A stretch of 57,387 bases of DNA from a virus (lineage: Duplodnaviria; Caudoviricetes). The notes beneath the pieces are model-generated. The model saw only the letters and a program-made list of their open reading frames with translations, did not search any database and was not told where the DNA came from. Position numbers and translations under genes: made by a program. Every line of letters starts with the position of its first letter. Positions within the stretch are counted from its first letter, which is position 1. The stretch is taken from positions 1 to 57,387 of the IMG/VR virus record IMGVR_UViG_3300044836_000005. One strand, written 5' to 3'. Of the stretch, positions 1 to 57,387 are shown piece after piece.

Positions 1-245
1 GAGACTGTTCGGTCGCAACCTTGATAAAATCATAAACTGATTCGGAATCTTTGCAAAGAATTGCCGTCCGATACAACTTACGGGAAGTATACTTTTTGAA
101 TCGGAATCGCTCACGACCAGCGCAATCAATTGCGTCTAAAATTTCTAAAGTTTGGTCCATTACGTCGGGATCTTTCCAGCCATGTCGTGACTAATATTTG
201 CTGCATTGTGAAAATAGTCAGCAATCTTTTGCAACTGCTCGATTT
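1..245. repeat. Terminal direct repeat or assembly overlap, copy 1
   Basis: 1-245 matches 57143-57387 except C118 versus T57260; indicates a circular map of 57,142 bp. Confidence 0.95.
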
Positions 246-492
246 CCGGAGCAGCGTCTAGCGTCTTGTGCGCTCTGAGGATTGCGATAGCCACGCTAAT
301 CGAATTGGCATAGGCATCAAGCGCACTAGCGGCAAACGCATCTTGCAACCGAATCACTACTGCATCGGGTAATGGTAAAATATCTGGCTCGACACCATGC
401 CCAGCGTCAAGACAAGCTTGCTCAACTGCCTTCAAATAATCTATGCGCTTAAAAACTATATACTTACTATCGTTGTGGTTCGCCGTTGTCAT
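160..492 (-). CDS. Hypothetical phage protein
   Basis: 110 aa ORF; ATGA overlap with the upstream gene and TAATG overlap with the next gene across the circular junction. Confidence 0.75.
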   Translation of the reverse strand: MTTANHNDSKYIVFKRIDYLKAVEQACLDAGHGVEPDILPLPDAVVIRLQDAFAASALDAYANSISVAIAILRAHKTLDAAPEIEQLQKIADYFHNAANISHDMAGKIPT

Positions 493-1052
493 CTTAATTT
501 ATCCTTTTGGTGGTCTGTCCATTTTTTGAGCCATTGTTTATATACTTGACATACTCTAGATTCACTTACTCCAAATTCATCTCCCACTTCCGCTAAAGTA
601 AAGTTGGTGCTATAAAGTAGTTTTATCATGTCTTCGTCCCGCTTACTCTTAGCTGGGACTACCTCAAAAATTTCTTCAAAACTTACTTCTCTTGGGAAAA
701 GATAATCAGTAAAATCTTCGGTGTCTAAGCGATGAAATTGTAGCACACTTTGTTCATGGTCCGGAACACTGAGTGATAAAAAGCCGTCATAAAAAAGTCT
801 TTTGCGGCTATCTGATCTTCGCCCATATATTTCCCTAAATTTATCAAGACCGTCACGAAGACACATCGTGCAATAAAGTCTAAAATCCAATTCAGTATTA
901 TGATTTATAACTAATGCTTCTAAAATGTAACCCGATAATTCTTCCGCCCGTAACTGTGCTCGATTAGGGAAACCTGCTTTATATGTTAAGTAATTTGCTA
1001 GTTTGTGTAAATCTATTACCTCTAACGGCGGGACTTTCTTTGATTTAGCCAT
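489..1052 (-). CDS. RNA polymerase sigma factor, FliA/WhiG-like
   Basis: C-terminal region-4 HTH FTLAEVGDEFGVSESRVCQVY; divergent region-2-like segment AEELSGYILEAL...FRLYCTMCLRDGLDKFR. Confidence 0.7.
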   Translation of the reverse strand: MAKSKKVPPLEVIDLHKLANYLTYKAGFPNRAQLRAEELSGYILEALVINHNTELDFRLYCTMCLRDGLDKFREIYGRRSDSRKRLFYDGFLSLSVPDHEQSVLQFHRLDTEDFTDYLFPREVSFEEIFEVVPAKSKRDEDMIKLLYSTNFTLAEVGDEFGVSESRVCQVYKQWLKKWTDHQKDKLR

Positions 1053-4000
1053 CAGTCAAAATCCACATATCGTTAACGAATAAGGACCGTCTTGTACTAT
1101 CGGCGAACTTGGCGCCTTTCACCAAGACTAGCACCTTGTCGGGCGCATTCCAAAGTGTTTCCTTAAAGTTAGGATATTTGAACCGACCGAGTGAAACCGT
1201 CACTTGGCCTGTCTCGTCCTCACAATAAAGCGTTGCACTTTCTTTCAAATCCGGCCGCTTAACCGTAGTCGGGTCCAAGGTCTCACCAGTGAAATGGCGA
1301 TGAGTCTCAAACATATCTTTTTGTTTCTTGGAAACAATTCTTCCCAGCCACACGCATTCAAAATTATGTGGTGTGATTTCTGCTGGAATCTGATCGGCCA
1401 TATGTGTAGGTGCTGGCAACTCATAAAATCCGTCGGTCAATTCGCCGTTAGCTAATTTCTTTCGAGCGTCTTCTAGCTCGATGGTAAGTGCGTTCAACAT
1501 AAACGGATCATCGGCCATCATAAATTCAATAATAGTTTCAACTTTTTTCGGCCCAATCTTCGGGATCATCGCAAGCTCTGGACCTTCGAACCGCTTATGC
1601 GGCCTAGCGTTGCGAGCCTCAACAATGGCAGGTGCCAACGTCTTACCAATACCGGGAACCTGTAGAAATCCTGGCCTAATGCCCTTCGGGACATTCATTT
1701 TGAAATTGCCAACTCTACGATCGTCAACCGACCAACTCACATCGCTGTTCGAAAATGAAAGCGGAAGGATAGGAATGTCATGGCGCTTAGCATCTTGCAA
1801 CAACGAATATAATCTATCTTTATCCTCTGGACCTTCAGCCTTGCGACACGAAGCAGCGTAAAATTCTGCCGGGTGATTTACCTTGAGCCACATAGTCCAA
1901 TAGGCAATTAAACTATATACGAGACTATGTGCGAAGTTGAATGCATAGGCCCCGGCCGTCGCCATCATGTCAAATATTTTGTTTGCTTGTACGGCGCTAC
2001 AGCCATGCGTCTTAGCTCCGTCCACAAATTGATCCCGCATCCGGTTCACTGCAGCAGAACCTTTAGATTTACCAATTAATTTACGGATAGCAGTTACATC
2101 AGCAGCCGGAAAATTTCCTAGATGCTGACAGATACGCATGATTTGTTCTTGATAGACAATTTGAAAATATGTCGGCTCAGTAATCATATCCATAATTTCA
2201 TGGAAATGCGTAGCCTTTTTGCCTCGCTTGACCGCTATGTATTCGTCGGTCGCTCCACCATTCTGCGGACCAGGGCGAGAGAGAGCGTTAATGTCTGATA
2301 ATTCTAGAATTGATTTTGGTTGTACCTTGAGATTTACGTCCCGAGTGGCACCGCCATCAAACTGGAAGATCCCCACTACGTCATCCTTGCAAAATCCTTC
2401 GTAGACATTCGGGAATTCGTATGACAATTTGTAGATATCTTCCATACTCATGCCGACTGATTGCGCTGCGTAATTAATCATTCCCATTGTCTTGAGCCCT
2501 AGAATATCGAGCTTCATTACATTAAGAATCTCAGCGTCTCGCATATCAATCGAAACAACTTGCATAGGCAAGCCTGAGTTTGGATCAATTTTTACTTTGC
2601 CATTTCGATCAACTCTCGTATAAACGGCGCAAGTGTTCGTTAGCGCTTCGTTGGCAACGATGACGCCGGCCGCATGTACCGACATTCCTTTAACGTTGCC
2701 CTCTAACCGTGCGGCCTTGTATAGCTCCGGAAACTTGTCAAACAATTCCCTGACTTCGGGGAACAATTCAATTGTTTCTTGAATCGTTTCCGTTGATCCT
2801 ACTTCGCCGTCTGCTCTAGTAATCAACAGACTTTTGATCTTTTCCACCGCTTCTTTTGCTTGGTAATTATCGGGGTAGCGGGACCGTTGCACGTCTTCCA
2901 GTGAGTTTTTACCTTTGTAGCGAGTGAAGGTTGCAATTGATCCGACTCTTTCTTCCCCGAATTTTTCGACAAGTCTGGCCCGCACCTTCCATCGGTATTC
3001 GTCGTCAAAATCCATATCAATGTCGGGAAGGTCGGCACGGTTAATGTCAATGAATCGTTCGAACATTAAGTTTGGAAATTGAACCGGGTCCACTTCGGTA
3101 ATGCGTAGCAAATAACAAATCAATGATGCAGCGCTAGATCCTCGGCCTGGCCCGCAAGCAATTAGGTCCACATCTTTCGCCGTTACCATCACATCATTTA
3201 CTAGTAGGAAGTAGTCTTCGAATTTCTTATTTACGATTTGGTCAAGTTCGTATTTCAGTTGAGCTTTATATTCTGAAACGTTCTTTTTCGACCCAATATT
3301 CCTATAACGCCAGCCCTCCACAATCTTTTTACGCAACTGCGTTTCAGCGTCATTAACGCCAGGCGGTAACGGGAATTTAATGTTGGTAAGCTTCGGGATT
3401 GAAACACCTTTGCAGCGTTCGGCAATTGCAGCCGTGTTTGCCAACGCTTGACTTGCCGCTTGTCGAGATAGTCCAGCACCACAAAGAGATGCCAATAAAG
3501 ATTTGTCACTAATCGGTGGCGTAAGTTTGACATCGTAGCTCCATTCCCTAGCTTTATCCTCGTCGGTTTTCTTATTTTGGCCACGGGTATTATGCAAGAT
3601 TTCCTGTAACTCGGAATCATTCGGTTTGGTGTAATGAACGTCAAGCGTGGCTACCATTGGAATTTTTAATTCCTTTGATAACCTCTCGATCATTGCGTTT
3701 AGCGTGCATACGTTAGATAAAGTAGGGAAAGCTTGAACTTCCAAAAAGTAAGATTCACCGAATACTTTTTGAAATTGTCGGGCGACTTTCTTGCCTCTCT
3801 CGAAACTCGCTTGCTCAACGGGAATTGTTTTCCCACCAATAAGCGAAGTTGCAAGGAGCGATCCCGTACAACCTGAGAGGATGATGAGACCAGATTTATA
3901 TTTGTTGAGCATACTTCCCGAAACCGTCGGCTCGAAATAAAATCCCTCGGCCCAGGCTGTACTAATAAGTCGCAATAAATTTTGGTAGCCATCTTGCGTC

Positions 4001-4269
4001 TCCGCCAATACTGTTAAATGATTCTTTTTACGGGAGCGTGTTTCATCTTCACTCGGTGCTTCGCAATAAAGCTCACAACCAAATATCGGCTGAATTCCTG
4101 CTAAAATTGCAGCCTTTTCTAGCTTTACGTGACTCGTTACGTTGCCGTGTTCGGTTACCGCAATCGCACCCATGCCTAGCTCTGCAGCTCGATCAATGTG
4201 GCTCTCTGGCATACCGTGGCCGTCTTGGTAAGAGAAACTGGTGTGGTGGTGCAACGAAACGAATTTCAT
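1045..4269 (-). CDS. dnaE: DNA polymerase III alpha subunit (DnaE-like)
   Basis: PHP motifs HHHTSFS, TEHGN, GCE, SGC, DVH; GPGRGSSAASL; catalytic PDIDMD; HAAGV; KLDILGL; YAFNFAH. Confidence 0.97.
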   Translation of the reverse strand: MKFVSLHHHTSFSYQDGHGMPESHIDRAAELGMGAIAVTEHGNVTSHVKLEKAAILAGIQPIFGCELYCEAPSEDETRSRKKNHLTVLAETQDGYQNLLRLISTAWAEGFYFEPTVSGSMLNKYKSGLIILSGCTGSLLATSLIGGKTIPVEQASFERGKKVARQFQKVFGESYFLEVQAFPTLSNVCTLNAMIERLSKELKIPMVATLDVHYTKPNDSELQEILHNTRGQNKKTDEDKAREWSYDVKLTPPISDKSLLASLCGAGLSRQAASQALANTAAIAERCKGVSIPKLTNIKFPLPPGVNDAETQLRKKIVEGWRYRNIGSKKNVSEYKAQLKYELDQIVNKKFEDYFLLVNDVMVTAKDVDLIACGPGRGSSAASLICYLLRITEVDPVQFPNLMFERFIDINRADLPDIDMDFDDEYRWKVRARLVEKFGEERVGSIATFTRYKGKNSLEDVQRSRYPDNYQAKEAVEKIKSLLITRADGEVGSTETIQETIELFPEVRELFDKFPELYKAARLEGNVKGMSVHAAGVIVANEALTNTCAVYTRVDRNGKVKIDPNSGLPMQVVSIDMRDAEILNVMKLDILGLKTMGMINYAAQSVGMSMEDIYKLSYEFPNVYEGFCKDDVVGIFQFDGGATRDVNLKVQPKSILELSDINALSRPGPQNGGATDEYIAVKRGKKATHFHEIMDMITEPTYFQIVYQEQIMRICQHLGNFPAADVTAIRKLIGKSKGSAAVNRMRDQFVDGAKTHGCSAVQANKIFDMMATAGAYAFNFAHSLVYSLIAYWTMWLKVNHPAEFYAASCRKAEGPEDKDRLYSLLQDAKRHDIPILPLSFSNSDVSWSVDDRRVGNFKMNVPKGIRPGFLQVPGIGKTLAPAIVEARNARPHKRFEGPELAMIPKIGPKKVETIIEFMMADDPFMLNALTIELEDARKKLANGELTDGFYELPAPTHMADQIPAEITPHNFECVWLGRIVSKKQKDMFETHRHFTGETLDPTTVKRPDLKESATLYCEDETGQVTVSLGRFKYPNFKETLWNAPDKVLVLVKGAKFADSTRRSLFVNDMWILTDG

Positions 4270-4272
4270 AAA

Positions 4273-4563
4273 TTACTCCGTCATATCTTCGGGGTACGGC
4301 CGATCACGTTTAATAGATTCGGTTAGCACTACATCGTCGCCATATTTTAAGATTCGCATACCGTGCGGGGACTCTAAATACATCTCCGCTTCGTCAATGT
4401 GTTTCCGCAGAGTTTCCTTATAATTTTCCATGCAATCTTTGAAATTTTTATATCCTTCACTCGCTGACCCAATTTCTCGGCCATTTGCCGCAACCGCTCG
4501 CCAACGGAATTCGTTGCTTGCGTCGCTATAAAAATAAGTTGACCCAGCCATCTCAATGTCCAA
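4273..4563 (-). CDS. YegP/DUF1508-like protein
   Basis: FRWRAVAANGREIGSASEGY resembles the DUF1508 pattern. Confidence 0.75.
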   Translation of the reverse strand: MDIEMAGSTYFYSDASNEFRWRAVAANGREIGSASEGYKNFKDCMENYKETLRKHIDEAEMYLESPHGMRILKYGDDVVLTESIKRDRPYPEDMTE

Positions 4564-5365
4564 TCGTTAGTTTGTTTGCATCGGCATTAATAAACTTTCG
4601 TACCGTAGACCAGAATGCGTCGTCAACCTCTAGGTTACCAGACCAATTCGCCATCGGGCCAACCTTAAATAAGAAAGAATTACAGTCGCAATTACTGCGG
4701 ATAGGAGTGGCGACGTGCGTTAGGAGCATGTTCGAAACAGGTGGCTGACGGTCACGTTCGTAGATCCTCCGAGCCGCACCGTTGGTATTCCAACCGCAGT
4801 GCCACGCAATGTCGCTTTGTCCGTTCAAAACAATTGAATTGTTCGGTAGCATTTCATTGGGATCACTTTGGTACATCATTTCAACGATGGCACTAAAGCC
4901 ATGCAAGTCCGGTTGCCGGCAAAGAGGTTGCGCTGGAAATGACGTAATGATATCTGCAAAATCATTGCGGATATCGTCAACCCATTGCGGAGTGATGGCC
5001 GGCAAAATGTTTACATTTGGGAGGAACTTATCTTGCAATTCGACGTAAGCCTTTTCCAAATCGTAACCGATGAAAGTCTCGAAAGCAGAAAAATTTTGCA
5101 GACCAAAGAAAGCATTACTTGGACTTACCATACGGCGCTTGTGTAGGTAGCCATTCTTTGTGCCGGTAAATCGAAAAGTAAATTCGTCACCCTTTGCTTT
5201 TTCTTGGTGCGTGCCTGCTACCGGATGAGTAGAAATCATAGGAATATTTACACTATGATCCGTGGTCGTATCGAAGATTGCTAATGGCCGGCCGGTAAAG
5301 CTCATGGCTTGAGCCGCTAGTAATCCGTGGATATCACAACCAATAATTGCGACTGGCTTAATCAT
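4553..5365 (-). CDS. Putative FAD/NAD-binding oxidoreductase-like protein
   Basis: N-terminal Rossmann-like VAIIGCDIHGLLAAQA with degenerate GxGxxG; C-terminal VGPMANW. Confidence 0.5.
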   Translation of the reverse strand: MIKPVAIIGCDIHGLLAAQAMSFTGRPLAIFDTTTDHSVNIPMISTHPVAGTHQEKAKGDEFTFRFTGTKNGYLHKRRMVSPSNAFFGLQNFSAFETFIGYDLEKAYVELQDKFLPNVNILPAITPQWVDDIRNDFADIITSFPAQPLCRQPDLHGFSAIVEMMYQSDPNEMLPNNSIVLNGQSDIAWHCGWNTNGAARRIYERDRQPPVSNMLLTHVATPIRSNCDCNSFLFKVGPMANWSGNLEVDDAFWSTVRKFINADANKLTIGH

Positions 5366-8190
5366 TCGTCTTCCATCTCCTTTAGGATTTTATAAAGTTC
5401 CGGTTCAATCATAATTTGACTCTTATCTTTTTTAATCATCTTCGTATCGCTTAGGTAACCAAGGACCGTTGATACTTCGTCCCGAGTCATATGCGCCATT
5501 TCTTCCAAGTCAGGTGACCGGAAACTCTCACCATGTTTATCTAAAAAGAATTCCAAAAGTCTTGGATAACTCTTTAAGAATCGCTTGACCTGTTTCCTAT
5601 GGCTTCGTGCAATTTCCCGATTGCGTTGAATGCGCTTCGACCTACGAAGGTAACCAAAATTATCTTGTGAATAAATTCTTTCTAGAAATTCGCAAGCTGC
5701 TTCTACGTGTTCCGTTTTAACAATTAATGTTTCGCCGTCTTCGGTAGAGAACAACCGACCGGCAACTGCTACCGCTAACCGTGCGATCTTTTCCCGAGCG
5801 TTAGTGCGTTGAATCAATGGCGGGTCGTCATGGAATTTCTCACCCATAATTGTCGCCATTTTATAAACTAAATCGTAGGCTTCCTTCTGCCACTCAATTT
5901 GATTCGGCTTGCGTGACCAGACCCATAGGATTAATTCGTTGCACAATTCAGAAGTATATGTATGCTTCTTTTTCTTATGCCGTGAGTTGTTTAGAAGCTC
6001 GGCGCTTACATCGTTCATGTCAACCGACATTGCAAAATCGAAGCGTGCGATATCCTCTGGCGCTCCGATTACTGATTGCAACATATCAATTCCGGCATAA
6101 GCTCTTTCGTCTATATATTTATTAGGACGTTGGTTAGCAATCCAGATGAGCCGGCAACGGGCATCAGTTTCCCGTCTGTCAGCTTTTGTAAGTTGAGCCC
6201 TTCCACGACTCCTAACGTCGGATAATAAAGAAATGATTTCTTGACTGAGACCTGTAGCTTCGTCCAAAACCACAAGCCGTCGGTCATTAACCGTGATTTC
6301 TCCCCAGGTAATAGTCCATTCGTTTGATATTTGTTTAACTGCTCCGACAAGTCCGGCAAAGGTAGCGCCTTCGCATCCGACAACGTGGCCCAATCCGTAA
6401 TGAGCAGACAACCTAATAGCAGTTTCACTTTTACCTGTACGGGTATCTCCAACGACAATAAATTCAAGCCATCCACGAGAAATAATCTTTCCGTCTAGAG
6501 GGAAGTGCAAAGCACTATGCCAAACCAAATCCATCGCAATATGTAAATCATTGCGACCATAAATCTTCGTTACATTTACCGACAAATCATCGGCAATTTC
6601 TTCTAATTTATCTAACGGCGTTTGGTTGCGAGAAGGGTTAAAGATGGAAAGTCGAGAGATGGTATCCGTGGTAATTTTGAAGTTGTCGAGACTTGTAACT
6701 GATTCCTTAAGATCCCAAGAAAAGAATTCATTTCTTCTATCGACAGGCGAAGGAATTGTTGTTCCGATGACATTTGCCGCAGAGTTTTCTTGAGTTTTAT
6801 GACGGCCAATATTGTAAATACGGCGTTGAGTATAATCAGCTTCCTCATGCAACTTCCGATCTAGTGAAGACATAACAAATAATTCTTCTACGGTCTGCGC
6901 TTCGTCAACTTCAAAACCTAAGCGGTTACATTTCTGCGCTTCGATTTCCGCTCGCAACACTTCGATAATCTTTTCTTCTCGTACTGCAATCATCTTTGAA
7001 ATTGCTTCTACATTGTCCGGCTTAATTGTTATTTGGTGCTCGCCTTCCCAAAGCGTAGCCATCGGACATTTACGGCACTTCGGTCCAGCGTCCATATTGC
7101 ACGCCATCGTCACAACGTGAGGCACCGAAAAGGTGGGATCTTTTCTACCAATTACCGTTACATTCATTGCCAGTTGCTTACCGTTGGTGCGGCTATCCAT
7201 TGAACCAATTACTTTAACATCTACATTTTCAACAATTGGATCTTCTGGCACCGCTACCGATTCCGCTTCCCGCAGAATATTTTCAAAGCGTTGTTTTGCG
7301 TCTTTATATTTTAAGAAAAAGTCGGTTACATCACTGTGTGGGATATCCGGTAATAGCGGCGGGATCACCACCACTTCTGCAATGGGAGCGAGTGCCGAGC
7401 GGATAGCCTCGGCGCCTTTCTTTCCTTCTGCATCATTGTCATAGCAAACAAATACTTTTTTATCTTTGAATAATAAATTCCAACTATGATCCCAAGTCGA
7501 TGCGCCGTGCGTTCCACTAACCGCATTGAATCCGTTTTGGATAGCGGTTAGTGCGTCTAGCTCTCCCTCGCAAATGATAACCGTGCTGTTTGCCAAGCTT
7601 TTAATAGGGAATAACCTTGCGGGACTTCCCCATCCGGTAGAATTTTTAGTTTTCTCAGACCCGTTCGCATTCGGGTCATATTTGCGAACGTTGACAAGTG
7701 CGCCGTTGTCATCACGAATAGGTATGGTGAAACGTTTACGCTTGAGGTCAAACCCAATCTCGAATAGACGGATAGTTTCATCATTTAAGCCTCGCTTCTT
7801 TTTTAATTCAGCAAGATATTTTTTACCGTTCGGCCCAAATAAAAACTTGCACCACCCGGTAACGTGAGCCTCGGTTAAGGGCTCGATATACTCGCCTACT
7901 TTTCGTGCTTCTTTTTTAATTTTTCCGGTTTCAATATTCGTAACTGTGCCAGTTGCGAAAGGATCGTAGTCAGCTTCCCCGACTTGATCTTCGTCTAGAA
8001 TTTTAATTAAACGTGCAACTGTGCCACCTTGATTACAGGCCATGCAATGCCAAACTAAAGTATCAACATTGACACTTGCACTCGCTCCGGTTTCTCCGTG
8101 CAAAGGGCAAAGCATTCTTGCTTCACCTTTACTATTTGGGTTACCGACAATATATTTTTCAATGCGCTTGAGTACGTTTGGCGACGGCAT
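5362..8190 (-). CDS. DNA primase-helicase (zinc finger, TOPRIM, MCM-like AAA+)
   Basis: CPLH...CMAC zinc finger; TOPRIM ICEGELD and YDND; Walker A GDTRTGKS; Walker B VVLDE; IARFD arginine finger. Confidence 0.9.
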   Translation of the reverse strand: MPSPNVLKRIEKYIVGNPNSKGEARMLCPLHGETGASASVNVDTLVWHCMACNQGGTVARLIKILDEDQVGEADYDPFATGTVTNIETGKIKKEARKVGEYIEPLTEAHVTGWCKFLFGPNGKKYLAELKKKRGLNDETIRLFEIGFDLKRKRFTIPIRDDNGALVNVRKYDPNANGSEKTKNSTGWGSPARLFPIKSLANSTVIICEGELDALTAIQNGFNAVSGTHGASTWDHSWNLLFKDKKVFVCYDNDAEGKKGAEAIRSALAPIAEVVVIPPLLPDIPHSDVTDFFLKYKDAKQRFENILREAESVAVPEDPIVENVDVKVIGSMDSRTNGKQLAMNVTVIGRKDPTFSVPHVVTMACNMDAGPKCRKCPMATLWEGEHQITIKPDNVEAISKMIAVREEKIIEVLRAEIEAQKCNRLGFEVDEAQTVEELFVMSSLDRKLHEEADYTQRRIYNIGRHKTQENSAANVIGTTIPSPVDRRNEFFSWDLKESVTSLDNFKITTDTISRLSIFNPSRNQTPLDKLEEIADDLSVNVTKIYGRNDLHIAMDLVWHSALHFPLDGKIISRGWLEFIVVGDTRTGKSETAIRLSAHYGLGHVVGCEGATFAGLVGAVKQISNEWTITWGEITVNDRRLVVLDEATGLSQEIISLLSDVRSRGRAQLTKADRRETDARCRLIWIANQRPNKYIDERAYAGIDMLQSVIGAPEDIARFDFAMSVDMNDVSAELLNNSRHKKKKHTYTSELCNELILWVWSRKPNQIEWQKEAYDLVYKMATIMGEKFHDDPPLIQRTNAREKIARLAVAVAGRLFSTEDGETLIVKTEHVEAACEFLERIYSQDNFGYLRRSKRIQRNREIARSHRKQVKRFLKSYPRLLEFFLDKHGESFRSPDLEEMAHMTRDEVSTVLGYLSDTKMIKKDKSQIMIEPELYKILKEMEDE

Positions 8191-8193
8191 GAT

Positions 8194-8448
8194 TTACCGT
8201 CCGGACAATTGATCGCTCTCGAACATCAAGCTACGCAATCGTCCGAATGTATTAGCAAATACTTTTGGTTCTACCTGGCAGTCACCGAGCCAATAAAATT
8301 TAATAATTACTTCTGCGGCTTCGTCAACTTCAAATTGAAAATAGCAGGTGCGCTTTCGTCCTTTTTCTTCCCATCGTGTGCCTTGGCATTTGTAACCACA
8401 AGTCTGCAGCGTGGTCGCCAAAGCCATTTCGTCGGTTTCGAATAACAT
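8194..8448 (-). CDS. Hypothetical protein (DUF5659-like)
   Basis: 84 aa; FETDEMALATTL and VEPKVF resemble small phage proteins found beside primases. Confidence 0.6.
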   Translation of the reverse strand: MLFETDEMALATTLQTCGYKCQGTRWEEKGRKRTCYFQFEVDEAAEVIIKFYWLGDCQVEPKVFANTFGRLRSLMFESDQLSGR

Positions 8449-8475
8449 ATCTTTCCTGTTTCTGTTGATAGACGG

Positions 8476-8509
8476 AACGGGAGAGCGAGCCGAAACCCAC
8501 TCTCCCGTT
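8476..8509 (-). terminator. Stem-loop, probable terminator after the SSB-like gene
   Basis: AACGGGAGAG...CTCTCCCGTT inverted repeat with a TTCG-containing loop. Confidence 0.55.
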
Positions 8510-8535
8510 AAAACGATTCGCCGTTAATTAATTAT

Positions 8536-9306
8536 TTAGAACGGTTCTTCGTCGGCCCCGTCCGTATCATCAGTGGTAACGTCTTCGCCCTCTTGAGCTT
8601 CTAGAATAGCAGCGGGCACGTCTGCCCAATCGTCAATGTCGTCAAGGTCCAAACCAAGCGGCTCGGCAATTTCGTAGAGAGCGTCGTAATCCTCAGCCTC
8701 AACGAGTGCAACTAGTTCTTCCTCGGTCCACAAAGCGTCCGGATCTTCGCCAGCATCCTCGTCGGCGGTATCAGTGTCATCATCGGTGTCAGGCTCATCA
8801 CCATTACCGCCTAAAGCCTCGTCATCAGGATCAACCCAAGGCCCCAAAACGCTTGCAATTTCTGCGTATTGCTCATCGTCAGCCGAACGTGGCGAGCCAT
8901 CAATATTATTCTTTTGCCAACGAGTACGAATAAGGGCCTTGATCCCGACTACTTCGTCAGTATCAAAAGCTCCGTCAAATTCTTCCTCAAGACTCTCAGT
9001 AAGTCCGATGGCATAAGCGAACTGCGCTCGTTGTGAACCGGCCGCTTCGGAAAAAGAAACATAACTACGCAAGCGTGAATAATTCTCCGGCGGTGGCATA
9101 CCATCACGACCAACGCCCACAAGATCCCATTGCACCATTAAACGAGGACGCTTTTTATCCTCTTTGTTATCCGGACCTTTAGAATATCCAGGCTCGCAAG
9201 AAACAATTTGTGCAACATAAACATTAGGCGGCGGCTGTACAAACTCGCCATACTTCTTAGCCTGCTCTGTATCAGCCTTTGTTACCTTGAGCTTTACCTT
9301 AGCCAT
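8536..9306 (-). CDS. Single-stranded DNA-binding protein (DUF669-like)
   Basis: PPNVYVAQIVSCE beta-rich N-terminus; long acidic C-terminus ending EEPF; follows the ATPase and nuclease pair. Confidence 0.65.
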   Translation of the reverse strand: MAKVKLKVTKADTEQAKKYGEFVQPPPNVYVAQIVSCEPGYSKGPDNKEDKKRPRLMVQWDLVGVGRDGMPPPENYSRLRSYVSFSEAAGSQRAQFAYAIGLTESLEEEFDGAFDTDEVVGIKALIRTRWQKNNIDGSPRSADDEQYAEIASVLGPWVDPDDEALGGNGDEPDTDDDTDTADEDAGEDPDALWTEEELVALVEAEDYDALYEIAEPLGLDLDDIDDWADVPAAILEAQEGEDVTTDDTDGADEEPF

Positions 9307-10189
9307 TTAATTTTCTCCGTGTTGGTGTAGTTGATTTAGAAACGGGTCGCCTTACTGCGGTAGCAGCCGTGGCGGTTTTATTGCCTGCTCGACGTTCGGC
9401 CCTAGCTTTATCAATCTTGCCAATAATCGTTGGCACGGTTGGATTATCTACGTGATGGCCTAGTGCATGGAATCTATCTTTTGCGGTGTACTTACCTTCT
9501 TGCACGAAAAGGCACCGACGGATTTTCTTTCCTTTATTATTTGGATCATCTACTAGTGACATATAAGAAACAACATTTGCATAACCGGCAATCAATGCCG
9601 GCATGTCTTTGCCTTGAATTGCTGGCACATAAACAATTTTTCCGTCGGGATCGGTGTCGCTAATTACGTGAGCACTCATACCGAAATTAATATCTAATTC
9701 ACAAAATTGTCTGACGTACCGAGCCAGTGTATTCATATTAATTAAATACTCTCGCATTGACGGAACGAATTCTTCCTGCCGTGGATTTTGTGCAACAACG
9801 TCCCGCATGATTTCGTCAATTAAAACACGGTTTTGGAAAAGCGTTAATCCGTCCCACCAAACTAATTTATATTCGCATGTTCCTTTCGCTAGAGTTGTTT
9901 TTAAGTGTTGGTAAACTTCCTCTACCTCATCGTAGGTGATTACCGATTTGCGGTGAGCCTTGGACCCTTGAGCCTCTGCGCTCTCTGCTCCGTGGTCGGA
10001 ATCCATGATAAGCGTTGTCGGTCCGCCAGTGCCAGCCAAGACGGTTTTACCAACCCCAGGATGAGAAAAGTTCAACCAATTAATTGTTTTTAGTTGGCTC
10101 TCTGCCGTATTGAGTTGCGTTACTCCCGAAAGGGTTGACGTTGCTCTAGCTGGAATCGTTGTACCGGCTCTAGGTTTTTGTGGTGGCAT
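9299..10189 (-). CDS. AAA-24/Sak4-like recombination ATPase
   Basis: Walker A SHPGVGKT; WWDGLT Walker B; AKDR motif. Confidence 0.8.
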   Translation of the reverse strand: MPPQKPRAGTTIPARATSTLSGVTQLNTAESQLKTINWLNFSHPGVGKTVLAGTGGPTTLIMDSDHGAESAEAQGSKAHRKSVITYDEVEEVYQHLKTTLAKGTCEYKLVWWDGLTLFQNRVLIDEIMRDVVAQNPRQEEFVPSMREYLINMNTLARYVRQFCELDINFGMSAHVISDTDPDGKIVYVPAIQGKDMPALIAGYANVVSYMSLVDDPNNKGKKIRRCLFVQEGKYTAKDRFHALGHHVDNPTVPTIIGKIDKARAERRAGNKTATAATAVRRPVSKSTTPTRRKLNG

Positions 10190-11175
10190 TAGTGATTTTT
10201 TTCCTCTCGCAATTCGTGAGCGTCATAAGGATTCCACGGCTTGAATTCATAATCAAGCACTGATTCGTAATCAGCACCGATCGAGTGCAATTCACACGGA
10301 ACCTTGAAAGCGCAATATCGGTCGCAATCTTCCATAGGATTTTTATAAATATCGAAGTCATTTTTTCTAGCTGCAATGACCTCCTTAGCCTCTTGCCGAA
10401 TGCGCCCGTCAATCTCCGCTAGTTGGTTCCCACCAACGTCTAACGGTTCACGGATGAACAATGGCGACGGTTGACGCTTGGAAATTGTGCCGTCCTTATT
10501 TAGACAATATCCATCCTTGTCTTTCGGTCGATCATCCGGTAAAGCCTTGCGAGCAACGTTAAACATTACGTGGTCAATTTCCTGGCCTGGCTTGAGGATA
10601 CCGAGCCGCAAAAGTTCAAGCCGTGCCGCCCATAGGTATGCCATGCCTTGATCGCCGTATCCAGAATTAATTTTCATGTTAGGAATTTGCTTGGCGGTTT
10701 TGTGTTCGATAATGCCGATACGCTTGTTTGCTTTATTGCGATAAACAACGTCAATCTGACATACGAACGTGCAAAGATATTTGCCATTCTCATCTAAAAC
10801 GTCAATCTGAATTGACATTTCCGGAGCAATGATTTCGATATGCTTTTCTAGGCCAAAGTGATCGACGTAACCTTCGGCCATCGCCAGGCCAAGCTCTAGA
10901 GCGTCAATCTTATTTCCCTGTTCATCCCATTGGGAAAATTGACGTTTATTGGCGGTATGCCACGCTTGGAACGTCTTAGCGGGATGCGTTCCCCGCTTGG
11001 TTCCCGGTATGTACCACTCAGCCATGCCAACGTGCCAGCCGGTCCCAAAGCTCAATGCGCCTTGGTACTGCCTCGGTTGCAAGCGTCGGTCATAGTTCCA
11101 TTGCCACCGCAGACGGCAACGTCGCCAAGTTGACCGCTCTGAATTACGAAGCGGGATATCTATTCGCCGTGGCAT
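10189..11175 (-). CDS. PD-(D/E)XK (Cas4/RecB-like) exonuclease
   Basis: CRLRW, FGTGWH, QIDV, EHKT, Q..AY and C-terminal C..YCAF..PC cluster. Confidence 0.85.
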   Translation of the reverse strand: MPRRIDIPLRNSERSTWRRCRLRWQWNYDRRLQPRQYQGALSFGTGWHVGMAEWYIPGTKRGTHPAKTFQAWHTANKRQFSQWDEQGNKIDALELGLAMAEGYVDHFGLEKHIEIIAPEMSIQIDVLDENGKYLCTFVCQIDVVYRNKANKRIGIIEHKTAKQIPNMKINSGYGDQGMAYLWAARLELLRLGILKPGQEIDHVMFNVARKALPDDRPKDKDGYCLNKDGTISKRQPSPLFIREPLDVGGNQLAEIDGRIRQEAKEVIAARKNDFDIYKNPMEDCDRYCAFKVPCELHSIGADYESVLDYEFKPWNPYDAHELREEKNH

Positions 11176-11225
11176 AACATCCTTTTCATTTTTCGAAGAT
11201 TCATTAATTCGCCGTACAATTAAAA

Positions 11226-11439
11226 ACTTAGTGCAAAGTTGAAACCGACACTAAGTATCTGCCAACTAGAAATGTTCTAGGGCTTATTTCAACTCTGCTC
11301 TAAATCTTTAATGTTAAAACTCGCTAGGGCAACCGGGGGAGGTTGTTATTCCCTAGCGAGTTTTATTTTTTGCTGCGTTGCACCAACACCAGAAGGTGAC
11401 ACCATCCCGGCAGGCGTTGCAATGGAACCTGCCGGGATG
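11226..11439 (-). ncRNA. Candidate structured leader or sRNA with at least three hairpins
   Basis: Inverted repeats at 11403-11439, 11316-11364 and 11226-11256 directly downstream of the promoter at 11443-11471. Confidence 0.5.
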
Positions 11440-11442
11440 AGC

Positions 11443-11471
11443 ACTCTACCGAGCGTCGGGCCGATCGTCAA
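11443..11471 (-). promoter_or_regulatory. Sigma70/SigA-type promoter P1
   Basis: TTGACG-17 bp-TAGAGT. Confidence 0.65.
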
Positions 11472-11474
11472 CCC

Positions 11475-12041
11475 CTACGAGAAAGGATCTTCGTCTACGG
11501 TGTCCTTGGCCTTGCGACCACGCTTGGCAGCCGTGGCAGGTGCGGCCTTGGTCGCTTTGGTGGCGGCCTTGGTGCTCTTACCGGCCGGCTTGGCCTTGGT
11601 GGCGGGCACGACGTTAGCAGCCGGACGGCCACGACGCTTGGCGGGCTCCGGAGTGGGAGCGGCCTTGGCCTTCCGACCGGCCGACTTCTGCGGAGTGGCG
11701 TTGGCGGCGGCGATTTGGTTCTTGCCAGTACCGGCAGGCCGACCACGCTTCTTCGGCACGTAGCCCTCACGCTCGGCAACCGGAACATACCGGGAGCCAG
11801 CCTCAGCCCGCTCGGCCCGATGAGCCTCACGCAAAGCTCGGTATTCGTCAGACTTTTTCCAATCTTCCCGAGTGAGGTACGCCATCGTGATTACCGATGC
11901 AGCGTCCATCTGCTCAAGATCCTCGCCGTAAGTATTAAGAATCCACTCTACCTGACCTTGGTGCAACCAAGTGGCCGGACGGTTGCCCTGGCCGGTGGAC
12001 TCTTGAACTTCCTCAACTTGCTTCGCCGCTTGCTTAGCCAT
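11475..12041 (-). CDS. Histone-like basic DNA-binding protein with AT-hook motifs
   Basis: Lys/Ala/Pro-rich tail with KKRGRPA and RRGRPA; start moved to ATG 12041 (AAGGA upstream and lying downstream of promoter P2). Confidence 0.7.
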   Translation of the reverse strand: MAKQAAKQVEEVQESTGQGNRPATWLHQGQVEWILNTYGEDLEQMDAASVITMAYLTREDWKKSDEYRALREAHRAERAEAGSRYVPVAEREGYVPKKRGRPAGTGKNQIAAANATPQKSAGRKAKAAPTPEPAKRRGRPAANVVPATKAKPAGKSTKAATKATKAAPATAAKRGRKAKDTVDEDPFS

Positions 12042-12088
12042 TTTAATATTTTCCTTTGTTTGTGGGTTGGTGTTGCTTCGTTGAAAGT

Positions 12089-12118
12089 ACATTAACAAAA
12101 ACGTAGATTCCTTGTCAA
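12089..12118 (-). promoter_or_regulatory. SigA-type promoter P2
   Basis: TTGACA-18 bp-TAATGT with upstream A/T tracts. Confidence 0.75.
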
Positions 12119-12167
12119 GCGATTCCTGAAAATTTCTTTCCAGACGGTTGCCTCCCGCTACAGAACC

Positions 12168-12261
12168 ACTCTAGGGGAATAATAAAGCTTATCGCATACG
12201 TGCGTGTTCTTACGTGTGTATGCGATAAGAGAAAAAATCCTCTTAGACTACTTTTTGGTAC
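12168..12261. repeat. Dispersed hairpin element, copy B (inverted relative to 50415-50531)
   Basis: Reverse complement reads GTACCAAAAAGTAGTCTAAGAG-10 nt-12 bp hairpin-CT-6 nt-TTCCCCTAGAGT. Confidence 0.85.
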
Positions 12262-12278
12262 ACGTAGTGTATAGGAAT

Positions 12279-14189
12279 TTATAAAGAATTTCTAGCCATA
12301 ATTTTTCGGCGAACATCAAGAATTGCTAAATGGTCGTCCAATTTTTCTAAACGTGATTCGGTCACGTCTTGGTCAATCGTGTTCATGGTTGCTAATGAGC
12401 ATACCGTAACTAAAGATTTTTTGTTAGCTCGGTGCGCTCGATCTTCAAACTGGATCATTTCATCCGGCGACCACGGTTCATCGAAAGCGATTACGTGATC
12501 GGCCGCTTGCAAGTTAATGGCGACTCCGCCGGCTTGCATGGTCATAACCATAATTTGATCTTTTCCCGAATTAAAATCATTCTCTAATTTTGTTCTTTGC
12601 CCTCGTTTGTTTTCCTTGCCAGTCAAGCGAGAAACTTTAAGACCTTTCTCCAGTAGGAATTCTACAATAACAGAAACCCATTCTTCAAACTGGCTCCCGA
12701 TAATTACTTGTGTGCCGTCGTCATAGGCTCCAATTTCATCTAGCCATTCATCCATCATATCAAGTTTGCACGAATTGGTAGTGGGTAGAAGTTTTCCGTT
12801 TTTGAATTCATGCAAGCCATTAGCAAATTGCCGTAGGCGCAAAAACTCAGTAAGAATCGTCGTCGTATATGTCTCGTCGTAAGCGCCTTCGGCTTCCATG
12901 CGCCGATACTGCGCTTCCTGCTCAGGCCCCATTTTGCAAAATTTAGTAATGGGAAGTTTATTCGGCAACCACGGAGCACATTCGGCCTTGGTCCTCCGCA
13001 GAATATACGGTTGCATTTCCCTATAAAAGATGGGCTTCTTTTCTTCCAACATCGGCCCAATGACATTGCCAAATCCGTTGTTAGAAACTTCAAAATACCG
13101 GAAGACAAAATTCCAATAGGCAGTAAAAACGTCAGGCCGTAGGTACTTCAAAGTACCGTAAATGTCGTGCCCGTTCTTCTTTTTCATAGGCGTTCCGGAG
13201 AGCGCCATCCGCTTCCCGTTTGCAGCAAGTTTCAAAGAATTAATCGACCATGCGCTAACGGTTTTGTGATTACGCACATTTCCTTTATGCACTTCGTCAT
13301 TTGTGATTGTATTCCACTTGACCTGAAAAAACTCAGGATATGCATAATTGTAATGCCAATGAAAGTTTGAGCCTTTACTGCATTTACACAATTTATTTTC
13401 GTCTTTTTTAATTTCTCCTGCGGTGGCCGCTCTTGTCATCGGCCCAGTATTGGTTTTATCTTTTTGAAATCTTACCATTTCCGAATTAACTACGATCCAA
13501 GCCGGACCGTCTGTATTCATAAATTCGTCAATGATTTTTTGCCGTTGTGCTCTCGTACCGGAGCAGACGAAAACCGGGTGCGGTTGCCATTGGTTCAACT
13601 CGTTCGGCCAAGTGGTTTCTACTGCCGCCTTCGGCGCAATGACCAATTGTTTCCCGTTGTCTAGCTTCGCTTCGAAGACGATAGCAACCGTCTCGATTGT
13701 CTTCCCTAGCCCTGGCTCAAGCCCATTGAGGAAGTGCGGAGCGTCCGCCCCGTAGCGCACATCGGCGGTTTGGTAGCTACCGTGCGGAGCCGCTAGAGCC
13801 GCTTTGCGTTCCTCCGGAGTCATATGCTTAGACAACGGACCGATATAAATTGCCTCGTATAATTTAGGTAATACGTGAGGCAAGACGGTTAGCTCTGCGT
13901 GATCGGCGATCGCAATTTTACCTAATTGATCCTCTTGCCGAACCGTGACGGTTGCCCAGTCTCGCACCTTCTGCGAGAGAGTGAGCCGTGAGCCAAAAAG
14001 CTCCCGCAATAAACGACAAGTACCCATATCCTTTGGGACCGTCCAGTGCCGATCTTCGCCCCGGTTCCACTTCCGGCCGGCAACCTTCTGCATAAGTTCT
14101 ACGTCGGCCTTAAATTCCGACTCGTTGCGGAATCCGCCGAACCGTAGAGAGATACGGTCCCCTTCAATGTCTAGCAGTACATTCGCCAT
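12279..14189 (-). CDS. SNF2-family DNA helicase
   Basis: EPGLGKT, DEVH, LSGTP, LRRTK, GGVAINL, QFEDRAHR. Confidence 0.93.
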   Translation of the reverse strand: MANVLLDIEGDRISLRFGGFRNESEFKADVELMQKVAGRKWNRGEDRHWTVPKDMGTCRLLRELFGSRLTLSQKVRDWATVTVRQEDQLGKIAIADHAELTVLPHVLPKLYEAIYIGPLSKHMTPEERKAALAAPHGSYQTADVRYGADAPHFLNGLEPGLGKTIETVAIVFEAKLDNGKQLVIAPKAAVETTWPNELNQWQPHPVFVCSGTRAQRQKIIDEFMNTDGPAWIVVNSEMVRFQKDKTNTGPMTRAATAGEIKKDENKLCKCSKGSNFHWHYNYAYPEFFQVKWNTITNDEVHKGNVRNHKTVSAWSINSLKLAANGKRMALSGTPMKKKNGHDIYGTLKYLRPDVFTAYWNFVFRYFEVSNNGFGNVIGPMLEEKKPIFYREMQPYILRRTKAECAPWLPNKLPITKFCKMGPEQEAQYRRMEAEGAYDETYTTTILTEFLRLRQFANGLHEFKNGKLLPTTNSCKLDMMDEWLDEIGAYDDGTQVIIGSQFEEWVSVIVEFLLEKGLKVSRLTGKENKRGQRTKLENDFNSGKDQIMVMTMQAGGVAINLQAADHVIAFDEPWSPDEMIQFEDRAHRANKKSLVTVCSLATMNTIDQDVTESRLEKLDDHLAILDVRRKIMARNSL

Positions 14190-14195
14190 GAGAGA

Positions 14196-14224
14196 ATCTT
14201 AATCTTAGCTCTCGTCGTTGTCAA
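14196..14224 (-). promoter_or_regulatory. Promoter P3, leaderless, for the SNF2 helicase
   Basis: TTGACA-17 bp-TAAGAT-6 nt-ATG(14189). Confidence 0.8.
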
Positions 14225-14414
14225 CCTCAGCCGGGATTAAAATTTCTAAGTCGGTATCTTTGGCGTGCTCGATAGCGTGGCCTGCCCATCGGATCATCTT
14301 GCAAGCTTGGACCTTCGTAAATCCCGCCGCCATGAGAGTTTTAATAATATCAAGTTCTATGCTCAAAACTTGCTGGCGAGTATTTGACCACTGTTCCGGA
14401 GTAAAAGTTTTCAT
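14205..14414 (-). CDS. Hypothetical protein
   Basis: 69 aa; ATGA coupling with upstream ORF. Confidence 0.6.
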   Translation of the reverse strand: MKTFTPEQWSNTRQQVLSIELDIIKTLMAAGFTKVQACKMIRWAGHAIEHAKDTDLEILIPAEVDNDES

Positions 14415-14689
14415 ATGTTTTCCAATCCGTTTTTCTTGAGATTGTCGTAAGCCTTTTTAACGTTCCGATATTTTACCATTACCTCTAGCGGATCGCAAGT
14501 CGGGCTTTCAACTTCTTTAATATAATCTCCCGTCCAGTTAATGAGCACTCTGGCTCGACGTAAGTCGGCCTTTACCTTGACCAATTCTTTATTACGGTCA
14601 ATTTTCATTTTCGGCGGATCACCTGCCTTAGCTCTTGAATACTTAATCTTACTGCGTGGTTCCCCTTGTGTCCAGCGAACCGCCGACAA
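14411..14689 (-). CDS. Hypothetical protein
   Basis: 92 aa ORF filling the gap in the minus-strand operon; start uncertain. Confidence 0.55.
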   Translation of the reverse strand: MSAVRWTQGEPRSKIKYSRAKAGDPPKMKIDRNKELVKVKADLRRARVLINWTGDYIKEVESPTCDPLEVMVKYRNVKKAYDNLKKNGLENI

Positions 14690-14726
14690 ATTCTACGATT
14701 TTTCCCGAACCTCTTGCCGCACCTGT

Positions 14727-15386
14727 TCATGCTGGCACCATTTCCACTTCGCAAGCATCTTCCATACAAATTACGTCAATGTTTTCTCTGCGGTGGTGGA
14801 TTGTGAAGCCACAACTAGGGCAAATGAATTTGTTTAGTTTACGTGGTTTAGGCTTTTCAGCTTGTCCCGGCAACTTAAATTGTGCCAACAAATCAGTTAG
14901 GTCGGAATTCTCGCTTACCCAATCGTGCCATACCTCCGTGTGGTCTACGTGGTTGCCTTTCCGGCCGCTAGTGATAATCCCGTAGTTACCCATTTTGTTA
15001 TGAAATTCGTCAGTATGGAAATTGCGTTTACATGGTCGGCCGACAAATGTTTGCCACATATGCACCACTTCATGTATCGCCGTTTCTGCAGCTTGCATAC
15101 CGTTCTCGTGTGCATACGGATTTAAGTTAATTCGGTTGACCATCCGGTAACCGTCTTGGCTCTGATAAAAGCCCATTCTAGAGCTTGAATCTTTATCCAT
15201 AGAAATTACTGGATAAGGAAAATTCCTTTCATCATAAAATCTGTCGATGGTTCGGTCAACGAATTCATGTAGAAGCTTAAAGAATAAACCTAGCTCTTTA
15301 TCCTGCTCTTGGAATGCCCTAAGATTTTGCGTTAATTGAGCAGCGCTAATATTAGCGATTGTTTTCCCAGATTTTTTTGTCGGCAC
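14727..15386 (-). CDS. SprT-like zinc metalloprotease
   Basis: HEVVH zincin motif, downstream H..EF, C-terminal CPSC...C....C zinc ribbon. Confidence 0.8.
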   Translation of the reverse strand: MPTKKSGKTIANISAAQLTQNLRAFQEQDKELGLFFKLLHEFVDRTIDRFYDERNFPYPVISMDKDSSSRMGFYQSQDGYRMVNRINLNPYAHENGMQAAETAIHEVVHMWQTFVGRPCKRNFHTDEFHNKMGNYGIITSGRKGNHVDHTEVWHDWVSENSDLTDLLAQFKLPGQAEKPKPRKLNKFICPSCGFTIHHRRENIDVICMEDACEVEMVPA

Positions 15387-15594
15387 GGTCCCTCACAATC
15401 CTAAAGATTTCGATTTGCGGAATATGTGTAATAATTCCAAGGGCAATAATTATTGTTCTAACTTTAACGTCATTCTCAATTTTTTCTTTATTGGTAGTTT
15501 TAGATGATCGACTCTCTATCAAATAATGTTGCGCTAATGTTAACAATTCTTCGACTTCCGGAGCTTTCAGGGTTGCTAGTGGGTTGGTTGCCAT
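15352..15594 (-). CDS. Hypothetical protein
   Basis: 80 aa; GAAGGA upstream of ATG. Confidence 0.6.
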   Translation of the reverse strand: MATNPLATLKAPEVEELLTLAQHYLIESRSSKTTNKEKIENDVKVRTIIIALGIITHIPQIEIFRIVRDRADKKIWENNR

Positions 15595-15686
15595 CGGTAA
15601 ATCCTTCGATCCTGCTAGGTAGGTGAATTTTGTACGCTCTCGCTAAGGCTGGCGGCCGGTTACCGCCAACCTTGCGAAACAATGAC

Positions 15687-16316
15687 TCAGAGCGTCCGGC
15701 AGTGCGGACCCATTCCAGCCGCCCGGCTCGCATCATCGGTCAAGTGCCGATTGCATCGGTAGCAACGGCCAATTTCGGTTGCGTAAAGCATTCCAGCGGC
15801 CTTGACGCCATAGTCTTCGATCCTGCGGAGCACTCGCCCTACATCGGCCTTGCGGACCGGCAAATCGGCATGACCGCCGACCACTCGCTTAAGGAAGGTG
15901 TATCCACTCCACTTGCCATCGGTCGGCCGCTGAATCATAAAGAAATCAAGATCATTATTGCCGGTCACGCTTGGTACTGCGTAGTAACCCTCTGGCACTA
16001 CTGCGGAGGTAGGATCGGCGGAGGTTTCACGCTTCGGAAGCTCAAGCAATTTCTTAATCAAATCGCTTGCATTTTGACTGGTCAGCCGATCTACCGGAGC
16101 GAAAATCATTTCGTCTGTCATCCGGTCAACTCGCAAATTTGCAATAAATTCGATTTGCTTTTCCGACGCCATCCGGACCGGAGCAACCGGAGTGCTCTCG
16201 ATAGTGGCAACCGCTGCATACTCGCTAACGGTTACTCCCTTGTGGCAATCCCGAACCTCGTTGACCGAACCGTGGAATCCCTGGCAGTTTCCGCACTTAA
16301 TGATTGTCATGGTCAT
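15687..16316 (-). CDS. DUF6011-like zinc-binding protein
   Basis: C-terminal CYRCNRHLTDDASRAAGMGPHC; internal VPEGYYAV. Confidence 0.75.
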   Translation of the reverse strand: MTMTIIKCGNCQGFHGSVNEVRDCHKGVTVSEYAAVATIESTPVAPVRMASEKQIEFIANLRVDRMTDEMIFAPVDRLTSQNASDLIKKLLELPKRETSADPTSAVVPEGYYAVPSVTGNNDLDFFMIQRPTDGKWSGYTFLKRVVGGHADLPVRKADVGRVLRRIEDYGVKAAGMLYATEIGRCYRCNRHLTDDASRAAGMGPHCRTL

Positions 16317-16347
16317 TTTTCATCCTTCATGTTTCGCCGTTGAAAGT

Positions 16348-16377
16348 ACCTTACCGGATATCCCGTAGAGCCGTCAA
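16348..16377 (-). promoter_or_regulatory. Promoter P4
   Basis: TTGACG-18 bp-TAAGGT followed by ACTTTCAAC, as in P2. Confidence 0.7.
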
Positions 16378-16398
16378 GCCCTACCGGAAAATTTCTTT

Positions 16399-16671
16399 TC
16401 AATCGTTCCAGTTGAACGAGGCAAGCGGAGCGTTAGAGCCAACCGCAGTGAGGTAGATCGGATGAACGGTGCCCGTTCCAGCTTCCGACCAATTTGCACG
16501 CTCCGTAGCGTCGATGAGGCTAAAGAACCGCTCAGGCGTCATTTCGGCCAAGCTCACCAAAATCACATCGGTGTCCAACTTAGCAAGCACATTGACGAGA
16601 GTGCGGAGTGCAACTCCGGAACCATCGTAAGCGTAGGTGTATCGGGCTTGAGTGGGGCGGGTGGTTTCCAT
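16399..16671 (-). CDS. Hypothetical protein, leaderless
   Basis: 90 aa; ATG 6 nt after the -10 of P5. Confidence 0.75.
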   Translation of the reverse strand: METTRPTQARYTYAYDGSGVALRTLVNVLAKLDTDVILVSLAEMTPERFFSLIDATERANWSEAGTGTVHPIYLTAVGSNAPLASFNWND

Positions 16672-16677
16672 GCCTTC

Positions 16678-16705
16678 AATCTACTACGGGATATCCAGAA
16701 GTCAA
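16678..16705 (-). promoter_or_regulatory. Promoter P5, leaderless
   Basis: TTGACT-16 bp-TAGATT-6 nt-ATG. Confidence 0.7.
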
Positions 16706-16737
16706 TACAATTTCTAAAGAAATTCGGGATGAATCTG

Positions 16738-16800
16738 AAAAAATTTAAGGGGTCGGTTCGGCCCTCCCTCACCAGCGGTCCCGCCGTGTCAGCCCTTGAT
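16738..16800 (-). ncRNA. Candidate small RNA of about 63 nt
   Basis: Follows promoter P6 with no ATG; GC-rich; AAGGG/CCCTT end pairing; ends in a T6 tract. Confidence 0.5.
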
Positions 16801-16807
16801 AAACTTA

Positions 16808-16836
16808 AGATTACCTGACACCTTCCCAGGTGTCAA
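16808..16836 (-). promoter_or_regulatory. Promoter P6 with overlapping palindrome
   Basis: TTGACA-17 bp-TAATCT; perfect inverted repeat TGACACCT-N4-AGGTGTCA at 16816-16835. Confidence 0.75.
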
Positions 16837-16851
16837 GCAATTTCTTAAGAT

Positions 16852-17022
16852 TTAACCTTCGCCTTCGGTCAACTCGTACCACTTGGCTCCGAGCCGCCTA
16901 CCATCGGCCAGCACTAGCTCGCAATCGAAGTAGGTCGTATCGGTGCGTTGTGAACGCTCTACCGTTCCAACGAAACCGGCATGGTCTGTGAAGTGTGCGG
17001 TAACTCCGTAGGTGTTTTCCAT
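16852..17022 (-). CDS. Small hypothetical protein (56 aa, not in the ORF track), leaderless
   Basis: MENTYGVTAHFTDHAGFVGTVERSQRTDTTYFDCELVLADGRRLGAKWYELTEGEG; ATG 6 nt after the -10 of P7. Confidence 0.7.
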   Translation of the reverse strand: MENTYGVTAHFTDHAGFVGTVERSQRTDTTYFDCELVLADGRRLGAKWYELTEGEG

Positions 17023-17028
17023 GCCTGT

Positions 17029-17057
17029 ATCTAACCACGCTGGCCGAAAACTGTCAA
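17029..17057 (-). promoter_or_regulatory. Promoter P7, leaderless
   Basis: TTGACA-17 bp-TTAGAT with extended TG, then 6 nt and ATG. Confidence 0.7.
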
Positions 17058-17077
17058 GCGATTTCTAAAGATTTTCT

Positions 17078-17153
17078 TGGTGTCCCTAGTCGGATTCGAA
17101 CCGACACTGAAACGATTTTAAGTCGTTTGCCTCTGCCGTTGGGCTATAGGGAC
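17078..17153 (-). tRNA. tRNA-Leu(TAA)
   Basis: Acceptor GTCCCTA/TAGGGAC; anticodon arm AACGA-CTTAAAA-TCGTT; TTCGAAT T-loop; encoded CCA; short variable loop. Confidence 0.93.
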
Positions 17154-17157
17154 TAAG

Positions 17158-17231
17158 TGCGTCCGGTCGGAATCGAACCGACAACCTAATGATTAAAAGT
17201 CATTTGCTCTAACCAATTGAGCTACGGACGC
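17158..17231 (-). tRNA. tRNA-Lys(TTT)
   Basis: Acceptor GCGTCCG/CGGACGC; D arm GCTC/GAGC; anticodon arm AATGA-CTTTTAA-TCATT; CCA not fully encoded. Confidence 0.95.
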
Positions 17232-17243
17232 TTAGTGGCAACC

Positions 17244-17420
17244 TCAATAGGTACCACCTTTTAACTCAAAATCTTTACATTCAAAATGGCGCTTCTGCGG
17301 AGGCAGGTTGCGGAGCTTGATAAACTTAAACGTTTGCCCTTTTTTGATTTCCTCTCCACAAGCGTCACAAGGTCCGTGATCGAACCTAGCCTTTTTAGTA
17401 ACATAAACTTTAACCGGCAT
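17244..17420 (-). CDS. Small zinc-finger-like protein
   Basis: CDACGEEIKKG...HFEC; likely start MPVKVY with AGGAAG upstream. Confidence 0.55.
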   Translation of the reverse strand: MPVKVYVTKKARFDHGPCDACGEEIKKGQTFKFIKLRNLPPQKRHFECKDFELKGGTY

Positions 17421-17592
17421 TTTGTGACTTCCTGTTCTTGTAATCAATTGATGCGAAAACCACAATGCAGATAATCGTAAAAATTATTGACAAAGCAATT
17501 ACGTCACTAAGCCAAAGGTTCGGCACTGTCAGCAGTGCGGCCAGATAGCAAAATGCAAAGATAATTGCAATTCGCTTACTTGAAAAATTCAT
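17410..17592 (-). CDS. Small membrane protein
   Basis: 60 aa with two hydrophobic segments; GGAGG ribosome site. Confidence 0.65.
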   Translation of the reverse strand: MNFSSKRIAIIFAFCYLAALLTVPNLWLSDVIALSIIFTIICIVVFASIDYKNRKSQNAG

Positions 17593-17735
17593 TGTTCCCT
17601 CCCTTCAAATGCATAAAGTGCTCGGCGCATATTTTCATAATAAATTCTCCTTAGCGCATAGTCTGGCGCTTTGTCGTTATCTCTTTCATTGATATAAAAC
17701 TTAACTGCTTCTGCCAACTTTTCGGCATCATCCAT
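17589..17735 (-). CDS. Small hypothetical protein (48 aa, not in the ORF track)
   Basis: MDDAEKLAEAVKFYINERD...; TAATG and ATGA overlaps with its neighbours. Confidence 0.6.
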   Translation of the reverse strand: MDDAEKLAEAVKFYINERDNDKAPDYALRRIYYENMRRALYAFEGREQ

Positions 17736-17935
17736 TAATCAGTCCGCCAATAATACATTTCAACTACATTACCGGGATAAGTAATTTCTACTACAGATGC
17801 CGTTTTCATCATCTCCCAAATAGGAGCCGGACAGGTGCTATCAATAACTTGGCGATGATTAGAAAGAACACCAAGCCGATGGCTCTTAAACATTAACCGC
17901 TTTTTAACATCTACCGGAACCATATCCGCTACCAT
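17735..17935 (-). CDS. Hypothetical protein
   Basis: 66 aa; AAGGGG ribosome site. Confidence 0.6.
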   Translation of the reverse strand: MVADMVPVDVKKRLMFKSHRLGVLSNHRQVIDSTCPAPIWEMMKTASVVEITYPGNVVEMYYWRTD

Positions 17936-18035
17936 CGTCGTCCCCTTTTCATTCTATAACTTTCATATTTGGCACATAAGATTCCCACGATAAACAATAT
18001 CGCTAGAATTATTAGGTCAGTCCATCTTTGATCCA

Positions 18036-18752
18036 TTAGTGAACCTCGCGAATCCACTTGACTTTAACACAACGATAACCGCCAGTATCCCTTTGCGTAA
18101 ATTCTACTGCCATATCGCATGGTTCCCGTTCGCCAGTTTTAATGTCAAGTTGATTGTAAATAAATCCTCTGACTTCTGCTACTTGGATTTCCTCGTACCA
18201 AAGATAATCTTTCCCGATACTTCGCTCAACTACGATGGTCCGATGAGAAATTGCTGTACGAATTTCGATTTCGTCGTCATCGTCGTCCCAATAAATTTGA
18301 AGCGCCGATACCGTGTCAACGACTCCCGAGCCCTTTTTAGCTCTAGTGGTTGTCTCGGTTGCTTCTGGATCTCGGCCGGTAAGCTCCGCATACGCTCGCT
18401 TTGCAGTAGGGCCAGAGCCTAGGCCAAGCATCTTGGCGACTTGCGACCAAGCTCTACCTTCGGTGTCCCTAGCGTGTTCGATTTGTTCTTTAGTGCAAGT
18501 AATTTCTCTTGGCTTGCGTCCTCGTTTGCCAGGGCTTGCCGATCCGGAAATCAGAGAGTTTTTCTTAGGTTTCCGGATCGGACTTTTAGCCAATTGGGGC
18601 TTAGGTTGTGTTTTTGCCAAAATTGGTTTAGCTATAGTTGTTTGTTTCCGCTCTATTGGCTTTATCAATTTTGGCAGAGGTTTTAGGGCATGATTGGTTG
18701 GCTCCTTTCGTGGCTCGCCCTTCTTGGTCGGGGAGAATCTTAGCGGCTTCAT
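18036..18752 (-). CDS. Putative HTH DNA-binding protein
   Basis: Basic Pro/Lys N-terminus, KRGRKPR, HTH-like AWSQVAKMLGLGSGPTAKRAY; start set at the ATGA overlap. Confidence 0.55.
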   Translation of the reverse strand: MKPLRFSPTKKGEPRKEPTNHALKPLPKLIKPIERKQTTIAKPILAKTQPKPQLAKSPIRKPKKNSLISGSASPGKRGRKPREITCTKEQIEHARDTEGRAWSQVAKMLGLGSGPTAKRAYAELTGRDPEATETTTRAKKGSGVVDTVSALQIYWDDDDDEIEIRTAISHRTIVVERSIGKDYLWYEEIQVAEVRGFIYNQLDIKTGEREPCDMAVEFTQRDTGGYRCVKVKWIREVH

Positions 18753-19051
18753 GCGAATTTCTCCGCAATACGCATGATGCACAAGTGATCCCAGTGCCGA
18801 ACCGGCTCGTTGTCACCGGCAAGGTACAATTCCGGCCGACGGCCAATCAATTCGTTGCACTCATCAATTGCGGCTCGGATATCGTCAGCGATTCGGAATG
18901 GCGTGCCACCAAACAACAAACAGGCGATTTCGCACATACCATCGAATTTTGCATTTGCGAGCTTCATATCTACCGGCCGCTTTTGGATCAGCCGGCCGAA
19001 TTGGTGATAGAGCTTCGAAGCAATTTCCATTTGGTTGGTCAAGGTTTCCAT
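18749..19051 (-). CDS. Hypothetical protein, leaderless
   Basis: 100 aa; ATG 6 nt after the -10 of P8. Confidence 0.75.
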   Translation of the reverse strand: METLTNQMEIASKLYHQFGRLIQKRPVDMKLANAKFDGMCEIACLLFGGTPFRIADDIRAAIDECNELIGRRPELYLAGDNEPVRHWDHLCIMRIAEKFA

Positions 19052-19057
19052 ATTCTT

Positions 19058-19086
19058 AAGTTACTCCCTGCTAGTTTCGGTGTCAA
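19058..19086 (-). promoter_or_regulatory. Promoter P8, leaderless
   Basis: TTGACA-17 bp-TAACTT-6 nt-ATG. Confidence 0.75.
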
Positions 19087-19104
19087 GCGGTTTTTAAGAA
19101 TTTC

Positions 19105-19290
19105 TCAGTCTGAGAGGATCGTGCAAGCTCTCGCCAACATGGCCCGAACATCGTTGGTGCTGGCACCAGTACGGCGAGACACCAGCGCAACCGCTTGATC
19201 TACCGTGCGATTGCGGAGCTTCATAATCTGGCGCACGGCGTCGAGAGTGATAAGCGCCGCTTGGTCGAAAGTGGTCTGCGTCGTTTGCAT
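19105..19290 (-). CDS. Hypothetical protein (61 aa), leaderless
   Basis: Start moved to MQTTQTT, 6 nt after the -10 of P9. Confidence 0.7.
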   Translation of the reverse strand: MQTTQTTFDQAALITLDAVRQIMKLRNRTVDQAVALVSRRTGASTNDVRAMLARACTILSD

Positions 19291-19296
19291 GAGAGA

Positions 19297-19326
19297 ATCT
19301 AACCATATCGGTTTGTGACCTGTCAA
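19297..19326 (-). promoter_or_regulatory. Promoter P9, leaderless, divergent from P10
   Basis: TTGACA-18 bp-TTAGAT-TCTCTC-ATG. Confidence 0.7.
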
Positions 19327-19403
19327 GACTTCCGGCAACATTTCTGCGAGAAACTTCGTTTTCCCTGGTCAGCCGCCATCTTTGGAAAATCTTTAGAAAG
19401 TGT

Positions 19404-19433
19404 TTGACACTTACTGGGTATCCGTGGTTAGAT
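19404..19433 (+). promoter_or_regulatory. Promoter P10, leaderless
   Basis: TTGACA-18 bp-TTAGAT-ATCTCC-ATG(19440). Confidence 0.7.
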
Positions 19434-19439
19434 ATCTCC

Positions 19440-19676
19440 ATGACCTCACCTCGCAAGACACTCAAGCTGCAAGACCTCATCGTACATATCAACGGAATTC
19501 TTGAAAATTCCACGGATGATATGCAGCAGGCTCGCCATGCTGTAGCCTCGGTGCTTGAGACACAATTGATGAACGCAAATGTTTACAAGGGTTTCAAATA
19601 CATTGGCGAGGGCAACGAAGCTGGCCAGATTGATGACTCTCGCCGTGCCTATTACCTACACTGGATTCTACTTTAG
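19440..19676 (+). CDS. Hypothetical protein (78 aa), leaderless
   Basis: MTSPRKTLKL...; first gene of the only plus-strand operon. Confidence 0.75.
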   Translation: MTSPRKTLKLQDLIVHINGILENSTDDMQQARHAVASVLETQLMNANVYKGFKYIGEGNEAGQIDDSRRAYYLHWILL

Positions 19677-19682
19677 GGAGAA

Positions 19683-19877
19683 ATGATGAAAAATAACAGT
19701 AAACTGCGGAAGCAGCAACGGAGGGCCGATGCCGAAACTAGGCAAGCTCACTGGGAGGGCTTGACCAATTTAGAAAAAGTTGCAATTCTTAAGCGTCGGC
19801 ATGGTGAAAGAGATTATATGTATTGTCGGGAATATCAAAAGATGCTAAGTGAACAGGATAACGCTTATGCCTCGTGA
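19683..19877 (+). CDS. Hypothetical basic protein
   Basis: 64 aa; GGGAG ribosome site. Confidence 0.7.
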   Translation: MMKNNSKLRKQQRRADAETRQAHWEGLTNLEKVAILKRRHGERDYMYCREYQKMLSEQDNAYAS

Positions 19878-19989
19878 AAATTGGCATCCCTCAATGGGAA
19901 AACAAATTGATGATCCTGATTACCGCAAGCTTGAAGATTTGCAATCAGATGCAGAGGATTTGCAGCGAGACATAGACGATAACGATTAA
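19867..19989 (+). CDS. Small acidic hypothetical protein (40 aa, not in the ORF track)
   Basis: MPRENWHPSMGKQIDDPDYRKLEDLQSDAEDLQRDIDDND; AGGA upstream; ends just before a terminator. Confidence 0.5.
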   Translation: MPRENWHPSMGKQIDDPDYRKLEDLQSDAEDLQRDIDDND

Positions 19990-20000
19990 CCATAAACAAC

Positions 20001-20042
20001 AAAAAGCCCTAGTTCCGGAGCAATCCAGAGCTAGGGCTTTTT
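20001..20042. terminator. Bidirectional intrinsic terminator
   Basis: AAAAAGCCCTAG...CTAGGGCTTTTT between convergent operons. Confidence 0.85.
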
Positions 20043-20061
20043 GCGTTATGCTATTAAATAT

Positions 20062-20445
20062 TTAGCCTTCAAATGGCGGACTGTCCGGACCGATACCACT
20101 ATTCGGCGCAAGTTTGCCGTTAGGGGTTGAGCTAGTGAGATTAAGCGGCTTGTAAATATTTACATATGCGGCAATTGCGCCAACGGTAGTGAGGAACCAC
20201 ATTAAGAATGTGAGCCAACTAATTACCGCTGTTCCGTCGGCCAACGTGGCACTAGTAATAAGTGCAACAATGGCACTTAGAATAATAGTAATCACGCCTT
20301 TTACTGCAGACGGGAGCGTCACCTTCGTGAGCAAACCATTAAGAATTGGCACTAAAGTACCAACACCAGCGCTAACCACTAGGGCGGGGATATGCAGTGC
20401 ATCATTTTGCACTTGCTCTTGAGACACTTGCAACAAAATACTCAT
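20062..20445 (-). CDS. Holin-like membrane protein
   Basis: Three predicted transmembrane segments; in the lysis cassette. Confidence 0.65.
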   Translation of the reverse strand: MSILLQVSQEQVQNDALHIPALVVSAGVGTLVPILNGLLTKVTLPSAVKGVITIILSAIVALITSATLADGTAVISWLTFLMWFLTTVGAIAAYVNIYKPLNLTSSTPNGKLAPNSGIGPDSPPFEG

Positions 20446-20873
20446 TTAGTTTCGCCTTTCGGGCAAATAGCTGGGATAGTTATTGATGGGTTATTAATGC
20501 TATCAATATAAGATTTGGCACATTTCAAAATATTTGTTGCGCCTGGCGTTAATGTATTCGGATCAGCCGTAACGGGAGTTAAAGCTTTGAGAGTATTAAC
20601 ATAATCTACAATTGATAATAAATCTTGACGTTCTACTCTGTTTTGATCGGTTACCGTTAAAACTCTAACCAAAATAAAACTTACCAAGCTAGTTTGGATA
20701 ATAAAGAAAACGGTTACAATCGCTAAAACCCAATTACTATGTTTTCGTGCTCGCCGTTCTTTTGCAATGTCTCGCCGGTTGCTTTCTAATGCTTCTGTTG
20801 TTGCCGTTAAATTCTCGGCCATTGCACTAACGGAATCAGTTAGATCCTGAATCGGGTCCACCACTTCGGGCAC
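20442..20873 (-). CDS. Membrane protein, lysis cassette
   Basis: Coiled-coil-like N-terminus, one transmembrane segment, C-terminal Cys pair. Confidence 0.65.
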   Translation of the reverse strand: MPEVVDPIQDLTDSVSAMAENLTATTEALESNRRDIAKERRARKHSNWVLAIVTVFFIIQTSLVSFILVRVLTVTDQNRVERQDLLSIVDYVNTLKALTPVTADPNTLTPGATNILKCAKSYIDSINNPSITIPAICPKGETK

Positions 20874-20997
20874 TCCTTTGTGCAGTTATTAAGTTTTGTA
20901 GCTCGGTAAGCGCTCTTTGCGCTTCATTTAATTGAGATTGGATACGATCATCTAACTCATCTGATTTTTCTTTCTCTTTAACCATTGAGAATCTCAT
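20836..20997 (-). CDS. Small coiled-coil hypothetical protein (not in the ORF track)
   Basis: MRFSMVKEKEKSDELDDRIQSQLNEAQRALTELQNL...; fills the gap with an ATGA overlap. Confidence 0.45.
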   Translation of the reverse strand: MRFSMVKEKEKSDELDDRIQSQLNEAQRALTELQNLITAQRSARSGGPDSGSN

Positions 20998-21311
20998 CTC
21001 GCATCTCTATTCATCTTTTCTGCCTGTAGCCTCGCCGCTTTTTCAATTGCCAATTCATCAACCAAAGTTTTAACTAATCTATTTGATTCTTTGATCGTCT
21101 CTTGCGTGCTACTCACAAGCGGCAACACTAATTCTTGATACGCAATTAACTTTGTGTATACGTCTTTTTTCTCCTTTTCTGACTCGTCAAGTCGTTTACT
21201 TCCCCAAATGAGAACCATAATAATGATTGCAATAAACGGAATTGCGATTCCCAATTGGGCCGGTAATGGAATTGTTGTAGCGTCAGCAATTAAAATTGGG
21301 AATCGCAACAT
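20994..21311 (-). CDS. Membrane protein, holin-like
   Basis: N-terminal transmembrane segment followed by a coiled coil. Confidence 0.65.
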   Translation of the reverse strand: MLRFPILIADATTIPLPAQLGIAIPFIAIIIMVLIWGSKRLDESEKEKKDVYTKLIAYQELVLPLVSSTQETIKESNRLVKTLVDELAIEKAARLQAEKMNRDAR

Positions 21312-21312
21312 A

Positions 21313-21594
21313 TTAATTCCTTACATGCTCAATAGCATCATCACAAATCGGTCGGGCGAGTGGTGCCATTTTGAATTCATTTTCATCTAAATTTGCACAA
21401 ATCAAAAACCGAGTCTTGTATCCATTTTGTTGTGTTTGTTGTGCGGTTGCTTTTCCTTGATAAGCGGTTGAAATATCCCAGCTAAGTAAAAACCCTACAA
21501 TTAATAATACGATTAAAATTATCCATTCTAATCGACTTATTGAGTGATCTTTAACTAGATTAAGGGAAACCGAATTGCCATCAATGCTTTCCAT
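21313..21594 (-). CDS. Membrane protein
   Basis: One transmembrane segment and a Cys pair; start uncertain. Confidence 0.55.
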   Translation of the reverse strand: MESIDGNSVSLNLVKDHSISRLEWIILIVLLIVGFLLSWDISTAYQGKATAQQTQQNGYKTRFLICANLDENEFKMAPLARPICDDAIEHVRN

Positions 21595-22349
21595 GTATCA
21601 CCGCCAACAATTCCATCGCTTGTTAACTTAAAGAATGCCTGCAATTGTTTAATTGCGGTTTCCGTTTCCTCTCCGAAAGCTCCGTCAACTGTAACAGTTG
21701 CTCCGTTATATTTAAGCATTTCTTGGAGCTTTGTTACTGCCGGACCCTTATCGCCAATTGCTAAAATTGGCAAATCAATTGATATTGTCACTTTTCCGCC
21801 TTTGACTACTGTTACCATATCTGTGCCTTGATGAACCTCTATTGGGTGCCCAATGATAGCTGTACCCCAATTGATTCCGCTTGATAACTCAAACGGGGAA
21901 GCTTGACACTCGAAATGCATAGCGTCATAAACACTGTCGTTTGTTTCATTATCGCCGTTCCAATCGCCGCCCCATCTCCAAACTTGTTGGCCTGATTTAG
22001 TTCGAATTTTTTCGATATCATCAATCATCGCTCTTGGCATATCTGTAATTAATCTTTTGCCGTAGGGATTTGTGCGCCAATTAACATCTACTGCGATAGC
22101 GTGAGCGTGAAGCGAGGGAGCAGAGCCGGCAGTGATCGGCCGACAATTGTAACCGCCAGTGTCCTCATGCCTCGGATGGTAATTGTGGTATTTGAATAAT
22201 TCGTCAAGTGCTTTCATAGCTCCTGAACTAATTAATTCAATTGCCATTTGTGCTCTTGCTCCGGTATGGAACGTGAACCAATCGGTTTTGCGATGACAAG
22301 CGGTAGGCCATAGGTTCCGCATTTGTTGAGTTGAACGTTTAACGCTCAT
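21555..22349 (-). CDS. Endolysin: M15-family peptidase plus peptidoglycan-binding domain
   Basis: SLHAHAIAVD, WGGDW, DAMHFE; C-terminal VDGAFGEETETAIKQLQ...DGIVGGDTW. Confidence 0.9.
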   Translation of the reverse strand: MSVKRSTQQMRNLWPTACHRKTDWFTFHTGARAQMAIELISSGAMKALDELFKYHNYHPRHEDTGGYNCRPITAGSAPSLHAHAIAVDVNWRTNPYGKRLITDMPRAMIDDIEKIRTKSGQQVWRWGGDWNGDNETNDSVYDAMHFECQASPFELSSGINWGTAIIGHPIEVHQGTDMVTVVKGGKVTISIDLPILAIGDKGPAVTKLQEMLKYNGATVTVDGAFGEETETAIKQLQAFFKLTSDGIVGGDTWKALMAIRFPLI

Positions 22350-22627
22350 GCATTTATTACCTTTCCTTGTATGACCCATGTAGCGCCACTTCGTAAAAGT
22401 TCTACTCGATCACCAGCGACAGGAACATAAGGTGAAATATATGGGTACTTTTTAATTGAAACTGAAAATTCTCCGTCCCAAATAACCGCCGGCAATCCAG
22501 AAACATATGAGGGATCTATGTTGCCAAATCCAATCCACTTTTGTTCTTCTGTTGCGCCTTTAGACATTTGTTGTTTTATGACTGGAATAATTACATCTCT
22601 CAAAAACTTAAGCGGATCGGTGCTCAT
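22346..22627 (-). CDS. Minor tail protein
   Basis: YVPVAGDRVELL...WVIQGKV pattern of small tail-tip proteins. Confidence 0.6.
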   Translation of the reverse strand: MSTDPLKFLRDVIIPVIKQQMSKGATEEQKWIGFGNIDPSYVSGLPAVIWDGEFSVSIKKYPYISPYVPVAGDRVELLRSGATWVIQGKVINA

Positions 22628-25600
22628 ACAGGTACCACCTTTCTAACCGTATGCTTCATTTGTGCGCCGATTCGCAAATCAGTTTCCCAACTAGTTTCTG
22701 AAAATTTGTCAGCAATACCGAGTGGTGTATAACCAATTTCGATAATGTCGTCGTGACCATGTACCGGCATTAATGCAGTTTGGAAAGTAATATGTTCGTA
22801 CACTTGGCTTGCTTGAAACGCAATTCTTTTAACTTGTGCGTCTAGTGTTGCTTGGTCGATTGCATCGCTATCCGTGCGAGCGTCAACAATTGTGCGCCGA
22901 CGATTAACGGTACTCGTCGGGCTATTTCCGTTTGAATTCGTATAAGAGGAAATTAATACTGGCCGGTCAGGTTGGCTTACGACCGAAACCCATTTATTTG
23001 GAACACTGAATAAATCAAGCTCTTGCGAAAAATCTGGGAACAAAACCGACTTATCGTCGTTCTTATATTGATGATTTGCCGAACGGTTGCTAGGAGCAAT
23101 ATAAGGTGCAAGCACTGGGCTTACGTCTTCGAAATACAATGACTTAAAGTTGATAATATCAAGCAAATTGTTAATAACCGTTAACTTCTTTGTGCCAGGA
23201 TCCCATTCCCGAGTGGTCGGCATTGTGTAATCGGTTGTGCGCTCAATGATAGCGGTTGCTGGGTCAATACCAGATGACTCAAGAACATCAAGGATCAAAT
23301 CGAACACGACGGCATCCTTCGCCGCAGTAAATCGACCTTCGAATTTATCTTCGTTCAAAACTACGCCTTGATCGTATGCCTCAATTTCTCGATAAACAAT
23401 TTCTCCGTCACTGCTCCGAGTTGGGCTACTTAAAAGAAACACTCCCTGAGATAACGGTACCCAAAGGCCATTCGGCATTAATACATCAACAATTGGGCGA
23501 ATACGATCATTCAAAAAGTCGATGCCATATCCCAAATCTTTAATCTTAAATTTAGCTGTGCGCTTGATATCTGCAAGTGATGAGTGGGCGACGGATGCCG
23601 AAATTATTGTTCCTTCTTCTTTTGCGTTGCTCAATTCATATTTGAAATTATTGTCAGCATCTAGCAATTCATACCGGAACCGTAATCGCCGACTGTCACC
23701 CTTTAATTGATCGACAATTTGTGATCTTGTATAGGCAATAAAAATCGGTGCGGGAGCAACAGCAAAACTTAAAAATGTATATGTCCGGCCGGCTGATTTG
23801 CCAAGCAATTTTTGGCGAACCGCTATACGAACTAATGCAGTTGTTGTTTTGCCGGCACTTGCACCAACCAAGCGGCTCCGTAAATTGAAGTGGTCAATAG
23901 CGGTTGTCGTACTCCCTACACTTGCACCGCTGAATTTCCTACGTGCTCCCGATAGTGGCGAGCTAGTTACAGTCTTGCCAAGGCTGGCACCAACAACTTG
24001 ATTTCGTGGGAAAGTTCTAAATTTGTCGGCGGTAACTGTTGTTTTACCAAGGCTGACACCGCTGAACCGTTGACGTACATTTAATGTAGGGCTAGAAGTA
24101 ATTGTTTTGCCAAGACTTGCGCCATTAACAGGAACATAAAATTCCGGAATATTTACATCTTCAAAAATAGCCGGGGTTAATCCGGTGGCCGCTCCGCCCG
24201 CACTAGCAGCCCCAAATAATGCAACAACTGCATAAACTTCCCAAGTCGGGTTATAAGTAACTTGTGTAGTCCACACGGTTCCGCTAGGAGAGGTTTCAAT
24301 AACTATTGAATTCGGGCCAGCGTACCTAACTCGCCACCAAATATGCTGAGTAGGATCATATGGGATTGTTATAATGGTTGGGTCATAAACGCCGTTGTTT
24401 TTTAATCTAATTCTTAAGTTGCCAGTTGATGACCCAGCGGCTTTAATTACGTCAATATCTAATGTACTGTCGCCTGTACGTGGATAAAGATGAAAGCCAG
24501 TATAAACACTTCCCGCTCCACCAGCGCTTTCTGCAGTTTGTACGACCTTCACATAAATAGCACTATTTTGTAAATCATAATTAGCAACGCTTGCATAAAC
24601 TTCATAAGTGCCAGAGTTTGAAACCGGCGTAATAACTAATTGCCCGCCAGTTTCAACCGCACCAGCAGTTTTATTCCACTTAGCGGCGTCATATGTGTTG
24701 TCGTTGAAATCATCAGTTAGCGTTTCAATTAAATCAAAACCGCTTAGATATTGTGAAGGGGTTGCAGTCTTACCAAGACTGGCACCTGACAACCTTCTGC
24801 GAGCAACGATGGCACTTAGATTAGTTGTAGTTTTGCCATTTTCTGCGGCGGAAATTTGGTTGCGAGGAAACGTCCTAAATTTATTTGCAGTAACGGTAGT
24901 TCTTCCGACGGAAGCGCCAGACATTTGTAAGCGAATTCTCGGAGTGCCAACCGTCGTTGTTTTGCCAGATGATGCGCCAGATACTTGGACAGTATCGAAG
25001 CTAGTAATCGTGAACGCACCAAAGAAAATCGTGTCATTTTGGTTAGTTCCGTCTTGGTTGAGAGCTAAACCAAAGTTCCCGGCAGCAGGAACATCAGAAC
25101 TATTTAATACCGTAACTGTCCAGTTAGTATCAGAACCGACTCCGCCCGGCTCACTTGCAGCAGAGGTATACCAAAGTTTTACTTTGTGGTCGAAGTTGGC
25201 CCCATTCGCCACCACTCTAATGCGGACATAAAATTGAACGCCAATGCCTATAGCGGACAATGACCCTGCGGAAAAGGTAGCCCTAGTGGTGGCGAAAGCG
25301 GCAACAACGCTTCGAAGAACAGCAGTTTTTGCAAGTACAGAAAGGTCTAAGACCCATCCGTCTTGCGGATACGTTCCACTCCAACCATTATTAATGTGGT
25401 ATGCAATTGAAAGCAGCCCTTCCGTACCAAAGCGGCACGGAATTGCACCAGTATCAAACTTTTGATATGTCTCAGTTGTGCGTTCATCAATCCAGTCATT
25501 AAAACCACCACCTAACGTTAAATTTGTAGAAAGCCGTCCCTCCCCTGATTGCGTATCGGCGAATGCCGTCGCCCCAGTGTTGATAGTTGCGATCCAAGTT

Positions 25601-25653
25601 GCGGGCCAAGCTGCGCCATTTGCGCCCGGCCAGTTATAAGTGGTGGTAGGCAT
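22624..25653 (-). CDS. Minor tail protein: fibre-like repeats and lectin-like domains fused to a tail hub domain
   Basis: About ten SGASxGKT-type repeats; C-terminal IKRTAKF...GVFLLSSP...VPNKWV hub-like region. Confidence 0.75.
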   Translation of the reverse strand: MPTTTYNWPGANGAAWPATWIATINTGATAFADTQSGEGRLSTNLTLGGGFNDWIDERTTETYQKFDTGAIPCRFGTEGLLSIAYHINNGWSGTYPQDGWVLDLSVLAKTAVLRSVVAAFATTRATFSAGSLSAIGIGVQFYVRIRVVANGANFDHKVKLWYTSAASEPGGVGSDTNWTVTVLNSSDVPAAGNFGLALNQDGTNQNDTIFFGAFTITSFDTVQVSGASSGKTTTVGTPRIRLQMSGASVGRTTVTANKFRTFPRNQISAAENGKTTTNLSAIVARRRLSGASLGKTATPSQYLSGFDLIETLTDDFNDNTYDAAKWNKTAGAVETGGQLVITPVSNSGTYEVYASVANYDLQNSAIYVKVVQTAESAGGAGSVYTGFHLYPRTGDSTLDIDVIKAAGSSTGNLRIRLKNNGVYDPTIITIPYDPTQHIWWRVRYAGPNSIVIETSPSGTVWTTQVTYNPTWEVYAVVALFGAASAGGAATGLTPAIFEDVNIPEFYVPVNGASLGKTITSSPTLNVRQRFSGVSLGKTTVTADKFRTFPRNQVVGASLGKTVTSSPLSGARRKFSGASVGSTTTAIDHFNLRSRLVGASAGKTTTALVRIAVRQKLLGKSAGRTYTFLSFAVAPAPIFIAYTRSQIVDQLKGDSRRLRFRYELLDADNNFKYELSNAKEEGTIISASVAHSSLADIKRTAKFKIKDLGYGIDFLNDRIRPIVDVLMPNGLWVPLSQGVFLLSSPTRSSDGEIVYREIEAYDQGVVLNEDKFEGRFTAAKDAVVFDLILDVLESSGIDPATAIIERTTDYTMPTTREWDPGTKKLTVINNLLDIINFKSLYFEDVSPVLAPYIAPSNRSANHQYKNDDKSVLFPDFSQELDLFSVPNKWVSVVSQPDRPVLISSYTNSNGNSPTSTVNRRRTIVDARTDSDAIDQATLDAQVKRIAFQASQVYEHITFQTALMPVHGHDDIIEIGYTPLGIADKFSETSWETDLRIGAQMKHTVRKVVPV

Positions 25654-25656
25654 TAT

Positions 25657-26058
25657 TTAATCCTCAGTGAAAGTTAAAGCGCCAATTGCAAATTCGACAG
25701 GATCACCAGTTAACACGGTGCGGCTTACAGCGAGGTCGCCCCAGTAACGCATGGTTCCAACGGTAGCGGCATCAAATAAAGCCCATGCGACAATGGTTCC
25801 CCATCCGGCAGTTGCCGTCGGGAATGCAATAATTGCAGCGTTGCTAACGACACTGCCGGTCCGTGCAAAGGCGGTTGTTCCACGAATTTGCGCCACCCTG
25901 GCATATGAACCGCCAGTGACCTCGGTGCCACCGCCAGCATCGGTAGGAGCGGCAGTAAATAGCGCAACATACCAAGTACCAGGAACGGTATAGGTAACGG
26001 CTCGAAATTCATAATCAAGCCAAGTTGCTTCCTGTGTATCTGTCTTAGACCCAGCCAT
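25657..26058 (-). CDS. Tail fibre-associated small protein
   Basis: YVALFTAAPTDAGGGTEVTGGSYAR...FPTATAGWGTI pattern. Confidence 0.75.
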   Translation of the reverse strand: MAGSKTDTQEATWLDYEFRAVTYTVPGTWYVALFTAAPTDAGGGTEVTGGSYARVAQIRGTTAFARTGSVVSNAAIIAFPTATAGWGTIVAWALFDAATVGTMRYWGDLAVSRTVLTGDPVEFAIGALTFTED

Positions 26059-26059
26059 T

Positions 26060-28579
26060 TTAGACTCCTTCTATAAAGTGAATTTTTGTCATTGTGATTG
26101 CTGTATTTGCGCCATCTTCGTAAGCGTCATCTAACAAATCAGCTTCTAAATTTCCAATAATAAATCGTCCCCGCCTATCCCTATAACAAATCAAAGATGG
26201 GCGAGTAGATAAATCTAATAAGTGTGGAATATCTGCATTTTCTAATTTAAGCACCGATTGAATTCGCTCCGATAAATTTTCTCCAAACTCAACTGACGGA
26301 TATTGACGGCCGGCATATGTTGCCATTGAACGTTCACGGCCAACACCATATGAACGTCCGTGACCATCCCACTTGAAACGATAAATACTTGTTATATCTG
26401 TAATATCGTGGAGCCAAACGCCACGAAGATTAACTGTTACATACGCAATCACACTTTCATTTGAAGTGCCGTTGGTATCAGCATAAGCAACAATTTTGTA
26501 TTCATATTGCTGGCCACTGGCTACTTGATAGTCATAAAAAACTGGACCGTTTGGAGGTAATAAAGTAGCAATTCGTACCCAATTCGCTTGTGTTGATTTT
26601 CTACGAAATAAACTATTGTAAGTTACAGGAGGATCACTAAATACTAAATCAGGGTTGGTATAAGAGATAATAATTCGCCCATTATCGGGATCGGGAGCCC
26701 CACTAATTGTAGGTTCTTCGGGCATGATAAATGCCGTTGTGAAAACGCTAGATGCTATTGCACTTTTAATAAGTGCATCATTCCACGCATATGCTTGAAC
26801 TTGATATGACTGACCATTTAATAATGTCCAATCAATCGGAATCGACAACGATGAACCAGAAATTTTTCCCGTATCAACTAATGTATTCCCAAGATTATCT
26901 TTTAGAAGCACTTGCAATGCATTGATAGGACGGCCAGCAGGATCAGAATAACTAAGTAAAACCGTGATCCTATTTACAGAAATTGAGGAAGCATTTACTG
27001 GCGAGCTAATAGAAATAGTTGGCGCTGCAGCCGCTACGAATCTTTTCTGCGTAGCTGCGGGAGAGGGAGCGTCGGCGGCATCCCAGGTATAAGCAGTCCA
27101 CAAATAACTAAGTGCATTGGTTAATGTTCCACCGGGAACGGAAAATGTTTCTGCCGAACTAGTTACCTTTCCAGAGTCATAAGCGACGGTTCCTGCAATT
27201 TCACGAGTAATAACTAATCTATGTGCGCTTTGTGTATCGCCGGCCGGCTCATCCGGATCTTCAAAATGTGCCGTAAATACTTGTGTAGTGGTGGCATCAA
27301 AATTTGCTTTGTCGTCAAGAGTAGGAGCATAAGGATTTTGGTTTGTTGTTGACGCACTCACATATCGAAATGACGTTCCGTCTAGAAAAGCAACATCTAA
27401 AGTATTAAATAAAGCACCACGAGAAACTGAAACATTTAATGCGGTTACTGTGCCAGCATGTAATACCGCCCAACTTCCCCAGGTGCCAGCACCTCGATCA
27501 TATTTGATCCATTTAAGATCATCACTTGTGTCTCCAACCGCAAACAAATAAATATTTTGGTTCGCATCATATGTTGCGGCAATTGCATTGATAGGGCCAT
27601 CACCTAAAGCCGGCGGTGAGATATAAGTTGTGCCGGTATTTGCTGCATCTCGTTGAGCAATTTTAATGTTTGTATTGTCGTTGTCCGGAGCATATGCGAC
27701 AACAAACCTATTGCCGTCAAAGTACCCGGCAATTGCTGAATTCCAAGCATATCTCGTATCTAGCTGAACGACACTATTGTGAGCACCTGAATTCCAAGAG
27801 CCAGAATTAAATACAATTCGGTTAAACCAAATACCCTGTTTTTCTGTAGTCCCTGCGGCATTGTTTGTCCAAGCGGCCATCAAATGCGGAGTATTAGATT
27901 GCGTTACATATTGATTTCCCACTTGATGAAAAAAATCAATAACAGGATTGGCTTGGTAAAATGTATCGGTAATGTCGCCTAAGAAAAATCCTGTTTGCTT
28001 TGTAATAACTGCATTTGTAGCAACATTAAACCGAATCCGCTCGCCAATAATCTCACTGATCCCGGCAGTGGGGCCTTGTGCTTCATTGGAAACAATAAAA
28101 CAATCTTCTTGCGTATTTGGTTGCACGTTCCAAGTAACCGGAACAATGACCATTGCCGGCACTCGCATATCAGATTGATCTTGTGTGCCGATTGCGGCAA
28201 CGTAATCATTAGAAGGGACCGGAACGTCAGAACCAAATGAAAAGTTTGTTTTTGTCGAGTTTGGAATTCCACGCTTAACAACTAGTCCTCGGCCAGTACC
28301 GGGAGCAGCGTTGTATGCGTCGTTGCCTTCGTTCCAGCAGACATATAAAGCATCTAAAGGACTTCTAGCAAGGCTTACCTGATATCCAATAACGCTTGAA
28401 AGTGAAGTAATTAAAGTAAATGTGGAACCGTTGTCCTTGCTATAAAAAAGATCAGCATTAGTTCCATTCGGAACAATCGAGATGATAGTTCCATCACTCA
28501 ATCGAACAATTTTGTTTTGTCCACCACCACCATAAGCGGCATTCGTAAGCGCCGTAGTATCAATTTGTGTATCAGGCAT
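26060..28579 (-). CDS. Minor tail protein (propeller, Ig/FN3-like and distal-tail-like regions)
   Basis: Asp-box SKDNGSTF; FN3-like YEYKIVAY; C-terminal AGRQYPSVEFG...YRDRRGR; follows the tape measure gene. Confidence 0.7.
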   Translation of the reverse strand: MPDTQIDTTALTNAAYGGGGQNKIVRLSDGTIISIVPNGTNADLFYSKDNGSTFTLITSLSSVIGYQVSLARSPLDALYVCWNEGNDAYNAAPGTGRGLVVKRGIPNSTKTNFSFGSDVPVPSNDYVAAIGTQDQSDMRVPAMVIVPVTWNVQPNTQEDCFIVSNEAQGPTAGISEIIGERIRFNVATNAVITKQTGFFLGDITDTFYQANPVIDFFHQVGNQYVTQSNTPHLMAAWTNNAAGTTEKQGIWFNRIVFNSGSWNSGAHNSVVQLDTRYAWNSAIAGYFDGNRFVVAYAPDNDNTNIKIAQRDAANTGTTYISPPALGDGPINAIAATYDANQNIYLFAVGDTSDDLKWIKYDRGAGTWGSWAVLHAGTVTALNVSVSRGALFNTLDVAFLDGTSFRYVSASTTNQNPYAPTLDDKANFDATTTQVFTAHFEDPDEPAGDTQSAHRLVITREIAGTVAYDSGKVTSSAETFSVPGGTLTNALSYLWTAYTWDAADAPSPAATQKRFVAAAAPTISISSPVNASSISVNRITVLLSYSDPAGRPINALQVLLKDNLGNTLVDTGKISGSSLSIPIDWTLLNGQSYQVQAYAWNDALIKSAIASSVFTTAFIMPEEPTISGAPDPDNGRIIISYTNPDLVFSDPPVTYNSLFRRKSTQANWVRIATLLPPNGPVFYDYQVASGQQYEYKIVAYADTNGTSNESVIAYVTVNLRGVWLHDITDITSIYRFKWDGHGRSYGVGRERSMATYAGRQYPSVEFGENLSERIQSVLKLENADIPHLLDLSTRPSLICYRDRRGRFIIGNLEADLLDDAYEDGANTAITMTKIHFIEGV

Positions 28580-28590
28580 TATGACTCCGA

Positions 28591-28953
28591 TTAAATATTG
28601 TACGGATCAAAGCCCGCACGATGATGGGGAAAGAAATGAGCCTTTCCATTAACTTGAAAAAATTCGCCCGCTTCGTGACGCTCGACCATAACTACTTTTT
28701 CAAACAACCAGCGGAGCCACGTTTCCTCGTTGTAATTGGTTGGTGGAATTGGGAACCTATGCAGCACTTCGATTTTAGAACCATTGGCGCTATCCGCACC
28801 TTTAACAACGATATATAAAAACAATCCGTGGCGCCCCTCGCCATCTCCGACTTCCCGTAACTCAAAAGTCCAACCATCTTTATATTTTAATCCGTCTAGT
28901 AATTGCGACAATGGTTCAGGGTATGGAAAGACGTGCATTGCGTTACTCATCAC
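28591..28953 (-). CDS. Hypothetical protein in the tail module
   Basis: 120 aa overlapping the tape measure stop; RHEAGEF. Confidence 0.65.
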   Translation of the reverse strand: MMSNAMHVFPYPEPLSQLLDGLKYKDGWTFELREVGDGEGRHGLFLYIVVKGADSANGSKIEVLHRFPIPPTNYNEETWLRWLFEKVVMVERHEAGEFFQVNGKAHFFPHHRAGFDPYNI

Positions 28954-31900
28954 GAACCTTGCCTTGCAACTTGACGAATATTGTTAAAGAAATCGGCAAC
29001 ATTTTGCATTTCTGCGATGTCGGCAGCGGGGATCAAAATTTGGTCGATATTGAACGTATCGCCACCACCGCCCATTGCAGCTAACATATCTTTATTGAAA
29101 ATAGTTCCTCGTGTCCGTGGCATGAATAGCTCCGGGCCATTTTCGCCCACTACTGAATATTTATTCATAGGCGGATTACCACCACTAGCGAAACCAAGTC
29201 CGCTAAATAGTCCGCCACCTTCTACGAATCCACCAGCATTACCGGCAGTAATGTCATGGTAAAGATCAACGCCAGAATAACCACCAATATTTTTAGCTAA
29301 ATCAGCCGCTCTTTGTGCCCATGAAATTGCAGTTTGTGCGGCACTAACAACGCCATTTAAGAAACCAACCATTGCACCGCAAGCTCGATCAATAACACCT
29401 TTTGCAGTATCAATTGTTGTTCCAATTGCGCCCCAAACTGTGTCCCACACTTTTTGCAATGCATTAATAACGTCGGTAACTTTTGTTTTAACTGCGTCAA
29501 CCGACGTGGCGACGATGAATTTAATGCTGGTCCAAGTTGTGTCAATTAAAGTTTTGATTGCATTCCAGGTGGTATCCCAGAATGTTTTCAAGGCACCAAC
29601 AACTGTGCGGATTACTAAATCAATCCCATTCATTGCGGTAGTTATAATTAACTTGATGGCATTCCAAACAGTGTCGATAACTGTTTTAATTGCATTCATT
29701 GTCACGTCAAAGAAATTCTGTAACGCCGTCCAAATTGTACGAATTAGCAAATCAATTGCGTTCGTAATCGGAGTAATAATATTATCTTTAATAAAGCTCC
29801 AAACAGTTTGGAACACCGTTTGAATTGCAGTAAGTGTTAGCGAAATAAAGTTTGAAATAATCGTAAAAGTCGTCGTGATAATTAAATTAATAAGATCCCA
29901 TGTCGTCTGGATCAAAGTTGAAATAATAAACCAAGCATTTGTAAAAATAGTGACGACGCCGTTTAATTGGTTGGTGATATAAGCGACGACGAGATCCAAA
30001 ATCGTAGTAATAATTGTTTGAATTAAATTCCAAACGGTAGTTACCACTCCACCAATAACATCCCAAACAGTTGTAAAAATAGTTTGAATTACATTCAATT
30101 GGGCGGTGATGATGGTTGTTACAGTATTAATAATGGTAGTAATGACGGTACTAATTAGATCCCAAACGACTTGAGTCGCCGCCTTGATTTGGTCCCAGCA
30201 TAAATAAATAGCGCCAGCAACTAAAGCCAACGGACCGACGATCAAAACTGCTAAAGCGGCAAGTGCGCCAAGAATAATTACGTGGAATTTATCCCAAATG
30301 TCGGTAAGGAAAGTACCGATTGCATTCCAAGCAAGCGACCATGCGGCACTAATCAATCCCATGCCGGCATCAATGACGCCAGAAATTATATTAATAGCAA
30401 GTTCGATTGTCCCTCGGATTAACTCCCATGCGACAGTAACAACTCCACCGATAAGAGCCCATGCTGTATTCCAAATTCCTTCTAAGATGCCAAAGAAATT
30501 CGTAATGATTTGCAGCAATCCATCCCATAGCGCTTGCCAATCGCCAGTTAAAATTGCTTTGAAAACGTTGAAAATTCCAGTAATTACTCCGATGGCGCCA
30601 GTGACTACCGCTGCAATTCCGGAAAAGACACCAGCAAAAACTGTTACCAATGTTGACAAAATTGCAGCAACCGTCGTGACAATTGTTTGCATTGCGTCAA
30701 CAATGTTGTTGACCAATCCTTGACCGAATCGGTCCCACAAATCAGTAACAATCGCAACAACCGTATTCACTGCAGCGACAATCAATTGGAACGTTGCGAT
30801 AATCAAAGTAATTGCAGAAGTAATTACCGGCACGATTGCAGCAGCCATTTGCACAACTGCAGCCGTAATTGCATTCCAAATCTCAACCGCCGCAGTACGA
30901 ATCGTAAGAAACAACGGCAATAATGAATTAAATACAGACGTGGCAACCGAGCTAATGACGGTCCAAGCGGTTACCGCTGCAGAGCTAACAGCGGCAAAGA
31001 TTCCCGGTAAAGAATTAAATACTGCCGTCGCAATTTCTACCGCAGTGCGTGCGGCCGCTCCAATTCTTTCCATTACACCAACGACGGTATTACCACCGCT
31101 AGTTATGGCCCCGCCTTGGAATACTGCTACCAAATTGTCCCATGCATCAATTACTTTTTGCACAAATCCAACCGCTGCATTGAATGCAGTTTGCAACGCA
31201 CCGCTAACGATCGACGCAACGTTATTAACTGCATCGTGGAAAGATTGGAAATGCGTGTAGGCATAAATAAAAGCAGCCGCTAAGGCAGTAATTGCAACAA
31301 CTATTAATGTTACTGGCCCGAACAACAAAGCAAATCCGGCAGCGATGGCCGGCAGCATTGCAGCGATTAACGTAGCTCCACCAGCCAGCAAGAACAGAGC
31401 AGCGACAACACCAAGAACAACGGCAAGCCACTTTTGCATTTCCGGGCTAAGTGCTGCAATTTTGTTAACTAATGTAGTGAGAATATCAGCCGCCGCTTTG
31501 ATTGCCGGCTGAAATAATTCACCAAAGGTAATCATTGCAGTTTCGACAGAACCTTTTAATTGCTCAATGGAACCTTTCAGGTTATCCATTCGAGCCTTGG
31601 CAACGTCCGCCGCTTTTACTCGCTCGATAGCATCTTTCAACCCGTCGAATTGGACACCAGTGGTATTAACAATTGTCGAAAGTGCGGCCAGAGATTCAGT
31701 ACCGAAAATTGTTTTAAGTGCGACTGATTGTAGCTCCGGAGTCAAGTTGCCGATCGTTGCGTGAAGCAACGTCATAATTTCATCCATCGGCTTTAATTTT
31801 CCAGCCGCATCAAAGAAAAGATTACCGCCTTCCTTTGTGACAAGTCCCAAATCCGCTAACGCACCTGCAGCCTTTTTTGAACGTGGTGTGAGGTCAGTAA

Positions 31901-32606
31901 GGAATGACCGCAAGCTAGTACCGGCTTGGCTACCAGTGATGCCGGCATTACCGAGCAACGCAATTGCGGTTGTTACGTCGTCAATGCTAAGTCCCATTGC
32001 CTTTGCAACGGGGCCAACATATTTCATTGATTCGCCAATATCCGAAATGCCAATCGAGCTTACGTTTGCAGCGCCAGCAAAAATATCCGCAACGTGAGTT
32101 AAGTCTTGCGCTCGCAACCCGAATTGGTTCATTGCGTTAGCAGCAATTGTCGCCGCTTGAGGCAAATCAATTTCGCCAGCAGCAGCCAGCGCCACGGTTG
32201 CGTCTGCAGCACCGTTCATAACGTCCGGTAATGCAACGCCAGCTTTTACTAATTCCTCAATCGCATTTGCCGCTTCCCCTGCGGAGAAGACGGTGTCGGC
32301 ACCGAGTTGCAAAGCCTTCTGACGTACTGCGTCTAATTGATCGCCGGTGGCTCCGCTTACGGCGCCGATTGCGCTAATCCGTTGTTCGAAATTAGCAGCA
32401 GCACCTACCGCCGCAGCGAAGCCACCAACAATTGCCGTACCAAATCCAACCATTGTTGAACCGGCAATTAACATTGAACGGTTTACACCGTCACTACCTT
32501 TTGAAATTCCATCTAATGAACGTGTTGCCTCATCAACACCTTTGCTAACACCAGAGGCATCAAGCTCAATTTTTCCTTTTGCTGTACCTACGTCGTATCC
32601 AGCCAT
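28950..32606 (-). CDS. Tape measure protein (TP901-like core)
   Basis: ALQLGADTVFSAGEAANAIEELVKAG; GSQAGTSLR; long Trp-periodic amphipathic repeats. Confidence 0.95.
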   Translation of the reverse strand: MAGYDVGTAKGKIELDASGVSKGVDEATRSLDGISKGSDGVNRSMLIAGSTMVGFGTAIVGGFAAAVGAAANFEQRISAIGAVSGATGDQLDAVRQKALQLGADTVFSAGEAANAIEELVKAGVALPDVMNGAADATVALAAAGEIDLPQAATIAANAMNQFGLRAQDLTHVADIFAGAANVSSIGISDIGESMKYVGPVAKAMGLSIDDVTTAIALLGNAGITGSQAGTSLRSFLTDLTPRSKKAAGALADLGLVTKEGGNLFFDAAGKLKPMDEIMTLLHATIGNLTPELQSVALKTIFGTESLAALSTIVNTTGVQFDGLKDAIERVKAADVAKARMDNLKGSIEQLKGSVETAMITFGELFQPAIKAAADILTTLVNKIAALSPEMQKWLAVVLGVVAALFLLAGGATLIAAMLPAIAAGFALLFGPVTLIVVAITALAAAFIYAYTHFQSFHDAVNNVASIVSGALQTAFNAAVGFVQKVIDAWDNLVAVFQGGAITSGGNTVVGVMERIGAAARTAVEIATAVFNSLPGIFAAVSSAAVTAWTVISSVATSVFNSLLPLFLTIRTAAVEIWNAITAAVVQMAAAIVPVITSAITLIIATFQLIVAAVNTVVAIVTDLWDRFGQGLVNNIVDAMQTIVTTVAAILSTLVTVFAGVFSGIAAVVTGAIGVITGIFNVFKAILTGDWQALWDGLLQIITNFFGILEGIWNTAWALIGGVVTVAWELIRGTIELAINIISGVIDAGMGLISAAWSLAWNAIGTFLTDIWDKFHVIILGALAALAVLIVGPLALVAGAIYLCWDQIKAATQVVWDLISTVITTIINTVTTIITAQLNVIQTIFTTVWDVIGGVVTTVWNLIQTIITTILDLVVAYITNQLNGVVTIFTNAWFIISTLIQTTWDLINLIITTTFTIISNFISLTLTAIQTVFQTVWSFIKDNIITPITNAIDLLIRTIWTALQNFFDVTMNAIKTVIDTVWNAIKLIITTAMNGIDLVIRTVVGALKTFWDTTWNAIKTLIDTTWTSIKFIVATSVDAVKTKVTDVINALQKVWDTVWGAIGTTIDTAKGVIDRACGAMVGFLNGVVSAAQTAISWAQRAADLAKNIGGYSGVDLYHDITAGNAGGFVEGGGLFSGLGFASGGNPPMNKYSVVGENGPELFMPRTRGTIFNKDMLAAMGGGGDTFNIDQILIPAADIAEMQNVADFFNNIRQVARQGS

Positions 32607-32611
32607 GCGAG

Positions 32612-32957
32612 CTATCCCGTCTTTTCATCTTTTGTGGACTTGCTCGCCGTTGACATTGTTGATGGATCACGGAAGCTTGATTCTTTATTAATCGTCCGCA
32701 AATCCGTTATAAAATTACCGTCTTTATCTTCCATACCACGCAAAATAACTTTTAGCTTTTCGAGCTTCAATTTCTCTGCGTTTTTACCAGTTATTTTTTC
32801 AAGCTCTTGAATAACCGAGTTGGCATATAGACTTACGGCTTGATCGAAACAAAAAGCAACGTAAGTATCTTCAATATCCATTAATTCACTCGGACGTATT
32901 CCCCATTGCTTCGCTTCGTGAAATGTCATCCATAACATCGTCCTGTTGTTTACGAAA
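32612..32957 (-). CDS. Tail assembly chaperone, C-terminal (frameshifted) segment
   Basis: Overlaps the end of 32886-33359 in the +1 frame; WGIRPSELMDIED..AFCFDQAV. Confidence 0.65.
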
Positions 32958-33359
32958 TTTTTCGAGATCCTTTGTACCTCCCAATGCAAATTGGAAAATA
33001 AAGGTTTTATCAGCGTCGTCCACCTCATCGACATACAAAAGCTCAGGGTCACGTTCAGCTTCCGTGGCCGGCTTAGACAGGATGGGAGGATCAACAACGC
33101 ACGCAACCGTAATCGCATCCATCGTTTGCATGATTTCAGCAATAACCGATAAATCCTGCGTCATTTCTTTAGCTTTCTCACCAGTAATTCCACCAGCGCC
33201 TAGCGCATTCTGGACAATCGGGAGCAAAGCGTTAGGGATCATTCCCTCTTTAATAAAATGTTGAATGCCGGGATTCTTCACCAGCGCAACATTGCCAGAC
33301 GGCAGATTTAACTCTTGACCGACGTTGGACTTCTTCCAATTTTTAGAATTTGTAGCCAT
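32886..33359 (-). CDS. Tail assembly chaperone
   Basis: Lies between the major tail and tape measure genes; LPSG and DKTFIFQFA. Confidence 0.75.
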   Translation of the reverse strand: MATNSKNWKKSNVGQELNLPSGNVALVKNPGIQHFIKEGMIPNALLPIVQNALGAGGITGEKAKEMTQDLSVIAEIMQTMDAITVACVVDPPILSKPATEAERDPELLYVDEVDDADKTFIFQFALGGTKDLEKFRKQQDDVMDDISRSEAMGNTSE

Positions 33360-33408
33360 TTTGTTCTCCTAGGAATCGTGGCGTTAAGTTGTGTTTAACA
33401 GTTAAAAA

Positions 33409-33954
33409 TTACGGGTTTGAAACGCTAGCAACTGCGGTTTCATTCTGGACAATATCGTACAAAATGTCGGTAGACATTGGGATACCAATTCCGTCACAAG
33501 CGGTAAGGAAGAATTGGTCATTACCGAAATCGCCACCAATATCACCAGTGGCCCTAGCCTTATAAATAACGCAATGGAAGTCACCACCGCTATCAGAAAT
33601 CATCTGACCCTCAATTTTGAAATAAGGGCGGGAATCAGTGACTTTCTTTTGCAATTTCTTAACTTGTGCGGGAGTGGTACCAGTCGAAGTAATCGTGCCA
33701 CCAGCAAGAACGGCCCATGCTTCTAAAGAAACACCGCCCGACTCAAGCGACCAATTAATAGAAGCACCTTTGCCACGATAGGCAACCGTCTTATCGTCAC
33801 CACGAAGTTCTTCAAAATCTTCCGCTTCTGCGAAGGAAAGCGTGCGGGCGACTGGCAAATCGACAGTAGTTCCTAAAGTTTCGCCACCAGCCAAATATGG
33901 AGTTAATTTTACATCTCGCAAGCCGAACGGCAACGGTTGTACTGTTAAAGGCAT
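33409..33954 (-). CDS. Major tail protein
   Basis: LPFGLRDVKLTP, EELRGDD, RPYFKIEG; synteny. Confidence 0.85.
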   Translation of the reverse strand: MPLTVQPLPFGLRDVKLTPYLAGGETLGTTVDLPVARTLSFAEAEDFEELRGDDKTVAYRGKGASINWSLESGGVSLEAWAVLAGGTITSTGTTPAQVKKLQKKVTDSRPYFKIEGQMISDSGGDFHCVIYKARATGDIGGDFGNDQFFLTACDGIGIPMSTDILYDIVQNETAVASVSNP

Positions 33955-34181
33955 TAACTTTTTCCTTTCGATAGTTGTTTCGATTTAATATTTTCAGGCG
34001 CTTTGTATTTGCGGGTACCTAAGAGCCTGACTGCGCCGTTCAATAAAAGAAAACGATGAATCACAATTGTGTCTTCGTTATGTCCGCAAAATTTTGAGTT
34101 GCACTTAAACTCGATGGTTGATTCACCATTCGAAGCGATAAGTTCTCCGAACTTTTTATTATCGCAACGAACCTCAAGCAT
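33954..34181 (-). CDS. Small zinc-binding protein
   Basis: EVRC...EFKCNSKFCGH...HRF. Confidence 0.65.
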   Translation of the reverse strand: MLEVRCDNKKFGELIASNGESTIEFKCNSKFCGHNEDTIVIHRFLLLNGAVRLLGTRKYKAPENIKSKQLSKGKS

Positions 34182-34537
34182 TACGATCGAACGCTTCCAC
34201 CGCCACTACGATTACCGGCAGCGGTAGTGATCGGACCAGGCGACACTCCACCAGTTGCGATTTCTTCGGAATCATCAACCTTTGCCGCTTCGATTTTCGC
34301 ATCAGCTTTAGCCGCTTCTGCTTTAGAAGCTTCGTCAGCCTTTACGAATTCGCCACCTTCGTTGTCGAGCAACCACTGCCCTACATCGTCGGGAACCTCA
34401 GCGGTAAAATCGTTTTTGGCATCAAAATGGACTGCCTTAGCTTCGGTATCTTCGCCAAGATGGCGAGTGAAATCATTCTTAACGAATGATCGAACATCGG
34501 AAGTTCCTTTATATCGCAAAAGCATTTTATTCTCCAC
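34181..34537 (-). CDS. Hypothetical virion-associated protein
   Basis: 118 aa within the neck operon. Confidence 0.65.
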   Translation of the reverse strand: MENKMLLRYKGTSDVRSFVKNDFTRHLGEDTEAKAVHFDAKNDFTAEVPDDVGQWLLDNEGGEFVKADEASKAEAAKADAKIEAAKVDDSEEIATGGVSPGPITTAAGNRSGGGSVRS

Positions 34538-34928
34538 GTCCTACTAGTCGGTATTCTGCTGTTCGGTAAATTGTATTAAAGCCTTCGTCTGCAATCTCTC
34601 CCGAGTTGCCTTGCCAAATTGCGGCAATCATATCTGTTTGGCTTAGGTCAATTAATGACATTGCTTCTTTAATTTTCCCCATCGCTAAATTGATTCGCTT
34701 GTATCCAACGGGTTTGTCATGCATATAAATTGAACATTGCTGGAAACACGCATCGCCTAAAGCAAAAGTCTTTAGCCCTAAGCGAATTATAATAAATGGC
34801 AGGTCCGGCAACTCACCTTGATTCGGAATAACCGTTACAAAGTTTTTGATTCGATTTGTCGGAACTATGTCTGTTAAATCTGTGTAATCAATTAAAGTAT
34901 CGTAAACTAATTGGTGCCAATCTATCAT
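34527..34928 (-). CDS. Tail terminator
   Basis: LPFIIIR, IYMHD; synteny. Confidence 0.7.
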   Translation of the reverse strand: MIDWHQLVYDTLIDYTDLTDIVPTNRIKNFVTVIPNQGELPDLPFIIIRLGLKTFALGDACFQQCSIYMHDKPVGYKRINLAMGKIKEAMSLIDLSQTDMIAAIWQGNSGEIADEGFNTIYRTAEYRLVGRGE

Positions 34929-35308
34929 GAGAAAATATCCTTTAGATCACGCATAAATTGGTCACTATAAATGTCGATTGTCGGCCCAATAATTGCGAAC
35001 CGACCGCTTTGCATTGTCTCAAGGAACACGCCGTAAGAAACCGTGTGATAAAGGTGAATAACTACTGATTCTTTATTGTTTTCGACTTCACCAAACAAAC
35101 CATTTCGAGCATTGCCGGTAATGTCGTGCCACGGTGCATTTGATCGCATATAACTTTGTGCGTCGGTTGCGGTTCTATCAGCAACAATTCCAATTCGCTT
35201 CATTGCAACTTTGGTAAGGTCACCAATATTTTTTCTTACGTCGGCGGTATCCCAGATGACAGTGAAGCCACCGCTACCTCTAGGCAATTGTGGTAACACC
35301 AGCTTCAA
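34925..35308 (-). CDS. HK97 gp10-like tail-completion protein
   Basis: APWHDITGNARNGL, YGVFLE, GRFAIIGPT. Confidence 0.8.
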   Translation of the reverse strand: MKLVLPQLPRGSGGFTVIWDTADVRKNIGDLTKVAMKRIGIVADRTATDAQSYMRSNAPWHDITGNARNGLFGEVENNKESVVIHLYHTVSYGVFLETMQSGRFAIIGPTIDIYSDQFMRDLKDIFS

Positions 35309-35642
35309 TAGACCAGTCTTGAATTTTCTTTACGATAGAAACTTTCATTCTCTCTCCATCGTAAACGAAAATATCTCCGACCTTTACGTCGAAGTCTGGC
35401 ATTGCAACAATTGTATATTTTAGATTAACTACGTTTGCATCTTGCCTTACCATTTGTTGAGCACCTGCAATTAATCCGGAAGTAATTAATCTGCATTGTT
35501 GTGGTGCCAACGTGGCCGATGGTAATTCTTCCTGTCCACCTTGGCCATCATCTACTAATTCTGTTCTAACAAATGAAATTTCCGTAGGAAAATCATCAAT
35601 TAGCATCTGCGTCATTTGTGCTTCAATTGAATAAGGCATCAT
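35280..35642 (-). CDS. Head-to-tail stopper
   Basis: DDGQGG and DVKVGDIF; synteny. Confidence 0.7.
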   Translation of the reverse strand: MMPYSIEAQMTQMLIDDFPTEISFVRTELVDDGQGGQEELPSATLAPQQCRLITSGLIAGAQQMVRQDANVVNLKYTIVAMPDFDVKVGDIFVYDGERMKVSIVKKIQDWSIEAGVTTIA

Positions 35643-35953
35643 TGCCTCACAATTTTTGTAACTATTGGTCCTGTTCCTGTGGCCGCTGCAATTTCAACAG
35701 TTAGTAGACGGTCATACTCCCGAGCCATAGCCAACGCATTTGCGTAGAGCCCGCTCATCTTGCGACTTGCACCTGCCTCGCTCACATCTACCATTGCAGA
35801 AAAGCGAGCCGCTTTTTGTCGCCAAATAGCAGCACTGGCACCGTTGACACCAAGTGCATCAACCAAGGCGCTAATGGAATCGTCAGAAAATAAAGTTTCT
35901 GTCGACTCATCGACGTTAAGTCGTACAATATTGATATCAACGATGCCAGCCAT
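35639..35953 (-). CDS. Head-to-tail adaptor
   Basis: IWRQKAA, VDVSEAGASRKMS; synteny. Confidence 0.7.
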   Translation of the reverse strand: MAGIVDINIVRLNVDESTETLFSDDSISALVDALGVNGASAAIWRQKAARFSAMVDVSEAGASRKMSGLYANALAMAREYDRLLTVEIAAATGTGPIVTKIVRQ

Positions 35954-35958
35954 TTTAA

Positions 35959-36387
35959 TTAACCGTTCTCTGATTGGTCGAGAGCGTCAACCAATTGTTC
36001 TTTATCCATCGAAGAATAACCCTCGATGCCACGGCTCCGAGCCAGTTTCTTTAACTGGCCAACGTGCATTTGGTTTAGATCCTGCTCTGAATCGCTTGCA
36101 GTCGGATCTTTGGTGCTTTCGTTCTGCCGAATAAGTCGCTCCTGCGGAGTGAGAACGCCCGGCACTTGAACGTCAGCCGCTTCGGTTTCCGTAGTAAGCA
36201 ACGGATCATCAGCAACCGAACCAACATCACCAGTATTGGGAGCAACGTTGCTCGCATAACCGGGATGCGACGGCTGTAGACGCTCCGGAACTTCATAACC
36301 TGCGGGGAGTTGATTACGACTCATCAAATAAAGGATATCGTCATCACTAAACGACTCCGGTTTTGATAAATCTACTTTACGAGACAT
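35959..36387 (-). CDS. Protein with a C-terminal Rho-N-terminal-like (HeH) domain
   Basis: LNQMHVGQLKKLARSRGIEGYSSMDKEQLVDAL. Confidence 0.75.
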   Translation of the reverse strand: MSRKVDLSKPESFSDDDILYLMSRNQLPAGYEVPERLQPSHPGYASNVAPNTGDVGSVADDPLLTTETEAADVQVPGVLTPQERLIRQNESTKDPTASDSEQDLNQMHVGQLKKLARSRGIEGYSSMDKEQLVDALDQSENG

Positions 36388-36415
36388 TTTGTTTTATCCG
36401 ATCTATGAGTAAGGA

Positions 36416-36457
36416 GTCGGTCGGTACTGCCACGGCGAAGAAACAGTACCGACCGAC
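36416..36457 (-). terminator. Stem-loop after the major capsid gene
   Basis: 14 bp perfect inverted repeat GTCGGTCGGTACTG/CAGTACCGACCGAC. Confidence 0.7.
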
Positions 36458-36468
36458 GAAATTAATGA

Positions 36469-37686
36469 TTAAACGTAAGCCGTCGGAATGACGTAGCTAC
36501 CGGATGCCTTGATTTGCATAACAACACCAGCACCACGGTGCCGAACGCCAGTACCAAATCCGTGGTTATAGAAAGAATCAACCAACGGATAATCGTTGTC
36601 ACGGCCCTTAACGAGTCGCAAACCACGAAGACCAGCGTTTACATGCTCACGCAAACCAACCGGGTTAGTTGCATTTAGCTCACCGCCAGTAGCGAAAGCC
36701 AGCAAATACCCAGCAGGAATATAATCATTGTCGATGATGGTAAACGGACCATACGAACCAGCGACGGTCAAGCCCTGATAAGTAGCAGCCGGCTGACCGC
36801 CCTGAATTCCGCCGACATTCTGCGGAAAGAGGAAGGGCGGTGCGCCTTGAGCCGGAATAAAGTCATAATTCGAACCAGTAGCGACACGGAAAGTCCGCAT
36901 AGTCGCAATCTCTTGGCGGTTAGCCAAAAGAACTAATTTCGAACCATTGGTGACTCCATAGCCCTTAGTGGCGAGCTTGGTTTCGATAGCGTCCAAATCC
37001 CCGCTATCAACCGTTGCGCCGCCACTTACGAGGTAATGAGATTCCGAACCGTTGTAAGTATAATTAATATATGTGGGAGGAACCGTGCCGTCACCATTAT
37101 AGAAAGGATAAACGTTATAGTTCGTTCCACGAATATCAGTCGTGCGGTTCGTGTTATTGAAAATAGCCTTGAAAATCTTCACGAAAAGCAAACGATTGTC
37201 AGCCTCGATCGCTGCGTTATTCAAAGCAACAACTTGAGCCGCATTTACTTCCGCAAGGAATTTCCAAGAGTAACGAATTGCAAGGTCATACCACTTGAAA
37301 TCATAACCCATTGAGAAATAATCCGGAGTGAGAGCAAGACCCTTCGGCTCGCCATACTCAGAAGCTTCCTCGAAATCGTCGCCAGTAATCTGAGGCACTT
37401 GCTCAGTCGGGCTAGTAACGGGGAAGGTCAAAAGATTAATTAAAGCGGTACGACGAGCATTCGCCATAGCCATAGTGCGCTGAAATTCCGTCCACAAATC
37501 ATTTAATGGGCGGCCGTCCAACGTTTGAGTAAGAACGTCACCTTCTGAGTTAATGCCCCTAGCCATACCGGCAAGGCCGATCGAGCGATCGAAAGCACTA
37601 GTCAAATCAAAAGGATCTTGCGTCATATCAATGACGATCAATTCCCGTTCCACTTTTTCGATATAATTCTTACGAATCTGTCCCAT
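36469..37686 (-). CDS. Major capsid protein
   Basis: 405 aa after the scaffold and decoration genes; FEEASEYGEP; GFGTGVRHRGAGVVMQI; downstream hairpin. Confidence 0.85.
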   Translation of the reverse strand: MGQIRKNYIEKVERELIVIDMTQDPFDLTSAFDRSIGLAGMARGINSEGDVLTQTLDGRPLNDLWTEFQRTMAMANARRTALINLLTFPVTSPTEQVPQITGDDFEEASEYGEPKGLALTPDYFSMGYDFKWYDLAIRYSWKFLAEVNAAQVVALNNAAIEADNRLLFVKIFKAIFNNTNRTTDIRGTNYNVYPFYNGDGTVPPTYINYTYNGSESHYLVSGGATVDSGDLDAIETKLATKGYGVTNGSKLVLLANRQEIATMRTFRVATGSNYDFIPAQGAPPFLFPQNVGGIQGGQPAATYQGLTVAGSYGPFTIIDNDYIPAGYLLAFATGGELNATNPVGLREHVNAGLRGLRLVKGRDNDYPLVDSFYNHGFGTGVRHRGAGVVMQIKASGSYVIPTAYV

Positions 37687-38054
37687 TATTGGTGCCTCAC
37701 AATCAATCGGGTTGCCTCAACGGTATGGCCGACTCGAATGTGAGTCGCATCCGCCACGGTAACTCCGAGTGCTCCGGTAGTCGTTAGTGCCGTAATAATT
37801 GTTCCGGCAACCAAAGGAGCGACGCAATCAACGACTTCTCCATCGGTCATTACGTCAACAATGTCACCAGCTTTAAGATTACGAACAGTCGCCACTACTC
37901 CGACGATTCCGGTATTCCCAGCACCCGGCACAACTCGGCCATTGACGTCCAAGCCAACCCCAATGGGGTTACCAGCGGAAGTCTTTGCCAAGTCAGCAGC
38001 TAAAGGCGCTCGGAAACCGCCACTAACAGGATCGTACTTGTCGTACCTAGCCAC
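37686..38054 (-). CDS. Capsid decoration or minor capsid protein
   Basis: MARYDKYDP..GGFRAPLAAD; Gly/Val-rich; between scaffold and capsid genes. Confidence 0.7.
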   Translation of the reverse strand: MARYDKYDPVSGGFRAPLAADLAKTSAGNPIGVGLDVNGRVVPGAGNTGIVGVVATVRNLKAGDIVDVMTDGEVVDCVAPLVAGTIITALTTTGALGVTVADATHIRVGHTVEATRLIVRHQ

Positions 38055-38099
38055 GGTATTCCTTTCTTTTCTGTTGAAGGTTTTTGTTTGTTTAATTAA

Positions 38100-38879
38100 T
38101 TAACGGCGCAAAGCCGGGTATTGCTCCATGAGTTTGGCATCGTCAAACTCACCTTTTTTGCCTTTTTTACCATTACCGGAGCGGCCACTGGCCTGCCTCG
38201 TCGGCTCGGTATCATCGTCGGTTTCGTCATCGTCGTCGGAATCTTTATTTTTAGATTTCTTCGGTTTTACGAAACCCGGCTTGGCTTTAACAAAAGCCTC
38301 AACTGCGTCATCTAGTCCGGAGACGCTTCCGTCCTTCTCAATTTCAATATCGTCACTATAGCGCCTAAGCACAAGCTCAAGCACATCTTCGGTGTCAACG
38401 TTGAAACGATATTCCTTTGCGTCAATGACGTCACGGAATTTCTGACCAATAGCTAGTGATCGGTTGGTGCTTTCAAGCTCCGTGATCCGGCTCTTTAGCT
38501 CATCCCGCTCTTTTGTGACCTGTTCAAGTTCCGGCTTGTCTTTATTCTTAATTTCATTCAGCTCTTTTTCGAGCTTTTCCGCCCGCTCCCTAGCTTCCCT
38601 TGCAGCTAACCGACGACGCTTATTCTCTGCAATAAGGCGTTCTTTTTCGAAATCCTTTTTAGGATCTTTCTTATCTTTTGATTTCTTATCTTCTACTTCA
38701 TCGTCGTCTTCATCGTCGTTGTCATCATCATTATTTTCATCATCATCATTTTGGTCATCGTCGTTGTCTTGTTCATCATCGGCCGGCATACCAGCTAATG
38801 ATTCTGTTTTGAAAGCGAAGCGCAAATCAAAAGGATCGGCTCGCCGTACTAACTCTAGGATTTCGTCTTTGGTCTTCAC
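38100..38879 (-). CDS. Scaffolding protein
   Basis: Acidic tracts, coiled coil, C-terminal YPALRR; synteny. Confidence 0.8.
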   Translation of the reverse strand: MKTKDEILELVRRADPFDLRFAFKTESLAGMPADDEQDNDDDQNDDDENNDDDNDDEDDDEVEDKKSKDKKDPKKDFEKERLIAENKRRRLAAREARERAEKLEKELNEIKNKDKPELEQVTKERDELKSRITELESTNRSLAIGQKFRDVIDAKEYRFNVDTEDVLELVLRRYSDDIEIEKDGSVSGLDDAVEAFVKAKPGFVKPKKSKNKDSDDDDETDDDTEPTRQASGRSGNGKKGKKGEFDDAKLMEQYPALRR

Positions 38880-38900
38880 TTTTTTCTCCTGTTGATTTGG

Positions 38901-39749
38901 TTAATCTTCACTTGAAACATAATCATCGTAGTCACCGGCTTTAAGTGACTTAATAAACTTTTCTCTAGGGACGGTTTCTACGGTTAGGTAACAAAAGCAT
39001 TGTGGGTGAGGTCTGTCCGGAACCTCACCTTTATTGTAAGTGCCGACTAAATCGTTACATTCATCGGGACGCGGATGGGAACCGGAAAGGTTCCATACAA
39101 AAGATTCAACCCAAGGCTTTTCTTGAGCCAAATCAATTGTCATTTGGTGATGGGCGTTATTAATTTCTGTGCGAGCCAAACGTCTTGCTGCATATGCGGC
39201 TCCACCTGGCACATCGGCTGAATAAAAATCTCGCACTGCGTTGGCAAGTTCTTTTGCTCCGGTTTGCAAAGCAAGGTGCTGTTCAATAATTTTTCCGACT
39301 TGCTTAACTGTGACACGACCATTCGCATAAATTCTCTCAGACAAAGTAAAACCATGCGTGCGACGTGCGACAATTGCCCTCGCTCCTGCCTCAGCTCTAG
39401 TATAAATACCTCTTTCATAATTCTTAATAATAGCTTGAGGCATACCCAGCTTACTATCGTATGAAAGACTTTGTTTAGCGGCCAATTCCGTCGCACTGGA
39501 TATCCCTACTTTCGTAACTTGTTCAATATTCAGCCACATTTCTTTTGATAATGGGCCTAAGCCTTTTGCGACCTCCGCAATGCGAGCAGCCTGCCCGCCT
39601 TTTAACGCATTTTCTGCAATGATGCGATGGGCGGATTTACTAGCTTGGTTCAAAATATCTGCAAGCTCTTGATTATAGATTCCTTCCGTTAATCGAAGCG
39701 GTTGGACCAACCCATATTGCCGTGAAAGCTCGTCCGCCCGAATTGCCAT
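38901..39749 (-). CDS. MuF-like minor head protein
   Basis: RRLARTE, WNLSGSHP..DEC, HPQCFC. Confidence 0.8.
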   Translation of the reverse strand: MAIRADELSRQYGLVQPLRLTEGIYNQELADILNQASKSAHRIIAENALKGGQAARIAEVAKGLGPLSKEMWLNIEQVTKVGISSATELAAKQSLSYDSKLGMPQAIIKNYERGIYTRAEAGARAIVARRTHGFTLSERIYANGRVTVKQVGKIIEQHLALQTGAKELANAVRDFYSADVPGGAAYAARRLARTEINNAHHQMTIDLAQEKPWVESFVWNLSGSHPRPDECNDLVGTYNKGEVPDRPHPQCFCYLTVETVPREKFIKSLKAGDYDDYVSSED

Positions 39750-41284
39750 TATGCACCAGCATTAGGATCAGGTGGAGCTAATGAATTTAACTCCGCATCT
39801 ACCCTTGTTCCGGTCGCATCTTGTGCCACTTGCCCGATTGCGGTTTGTTCCTTCACAATTTGGCCAAGCATAAGGGTTGCATCGTCAATAGTATACCCGA
39901 TTTTAGCCAATTCGCCATAACACCACTCAGCAGATACCAGCTTTGCAGTAAATAGCGCAAGAATTTCTTTGAATCGGTTAGCTCGATTCTCAGGAACGTG
40001 ATCCCCGTAAATTGGAATGAATCTTGTGTTTTCAATACCACTACTAAGCGTCGGTTCATATACCAAGATCCAGTTACGGAGATCAAAGAACATATTGCTT
40101 AAAACATCAGTAATAACCAGTTCTTTTTCTTCTGCTCTGGAAAGCATGGGCGATAATTCAATAAATAGGGCAATTCCAGACTCCGCAACCGCCACATCGA
40201 CTCGACCTTGAGCAATTGCCGGTTGTTGTGCGGCTTGATCCAACTGCTCATGCAAATATTTAAGATGATCTTGGTAAGGCGAGACACTAGAAACACCAGA
40301 AACACGCTCAAATGTCTTTCCGTCCGGTAATTCAATGACTCGACCAGGGCCAAGATTCCATGTTGTTGCCTGACCAGTGATCGGATCTAATGGTGTACCG
40401 GCATCGGTTGTATAAACGCCAATTCCGTCCATTGCTAATGATAATTCTTCGTCAGAAATTCCTTGATTGATTGCGGCAATCATTCTCTCAAGGCCAGCAA
40501 GCTCCGAGACGCCATAAACCTGTCCCATAACTTGCACATTGGGAATATTATATACCGGCAATTGGGTAATTCGTGGGTCTAAAGTAGTTACTGCAGTAAC
40601 TATATGATCCGGATTTGCCTCTTGATCCATGCCGGGACCGCCCCAGTCATCAATCTTAAAAATGGCGTCTTCACTTGTGATTGTTTGTGTCCCATTTGGA
40701 GAAACAACCTTGCGATATGTGAGCCGACGAATCCACGGCTTGCCTTCATCATCGACATATTGGTCAACTAAATGGCAACCCGTAATCTCAGAAACATTAT
40801 CAGGATTATAAATAGGAAAATATCGTGATGGGTCAATTGCTTCAATGGTGATACGTGAACCGTCCGGCTTAAGAGGATCAGCGAAGATATGCCAAGTCCA
40901 GTCACCTTTGATTAATCCGTAACGCTTATTCATAGAAAATTGTGAATAAAAACGCTCACGACGAAGCAACTCAGTCATTGTAATCATTGCTTGGTTGCGT
41001 TCATCCGGAGTACCGTATAAAGGGTCACAAATCATACGCATTTTCGGCGCTAAATACCGATGCATCGTCTCAATGATCTTGCGACCCGACGGCACATAGA
41101 TTGGGTTATCTTCCTCACCTCTAGCTAAGAGCTTAAAAGTGTTCGGATAATCCCAATAAATTTGCTCGAACATTTCATAAGAAGCAATGCGCCGTTTTTC
41201 GAAGTCATTACTAATCCAAGTCGGTAACGATGCCGCTGGAATTAACGGCGCAACTGTACTATATGAGTCAATAATATTTGACAT
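39749..41284 (-). CDS. Portal protein
   Basis: 511 aa upstream of MuF; YGVSEL, AESGIAL. Confidence 0.85.
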   Translation of the reverse strand: MSNIIDSYSTVAPLIPAASLPTWISNDFEKRRIASYEMFEQIYWDYPNTFKLLARGEEDNPIYVPSGRKIIETMHRYLAPKMRMICDPLYGTPDERNQAMITMTELLRRERFYSQFSMNKRYGLIKGDWTWHIFADPLKPDGSRITIEAIDPSRYFPIYNPDNVSEITGCHLVDQYVDDEGKPWIRRLTYRKVVSPNGTQTITSEDAIFKIDDWGGPGMDQEANPDHIVTAVTTLDPRITQLPVYNIPNVQVMGQVYGVSELAGLERMIAAINQGISDEELSLAMDGIGVYTTDAGTPLDPITGQATTWNLGPGRVIELPDGKTFERVSGVSSVSPYQDHLKYLHEQLDQAAQQPAIAQGRVDVAVAESGIALFIELSPMLSRAEEKELVITDVLSNMFFDLRNWILVYEPTLSSGIENTRFIPIYGDHVPENRANRFKEILALFTAKLVSAEWCYGELAKIGYTIDDATLMLGQIVKEQTAIGQVAQDATGTRVDAELNSLAPPDPNAGA

Positions 41285-41554
41285 TTAGTCGGTCCCATCA
41301 AGCTGATTCAAGGTGATACGGATAATAGCATTCATTTGCCTAGCCATTGCTTTTAGTTGCGCCACCACTTGCACGTTGGTTGGTGAAGCATTTGCGATGA
41401 ATGATCGGTTAGTTGCCAGTGCATTAGCTGCCGCAGTAAATAGCGCATCTCTATTTGCAGATTCTTGTGGAATTTGCACTGTACCTTGCGAAACTGCCGT
41501 CACCTTTCCAGTGTCATCGACTGATAGCTCAGTAATGGGTACCATATTTGACAT
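41285..41554 (-). CDS. Hypothetical fibre-associated protein
   Basis: 89 aa directly after the collagen-like fibre gene. Confidence 0.6.
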   Translation of the reverse strand: MSNMVPITELSVDDTGKVTAVSQGTVQIPQESANRDALFTAAANALATNRSFIANASPTNVQVVAQLKAMARQMNAIIRITLNQLDGTD

Positions 41555-41563
41555 AATTAATCC

Positions 41564-43345
41564 TTAAAGGAGTGAAGCGACACGAAGACCAATGAGAAAT
41601 GCCGTCGAACTTGAAAAAATAGAGCCCGCCATTGTTGCCGGCATTGTTCCTGTATTGCCAGATTTAGAAGCCGATCCGGTAATCGAAGCGGATTGACTGC
41701 TATACGGAAGTTGCAAGCCAATTGCACAACTACGCATAGTGGGAGCGTTTGTCGTCCACAATTGTGTAGTTCCTGTCAACCAATACCAGCCAATTTCTAA
41801 AGTAACAGGGGTAAAAGTAACAACTTTGAAACCAATTGAGTCGGCCGAGCCCAATGCAATGGCGCCAGAGTCTTGGATGAGCGTACCCATCGAGCCGTTA
41901 GCAGCATCGGCATGGTAAAGCGACGCTCGAAAGACTGCGCCAGTATCGCCTAATACAGTACATTCAGCAATGAATGCATCGACCGTCATTCTTTGCATTA
42001 CATAAACTAATGCACCTCTAGTCTGTCCGGCCGCTAATGATTCTTTGAATGTATTAACTGAAGCTCCGTTAGTCGGACGAAGATAATCGCCAACCGACGC
42101 TTTTGCAACGAAGATCGGAGTAGAAAATCCGGTTGCTGCATAATTACCCGGACTTTGCTTCACTTGGCCATCAGAGCCAATTGAGAATCTGTCCTGCGTA
42201 TCAGTTGAAACTTTAGCTTGAAAAGCGGGGAGACCAACGGCACCTCTTGTGCTTAACAAACCGCCGGAAATCGTTGCGCCAATTGAAGTAATTGCTAAAC
42301 CATCGGCAATAGTTACTAATCCAGTTGCCCTAGAAATTGATAATGGCACGTCGATTTGTACACTGGCATCCGTATATCTAACAACCTCTAACGAACTACC
42401 AACGTTCGAGCCACCTTCTGCAGTATTGTTCGCCCGAATGTCCCATCGCAAAGCATTCGAAGTTGTTAATCTGAAAACTCTATTTTGCCCAGCAACACCA
42501 TCTACAGCAAAGGCACTACCACCAGTCCCGATCATCCTTAATGTGGTAGCAGAATAACGACTTATTGTTGTATCAACTGCGTTCGTTGTTCCAGCACCAA
42601 AGTTGATTGATCCGTCGGCACGTATCAATACTCTCGGATTTGCGTCCGCAGTGATCCCGACTGCAAGTGCAGAGTTGGCGCCAGCAGCACGGTAAATAGT
42701 TTGCACATTTGTAAATAAGTTGGCACCGTTGATTAATGGAACGTTCGCACTCAAGCGAGCATCTGCCAATGATCCCGTTAGGTTTGCGGCATCTCCATTA
42801 AATAAAACCGGCCTGCCCGTTAAATCATTATATAATCCACTAAATGCAACCGGAGCTAATAGCGCTTGCAATGCAGCCGATGCACCAGCCACTTCGAAAT
42901 CAGAAGCGGGATGAGTTGCGGAAGAACCAAGCCCTAAGTTTGTTCGAGCAGTTGCGATATTTGTAAGTGCGGAAAGGTTTCCTTGCGCCAACAATACCGA
43001 GCTATCAAGGCTGACCTCTTTAGTGGTTGCATTATAAAGAACAGGTGCAACCGCACTTAAAAGTCCTGATGGCCCCGTCGCTCCCGTTGGACCAGTAGCT
43101 CCGGTTAATCCGATAACACCTTGCGGGCCAGTCGCACCAACCGCACCAGTTGCTCCCGTAGGTCCTTGCGGACCAGTTGTGCCAGTAAATCCAATTGGCC
43201 CTTGAGCACCTGTATTTCCTGTATCACCTTTAATTCCTTGCGAACCTGGCGGGCCGGCTGGGCCTTGCGTACCGATACGAGCAATACGTGTCAATTCTTC
43301 TGTTACGACAATTGTATTTGGTTCATCTTCGACGATTAGACCCAT
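41564..43345 (-). CDS. Collagen-like fibre protein
   Basis: More than 20 consecutive G-X-Y triplets; [12 protein letters not shown] fibre motif; beta-rich C-terminus. Confidence 0.8.
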
Positions 43346-43668
43346 TGCGTTACTCCGCTTCTGATTTGAAAGTCGCCGTGGAACCAGTTTGTCTCAGTGC
43401 CTAAAGAATCCATGACCACTAGGTCGTAACGCCATGTACCTACTCCGATATCAACGCTCTGCGTCTTATCAAAGGTCAATGTCAGTTTGCCTAACACTGC
43501 ATTTGTAACTGTGCAACCAATAATAAAGTTGGTCGTGCCGTCGGTTACTTGTGCTTTCACTTGCGAACCAGTGAGGTTGATCGCCGTTCCATCTCCGTCC
43601 GTTAATTGAATGTTACGAACGAGATCCTCGTTGTTATAAACAATAAAATCATATGGCGCTGATATCAT
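43336..43668 (-). CDS. BppU-like fibre adaptor
   Basis: [12 protein letters not shown]...WRYDLVV...GDF. Confidence 0.65.
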
Positions 43669-45134
43669 CTTGTCACCTTTGCGGTTGTAACTACGGCGTG
43701 CCCACCCTGCGTAGAGGAAGGAGGGCCGAAATAACCTCGGAAAAATCTACCTAATGCTTCGGGTCCGTGATCGTCTTTGTCTAGTGGTTCTTCTTTATTA
43801 GGACGCATTTCGTTATTGTTGTCAGGATATCGGTACTCATTCATTTCCCGAATCATCTCCGAACAACTGCGATCTATATAAAGTTTCGCTCGCTGGTCTT
43901 CAAACTTCGCATGTTTCGGGAATGTCTTTAATGCCTCACGAATATATTCTAATCGGTACTTCTTTTCGCCGCCGGTACCTGTATTTGCTTGAATATGTAA
44001 CTTATTTGAGAGCACTGAGGTATCACCAGGGCCAGCCGGATCAGGATAGAAGGTACGCACCTGTTTAATCAAAGGAGCGGTGGCTAATTCAGAGGCAATG
44101 ACTCCGATATCGGTCTGTGTTTTTCTGTATTCCCCTAAGACATAAACAATATCGTCAAGTGGATCAATCTGAATCCAGAGCCACACGAACGGATTGGACC
44201 AGCCATAGTCACAAGCGGCATAAAGCGGCCATTCGGGATTATATTTCAGGTCCGCAACGTGGTATTCCTCATCAAAATCCTTAAAAACTCGGCCGACATA
44301 TTCGCTAAAGTCTGCGGCGACCTCTTGGTTAAACAATTCTCTAGACATATCCGCAAACATTGCATAAATTTCTTCGTCAACACCGAGCATCATAAGAATT
44401 TCGTCGGTAATTGGTATGTGGGCTTCCTCTAATTGGCGCATTTGTTCGATTGCTTCGAAACTCGCACCCATAGGAAACACATACTCATTTACCCATGACG
44501 GCATCCGCCAAGATTTCCACCGCTTATTGTTAGGATCTTGCCCTAATTTCCATAATTCATAGAAATGGTTGCGGCCTTCCGGAGTTGAGCTATGCAGTGC
44601 CCAGCCTCGGAAGTCAGCGAGAGTAGGACGAATGTATTTTGTCCAAACAGACGCTTTCATTTTAGCAGCTTCGGCCATAATCACGCCGTGCAAACCTTCG
44701 CCAACGAGAGTACCGGGATACTTGGCCGACATACCGTGAACTAAAAACTTGCCTTTCCAAAGCGAAATAGAAAGCGATCCCATTTCCGGATTGTTATAAG
44801 TTCCCGGTTTATCGAAAGGTACTCCGAGCTTCTTTAATGCGTTATAGCAAACACGAAATTCCTTTTCACTATCGGAATACTCAGGGCCGACAATCCAAAA
44901 CTCTCTACGAATTCCTAAATCTTCCAACCGCATTAATTGCGTATGTGTATACAGCCCTTCGACTGTTAACTCTTGACCACCAATTACGGACTTACCAGTA
45001 CGACGGCCAGCCGCAACGACTTTGTTTCTTTCTAATGCCTCATGCACTTTCTTCTGTGCTAAGTGCGGGTGATAATCGACTGCCTCGAAAACACCTTCCT
45101 TGGCAAATAATCGTTGCGGCTGAACCATTGTCAT
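43665..45134 (-). CDS. terL: Terminase large subunit
   Basis: Walker A AGRRTGKS; GEGLHGVIMAEAA; STPEGRNHFY; nuclease DYG, DPA, DDHGPEAL. Confidence 0.93.
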   Translation of the reverse strand: MTMVQPQRLFAKEGVFEAVDYHPHLAQKKVHEALERNKVVAAGRRTGKSVIGGQELTVEGLYTHTQLMRLEDLGIRREFWIVGPEYSDSEKEFRVCYNALKKLGVPFDKPGTYNNPEMGSLSISLWKGKFLVHGMSAKYPGTLVGEGLHGVIMAEAAKMKASVWTKYIRPTLADFRGWALHSSTPEGRNHFYELWKLGQDPNNKRWKSWRMPSWVNEYVFPMGASFEAIEQMRQLEEAHIPITDEILMMLGVDEEIYAMFADMSRELFNQEVAADFSEYVGRVFKDFDEEYHVADLKYNPEWPLYAACDYGWSNPFVWLWIQIDPLDDIVYVLGEYRKTQTDIGVIASELATAPLIKQVRTFYPDPAGPGDTSVLSNKLHIQANTGTGGEKKYRLEYIREALKTFPKHAKFEDQRAKLYIDRSCSEMIREMNEYRYPDNNNEMRPNKEEPLDKDDHGPEALGRFFRGYFGPPSSTQGGHAVVTTAKVTR

Positions 45135-46342
45135 TACGGAGCTACCTCGACAACCGTCGGCTCACTACCGATGGTAAGCGTCAACGCACTAACACCTTTC
45201 GAAGACTTCACAATGTCGTCCTGCATTACGTTGCGAATAATGTAATCCCTCGGTCGATCAAATGCCAGTGTGGCCGTTGACTTATTATTTACAATTTGGT
45301 CTTGGTGTTGCTGATTGTCGCCAGCCGTTGCATCGCCGTTAAGCCATAAGTGGACAAGAGTTGTTCCGTCGGCCTTCTGGCTCATCGTGCTTCGGATATT
45401 GGTACCACCAATTGAAATTTTAGGATCAACTAATTCATGGTCCCAAGCAAAGTCAGATGGGTCTTTATTCCATGCAAGTAAACGACGCATAGAGTGGAAA
45501 GCCGGCTTACGTCGGCCGGTTGCTTGCTCCACCAAACCGAAACCGTTTTCCCACGGCGATGAATTAAGTTTGCTAATCAACAGATAATTAATTGTTGCTA
45601 CAAACTTACCAGTGCGTACATGCTCAAGGAACATTGAAGGAGTAAGCATCGCTTGCACTTGCTCAGTTACCGGAGGATGACCGCCCGCTTGTCCCATTGC
45701 CGTTGAAAATCCACACTCAGTAGAAATACCACCAAGTGTTTTCATAAGATTAATCTTCGATACCATGTAATCCATTAAATACGGACGATGCATAATGCCA
45801 CCGCCATAATCATGAAACGTGGTGAGGTCCAAGCCGGGAATAACTCCCATTCGATCAAAACCCGGTCCCAATGTATTCGCCATTGACGGAGAACTAATTA
45901 ACAAAGTGCTAGGCTTTCCTGCTGCATTAACTGCTGCAATGACTTTCTTGCAACGATCAATTGCCAAGCTCAAACGGAATTCGAATGTGGAATTGCCAGG
46001 TAATTCGTACCCATCAAATACTTTTCCGTAACCAGCAGCGTCTAGCTCATTGTCTAATTCAAGAACACGAATCCATGCCTCGTGCCGTTTAACAAAATCT
46101 GCAGTTTGTGCAATAGATTCATCCCGAGCGTCTGATACCCAATCACACCAAATACCTAGGTTGTTGTAAAGCTTATTCAATAAAGCTGGTCGATCATTAG
46201 CACCGTTGGTGTCTTGGTCCATAGACCAACCAGTACGGACCCATCCTAAACCAAGCTCGGCACAAGCGTCATACGTCATATTAAATAATACTTGTGACCA
46301 CGTATAATGAATATCAATTCCGCAGCCGAATGACTTGGCCAA
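45134..46342 (-). CDS. Glycoside hydrolase (clan GH-A-like), probably the frameshifted C-terminal part of 46432-46911
   Basis: WVRT, DNE acid/base, FHDY, STECG nucleophile, FGLV...RKPAF; weak TTG start with the frame open upstream. Confidence 0.75.
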   Translation of the reverse strand: MAKSFGCGIDIHYTWSQVLFNMTYDACAELGLGWVRTGWSMDQDTNGANDRPALLNKLYNNLGIWCDWVSDARDESIAQTADFVKRHEAWIRVLELDNELDAAGYGKVFDGYELPGNSTFEFRLSLAIDRCKKVIAAVNAAGKPSTLLISSPSMANTLGPGFDRMGVIPGLDLTTFHDYGGGIMHRPYLMDYMVSKINLMKTLGGISTECGFSTAMGQAGGHPPVTEQVQAMLTPSMFLEHVRTGKFVATINYLLISKLNSSPWENGFGLVEQATGRRKPAFHSMRRLLAWNKDPSDFAWDHELVDPKISIGGTNIRSTMSQKADGTTLVHLWLNGDATAGDNQQHQDQIVNNKSTATLAFDRPRDYIIRNVMQDDIVKSSKGVSALTLTIGSEPTVVEVAP

Positions 46343-46400
46343 TTCTGCGGAACGGCAGAGCGGGGCGGGTACAACTTGCGGCTTACCTTTTAGTGGTGGG

Positions 46401-46444
46401 GCCGGTCCAACAACAATGGGTGGAACCGGCTCTACGCTTTTGGG
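46401..46444 (-). other. Putative -1 ribosomal frameshift signal
   Basis: In-frame C_CCA_AAA (46438-46444), 7 nt spacer, stem GCCGGTTCCA...TGGACCGGC (46401-46430). Confidence 0.7.
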
Positions 46445-46911
46445 TTTGTATGTACCGTCTTTGTCTCGACGGAATTATCAGCAAATGTAATCTTTACTGG
46501 AATGTCAGCACCATATGGCAAATAAGTAAGATCAAACTTACGTTGCGTTGCCGGCATTACCGGGCTGGTCCACTTGTCGTGACCATAGGTCAACACTTGC
46601 GCCGTAGTCTCGATATCAATTCGTGCGCCGTTGCCATCAAAGCCAGCCACAATTGATTTAATTTTGCTAGGCGGATTACCTGCCGGGCCTGGATCAACAA
46701 CCGGCGGTGGCAAGGTTGCCGGATGCGCTAACTTGTATGCGTCAAACTCAGACTGCAGTGCCGTAGCCTTTAGGAATGCACCTTGCAAATCTGCGTTTGC
46801 TTTAGCTAATTGTGCATCTTTATCAGCGTTAGACGTAACTAATCGCTCGACATTATCTGCTAATTCAACAACCTTATTTCCCAAATCTCGGAAATCACTT
46901 GCGAGTGTCAT
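46432..46911 (-). CDS. Coiled-coil plus beta-domain protein
   Basis: N-terminal heptads, Pro-rich linker, beta-rich C-terminus. Confidence 0.75.
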   Translation of the reverse strand: MTLASDFRDLGNKVVELADNVERLVTSNADKDAQLAKANADLQGAFLKATALQSEFDAYKLAHPATLPPPVVDPGPAGNPPSKIKSIVAGFDGNGARIDIETTAQVLTYGHDKWTSPVMPATQRKFDLTYLPYGADIPVKITFADNSVETKTVHTNPKA

Positions 46912-47610
46912 TTAAGTTTCCTCATCTTCATCATAGGAGTCTGCTTCGATTACACCTGAACCAATAGAAACAATTGATCCCTCAATTGCGGTTTGCCAGC
47001 TTTCTTTATGCGCCGACACTTCGATCTTTTCAGGTGTCTTGCCCATTACTCTGTTCATCACCATATCAACTGCTTTTAATTTATCTCTTGGCTCAACGTT
47101 CTTATCTTTAATAATATCCGTAAGCATTTGCACTGCGACGCTTAGGTTTTCACGAAGCATATTGTTTGCATTAATTAAGGCACGCCGAACCATTTCGTCA
47201 TAGCAAGCCTTCGGGACAATGATGGGATCGAGCCCAGCAAACTTATTGTTCTTGTCTCTGCGTCGGCCGTGCTGTAATTCTTCATCGTCCCATTCTTCGA
47301 CGCTATCTTCGCCCAATAATACCTTTGTGGTAGAAGTACCTAGACGCATAAAGGCACGCTCATTTCCTTCTAATAATCCTTCGACTTTCTTTTGCTTGAA
47401 TCCTTTTAATGTATTGCGTGCCGTAGATCCAAGCTCATTGTATTTCTTTTGTGGTGCTTTTTCTTTTGGGGGAGCAGGAGGACCGGCATAGATCCTTGGC
47501 CTGCCTCTGCCTCGCTTAACTGGCGGTGGCTCCGGAGGTAAGTCCGGAACAACCACCAATGCTTTTACTTTAGGAGCAGCTTTCTTAGTTGGTTTCTTCG
47601 CCGTTGTCAT
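46912..47610 (-). CDS. Probable terminase small subunit
   Basis: WDDEELQHGRRRDKNNKF; DKLKAVDMVMNRVMGK; AT-hook KRGRGRPR; upstream of terL. Confidence 0.6.
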   Translation of the reverse strand: MTTAKKPTKKAAPKVKALVVVPDLPPEPPPVKRGRGRPRIYAGPPAPPKEKAPQKKYNELGSTARNTLKGFKQKKVEGLLEGNERAFMRLGTSTTKVLLGEDSVEEWDDEELQHGRRRDKNNKFAGLDPIIVPKACYDEMVRRALINANNMLRENLSVAVQMLTDIIKDKNVEPRDKLKAVDMVMNRVMGKTPEKIEVSAHKESWQTAIEGSIVSIGSGVIEADSYDEDEET

Positions 47611-47613
47611 TTG

Positions 47614-47895
47614 TTACGTTGTCCTCACGTCAAACTGACCTTTGTCGTACAGGCCAGCCTCAACATTTTTTTGATATTGCTCAGCCTCAGTGAGCAGACC
47701 ATTCATGTTTGTATCTACTAATTCTTCATCAATGGTAAGAGGTAAAGCGTCGCCATCCTCCACTCCAAATAAATAAAGATTGCGTAGACGCTCACTCGGT
47801 GTCGGCTCATGGAAAGGCTGAAGCATGTTTCCTTGCACTTGGCCACCATACTCAGAAGCGGGCCAAGTGCTTTCTTTAGCTCCGAGCTTTGCCAT
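47614..47895 (-). CDS. Hypothetical protein
   Basis: 93 aa; TAATG coupling. Confidence 0.65.
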   Translation of the reverse strand: MAKLGAKESTWPASEYGGQVQGNMLQPFHEPTPSERLRNLYLFGVEDGDALPLTIDEELVDTNMNGLLTEAEQYQKNVEAGLYDKGQFDVRTT

Positions 47896-48140
47896 TACTG
47901 TGCAGCCCTTGGTTCAATCATTGGAAGTGAAACAGTAATTTCTGTTCCTACTTCTGGCAGAGTCGGCGGGTCGAGAAGGTCAGTAATCCAAATAGGAATA
48001 TACATATTTCCGCCATCACCTAATACCGGCTGACCGTCGGCGGTAATGCAAATGACTCCACATACCGGAGTACCCCATGATGGTTGCCAGATATCCAAAG
48101 GTGGCATATCAATTCTTTGCACAACAAAAGTAACGTCCAT
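47895..48140 (-). CDS. Hypothetical protein
   Basis: 81 aa; GAGGT ribosome site. Confidence 0.65.
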   Translation of the reverse strand: MDVTFVVQRIDMPPLDIWQPSWGTPVCGVICITADGQPVLGDGGNMYIPIWITDLLDPPTLPEVGTEITVSLPMIEPRAAQ

Positions 48141-48262
48141 TGTTCATACCTCTCTATGTAGTGGTGCTTCGATAGAGTGGAATGCTAATGGTCATTAGAC
48201 GCAAATAGCCAGCCTTCTTATAGAAGACCAGCTAAGAGCGTGTTTATCCCCTGTTAGAAAAC

Positions 48263-48505
48263 TCAGTGCAATTGAGCTATCGCATTCATGTAATCGTGAA
48301 TATTAATTCCGCTTGTCATAATCGTTGCCGCAATTGTATCTATCTGCGTCGGTAATATATTCGGATTATGAGCAATCATTACTTCAATGAATTCTTCCCA
48401 ATGGTGAGCGGGAAAAACCGACACTCTTGCATAACTTACCGCCTTTACTTTAATTTGTTCTTCTCTGTCTTGCTTCCATTTTGAAAGCATGTCGTCACTA
48501 CCCAT
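48263..48505 (-). CDS. Hypothetical protein
   Basis: 80 aa; GAGGTG ribosome site. Confidence 0.6.
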   Translation of the reverse strand: MGSDDMLSKWKQDREEQIKVKAVSYARVSVFPAHHWEEFIEVMIAHNPNILPTQIDTIAATIMTSGINIHDYMNAIAQLH

Positions 48506-48669
48506 TAATCCACCTCTCTTTCCTGTACTAATGTTTGATCGGTTACTGCCTTTAATGCAGCTTCATATTCCCACTTGAAAGTTATATTCGGTGTGGCAAT
48601 TGTACTTTTTAATGCACGACGAATAGCAGCACAATCTTTTGTTTCAAGCTCTAGAATTAGCAGTGCCAT
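48505..48669 (-). CDS. Small hypothetical protein (54 aa, not in the ORF track)
   Basis: MALLILELETKDCAAIRRALKS...; GGAGGA upstream; TAATG overlap downstream. Confidence 0.6.
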   Translation of the reverse strand: MALLILELETKDCAAIRRALKSTIATPNITFKWEYEAALKAVTDQTLVQEREVD

Positions 48670-48753
48670 CTATCCTCCATATTTCTTAAAGAATGCCGGT
48701 AAAGGTTTCGGCTTAGGTAGCGGTGGTGGTTTCGGCTTAGCGACTGTCATGGT

Positions 48754-49107
48754 CTACTGGTGATAGTTCGTTACTTCGTAGACACCAAGGTGAACAGTCG
48801 GCGGATTCTTACAAATAGGACCGTCCCAAATCTCAATGACACTCTCTCCATACTTGCTATGACCATGAGCCGTTAGTTGTAATGATTGGAAGTCAGGGCC
48901 AGATAAACTTAAAGATTCGCCACGCTTAGCAGGTGTATACCACGCTGCATTGTAGGTAGGTAGCTCTCCGTCTGACATGCGACCACTACCACAAAAGGTA
49001 ATTACTGCCGCATGTCTAATCGTCGGCTCTTGAGTCTTCCCGTTACCCGCACACATAGTCGTGCTTGCTGCAAGTGCCAGTGTGGCGAGCGTAGTTTTAA
49101 TAATCAT
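48754..49107 (-). CDS. Putative secreted or lipoprotein-like protein
   Basis: Signal-like MIIKTTLATLALAASTTMC. Confidence 0.55.
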   Translation of the reverse strand: MIIKTTLATLALAASTTMCAGNGKTQEPTIRHAAVITFCGSGRMSDGELPTYNAAWYTPAKRGESLSLSGPDFQSLQLTAHGHSKYGESVIEIWDGPICKNPPTVHLGVYEVTNYHQ

Positions 49108-49430
49108 TATATTCTCCTTGATGGATCGCCGACCATATTCTTAAATAAGATATAAGACTTCACTAACATTTCTTCGAAAGCCCTGTCGCTATTGTGGACA
49201 AAATATTGTTTGCCAGTGATAGGGCAGGGCTCACCTTTATGTGCTTGTCGCCATAGTGTAGGCGAGTCTTGCAAGCCGGCAACTTGAGCTAGGAATTGAT
49301 GCAAGCGGTCATGCTCCATAGTCATCTGCTCAACGTTCTCATATCCTAAATCAATTGCATCTCTATTGTCTGCATGTTCCGACGTTGCATAGACCTTGCA
49401 ACCGCAAGACAATTGCGTTTCCCAAATCAT
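49107..49430 (-). CDS. Hypothetical protein
   Basis: 107 aa; LGY...EHDRLH...SPTL. Confidence 0.65.
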   Translation of the reverse strand: MIWETQLSCGCKVYATSEHADNRDAIDLGYENVEQMTMEHDRLHQFLAQVAGLQDSPTLWRQAHKGEPCPITGKQYFVHNSDRAFEEMLVKSYILFKNMVGDPSRRI

Positions 49431-49537
49431 TTAATTATCCCACCTTTTCTGATTGATACGACGCAATAGCTCTAACACAGAATCAGCGATTGCATCACCA
49501 TTGGCCTTGTCTCGCCTACGTTTCTCGTCGGAATCAA

Positions 49538-49738
49538 TCATTTGGTTACTGCTTCTTTAATAAAATCAAAAATTATTATGACTGCAATAAACGGCCAAAC
49601 AACAGCAGCAAGGCCAATTGCCACCTTCCGCACACTTGGTATTTCTTTAGTTTCTAGCATATCGCATGTTGCCGATGCACAAAGAACAGCACCTAATAAA
49701 TACAAAAATGAGGCTACAATAGCCATCTTAGTTTCCAA
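49538..49738 (-). CDS. Small membrane protein
   Basis: Two hydrophobic segments with a WP motif. Confidence 0.6.
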   Translation of the reverse strand: METKMAIVASFLYLLGAVLCASATCDMLETKEIPSVRKVAIGLAAVVWPFIAVIIIFDFIKEAVTK

Positions 49739-50333
49739 TCTTTTTGAGAAATAAAATCATATGTCGAATTGCGTCACGGCTATGTCTTGAGTGAGCTTCA
49801 TACATTCCTAACCCCTTAAGTCGTGCATCTGTATTAGTAGTTTTAGCATCACTCGATGAAAAGCGTTTGATACCAACGTTAAGCGACGAATAATTGCAAG
49901 CCATTTGCAACATTGACCCAATAACTACGGGAGATAAAAGTGATTTATCGCTACTCATCTTTCGAAGTGTAAAGTCTTCGATTAAACAAATCATTTCGTC
50001 ATTCTTTATATTTGGTGCAATGTGGTAGGCATGAAGCGAGCAAACAGCCATGATTCCGATCAACTCTCGCACACCACCAACGGCGTTATTACAACTCACC
50101 GTGCCCTGTTGAAACCGTCGCCAAGTACCACCAGTCGGGCCATTTCCAGCCGGCAATTCATGGGCCTTAGCTCGCTCAAGCGAGCCCTTTAATCCGTACT
50201 TCAAATACTCCTTTTTGGAAATCAATATCCAACACCAACCGGAGCTATCCCCAGGATCTACCGAAAACACGGACAAAGCAGCCGATTGGCCATTTATAAA
50301 TGCGTCGACAATTACTTGCTCAGAAACCAGCAT
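49728..50333 (-). CDS. RuvC-like Holliday junction resolvase
   Basis: SVDPGDSSG, IEDF, HSRDAIRH. Confidence 0.75.
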   Translation of the reverse strand: MLVSEQVIVDAFINGQSAALSVFSVDPGDSSGWCWILISKKEYLKYGLKGSLERAKAHELPAGNGPTGGTWRRFQQGTVSCNNAVGGVRELIGIMAVCSLHAYHIAPNIKNDEMICLIEDFTLRKMSSDKSLLSPVVIGSMLQMACNYSSLNVGIKRFSSSDAKTTNTDARLKGLGMYEAHSRHSRDAIRHMILFLKKIGN

Positions 50334-50414
50334 GTTTTACCACTTTTCCTTCTCTCACAAGAGTTTTAGATTCTTTATAATCTCAGCAAATAATTCAATC
50401 CCTCGCACGCCCCC

Positions 50415-50531
50415 GTACCAAAAAGTTGTCTAAGAGAGAAAAACAGTTTGACGCATTCTCTCGTGTAAAGCTCTTTGGTCTTGAATCCTTTATACGTGAG
50501 AATGCATCAAGCTAAAATTTTCCCCTAGAGT
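50415..50531. repeat. Dispersed hairpin element, copy A
   Basis: GTACCAAAAAGTTGTCTAAGAG-10 nt-hairpin-CT-6 nt-TTCCCCTAGAGT. Confidence 0.85.
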
Positions 50532-50549
50532 CACTCTGAGAGCGCGAGG

Positions 50550-51125
50550 TTATTTCAAGAATTGTTTGTTTGATGCCGTGGCCGTTTTAATTAAATTGTC
50601 AAACGAGCCAATCTCCAACTTCAAAGCATAAGCAATTTTGTTGTAGTTGCTAACGTTTTTCCGTTTCACCAATCCAGCGAAATGCCGTTGCTTGGCCATC
50701 GTCACGAAATAAACCATCCGCCCATTGGCCGCTGCATATTCGGATTTCACAAACTCCAACGGATCGAGCATCGCTGCAGCCTTGCGGATCTTCTTAGCTC
50801 CTGCCTTATCTTCATTTTCAATCTCAGCAATTTCCATAAACTCAGGTGCTTCTAAACCCAAAGCTCGCAAAGTCCAAGAAATATATTTAGCTCTTTCTCG
50901 CAAATATCTTTGACAATCCCAAACTAATCCGCCATGCAAAGACTGCATCAAATCATAATGCAATTTCATAATTTCCCATTGCTTCACCAACTCAGCCTGC
51001 CGACTCAGTGCAAAGAAAATTTCATCAAACGCTTCTAATTCGTCTCGCTCAATTATCAAATCTCGATCGTAATAATCTGCGTAATCTTCTAAGAATTCCT
51101 TTGCCATCTTTTTCCTTTCCGTCAA
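50550..51125 (-). CDS. Hypothetical protein
   Basis: 191 aa, helical; likely start MAKEF near 51107. Confidence 0.7.
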   Translation of the reverse strand: MTERKKMAKEFLEDYADYYDRDLIIERDELEAFDEIFFALSRQAELVKQWEIMKLHYDLMQSLHGGLVWDCQRYLRERAKYISWTLRALGLEAPEFMEIAEIENEDKAGAKKIRKAAAMLDPLEFVKSEYAAANGRMVYFVTMAKQRHFAGLVKRKNVSNYNKIAYALKLEIGSFDNLIKTATASNKQFLK

Positions 51126-51339
51126 AAATCTCTACGTCCGGCATCTGTCCAATTAAAAGTAAATGGTCAACAATTTCTATCTCACTCTGCCAATCAAGAC
51201 GTGGTGTATCCAGATGCTCAAACTCAACCGGAGCATATACCTTTACGTCATTAGACACAACTGGCAAATACCGGCGAGTCTCGACGCTCTTTCTGGCCTT
51301 CCAAGAACCTCCCTGACGGCCAGCACCAAAAGAAGCCAC
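51049..51339 (-). CDS. Hypothetical protein
   Basis: 96 aa; GGAGGG upstream of GTG. Confidence 0.55.
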   Translation of the reverse strand: MASFGAGRQGGSWKARKSVETRRYLPVVSNDVKVYAPVEFEHLDTPRLDWQSEIEIVDHLLLIGQMPDVEIFDGKEKDGKGILRRLRRLLRSRFDN

Positions 51340-51363
51340 GATTTACCCTCCCTCGCTTGCCGT

Positions 51364-51421
51364 GAGCAATTTCTTTCCAGCGTTGACTACCACGACGCCA
51401 AAACGCTGGAAAGAAATGCTC
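51364..51421. repeat. Long intergenic inverted repeat
   Basis: ATTTCTTTCCAGCGTT / AACGCTGGAAAGAAAT, 16 bp perfect, extended by GAGC/GCTC. Confidence 0.8.
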
Positions 51422-51439
51422 TAGACGGTCTGTTTTTAT

Positions 51440-51754
51440 TTACTTAAGCCCTAAGTATTTATGTACCCAGTCGATTTGCTTCGTCAACTCATTAATTGCC
51501 GACTCTAATTCAGCAAGTTTTCGATCAAGATTTCCGGCAACTACCGATTGCGAGAGTGAGAGGGCCGGTGCCGAAATAGTCTCAGGCTTTTCTAAAATTT
51601 CAGTGACAACCACATCGGTCACGTTCGGAAATTGTAGCTGTAGCTCAGACTCCACCTTGTCACGGAACTTCCGCAGAATCTCCGAGTCACCCACCTTTGT
51701 GCATTTGGCGACAATTAATAGATTCATCTCACGCTCTACGTCAGCCATCTTCAT
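51440..51754 (-). CDS. Hypothetical protein
   Basis: 104 aa with C-terminal coiled coil. Confidence 0.65.
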   Translation of the reverse strand: MKMADVEREMNLLIVAKCTKVGDSEILRKFRDKVESELQLQFPNVTDVVVTEILEKPETISAPALSLSQSVVAGNLDRKLAELESAINELTKQIDWVHKYLGLK

Positions 51755-52271
51755 TTTCCTTTCCCCAATTTACAGTTTGGTCGAAACAGGTCTTGCAGGT
51801 GTAAGCGTGCAACGTGACCAAGCCGACGGTCCAAATAATTAAATGCAAATCATTGTCGGGATCAAACTCACCACAAAATTCACACGTCGAATTATAAACT
51901 GGGTCTAGTTCGTGCGCCTTCGCCATTAGCTTGAGGTAGACACCAAAGCAATCGGCACATCGCAACATGAACGGCAACGATAAAGCGTTACGAAATAACG
52001 CATATACCGGCATGGGACTTTGTGCGTGCTTGCAGCAAAGCAACCCTTTGTAATCCGGATCGGACTCTATGCGTCGGTCGTGTTCTTCCATAACCAAAGT
52101 AAATTTTCCGATAAACGGGTGGTGCTCCATAGCAGCCATCGGAATTTCACCAGAGAAATCTACAGAATCTGACTTATCGGATAGACCGACTACTCGCTGC
52201 ATCGCTTGAGCCCTGGCCGCTTTCATTTGATCCTCATGGGCAATGCGTGCCGCTTCGTCTTCGTTACTCAT
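51741..52271 (-). CDS. Cys-rich hypothetical protein
   Basis: CKH, CADC, CEFC, CKTC; start set at MSNEDE. Confidence 0.65.
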   Translation of the reverse strand: MSNEDEAARIAHEDQMKAARAQAMQRVVGLSDKSDSVDFSGEIPMAAMEHHPFIGKFTLVMEEHDRRIESDPDYKGLLCCKHAQSPMPVYALFRNALSLPFMLRCADCFGVYLKLMAKAHELDPVYNSTCEFCGEFDPDNDLHLIIWTVGLVTLHAYTCKTCFDQTVNWGKENEDG

Positions 52272-52405
52272 CCCGCTACCACCTTTATTAAAATAGCCCA
52301 CCAAGTGTTATCGAAGACACCGCACTCTAAAATGCCGTAGTCATTATTCAAATGTTCTTCTAATGCGGTTTTGAAATCGCCAGCATTAGTATGCCGTACA
52401 GTCAT
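52268..52405 (-). CDS. Small hypothetical protein (45 aa, not in the ORF track)
   Basis: MTVRHTNAGDFKTALEEHL...; fills the gap with an ATGA overlap. Confidence 0.45.
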   Translation of the reverse strand: MTVRHTNAGDFKTALEEHLNNDYGILECGVFDNTWWAILIKVVAG

Positions 52406-52413
52406 TATTTTCG

Positions 52414-53094
52414 TCATGGCGCCACCTTTTCATTTCCGATCCAAGCGTCGTAGGTTGCCGGCATCTCTCGCTCAAAATCCTTAGCAATTACTTCGGCATA
52501 TTTCCGAATTTCCAACAAGGCAGTAGGCGCCCAGCGCAAAGATAAGAAATTCATAAGAGAGCGTGCGTTAACTGTCCAATAGAATTCGGTATACATCGCC
52601 ACCGGCAGAACAGCTCTAGCTAGTTCCTTGGCAATACCTGCGTTTAGCATTCCTTGGTAAGACTCGAAAGCGTTTTTACAAATTTCGGCTATTTCAATTT
52701 GGACAACTTTTGACATATATTCAGACGTTTGCTCATAAACGTAATGGCCCGGCTTACCAACCTGCGTCCGCACATCTTCCGCAGCAGGGATATACCACTC
52801 AGCCGGGGCTTCGGTATAGCGCATAGAAAATTCATTAAAAGAACTAATGCGATGCCGAATCCACTCACGCATAACAAAGATTGGGCACTTGCAATGGAAA
52901 GTAAATGTGTTGTGCTCGAACGGAGTACCGTGTCGATTCTTCATTAAATAATTAATCAGTTGCTCATCTTCATAGCCTACTGATTCCTTGCGCTTACCGA
53001 ATGAAACTCTGGCGGAATTAACGACACTCAAGTCTCCACCCATATGTCCTTCGAAGCGAACGAATCCGTGATTCAAAACTTTGATCTCATCCAT
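52414..53094 (-). CDS. thyX: Flavin-dependent thymidylate synthase
   Basis: HGTPFEH; RHRISSFNEFSMRY ThyX motif; ELARAVLP; NARSLMNFLSLR. Confidence 0.97.
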   Translation of the reverse strand: MDEIKVLNHGFVRFEGHMGGDLSVVNSARVSFGKRKESVGYEDEQLINYLMKNRHGTPFEHNTFTFHCKCPIFVMREWIRHRISSFNEFSMRYTEAPAEWYIPAAEDVRTQVGKPGHYVYEQTSEYMSKVVQIEIAEICKNAFESYQGMLNAGIAKELARAVLPVAMYTEFYWTVNARSLMNFLSLRWAPTALLEIRKYAEVIAKDFEREMPATYDAWIGNEKVAP

Positions 53095-53875
53095 TTTTCT
53101 CGCTCCTAACCGAATCAACAACTGTTAAAATTCGAGTCCATAAATCTATTGGAAGTCCGACTTTTGTTCCATCACTAAGCCAAACATCAAGAATAATGGA
53201 ATATAATTCGTCTTCCTCAACTAACCTTTGCTTCAAATACATGAGCAAATCCATAGTTTCTTCGTAAGCATCAAGTAAAGACTTGCGGCCGTTGAATGCT
53301 TGCAAGCCGGTGCCGTAGCGTTTGATGCCGACTTGAATTCGTTCATTAATATCTTCGATAACTAAGTCTTGAATAAATTTACCATCATTTACCGTAGGCA
53401 AGCCTTGCGAATCGCCTTCACGATTAGCTCGCTCAGGAATATTTACATTCTCTAAATCGGAATGATTACCGGATGGCATATCAATCTCGCTTTCCTCCGG
53501 AGGTACCAACGGTCCGCCGACTTCTAAAAATCCCTCACCATCTACGGGAATTTCCATAATTTGTCCAGGCTTTTCATCCATACCCTCAAGCATTTTAATA
53601 TTTTCTTGCCACTTTTGGAACGCTTGCCATTCATTTTGAAATTCTCGCCACTCAGGAAGAAACGATGTGAAATGGTCCAAATAAAGTCTTAAAGCCGGAG
53701 ACTCTGCATCTCGATAAATCTCAAATATTTTCTTTGAGGACGTAATTTCAGCGCCAGTAGAGAACGGCACCGTTTGTGTCTTTTCAATTAAATCAAATCG
53801 CCACATTGGTAATGCTTCCCATCTTCCGAAATGTGCGTGAACCATGAACGTGCTTGGTGGGTGCCAAAGCTGCAA
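53087..53875 (-). CDS. Hypothetical protein with a possible all-alpha NTP pyrophosphatase-like C-terminus
   Basis: ERIQVGIKRYGTGLQAFNGR..L.DAYEETMDLLMY; start uncertain. Confidence 0.5.
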   Translation of the reverse strand: MQLWHPPSTFMVHAHFGRWEALPMWRFDLIEKTQTVPFSTGAEITSSKKIFEIYRDAESPALRLYLDHFTSFLPEWREFQNEWQAFQKWQENIKMLEGMDEKPGQIMEIPVDGEGFLEVGGPLVPPEESEIDMPSGNHSDLENVNIPERANREGDSQGLPTVNDGKFIQDLVIEDINERIQVGIKRYGTGLQAFNGRKSLLDAYEETMDLLMYLKQRLVEEDELYSIILDVWLSDGTKVGLPIDLWTRILTVVDSVRSEKNG

Positions 53876-54554
53876 GCGGGAGTCGTGCGAAAGTTTCCCG
53901 AGTCGATTCGAATTGCTGGCTAATGTTTCCTTCGCTACTCCGATAAATTAAATATCCTCCTGGTGTCATAACGAATGGCCGATTAACTTTGCCCATCCAA
54001 TCAAACTGCTTTTCTTTACTTTCACGGTAGAACCATTGTTCAAAAACAAAGTTTGATACCGCTACTTGCGTTACAACACCTTGAGCATTTTTCACAACAA
54101 TATTGTACGAATCACCTTGTACGGGGTCGCCAACTTCTAGGGCTACTTGTCCACCATCGCTACCTTCGTCGGCCCAAAGCTGGCAGAAGGGATCAATTGC
54201 CCACTCGCACACTTCATGGGAAACAACCGCCGAAACAGATAGCGATCCATTAAGAATTGTTCCACCATTATCCAGAACAGGATCAACAAACACTCGGCCA
54301 TATGGAACACCAAGCGGTGATACATCGTGGTAACCGAGAGCGTTCGCAATGTCCGGAGTATCAACGATAAGAATTGGTACAAAATTAGGGTGAAGGTGCG
54401 CCTTTGCCGTGGCAGTTGAAATAACCGGCCGGCGGTTGCTAGGCCAACCAATAGCCAAGTGAGCGGCTTGCACACGCATGGCCTTAGCGATGGAAACTAG
54501 GTCGTCTTGCTTGAGTCGCTTGGACCCATTAACTAGAACAATTTGTACGGTCAT
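53793..54554 (-). CDS. Putative zinc metallopeptidase-like protein
   Basis: ALGYH, SHEVCE (HExxE), EVGDPVQ, VSNFV. Confidence 0.6.
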   Translation of the reverse strand: MTVQIVLVNGSKRLKQDDLVSIAKAMRVQAAHLAIGWPSNRRPVISTATAKAHLHPNFVPILIVDTPDIANALGYHDVSPLGVPYGRVFVDPVLDNGGTILNGSLSVSAVVSHEVCEWAIDPFCQLWADEGSDGGQVALEVGDPVQGDSYNIVVKNAQGVVTQVAVSNFVFEQWFYRESKEKQFDWMGKVNRPFVMTPGGYLIYRSSEGNISQQFESTRETFARLPLAALAPTKHVHGSRTFRKMGSITNVAI

Positions 54555-55027
54555 TTTTCTCCTAAGTAAGTTTTATAATCTACGAAACCGTCAGGTGTAG
54601 CGAATCCCCACGTACCGGAACGCTTGCCGGTAAAAACGATTGACCACGTAGGGCTTTCAAAGAGTGTGGTAATTTTGTGAAATTGCCCACGTCTAATTAG
54701 GCGTCCGTGGCCCATTGAAAGGGTACGCTTTGTTTGTCCCCACGAAATTAACCCTTGAGCAGCTTTCAAATTATCAGCATAAATTTCGCTATATCCACCG
54801 CTTAAAACAAAAGAATAAAACGGCCACGGATGATCGTGCATATCTCGGTCAGAATCAGGCCGCGAAATCTTATGAATCATAACTGCAAATAATGGTGTCT
54901 GTACGATTCGCCACCGCTTGATATACGGCGAGCCATCGGCACCATAAATTGTATATTCAGTGAGAAATGCCCACTTCTGTCCGCCCGATTCCTCTACGGT
55001 TGAATGTTTAATCAGAGTTTTCCGCAC
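54551..55027 (-). CDS. Cupin-fold protein
   Basis: DMHDHPWPFYSFVLSGGYSE...FHKI...WGF. Confidence 0.75.
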   Translation of the reverse strand: MRKTLIKHSTVEESGGQKWAFLTEYTIYGADGSPYIKRWRIVQTPLFAVMIHKISRPDSDRDMHDHPWPFYSFVLSGGYSEIYADNLKAAQGLISWGQTKRTLSMGHGRLIRRGQFHKITTLFESPTWSIVFTGKRSGTWGFATPDGFVDYKTYLGEK

Positions 55028-55205
55028 CGTAGCTCCATTCTACTTTAATTAAATCGTTCATTAAAGGGAGGTTTTTCATTAGAACACCTTTAACTTCTAA
55101 AACGATTCTTTCATCCGGTCCAGAAACTGCCTGAAATTCACCAGTATTTGTACGGGGATCTTGATACATTGATCGAATTCGTAATAATTTTTCACCTTTT
55201 ATCAT
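55008..55205 (-). CDS. Hypothetical protein
   Basis: 65 aa; coupled to the MazG-like gene. Confidence 0.55.
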   Translation of the reverse strand: MIKGEKLLRIRSMYQDPRTNTGEFQAVSGPDERIVLEVKGVLMKNLPLMNDLIKVEWSYGAENSD

Positions 55206-55597
55206 AGCGCTTTGCCACCATGACGTGCCGGACGGGTTTTGTTGAAATCAACCTTCAAACGAAATTCTTTATAAAGATCAATATTGTATCGGTCGCACGT
55301 ATCCAATAAACGAATTAATACGTCGGCCATTTCTGAGGGAAGTCCACAAGGCTTAAGCGTGTCGCCCACTAAAGTGGTTTCCAATTCACCAGCTCTGAAA
55401 GCTTCTAATGCTTCGCTCAATTCGCTATGCAGTAAAGCAATCTCATCACCAAAGGTACGAGCCGAATCGTACCAACCTTTTTCCTTGTTATTTTTAACAA
55501 CTTCATTTTGCATAGCTAAAATAGCTAATGCGTTAACTCGGTCCTCAATATTATCAAAATCCTCAATCATTCTGTGCTCCAAATCTCGTCGTAACAT
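55202..55597 (-). CDS. MazG-like nucleotide pyrophosphohydrolase
   Basis: IALLHSELSEALEAFR...SEMADVLIRLLD...N.TRP.RHGGK. Confidence 0.85.
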   Translation of the reverse strand: MLRRDLEHRMIEDFDNIEDRVNALAILAMQNEVVKNNKEKGWYDSARTFGDEIALLHSELSEALEAFRAGELETTLVGDTLKPCGLPSEMADVLIRLLDTCDRYNIDLYKEFRLKVDFNKTRPARHGGKAL

Positions 55598-55815
55598 TCT
55601 TGGTGGATATAAGTTCCGTTTACGATTCTTACAATTTCTGTACCGGCTAAAAATGATTCATTGCAATGTGAGCAATGGCCGGGATACTTCGAATATTGAA
55701 GAAAAGCTTCTGCTTCTAATTGTCTTTTATCCTCGGCCTTTTCTTTTCCGTTGCAAATGGTGCAAGAGGTACTAGGCCAAACTCCATGCAGACATTCGAC
55801 TAGTTCTTCTGCCAT
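55567..55815 (-). CDS. Small zinc-finger protein
   Basis: CLHG...CTIC and CSHC...HQEC. Confidence 0.65.
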   Translation of the reverse strand: MAEELVECLHGVWPSTSCTICNGKEKAEDKRQLEAEAFLQYSKYPGHCSHCNESFLAGTEIVRIVNGTYIHQECYDEIWSTE

Positions 55816-56421
55816 TTAATAACCTTTGTGGAAACAACCGGGCCACGCTTCGTCACCTTCACTCCGCAGCCCTACCTCAGCAACTAGCTTTTGCTGCGTA
55901 GAGGATGCGTGATCGGCTCTGTCCGCAAACTTTAATCCGCCATAATTTTTCCAAAATTGTTTAGTCATTTGTAGACCTCCGTAATAACCATTTCCTGTAT
56001 TGGTGTCCCACTTCGGAGGGTTATGGCCTGTCTCACAAACTGCTCTACGGTCCCAATCTCTCGACCATGTATAGCTGCAAGAACCTTCCGGATGAATCAG
56101 CGTCGGCGGATAAAACGGCAGACCGTTAAGGCAATGCGTCGGCCACGGTTCGCAATGCCAGACCCAAGCAAGCGTTCCATTAATATCTTTTAATTCTTGC
56201 ACAAAGTGTGAGCCATCAAAACAATAAGGGCTAACAATTTTCGGCTCTGGCGGTGCATCTCGCTCTACTTGAATTCCACCAGGGGTACCGTCCGATGGGT
56301 CTACTTGTACTTGAGCGTGAGCACTAGGGACAAACAAAATAAGAAAAGTAACTGCTAAGAATACAATTGGCAGACCTCGCCAAGATTTTACTTTGAACCA
56401 AATATTATCAAATGTATTCAT
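55816..56421 (-). CDS. Secreted resuscitation-promoting factor (Rpf)-like transglycosylase
   Basis: Signal peptide ending AHA-Q; C-terminal WDRRAVCETG..WDTNTGNGYYGGLQM..W..YGG..A..AS..QQ..VAE..EG..AWPGC. Confidence 0.9.
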   Translation of the reverse strand: MNTFDNIWFKVKSWRGLPIVFLAVTFLILFVPSAHAQVQVDPSDGTPGGIQVERDAPPEPKIVSPYCFDGSHFVQELKDINGTLAWVWHCEPWPTHCLNGLPFYPPTLIHPEGSCSYTWSRDWDRRAVCETGHNPPKWDTNTGNGYYGGLQMTKQFWKNYGGLKFADRADHASSTQQKLVAEVGLRSEGDEAWPGCFHKGY

Positions 56422-56672
56422 GTTGATTCCTTTGAGTCATACACCTTTTCGTAGGTGCCGTTGGTTTGGATAAATATTTTTAGACAGTCTTTTTCTAGGC
56501 GGATGGCCACATTAGGAACATTGCGAAGAAAAGTTAGGTCTACGATATGCGCCGCTTCTGTGCGCTTCACTTCCAGTACGGCGGGAAAATCGAACGGGAG
56601 ATTTCCATCTCCCCCATGATTCAATCGCTTGGCACTTGGTTTATTTCTTACATTCGTTGATTCAATTTTCAT
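56418..56672 (-). CDS. Hypothetical protein
   Basis: 84 aa; AAGGA ribosome site. Confidence 0.6.
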   Translation of the reverse strand: MKIESTNVRNKPSAKRLNHGGDGNLPFDFPAVLEVKRTEAAHIVDLTFLRNVPNVAIRLEKDCLKIFIQTNGTYEKVYDSKEST

Positions 56673-56681
56673 AGGTTCCTT

Positions 56682-57302
56682 CTATTTAGGCCATTCAAGC
56701 GTTGCCCTATTATCCGGAGTAATTGGCGTCGGCCCTTGCTCGCCGACAAATGTCGGGCCAGTTTCTCGCAATACTTTTAATTGCCGCATAGCAATCATCG
56801 GCATATGGTCATTAATTTTTAAAAATTCGGTAGTCTCTCCTTTTCGCTCCCATTTGGCATGAGTACCGTACAGCACTCGCTCTTGTAAATCTTGGTCTAA
56901 CGCAATTGTGTTGAACGCATGAAATACCAAACTAAAATTACCAAATTCCTCTAGCCAAATTGCGAGCATCGGACTAATGGCACCTCGATCGCCACTACCT
57001 TTATCAAGCAACAACTCAATTGCCCAGTCATTGCCAATGCTTTTCAAAAGGTATTTGGTGATTCGAATATCTTCAAAATGTTCGCCATCGCTGAATTCTT
57101 CAATCTCCCAATGCTCAGTAAAATTAGGTGAATATTTGAAGCGAGACTGTTCGGTCGCAACCTTGATAAAATCATAAACTGATTCGGAATCTTTGCAAAG
57201 AATTGCCGTCCGATACAACTTACGGGAAGTATACTTTTTGAATCGGAATCGCTCACGACTAGCGCAATCAATTGCGTCTAAAATTTCTAAAGTTTGGTCC
57301 AT
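56682..57302 (-). CDS. Hypothetical protein
   Basis: 206 aa; TAATG coupling with the gene at 160-492 through the circular junction. Confidence 0.7.
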   Translation of the reverse strand: MDQTLEILDAIDCASRERFRFKKYTSRKLYRTAILCKDSESVYDFIKVATEQSRFKYSPNFTEHWEIEEFSDGEHFEDIRITKYLLKSIGNDWAIELLLDKGSGDRGAISPMLAIWLEEFGNFSLVFHAFNTIALDQDLQERVLYGTHAKWERKGETTEFLKINDHMPMIAMRQLKVLRETGPTFVGEQGPTPITPDNRATLEWPK

Positions 57303-57387
57303 TACGTCGGGATCTTTCCAGCCATGTCGTGACTAATATTTGCTGCATTGTGAAAATAGTCAGCAATCTTTTGCAACTGCTCGATTT
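57143..57387. repeat. Terminal direct repeat or assembly overlap, copy 2
   Basis: Matches 1-245 at 244 of 245 positions. Confidence 0.95.

Follow-up and report, generated by a model that had tools for sequence, protein, structure and literature searches.

Paired intergenic hairpins at two gene boundaries of a phage genome: candidate transcript-boundary elements with a sequence-constrained lower stem

Why does a phage genome carry two closely similar hairpin elements in two distant intergenic gaps, and do they act as DNA or as RNA? The question was addressed for a locus directly downstream of a helicase gene (copy A) and its inverted partner (copy B) in a window of 57,387 nt, the whole stretch of DNA analysed (IMG/VR record IMGVR_UViG_3300044836_000005), which is a complete phage genome (here G000) with a 245-bp terminal repeat. 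An earlier note on the same DNA had described the two loci as twin elements in which conserved boxes flank a hairpin, and had proposed a paired DNA-level system such as replication origins, recombination sites or packaging signals.

Positions 1-245 and 57143-57387 match at 99.6%, so the junction is real and the copies lie ~38.2 kb apart in one direction and ~18.9 kb in the other, in agreement with the distance of about 19 kb across the junction given in the note. All genes of the phage are on the minus strand. The gaps holding the copies, which the note had called rare, measure 237 and 216 nt; among the 19 intergenic gaps above 60 nt they are the fifth and sixth largest. Copy A lies 17 nt past the stop codon of an SNF2-family helicase gene. 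Copy B ends 82 nt upstream of the start of a gene for a RuvC-like Holliday-junction resolvase; its extended hairpin begins 5 nt past the stop codon of the ORF on the other side, and the region of its tail overlaps the 3' end of that opposite-strand ORF. Coordinates are given in table 1.

Table 1. Features of the two copies and of their surroundings (positions in the window).
Feature	Position	Strand	Remarks
SNF2-family helicase gene	12279..14189	minus	
11-mer at A	12279..12289	minus	ATTCTTTATAA; overlaps helicase stop codon
Copy A, core	12168..12261	minus	read 12261 to 12168
Copy A, box 1	12240-12261		22 nt
Copy A, A/T tract	12230-12239		N10
Copy A, central hairpin	12218-12229 and 12188-12199		12-nt arms, 18-nt loop
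Copy A, CT + A/T tract	12180-12187		CT-N6
Copy A, box 2	12168-12179		12 nt
Copy A, conserved tail	12151..12167	minus	GGTTCTGTAGCGGGAGG; counterpart in B, CACTCTGAGAGCGCGAGG
Sigma-70-like promoter	12089..12118	minus	TTGACA-N18-TAATGT; downstream of A
P0106 gene	11475..12041	minus	first gene after copy A
RuvC-like resolvase gene	49728..50333	minus	
11-mer at B	50370..50380	plus	ATTCTTTATAA; minus-strand reading, TTATAAAGAAT
Copy B, core	50415..50531	plus	inverted relative to A and to flanking genes
Copy B, box 1	50415-50436		
Copy B, A/T tract	50437-50446		
Copy B, central hairpin	50447-50458 and 50500-50511		12-nt arms, N41 loop
Copy B, extended hairpin	50448-50470 and 50488-50510		23-nt arms
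Copy B, CT + A/T tract	50512-50519		
Copy B, box 2	50520-50531		
Copy B, tail	50532..50600	plus	with decayed counterpart of A promoter region
P0107 ORF	50550..51125	minus	adjoins extended B hairpin

The twin layout was recovered as the note had described it, with the same order of parts in both copies and loops of N18 (A) and N41 (B). Box 1 is identical between the copies at 21 of 22 positions and box 2 at 12 of 12, far beyond chance in shuffled sequence. With up to three mismatches allowed, box 1 occurs in the genome only at these two sites, and none of 100 shuffles gave any match; box 2 with at most one mismatch is likewise confined to the two sites (0.12 expected; two or more matches in 0 of 100 shuffles). 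Among the dispersed repeat chains of the genome the pair ranks first (35 nt in exact 11-mers), and each of five block shuffles contained no such chain. Similarity between the copies extends over ~220 bp (roughly 12289-12070 versus 50370-50600), of which the repeat chain itself joins 12168-12289 with 50370-50531, the remainder coming from a separate comparison. The extended stretch takes in the 11-mer ATTCTTTATAA, a motif TCTG.AGCG.GAGG and the promoter region downstream of A, which aligns weakly with DNA beyond B. In both copies the central hairpin has a pure A/T tract on either side, the N10 position being a T tract in A and an A tract in B. The whole hairpin of each copy spans ~130-150 nt and is quasi-palindromic, the two boxes forming an outer lower stem.

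The central stem differs between the copies at 5 of its 12 pairs. In A all 12 pairs are Watson-Crick (5 of 12 G-C); in B, read in the note's orientation, 10 are Watson-Crick, one is G-U and one C-A. Three pairs change on both sides and stay paired, one becomes a wobble and one breaks. When A is taken on the plus and B on the minus strand, the consensus fold has 29 pairs (4 compensatory, 3 one-sided and 0 broken), and in the opposite orientation it has 27 pairs (4 compensatory), in tests that rest on two sequences and have low statistical power. Judged from the compensatory changes and the lack of broken pairs in the A-plus/B-minus fold, the pairing is under selection. Fold energies were -30.75 kcal/mol for this orientation and -20.95 kcal/mol for the other, but sense-strand windows fold better across the genome generally (mean 4.7 kcal/mol, sd 6.5), so the strand evidence from fold energy is confounded. 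Strand assignment from G-U content was rejected as confounded by composition.

Although the copies are inverted, both have a T-rich tract after the central hairpin when read on the mRNA (minus) strand (CTTTATTATT in A and CTGTTTTTCT in B, each with 7 T in 10). A requirement for such a tract after the hairpin on the mRNA strand would explain why the spacers have identical lengths and different sequences. A U-rich tract directly 3' of the stem, as in intrinsic terminators, is therefore found in both copies; the G+C-rich stem with a 3-8-nt loop is not, the loops being 18 nt in A and 17-41 nt in B, and an intrinsic-terminator consensus scan of 11000-13000 and 49500-51500 flagged neither copy. In a palindrome self-alignment scan the elements were not separable from plain terminators.

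The sigma-70-like promoter after A is one of seven intergenic host-type matches, all on the minus strand at 11.4-19.1 kb (an early-promoter family). The shared 11-mer carries TATAA(A/T) and lies 16 and 33 nt upstream of box 1 in the two copies. At B it scores 10/12 as a promoter (CTCACA-16-TATAAT), and its minus-strand reading is a possible -10 element ahead of the RuvC-like gene. The boxes themselves were considered as promoters and rejected: there are two copies only, no gene lies in the direction in which B points, and the copies have no -35 element in common. Neither the T-rich tracts nor the promoter after A had been mentioned in the earlier note, and both point to a transcript boundary.

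The best reading of the pair, with a rough probability of 0.37, is that of transcript-boundary hairpins, acting in termination or processing, with a sequence-constrained lower stem. The two loci would be paralogous copies of one intergenic module, each hairpin marking a boundary: at A, after the SNF2 helicase gene and ahead of the recombination and replication operon; at B, before the RuvC-like resolvase gene, which is followed by the packaging and structural genes. The central stem and the U-rich tract on the mRNA strand would most likely end or pause transcripts, and in read-through RNA the full hairpin with its box-formed lower stem may serve as a processing or 3'-end-protecting structure. 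Since the lower stem is near-identical while the upper stem drifts with compensation, something sequence-specific probably also reads the lower stem, either a phage factor acting in trans or pairing between the two transcripts. Consistent with such boundaries, both copies start soon after stop codons, the A copy is followed by a promoter, the pairing appears selected, paired hairpins occupy the same boundaries in relatives, and relatives without pairs have terminator-like hairpins at corresponding places. A flipped hairpin still forms in RNA, which fits the variable orientation described below. Against this reading, the hairpins are branched and 90-200 nt long with central loops of 17-41 nt, the plain terminators of this phage being far smaller (e.g. 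20000-20043 and 36416-36457), and a signal of structure only leaves the identity of the boxes and the genome-specific lower stems unexplained. Inverted copies also give mRNAs whose boxes are complementary and not identical, so an RNA-binding factor that recognises sequence would depend on the lower stem being nearly palindromic. Further, in G003 a U-rich arm lies upstream and an A-rich arm downstream on both strands, and the elements of G001, G002 and G007 are without a U tract.

The same complementarity is the basis of an unlikely alternative, in which the loci interact as RNAs or encode twin small RNAs. In the first form, the helicase 3' UTR, made of box 1 and then a terminator hairpin, would anneal to the RuvC-like mRNA in its leader, where B supplies the exact complement, and so couple expression of helicase and resolvase. 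With inverted copies on the same coding strand the two mRNAs are indeed complementary over 21/22 and 12/12 nt; in G005 complementarity of the sense transcripts extends over ~75 nt, and genomes with direct copies also give complementary transcripts through their shared palindromic arms. Yet box 2 is perfectly conserved although it lies downstream of the U tract, and each hairpin's internal pairing would be a competitor of the trans pairing. In the second form the TATAA(A/T) element common to both copies would drive the separate transcription of each. A conserved 5' segment, a covarying hairpin and a U tail are the usual layout of trans-acting small RNAs, and by analogy the copies appear to match it; the spacing of the 11-mer ahead of box 1 and its promoter score at B are in keeping with this. 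The want of a common -35 element, of any Rfam match and of any covariance-model match outside the window speaks against the alternative as a whole. At gathering thresholds, Rfam found two tRNAs in the whole window and nothing at the copies; when both loci were scanned permissively, the only matches were to snoRNA and miRNA hairpins and stayed below threshold.

Among the proteins encoded beside the copies, the helicase has its nearest homologue at 47% identity, and 2 of 34 aligned homologues show a match to the Pfam HARP domain in their N-terminal region. The RuvC-like protein had no match in Pfam or PDB sequence searches. Its model (pLDDT 74.5) gave nine top Foldseek PDB matches that are all RuvC (E 1.9e-4 to 1.9e-3), residues D26, E119, K164, H184 and D187 are invariant in six sequences, and its tblastn matches are annotated as RuvC-like resolvase; an RNase H-like RuvC fold with conserved acidic catalytic residues is thus supported. 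In P0106 an N-terminal domain is followed by a tail that is rich in Lys, Ala and Pro, holds two RGRP motifs and has the acidic tip DEDPFS; the protein has a homologue in the same place in G001. P0107 had no family match and no homologue in the relatives examined.

SNF2 motors can extrude cruciforms in vitro, which are then cut by junction resolvases. A programmed module of this kind, in which the SNF2 motor extrudes phage-specific palindromes, the RuvC-like resolvase cuts them, and the breaks at two fixed places feed exonuclease and Sak4 recombination so as to start or restart replication, is considered quite unlikely. It would account for the finding that, in five genomes, the SNF2 gene has one copy next to it and the RuvC-like gene the other, and for the fact that these two proteins are among the only six ORFs shared by G003 and G000 in blastp; the support for the RuvC fold (nine Foldseek matches; D26, E119, H184 and D187 invariant), the HARP domain in 2/34 helicase homologues and the A/T tracts flanking the hairpin are compatible with it. 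Operon boundaries explain the gene adjacency equally well, however, large loops and mismatches disfavour extrusion, and resolvases are structure-specific, which leaves the conservation of the boxes unexplained. Moreover, G008, G010 and the named actinophages have both genes and no large pair.

For comparison with other phages, both loci were searched by blastn against 50,697 phage records, with no match, and the exact box patterns were absent from viral, metagenome and genome contig collections. Box words were absent from the fetched relatives save for one stray 10-mer in L007. A covariance model of the two copies, the search proposed in the note, returned four matches in 48 sources (687,617 nt); these are the two copies on both strands, and nothing was found outside the window. 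Loci of relatives were located by using the helicase as anchor. In G002, G003, G005 and G007, whose helicases are 30-35% identical, each genome has its own hairpin pair at the same two boundaries, in the form of quasi-palindromes of 90-200 nt. The lower stems are common within each genome and different between genomes; the arm pattern of the G002 element matched G002 alone. Large palindromes just after the helicase gene were also found in G001, G006 and the fragment L012, which brings the sources with a large hairpin at this place to eight (G000, G001, G002, G003, G005, G006, G007 and L012), and the relatives' elements examined all fold into long extended hairpins. Since the model matches the window only, these elements are analogues by position and architecture and not detectable homologues. 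Among genomes with SNF2 and RuvC-like genes and no large pair, G008 has a terminator-like hairpin upstream of its RuvC-like gene, and Damien, GOATification and Gibson have terminator-like hairpins in their helicase-exonuclease gaps; in the gaps examined in these three and in PBI1, ordinary hairpins and no large pair were seen. No description of such a hairpin pair was found in the literature searched or in Rfam.

The relative orientation of the copies was compared by alignment score. In G002 the direct alignment is the better one (119, against 34 for the inverted), whereas the copies are inverted in G000 (56 versus 24) and in G005 (85 versus 49); for G003 and G007 the comparison was ambiguous. 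This variation weakens models in which opposite polarity is needed, and the idea that such polarity is essential is not supported. That the pair is a selected two-copy cis system, conserved in position in distant relatives, and not a chance repeat, is supported; paired hairpins at the same two boundaries in such relatives suggest a conserved control or replication signal, and both a stem-loop DNA origin and an RNA-level role are possible.

Recombination and packaging, two further proposals of the note, fared less well, and the idea that inverted recombination sites flip the 38-kb (or 19-kb) segment, or that the copies are packaging signals, is now extremely improbable. The inverted repeats of 22 and 12 nt would suit an inversion, as would the structural module of G003, which is on the opposite strand and has one boundary at the RuvC-side copy. 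Families of recombinases, integrases, invertases and transposases were, however, absent from 83 distinct ORFs scanned against Pfam (58 + 26, one scanned twice), recombinase-type families were also absent from 38 ORFs scanned against PHROGs, and site-specific recombination is unlikely for lack of a recombinase. The fixed relative orientation of such sites is not seen across G000, G002 and G005, and all G000 genes are on one strand. Packaging signals are unlikely since the terminal repeat is 7 and 12 kb away from the copies and the terminase genes at least 3 kb. Selfish palindromic miniature elements such as MITEs, ERIC or Correia repeats, lodged in a few permissive gaps, are likewise very unlikely: the size of 90-200 bp, the inverted terminal arms, the intergenic location in either orientation and the likeness within a genome are as expected of them, but the same two boundaries are occupied by a different sequence in each of five genomes with helicases 30-35% identical, and these conserved positions refute the idea in large part. 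There are, besides, two copies only per genome, no transposase is encoded, and boxes and arms were found nowhere else in the viral, metagenome or genome collections.

Stem-loop replication origins at the DNA level, or a main origin with an auxiliary site, are a less likely alternative. A phage protein would bind the lower-stem boxes, the A/T tracts would melt, and the hairpin or cruciform would admit the primase-helicase. The phage encodes its own primase-MCM (a DnaG-MCM fusion, away from the copies) and Pol III alpha, and no replication initiator was identified among the ORFs scanned against Pfam; boxes alike within a genome and different between genomes are what an initiator co-evolving with its origin would leave. 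Bidirectional origin function is independent of orientation and fits direct and inverted cases, and the T tract of A and the A tract of B at N10 are equivalent in duplex DNA and not in RNA. Several elements are more AT-rich than their genome (G001, 0.42 versus 0.60; L012, 0.41 versus 0.52; G005, 0.42-0.46 versus 0.52; RuvC-side copy of G007, 0.45 versus 0.56), but those of G002 and L009 are not. Neither a second origin that stays beside the RuvC-like gene through genome rearrangements nor the T-rich tract after both hairpins on the mRNA strand is explained by an origin, and G003 carries the pair without a detectable primase-MCM homologue. GC skew, suggested in the note as a check, was uninformative with every gene on one strand.

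A precedent exists in plasmid pRN1, which cannot replicate without a 100-nt stem-loop just downstream of the replication-protein gene; the stem-loop is reported to depend on an intact structure and to function at another position as well, and its authors also mention similar stem-loops in some phages (PMC4234260). The likeness lies in the size of ~100 nt, the position just downstream of a replication or helicase gene and, if the present elements are origins, a function that would depend on structure and not on loop sequence and be independent of position. pRN1 differs in having one copy together with a prim-pol/SF3 protein, whereas here there are two copies, the DnaG-MCM is encoded elsewhere and, in the eight sources with a large hairpin after the helicase gene, the neighbour is an SNF2 helicase and not a primase-MCM.

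Other known systems resemble the pair in part. Intrinsic terminators, including bidirectional ones, have in common with the copies a stem placed directly after a stop codon and, on the mRNA strand, a U-rich tract behind the stem; at A a promoter comes next, and at B, as in bidirectional forms, there is an A tract upstream and a U tract downstream. They differ in the loops of 17-41 nt, the outer stem within a 130-150-nt structure and the conserved outer boxes seen here. The RNase III processing hairpins of phage T7 are long, irregular and intercistronic, with internal loops, several per genome and alike within it, and serve as transcript boundaries and in 3'-end protection. The present elements are likewise long, irregular and intergenic and alike within a genome, but their arms differ completely between related phages, which a requirement of host RNase III would not predict. 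Lambda nutL/nutR and HK022 putL/putR are sites of 15-70 nt downstream of promoters, for which sense orientation is obligatory. They share with the pair two copies per genome, a hairpin with a conserved box, fixed places in two operons and phage-specific sequences; in contrast, one copy is flipped in G000 and G005 and the promoter at A lies downstream, and we know of no N- or Q-like protein for this phage. Phage P4 ori and crr, and SPP1 oriL and oriR, are distant cis sites for one replication protein at which the orientation of the second site is not critical. The pair likewise consists of two distant cis sites, but those of P4 and SPP1 are built of iterons, none of which were seen in G000, and not of long hairpins. 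ERIC and Correia repeats, imperfect palindromes of 100-150 bp, also sit in transcribed gaps in both orientations and fold in mRNA; they number tens to hundreds and their sites are not conserved, unlike the exactly two copies at conserved boundaries found here.

A phage-specific lower stem below a freely varying upper stem predicts a specific recognition partner. Across phages sharing few other genes, a conserved, co-evolving hairpin pair is tied to a helicase gene and a resolvase gene. As transcript gates, the hairpins would open a way into temporal control in actinophage-like viruses, a large group that is uncultured. As origins or programmed cruciforms, they would reveal how replication is started in phages with Pol III alpha and primase-MCM replisomes; and were the cruciform reading true, the breaks would launch recombination-dependent replication, and the pair would be a natural counterpart of the in-vitro assay that joins an SNF2 motor, a cruciform and a resolvase.

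The window comprises the whole virus record and carries a terminal direct repeat (see table), giving a unit of about 57.1 kb; the record is classed as 'linear, 89% complete', yet resembles a complete genome with terminal redundancy. ORFs were called mechanically, and all plausible genes lay on the minus strand; among the window's genes none turned up for a recombinase, integrase, transposase or reverse transcriptase. Copies A and B were separated by about 18.9 kb across the junction, in agreement with the earlier note (about 19 kb), and by about 38.2 kb the other way. The genes are of an actinophage-like kind (Rpf-type transglycosylase, DUF6011, and actinobacteriophage relatives of the RuvC-like protein and the helicase), although the genome has 45% G+C.

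Inspection of both sequences bore out the described layout, in which box 1 (22 nt) and box 2 (12 nt) flank a central hairpin. Allowing up to 3 mismatches, box 1 occurred at the A and B sites only, and 0 of 100 shuffles contained a match; box 2, allowing up to 1 mismatch, was likewise confined to these sites (expected 0.12). A search of the whole genome for 11-mer repeats in chains placed the A/B pair first (35 matched nt, inverted orientation), and none of 5 block shuffles contained a chain; the A/B match is not due to chance. Copy B was the longest of 65 local inverted repeats in the genome (42-nt arms, 74% complementary). The likeness exceeded the extent first noted: an 11-mer upstream of box 1 was common to 12279-12289 and 50370-50380, the tail TCTG.AGCG.GAGG was common to both copies 3' of box 2, and similarity continued weakly for about 70 bases more.

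Coordinates and description of features in the window and in four related virus records
Genome	Feature	Position	Strand	Description
Window	Terminal direct repeat	1-245, 57143-57387		245 bp, one mismatch
Window	Gene block	57.3 to 50.5 kb	minus	Rpf-like transglycosylase, pyrophosphatase, ThyX, small ORFs; then copy B
Window	Copy B	50415 to 50531	plus	Order and spacer lengths as in copy A; loop 41 nt
Window	Gene block	copy B to about 20 kb	minus	RuvC-like gene (49728-50333), then terminase, portal, head, tail, lysis genes
Window	Small ORF after head genes	35959-36387		Rho_N domain match (E 1.6e-7)
Window	548-nt gap	near 20 kb		Plain bidirectional terminator-like palindrome, 20000-20043
Window	Gene block	after 548-nt gap	minus	Small ORFs, two tRNAs, SNF2 helicase (12279-14189), then copy A
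Window	Putative early-type promoter	19385-19434	plus	TTGACA, 17-18 nt, TTAGAT
Window	tRNA-Leu(TAA), tRNA-Lys(TTT)	17078-17231		Both read A/T-ending codons
Window	Putative early-type promoter	17028-17076	minus	TTGACA, 17-18 nt, TTAGAT
Window	Copy A	12261 to 12168	minus	Box 1 GTACCAAAAAGTAGTCTAAGAG, 10-nt spacer, stem-loop (perfect 12-bp stem, 18-nt loop), CT, 6-nt spacer, box 2 TTCCCCTAGAGT
Window	Promoter match after copy A	12118-12089	minus	TTGACA-N18-TAATGT
Window	Gene block	after copy A	minus	P0106, PD-(D/E)XK exonuclease, Sak4-like, primase-MCM fusion, Pol III alpha, sigma-region-4 protein
Window	299-nt gap before exonuclease gene	11176-11474	minus	Promoter-like TTGACG-17-TAGAGT, then three strong hairpins
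Window	Gap hairpin	11403-11439		12-bp stem
Window	Gap hairpin	11315-11365		15-bp stem
Window	Gap hairpin	11219-11312		26-nt arms
Window	Sigma region 4 protein	489-1052		Phage-encoded
Window	Consensus fold, P1		A plus / B minus	CAGAR with UUUUG
Window	Consensus fold, P2		A plus / B minus	UCUAGGGG with CUCUUAGA; two G-U pairs
Window	Consensus fold, P3		A plus / B minus	Central stem
Window	Copy orientation			Direct 24, inverted 56: inverted
G002	RuvC-side; helicase-side copy	9734-9861; 53271-53402		Direct 119, inverted 34: direct
G003	RuvC-side; helicase-side copy	38832-38956; 54707-54842		Direct 66, inverted 81: ambiguous
G005	RuvC-side; helicase-side copy	47859-48058; 32683-32829		Direct 49, inverted 85: inverted
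G007	RuvC-side; helicase-side copy	11595-11688; 53226-53317		Direct 59, inverted 54: ambiguous

Covariation was judged from two sequences, A and B: the boxes were near-identical and the central stem differed at 5 of 12 pairs, three altered on both sides with pairing kept, one changed to a wobble, and one a mismatch in the orientation first proposed and G-U in the opposite one. The consensus fold of A on the plus and B on the minus strand was a single long hairpin of three helices (29 pairs, 0 broken, -30.75 kcal/mol; opposite orientation -20.95 kcal/mol). Sense windows of this genome fold better than antisense overall (mean 4.7 kcal/mol, sd 6.5, 77% of 81 windows) and the difference was of mixed sign across 13 elements; the fold preference is weak evidence on strand. 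Since the boxes pair in this fold, they form the lower stem, which is the part common to both copies, with the interior free to vary, as in the relatives. Gene conversion would homogenise long tracts and not leave a 10-nt mosaic, so we infer that the lower stem is under selection for its sequence. That the transcripts of A and B pair with each other, or are twin small RNAs, was considered rather unlikely.

The gene product after copy B matched no Pfam family and no PDB sequence. It is a member of phrog_1981, tblastn matches were to Mycobacterium, Gordonia and Rhodococcus phage genes annotated as RuvC-like resolvase (about 30% identity), D26, E119, K164, H184 and D187 were invariant in six homologues, and the top nine Foldseek hits of its predicted model (pLDDT 74.5) were RuvC structures, which together place it as RuvC-like. 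The helicase after which copy A sits belongs to the SNF2 family; its N-terminal part gave a HARP domain match in 2 of 34 aligned homologues (best E 3.1e-7) and none with the window's own helicase alone. SNF2 motors can drive cruciform extrusion, and A and B might be cruciform sites acted on by the helicase and the RuvC-like resolvase, a reading judged unlikely. P0106, encoded after copy A at 11475-12041, has a tail rich in Lys, Ala and Pro that carries two RGRP (AT-hook-like) motifs, and its acidic end, DEDPFS, is reminiscent of the SSB C-terminal tip; its homologue in G001 (37% identity, corresponding place) ends EDDPFE.

Searches of phage records, viral contigs, metagenome contigs and prokaryote genomes found no DNA-level relatives of A/B. 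Loci were fetched via helicase alignment (closest helicase, 47% identity), followed by ten related virus records, G001-G010, nine of them whole and G004 as 20,000 of 20,961 bases. Four of the ten contained a pair of large quasi-palindromes with arms common to both copies of one genome. The RuvC-side copy preceded the RuvC-like homologue by 20-125 nt in 4/4, and the helicase-side copy lay downstream of the helicase in 4/4 (0-5 nt past the stop in G005 and G007, 0.8 kb in G003, 1.7 kb in G002), always ahead of the exonuclease gene where present. With ad hoc palindrome and pair finders, which miss imperfect elements, a single large palindrome directly past the helicase gene and no partner was seen in G001, G006 (locus L009) and the fragment L012, and no large palindrome was detected in G004, G008, G009 and G010. 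Every element examined folded as a long extended hairpin. The genomes are distant from one another: G003 and the window had only six ORFs in common by blastp, helicase and RuvC-like protein among them. The G008 contig (L184, 49068-49166) folds back on itself perfectly over about 41 bp at its very end, reflecting either an artefact of assembly or a hairpin terminus.

Arms were wholly different from genome to genome, and the covariance-model search of related phages proposed earlier, using the A/B pair, matched nothing; what is conserved is thus position and architecture, not sequence. Selfish miniature palindromes were thought improbable. Both copies of each genome were aligned direct and inverted and the scores compared (see table). 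The opposite polarity initially emphasized did not hold up across genomes: the window's genome and G002 have a common overall gene order and differing copy orientation, so it is not a conserved property, which counts against models that depend on it, such as polar barriers, inversion sites or a pair of strand-specific origins; inversion or packaging sites were given very little weight. DNA stem-loop origins, whose function would be orientation-independent, are a possible but doubtful alternative, favoured by a box pattern peculiar to each phage, A/T tracts flanking the hairpin (a T tract in A at the place of an A tract in B), AT-rich elements in several GC-rich relatives and the precedent of pRN1 (PMC4234260); against them speak the U tract, which lies on the mRNA strand, and the fact that the second copy is constantly linked to the RuvC-like gene.

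The preferred reading, given a probability of about 0.37, is that A and B would be long transcript-boundary hairpins that serve termination, processing or both and whose lower stem is specifically recognised. Next came stem-loop origins, then transcript pairing or small RNAs, cruciform sites, selfish palindromes and inversion or packaging sites. Inversion notwithstanding, both copies have a T-rich tract 3' of the central hairpin on the mRNA strand (CTTTATTATT in A, CTGTTTTTCT in B), which accounts for spacers of equal length and differing sequence. Copy A starts 17 nt past the helicase stop. Plain terminator-like hairpins were found at matching positions in relatives with no pair, before the RuvC-like gene in G008 and between helicase and exonuclease in Damien, GOATification and Gibson. 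Against a simple terminator stand the size and large loops of A and B, a terminator consensus scan that flagged neither, arms of opposite composition in G003, and box conservation, which it leaves unexplained. Comparison was made with T7 RNase III sites, lambda nut, HK022 put, P4 ori/crr, SPP1 origins, ERIC and Correia elements, and a mostly title-level literature search returned no description of such a hairpin pair.

The hairpins in the 299-nt gap could be a structured leader or terminator cluster. The stretches at 17028-17076 and 19385-19434, which read as early-type promoters, form a second inverted non-coding similarity pair, oppositely directed and with a common upstream GAAAATCTTTAGAAA motif; from the latter, transcription would run rightward through small ORFs (19404-19877) as far as the terminator at 20000-20043, and no other candidate plus-strand unit was seen in the genome. 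Seven intergenic matches to a host-type (sigma-70-like) promoter pattern, all minus strand, were confined to 11443-19086, with none between 20 and 57 kb; this suggests that early genes served by the host RNA polymerase lie in 11443-19086 and that another promoter type is used elsewhere. Several have the upstream motif AGAAAT..GCTTGAC in common, and one of the seven comes after copy A. DNA beyond B aligned weakly with the promoter region after A, so B has the look of an inverted paralogue of the entire intergenic module at A, one that would have kept the boxes while its promoter part decayed.

Follow-up and report, generated by a model that had tools for sequence, protein, structure and literature searches.

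Classical prohead proteases (of the HK97 gp4, ClpP/S49 and T4 gp21 types) cut the major capsid protein (MCP), the scaffold and core proteins at a shared site. A different arrangement occurs in Staphylococcus phage 80alpha, in which leaders of 13 and 14 residues are removed from the MCP and the scaffold by the host protease Prp; the available text of the report describes cleavage of either protein as dispensable and the scaffold leader itself as required for assembly (PMC5744158), and therefore a leader can matter without being cut. For the mycobacteriophages Patience and Adjutor, the N-terminal-most peptides of Patience gp21 begin at residue 35, after Gly and at a non-tryptic position (accessible text of PMC4324244), and the MCP models begin at T20 in Patience and N28 in Adjutor (accessible text of PMC11965321).

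The DNA analyzed here (hereafter the window) is the whole 57,387-nt stretch, positions 1 to 57,387, of IMGVR_UViG_3300044836_000005, an uncultured phage of the Caudoviricetes. The features of the head module, and one gene of the replication module, are as follows.

14727-15386, minus strand: SprT-like zincin (HEVVH and a C-terminal Cys ribbon) in the replication module (PF10263, 1.7e-5)
36469-37686, minus strand: MCP gene, 405 aa, Patience/Adjutor-type HK97-fold (phrog_3990, 2.5e-128)
37564-37686, minus strand: MCP leader, residues 1-41 (...DPFDLTSAF...GLAGM), from sequence and alignment
37603-37617, minus strand: DPFDL codons, MCP leader copy of an identical 15-mer
37686-38054, minus strand: minor capsid protein, 122 aa (phrog_5042, 1.7e-37)
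38100-38879, minus strand: scaffolding protein gene, 259 aa, with leader, acidic run, coiled coil and C-terminal YPALRR
38787-38879, minus strand: scaffold leader, residues 1-31 (...DPFDLRFAF...SLAGM), with the acidic run directly after
38823-38837, minus strand: DPFDL codons, scaffold leader copy of the identical 15-mer
38901-39749, minus strand: MuF-like minor head protein, 282 aa (phrog_25879, phrog_1657, phrog_115)
39749-41284, minus strand: portal protein (phrog_64, 6.2e-30)

Based on its matches to PDB chains 8giu_E (1.1e-103) and 8saj_A (4.1e-100), the window MCP is assigned to the capsid family of mycobacteriophages Patience and Adjutor (8GIU, 8SAJ), and both alignments begin at query residue 36-43. 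This family is found in actinobacterial phages and genomes; two of its structures have been solved, and it counts 161 cultured actinobacteriophages besides many uncultured phages. The minor capsid protein matches 8saj_3, annotated as 'gp_16 (Minor Capsid Protein)' (5.3e-25), and 8giu_1, gp_22 (3.3e-6). The scaffold matches phrog_4866 (3.4e-14) and, below the cut-off, PF06810 (7.4e-4), and a tblastn search of it against cultured phages returned no match; its position and C-terminal motif are as in the scaffolds of relatives. The solved family members, the family-wide co-variation of leaders and the JAB/MPN protease of most relatives had not been included in the earlier note on this DNA.

The scaffold N-terminus reads MKTKDEILELVRRADPFDLRFAFKTESLAGMPADD and the MCP N-terminus reads MGQIRKNYIEKVERELIVIDMTQDPFDLTSAFDRSIGLAGMARG. 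The shared motif that had been noticed in them, DPFDLxxAF...LAGM, is present as written, and local alignment of MCP residues 1-44 with scaffold residues 1-45 gave a Smith-Waterman score of 51 across 31 residues; when the MCP leader was shuffled 20,000 times (mean 19.2, sd 3.8), a score this high arose once. Against the MCP leader, the scaffold was the top-scoring other frame of the 131 minus-strand open frames of at least 60 aa, and the patterns [DNE]P[FWYL]D[LFIMY]xx[AS][FWY] and DxFDL were absent from all other minus-strand frames of the window. Common to the two leaders are a helix-like stretch, the DPFDLxxAF box and the LAGM junction; LAG stands directly before M in both proteins, and the G/M and M/A bonds (a slash marks a bond) are both compatible with this arrangement. 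The 15 identical nucleotides, GATCCTTTTGATTTG, were likewise confirmed at 38823-38837 and 37603-37617 on the minus strand, with no further copy elsewhere in the window when up to two mismatches were allowed; the same search on shuffles gave a mean of 0.36 matches, with at least two matches in 4 of 100 shuffles.

Across the Patience/Adjutor capsid family, leaders differ from phage to phage and match inside each phage. From 89 loci with an MCP call, 85 also had a scaffold call, 68 remained after removal of MCP cores at least 85% identical, and the 59 of these with at least 28 upstream residues constituted the tested set. The mean leader/scaffold score over the 59 genomes was 30.3 within a genome versus 23.5 between genomes, the phage's own scaffold ranked first in 12 and among the top three in 19 of the 59, and the observed sum was attained by none of 20,000 permutations (p = 5e-5), in a test that carries noise from automatic scaffold calls that were wrong at some loci (e.g., L037, L060, and L063). 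Leaderless MCPs pair with leaderless scaffolds (L062, L075, L077, L097, L098, L100, L102, and L103), with the exception of L056/L059, which have the leader on the scaffold alone. The match within a phage lies at the level of the peptide and not of the codon: over 23 genomes, the same codon was used at 92 of 216 identical leader residues versus 99.9 expected (z = -1.19). In the window alone, the same codon was used at 9 of 12 identical residues versus 5.2 expected. For LAG, one of the genes has TTA GCT GGT and the other CTT GCC GGT, every difference being synonymous.

Residue M41 of the MCP is the junction to the conserved core (A42-R-G-I-N). In the alignment of the family (A2), it sits in the column where the MCPs of leaderless relatives have their start Met, and the window GLAG-M falls in the AG-G/ARG column of leaders of the Gly-Gly type. 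In the match to the Adjutor chain, GLAG-M pairs with GLSG-H. Junction residues are variable within the DLxxAF subtype, whose members are all uncultured, and the bond can be placed only to within 1-2 residues. In the Patience sequences, the same PIFGG precedes both published ends (gp21 ...LPIFGG/T35 and gp23 ...FPIFGG/T20), and in PBI1, which belongs to cluster D and agrees at its MCP N-terminus with the aligned part of the Adjutor chain, the corresponding sequences are GLALSG/HD and GLSG/HDN.

We consider it somewhat probable that a translated propeptide is removed at or near LAG/M by a protease of the host or possibly of the phage itself. Both genes would be translated from upstream starts, and each product would therefore carry an N-terminal propeptide, of approximately 41 residues in the case of the MCP and approximately 31 in that of the scaffold. 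The propeptide would be a tag of the Patience/Adjutor capsid module, present across the family and particular to each phage, and most likely clipped from both proteins during head assembly at or next to LAG/M (possibly LAGM/A), and the clipped MCP would begin as do those of leaderless relatives, with (M)ARGIN. The cutter in most relatives is likely a JAB/MPN protease, and here it could be a host protease or an unrecognized phage enzyme, for which the SprT-like zincin is a weak candidate. The maturation by leader removal that the earlier note had suggested is strengthened by the homologous leaders of relatives, which end at the published mature ends of Patience; the cleavage in this phage, its bond and its enzyme are what we infer.

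The search for a protease gave clear differences between the window and its relatives. A JAB/MPN metalloprotease was found in 8 of 8 isolates checked and in 8 of 12 near-complete uncultured genomes; Patience, Adjutor/PBI1, Madi and Krampus are cultured relatives that carry it. In the window, JAB was not found by PF14464 (E up to 10), by tblastn with three phage JABs, by two custom HMMs or by a scan for the JAMM motif (E...HxH...SxxD), whereas the same tests were positive in all eight isolates and in the uncultured G006. JAB was likewise not found in the complete, collinear relative G001, nor within loci L131-L140. The absence is probably real because the window is collinear with G001, which also lacks JAB, and the window ends join; incompleteness of the window is an unlikely cause, as its ends match adjacent G001 regions. 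Prp (PF04327) was not found in the window, either with the default E threshold or with the limit relaxed to 10, and L27 was not found either, so that the window is a virus record without host genes. To our knowledge, Prp is absent from the actinobacterial phylum, and a Corynebacterium control genome had no PF04327 match.

Pfam and PHROG searches of the 59+7 window proteins identified no protease, classical prohead families included, which bears out the earlier statement that no typical prohead protease gene is present. Between portal and MCP, there are only the MuF-like gene, the scaffold and the minor capsid gene, with no S78, S49/ClpP or U9/U35 protease. The PHROG label 'head maturation protease' occurs only on the MuF-like families, and for the MuF-like protein there was no PDB relative and no evidence for or against protease activity; accessible text on MuF describes it as a virion-packaging domain fused to effectors. 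The MuF-like gene is kept in 5 of the 7 DLxxAF-type loci that extend that far. It encodes the sole conserved protein of the head module without a known activity. Genomes of the G001 type have extra genes between MuF and scaffold that the window lacks; the products are a small Cys-rich protein and one with an ADP-ribosyltransferase domain, neither of them a protease. The 'HExxE' protein that had been named as a candidate (taken as 53793-54554) lost its standing, with no family match and with hypothetical phage proteins as its Atlas neighbors. A hunt by phyletic profile for genes common to JAB-less, leader-bearing genomes gave nothing clean, the high-GC frames being too noisy, and no published description of the proposed JAB-dependent Gly-Gly leader system was found.

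Although we judge it rather unlikely, the leaders may be translated and then kept, or cut only incidentally, in which case the shared peptide would be a docking or folding tag through which, as the procapsid nucleates, MCP and scaffold find a partner in common, be it each other, the portal, a chaperone or the MuF-like protein. Such a tag would fit the failure to find a protease in the window or in the complete G001, the length of the shared part (31 residues in two boxes, beyond the need of a protease site) and the scaffold-only leader of L056/L059, as well as the precedent of 80alpha, whose assembly needs the scaffold N-terminus and not its cleavage. However, mature Patience gp21 lacks the homologous leader, as does the ordered MCP of two cryo-EM models, leaderless relatives assemble without it, and the junction falls exactly at the start of the leaderless proteins.

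Removal of the propeptide may also be viewed more broadly, and more speculatively, as one capsid module that is served by interchangeable maturation enzymes acting on a homologous leader, with JAB, a deubiquitinase-like protease, cutting Gly-Gly leaders in most relatives and the DLxxAF...AG-M subtype having lost JAB in favor of another enzyme class; we regard this as improbable. The alternative enzyme may be an actinobacterial host protease new to phage heads, or the SprT-like zincin, whose distribution is roughly complementary. The junction Met may be a relic, the original initiator of a gene that had no leader until one was grafted on.

That the SprT-like zincin (14727-15386) in particular stands in for JAB as the leader peptidase of JAB-less phages, as a special case of propeptide removal, is doubtful. 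The protein has an HExxH motif and a Zn ribbon, and an orthologue occurs in the JAB-less G001 (145 bits, HEIMH). PF10263 at E up to 1e-5 is confined among 26 related genomes to the JAB-less G001 and G008; no isolate has such a match, and the only JAB-positive records with one are G006 (E 6.6e-4) and G016 (E 0.009), both weak. On the other hand, every Pfam score lies under the family cut-off (25.1 bits in the window versus 25.6), the gene is located among replication genes, the JAB-less G018 has no such protein, the matches in G009 and G006 are other zincins, and the three carriers may merely have a replication module in common. The SprT-like family is otherwise associated with DNA-protein crosslink repair. 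Its phyletic distribution lends weak support to the earlier proposal of this protein as a protease.

The signals for translation favor the upstream starts. The GTG of the scaffold has AGGAG upstream, the ATG of the MCP shares TAATG with the stop codon of the preceding gene and has GAGG 8 nt ahead of it, and no Shine-Dalgarno (SD)-like match precedes either LAGM Met in the window, so the earlier view that both leaders appear translated is supported. Among relatives, an SD-like match was present at 5 of 6 leader starts, at 9 of 9 genuine leaderless MCP starts, at 1 of 6 MCP junction Mets and at 2 of 7 scaffold junction Mets. L002 matches MCP residues 1-405, leader included. Translation from the LAGM Met in both genes, with the upstream similarity non-coding or only occasionally translated, is accordingly given little credence, although leaderless relatives begin at the same column (MARGINSSG in L062) and, of the 23 alignment rows with a leader, 5 have a Met here (the window, L034, L050, L064, and L104), with a Met at the scaffold junction in the same five. 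Besides the distribution of SD-like matches, a start at this Met would open gaps of approximately 110-120 nt within an otherwise tightly packed operon, the subtype members L031, L032, and L038 have no Met at all between leader and core, and the residues of the leaders are conserved whereas their codons are not.

A similarity held at the nucleotide level, through a control element, RNA or DNA, that precedes each of the two late genes (the RNA control motif of the earlier note) or a recent gene conversion between the two neighboring segments, would suit the 15 identical nucleotides and the codon identity of the window (9 of 12), but it is very improbable, as codon identity over the 23 genomes is not above expectation, the LAG codons differ between the MCP and scaffold genes, and the motif varies among phages yet matches inside each phage as a peptide.

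The capsid family presents three states, namely leader with JAB, leader without JAB, and no leader, and the window represents the least understood of these, with a leader and no known protease. These states make the purpose of the leader, the enzymes that remove it and the swap or loss of a maturation protease testable in SEA-PHAGES isolates. For annotation, the MCP and scaffold starts of this family are easily put at the wrong Met. Leader removal from both capsid and scaffold is documented for 80alpha and Prp, and here a whole capsid family carries co-varying leaders.

Compared with classical prohead systems, the window has in common that one short site on several head proteins would mark an N-terminal part for removal, and differs in that no such protease family was detected. 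The ΦDLRxAF of the leaders resembles what we take to be the L27 site. The analogy with 80alpha drawn in the earlier note, a leader common to capsid and scaffold with a different motif, holds: both phages have a separate scaffold and an HK97-fold MCP that share a short N-terminal leader, and neither encodes a protease within the head module. Prp cuts an F-A bond at a site also present in ribosomal protein L27 (available text of PMC5744158), whereas the window has the boxes DPFDLxxAF and LAGM and no F-A bond in the motif (...FAF/KTE and ...SAF/DRS); the leaders of the window have 31-41 residues compared to 13 and 14 in 80alpha. The window differs from Patience and Adjutor in that their leaders end in Gly-Gly or Ser-Gly, whereas its own end in LAG-M and have the extra shared DPFDLxxAF box, and in that those phages encode a JAMM-motif protein (Patience gp19, PBI1 gp11) and none was found in the window. 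The accessible text of PMC4324244 and PMC11965321 does not connect the ends of gp21 and gp23 or name JAB as the cutter. In other respects, the window and these phages agree closely, with the same MCP and minor capsid families, the gene order MuF, scaffold, minor capsid, MCP (as in Patience, Send513 and PBI1), and scaffold and MCP leaders whose ends fall in one alignment column, immediately ahead of the conserved N-arm.

The scaffold and the major capsid protein (MCP) of the window begin with a common leader (DPFDLxxAF…LAGM). Their N-termini are exactly as the earlier note gave them, and the 15-mer GATCCTTTTGATTTG has exactly two occurrences, at the noted 38823-38837 and 37603-37617. The similarity extends further than was noted, spanning 31 residues (KVERELIVIDMTQDPFDLTSAFDRSIGLAGM versus KTKDEILELVRRADPFDLRFAF-KTESLAGM) and scoring 51, a value reached by 1 of 20,000 shuffles (MCP versus scaffold leader) and approached by no other window gene. 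The head module is, in order:

43665-45134, minus strand, large terminase (first)
39749-41284, minus strand, portal
38901-39749, minus strand, MuF-like minor head protein, between portal and scaffold
38100-38879, minus strand, scaffold
37686-38054, minus strand, 122-aa protein matching the Patience/Adjutor minor capsid proteins
36469-37686, minus strand, MCP (last)

The scaffold GTG has AGGAG upstream, and the MCP ATG overlaps the preceding stop and has GAGG upstream, whereas neither LAGM Met is preceded by a Shine-Dalgarno (SD)-like signal. Amongst relatives, SD-like matches were found at 5 of 6 leader starts, at 9 of 9 genuine leaderless MCP starts, and at the Met of the leader/core junction in 1 of 6 MCPs and 2 of 7 scaffolds; several members of the DLxxAF subtype have no Met whatever between leader and core. 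The LAG codons differ synonymously between the two genes. These signals, alike in the window and its relatives, bear out the claim that both leaders are translated, and initiation at the upstream starts is well supported at the sequence level.

The record (57,387 bases, estimated completeness 89%) encodes all genes on the minus strand and has a GC content of 42-49%, only about 45% overall. It is collinear with G001, its closest complete relative (a terminally repeated 54.9-kb record, L022-L024), which has the identical leader subtype and an MCP 63% identical. Because the two window ends map to adjoining regions of G001, little sequence should be missing; probably almost the entire genome is present, opened at another point, and not just 89% of it. 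A 593-aa collagen-repeat fibre-like protein (41564-43345; PF01391, phrog_6320) lies between the large terminase and portal, an unusual position for a tail-fibre-like gene. The gene at 45134-46342, which falls between the large terminase and the small-terminase-like gene (46912-47610), encodes a 402-aa protein that matched neither Pfam nor PHROG.

The window MCP matches the capsids of Patience (8GIU, E 1e-103) and Adjutor (8SAJ, E 4e-100), structures assigned in the data-availability passage of PMC11965321. Its relatives in cultured phages comprise 161 records, every one below 60% identity and every host actinobacterial. A search of bacterial genomes matched 8 loci, every one in an actinobacterial genus. 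The replication and host-interaction genes (1045-4269, 5362-8190, 52414-53121 and 55816-56421, minus strand) encode a Pol III alpha of the DnaE type, a zinc-finger/Toprim primase joined to an MCM-like P-loop, ThyX and a transglycosylase domain of the Rpf type, a set typical of actinobacteriophages. Since the MCP relatives are actinobacterial and the window encodes the Rpf-type domain and DUF6011, the phage probably infects an actinobacterium whose GC content is unusually low.

Loci were collected from 80 uncultured and 8 cultured phages in addition to the window. Searching these related phages for the leader recovered a short N-terminal motif common to scaffold and MCP nearly everywhere, with a sequence specific to each phage:

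Patience: scaffold LPIFGG, MCP FPIFGG
Send513: scaffold PPFGG, MCP LPFGG
PBI1: scaffold GLALSGHD, MCP GLSGHD
Madi: scaffold KFFAFGGDGG, MCP KFFAFGGDGG
Wojtek: scaffold SIFGA, MCP PIYGA

Co-variation was evaluated from 89 loci with an MCP call, of which 85 also had a scaffold call and 68 remained once MCP cores at least 85% identical were removed; the 59 with at least 28 upstream residues formed the test set. The MCP leader scored a mean of 30.3 against its own scaffold and 23.5 against others, and the within-genome sum actually seen was not attained in any of 20,000 permutations. A genome's own scaffold came top in just 12 of 59 cases, the ranking being blurred by the shortness of the motifs, by closely related phages and by errors in some of the automatic scaffold calls. 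The suggestion of an RNA control motif is disfavoured by codon usage: identical leader residues use the same codon at 92 of 216 positions across 23 genomes (99.9 expected), the window itself showing a local excess (9 of 12; 5.2 expected). Because codon identity across the 23 genomes is not above expectation, the comparison indicates that selection works on the leader peptide and not via RNA or gene conversion.

In cultured relatives, published data point to removal of the leaders. The N-terminal-most peptides of the Patience scaffold-like protein gp21 begin at residue 35 (PMC4324244), for which the available text of that paper gives no explanation, and cryo-EM MCP models are trimmed to Thr20 (Patience) and Asn28 (Adjutor), density being absent beyond (available text of PMC11965321). 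In the Patience genes (L007 6315-7100 and 7926-9128), PIFGG directly precedes both gp21 T35 and gp23 T20, a common site that the available text of neither paper links; in cluster D, the MCP model begins three residues past GLSG. The 2014 Patience paper, in the text available, places a cut in the capsid subunit gp23 between residues 82 and 83 (PMC4324244), which does not fit the 2025 model beginning at Thr20.

A small JAMM-motif (JAB) protein is encoded by 8 of 8 cultured phages checked: Patience gp19 (“Protease” in the gene table of PMC4324244), Send513 gp11, PBI1 gp11, Madi gp8 and Shrew (PF14464 matches), Wojtek gp10 (annotated metalloprotease; motif read), Krampus gp3 (PF14464 E 3.4e-4; motif read) and Wollypog (E 0.005; motif read, with an insertion). 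It is also present in 8 of 12 uncultured records of at least 97% completeness, 7 via Pfam and one, G006 (L105-L107; frame at ~25512, HSH…SPED), via a broader custom HMM only. PF14464 missed the latter at E up to 1, and an HMM from 17 phage JABs found it at 2.7e-12; therefore Pfam alone undercounts phage JAB genes. The JAB protein is likely the enzyme that cuts the leaders in these relatives. Full-text literature searching turned up no publication that connects JAB or JAMM enzymes with the maturation of phage heads. No JAB was found in the other four near-complete records, namely G013 (leaderless MCP), G009 and G018 (leaders ending …MM before A(R/K)G) and G001, nor in any of 9 leaderless loci. 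The window likewise lacks JAB by PF14464, tblastn, custom HMMs and motif scan, and Prp; the absence of a typical prohead protease gene holds, as no other protease family was found in its head module (Pfam, PHROG).

The box Φ-D-L-(R/T)-x-(A/C/M)-F occurs in scaffold and MCP of the window, G001 (L025/L026), L028, L029/L134, L031, L032, L034 and L038, and probably L047/L048, L132 and L138. Subtype head modules have in common only terminase, portal, MuF-like protein, scaffold, minor capsid protein and MCP. Optional extras are an ADP-ribosyltransferase-exoenzyme-domain protein (~470-500 aa, HTH at its start) and a small Cys-rich protein, encoded between the MuF-like gene and scaffold (L026 3666-5287; L028 2612-4338; L032 3100-4808) and absent from the window, L029 and L034. 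The 54.8-kb metagenome contig L134 (45% GC) represents a second low-GC phage of this subtype, with leaders …NPWDFTQAW…YRAYADG (scaffold) and …QLFDYQSKF…FRAAARG (MCP) in the first 19.9 kb read.

The junction lies 6-15 residues beyond the box. In an alignment of leader-bearing and leaderless MCPs, the box aligns with the ELVDLxxLG box of Gly-Gly-type leaders, window A39-G40-M41 aligns with the A-G-G before ARG, and the window junction column is the initiator Met of leaderless MCPs (e.g., MARGINSSG). The mature MCP is therefore predicted to begin at M41 or A42, which would be the start of MCPs needing no processing. Several JAB-less phages (window, L034, L050, L064, L104) have a Met in this position, in MCP and scaffold alike; it may be the relic of a former start or belong to the site of a different enzyme. 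Leaderless MCPs (L056/L059, L061, L062, L075, L077, L097, L098, L100, L102, L103) begin M-(A/P)-(K/R/Q/G/H)-G and are preceded by a strong SD and, a few codons upstream, by a stop. In the same phages the scaffold begins directly in the polar or acidic region, save in L056/L059, whose scaffold retains a leader (…QFGGFTMG before LEEEED).

As to the enzyme acting in the window phage, a host protease is one option. The single lead within the genome, an SprT-like zincin (14727-15386, minus strand; PF10263), is an improbable candidate: it has an HEVVH motif, a Cys ribbon and an orthologue in G001, but its gene is located among replication genes, and G018, also without JAB, has no SprT-like gene. SprT matches, all under the family cut-off, were obtained at the Pfam level in JAB-less G008 and in none of the cultured phages; amongst JAB-positive records only G006 (E 6.6e-4) and G016 (E 0.009) matched, both weakly, and the former is a different zincin on inspection.

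The maturation-leader interpretation is thus partly supported, the shared leader being best read as a translated, phage-specific propeptide of a family-wide kind. The scaffold and MCP of this Patience/Adjutor-type head very probably carry it when translated, and its removal would leave an MCP starting at M41 or A42; that the leader is both translated and removed here is, on balance, slightly favoured. The window adds a JAB-less DLxxAF…AG-M variant and a three-state view of the capsid family (leader with JAB, leader without JAB, leaderless), and its propeptide is homologous in position to the leaders removed in cultured relatives of the Patience/Adjutor type.
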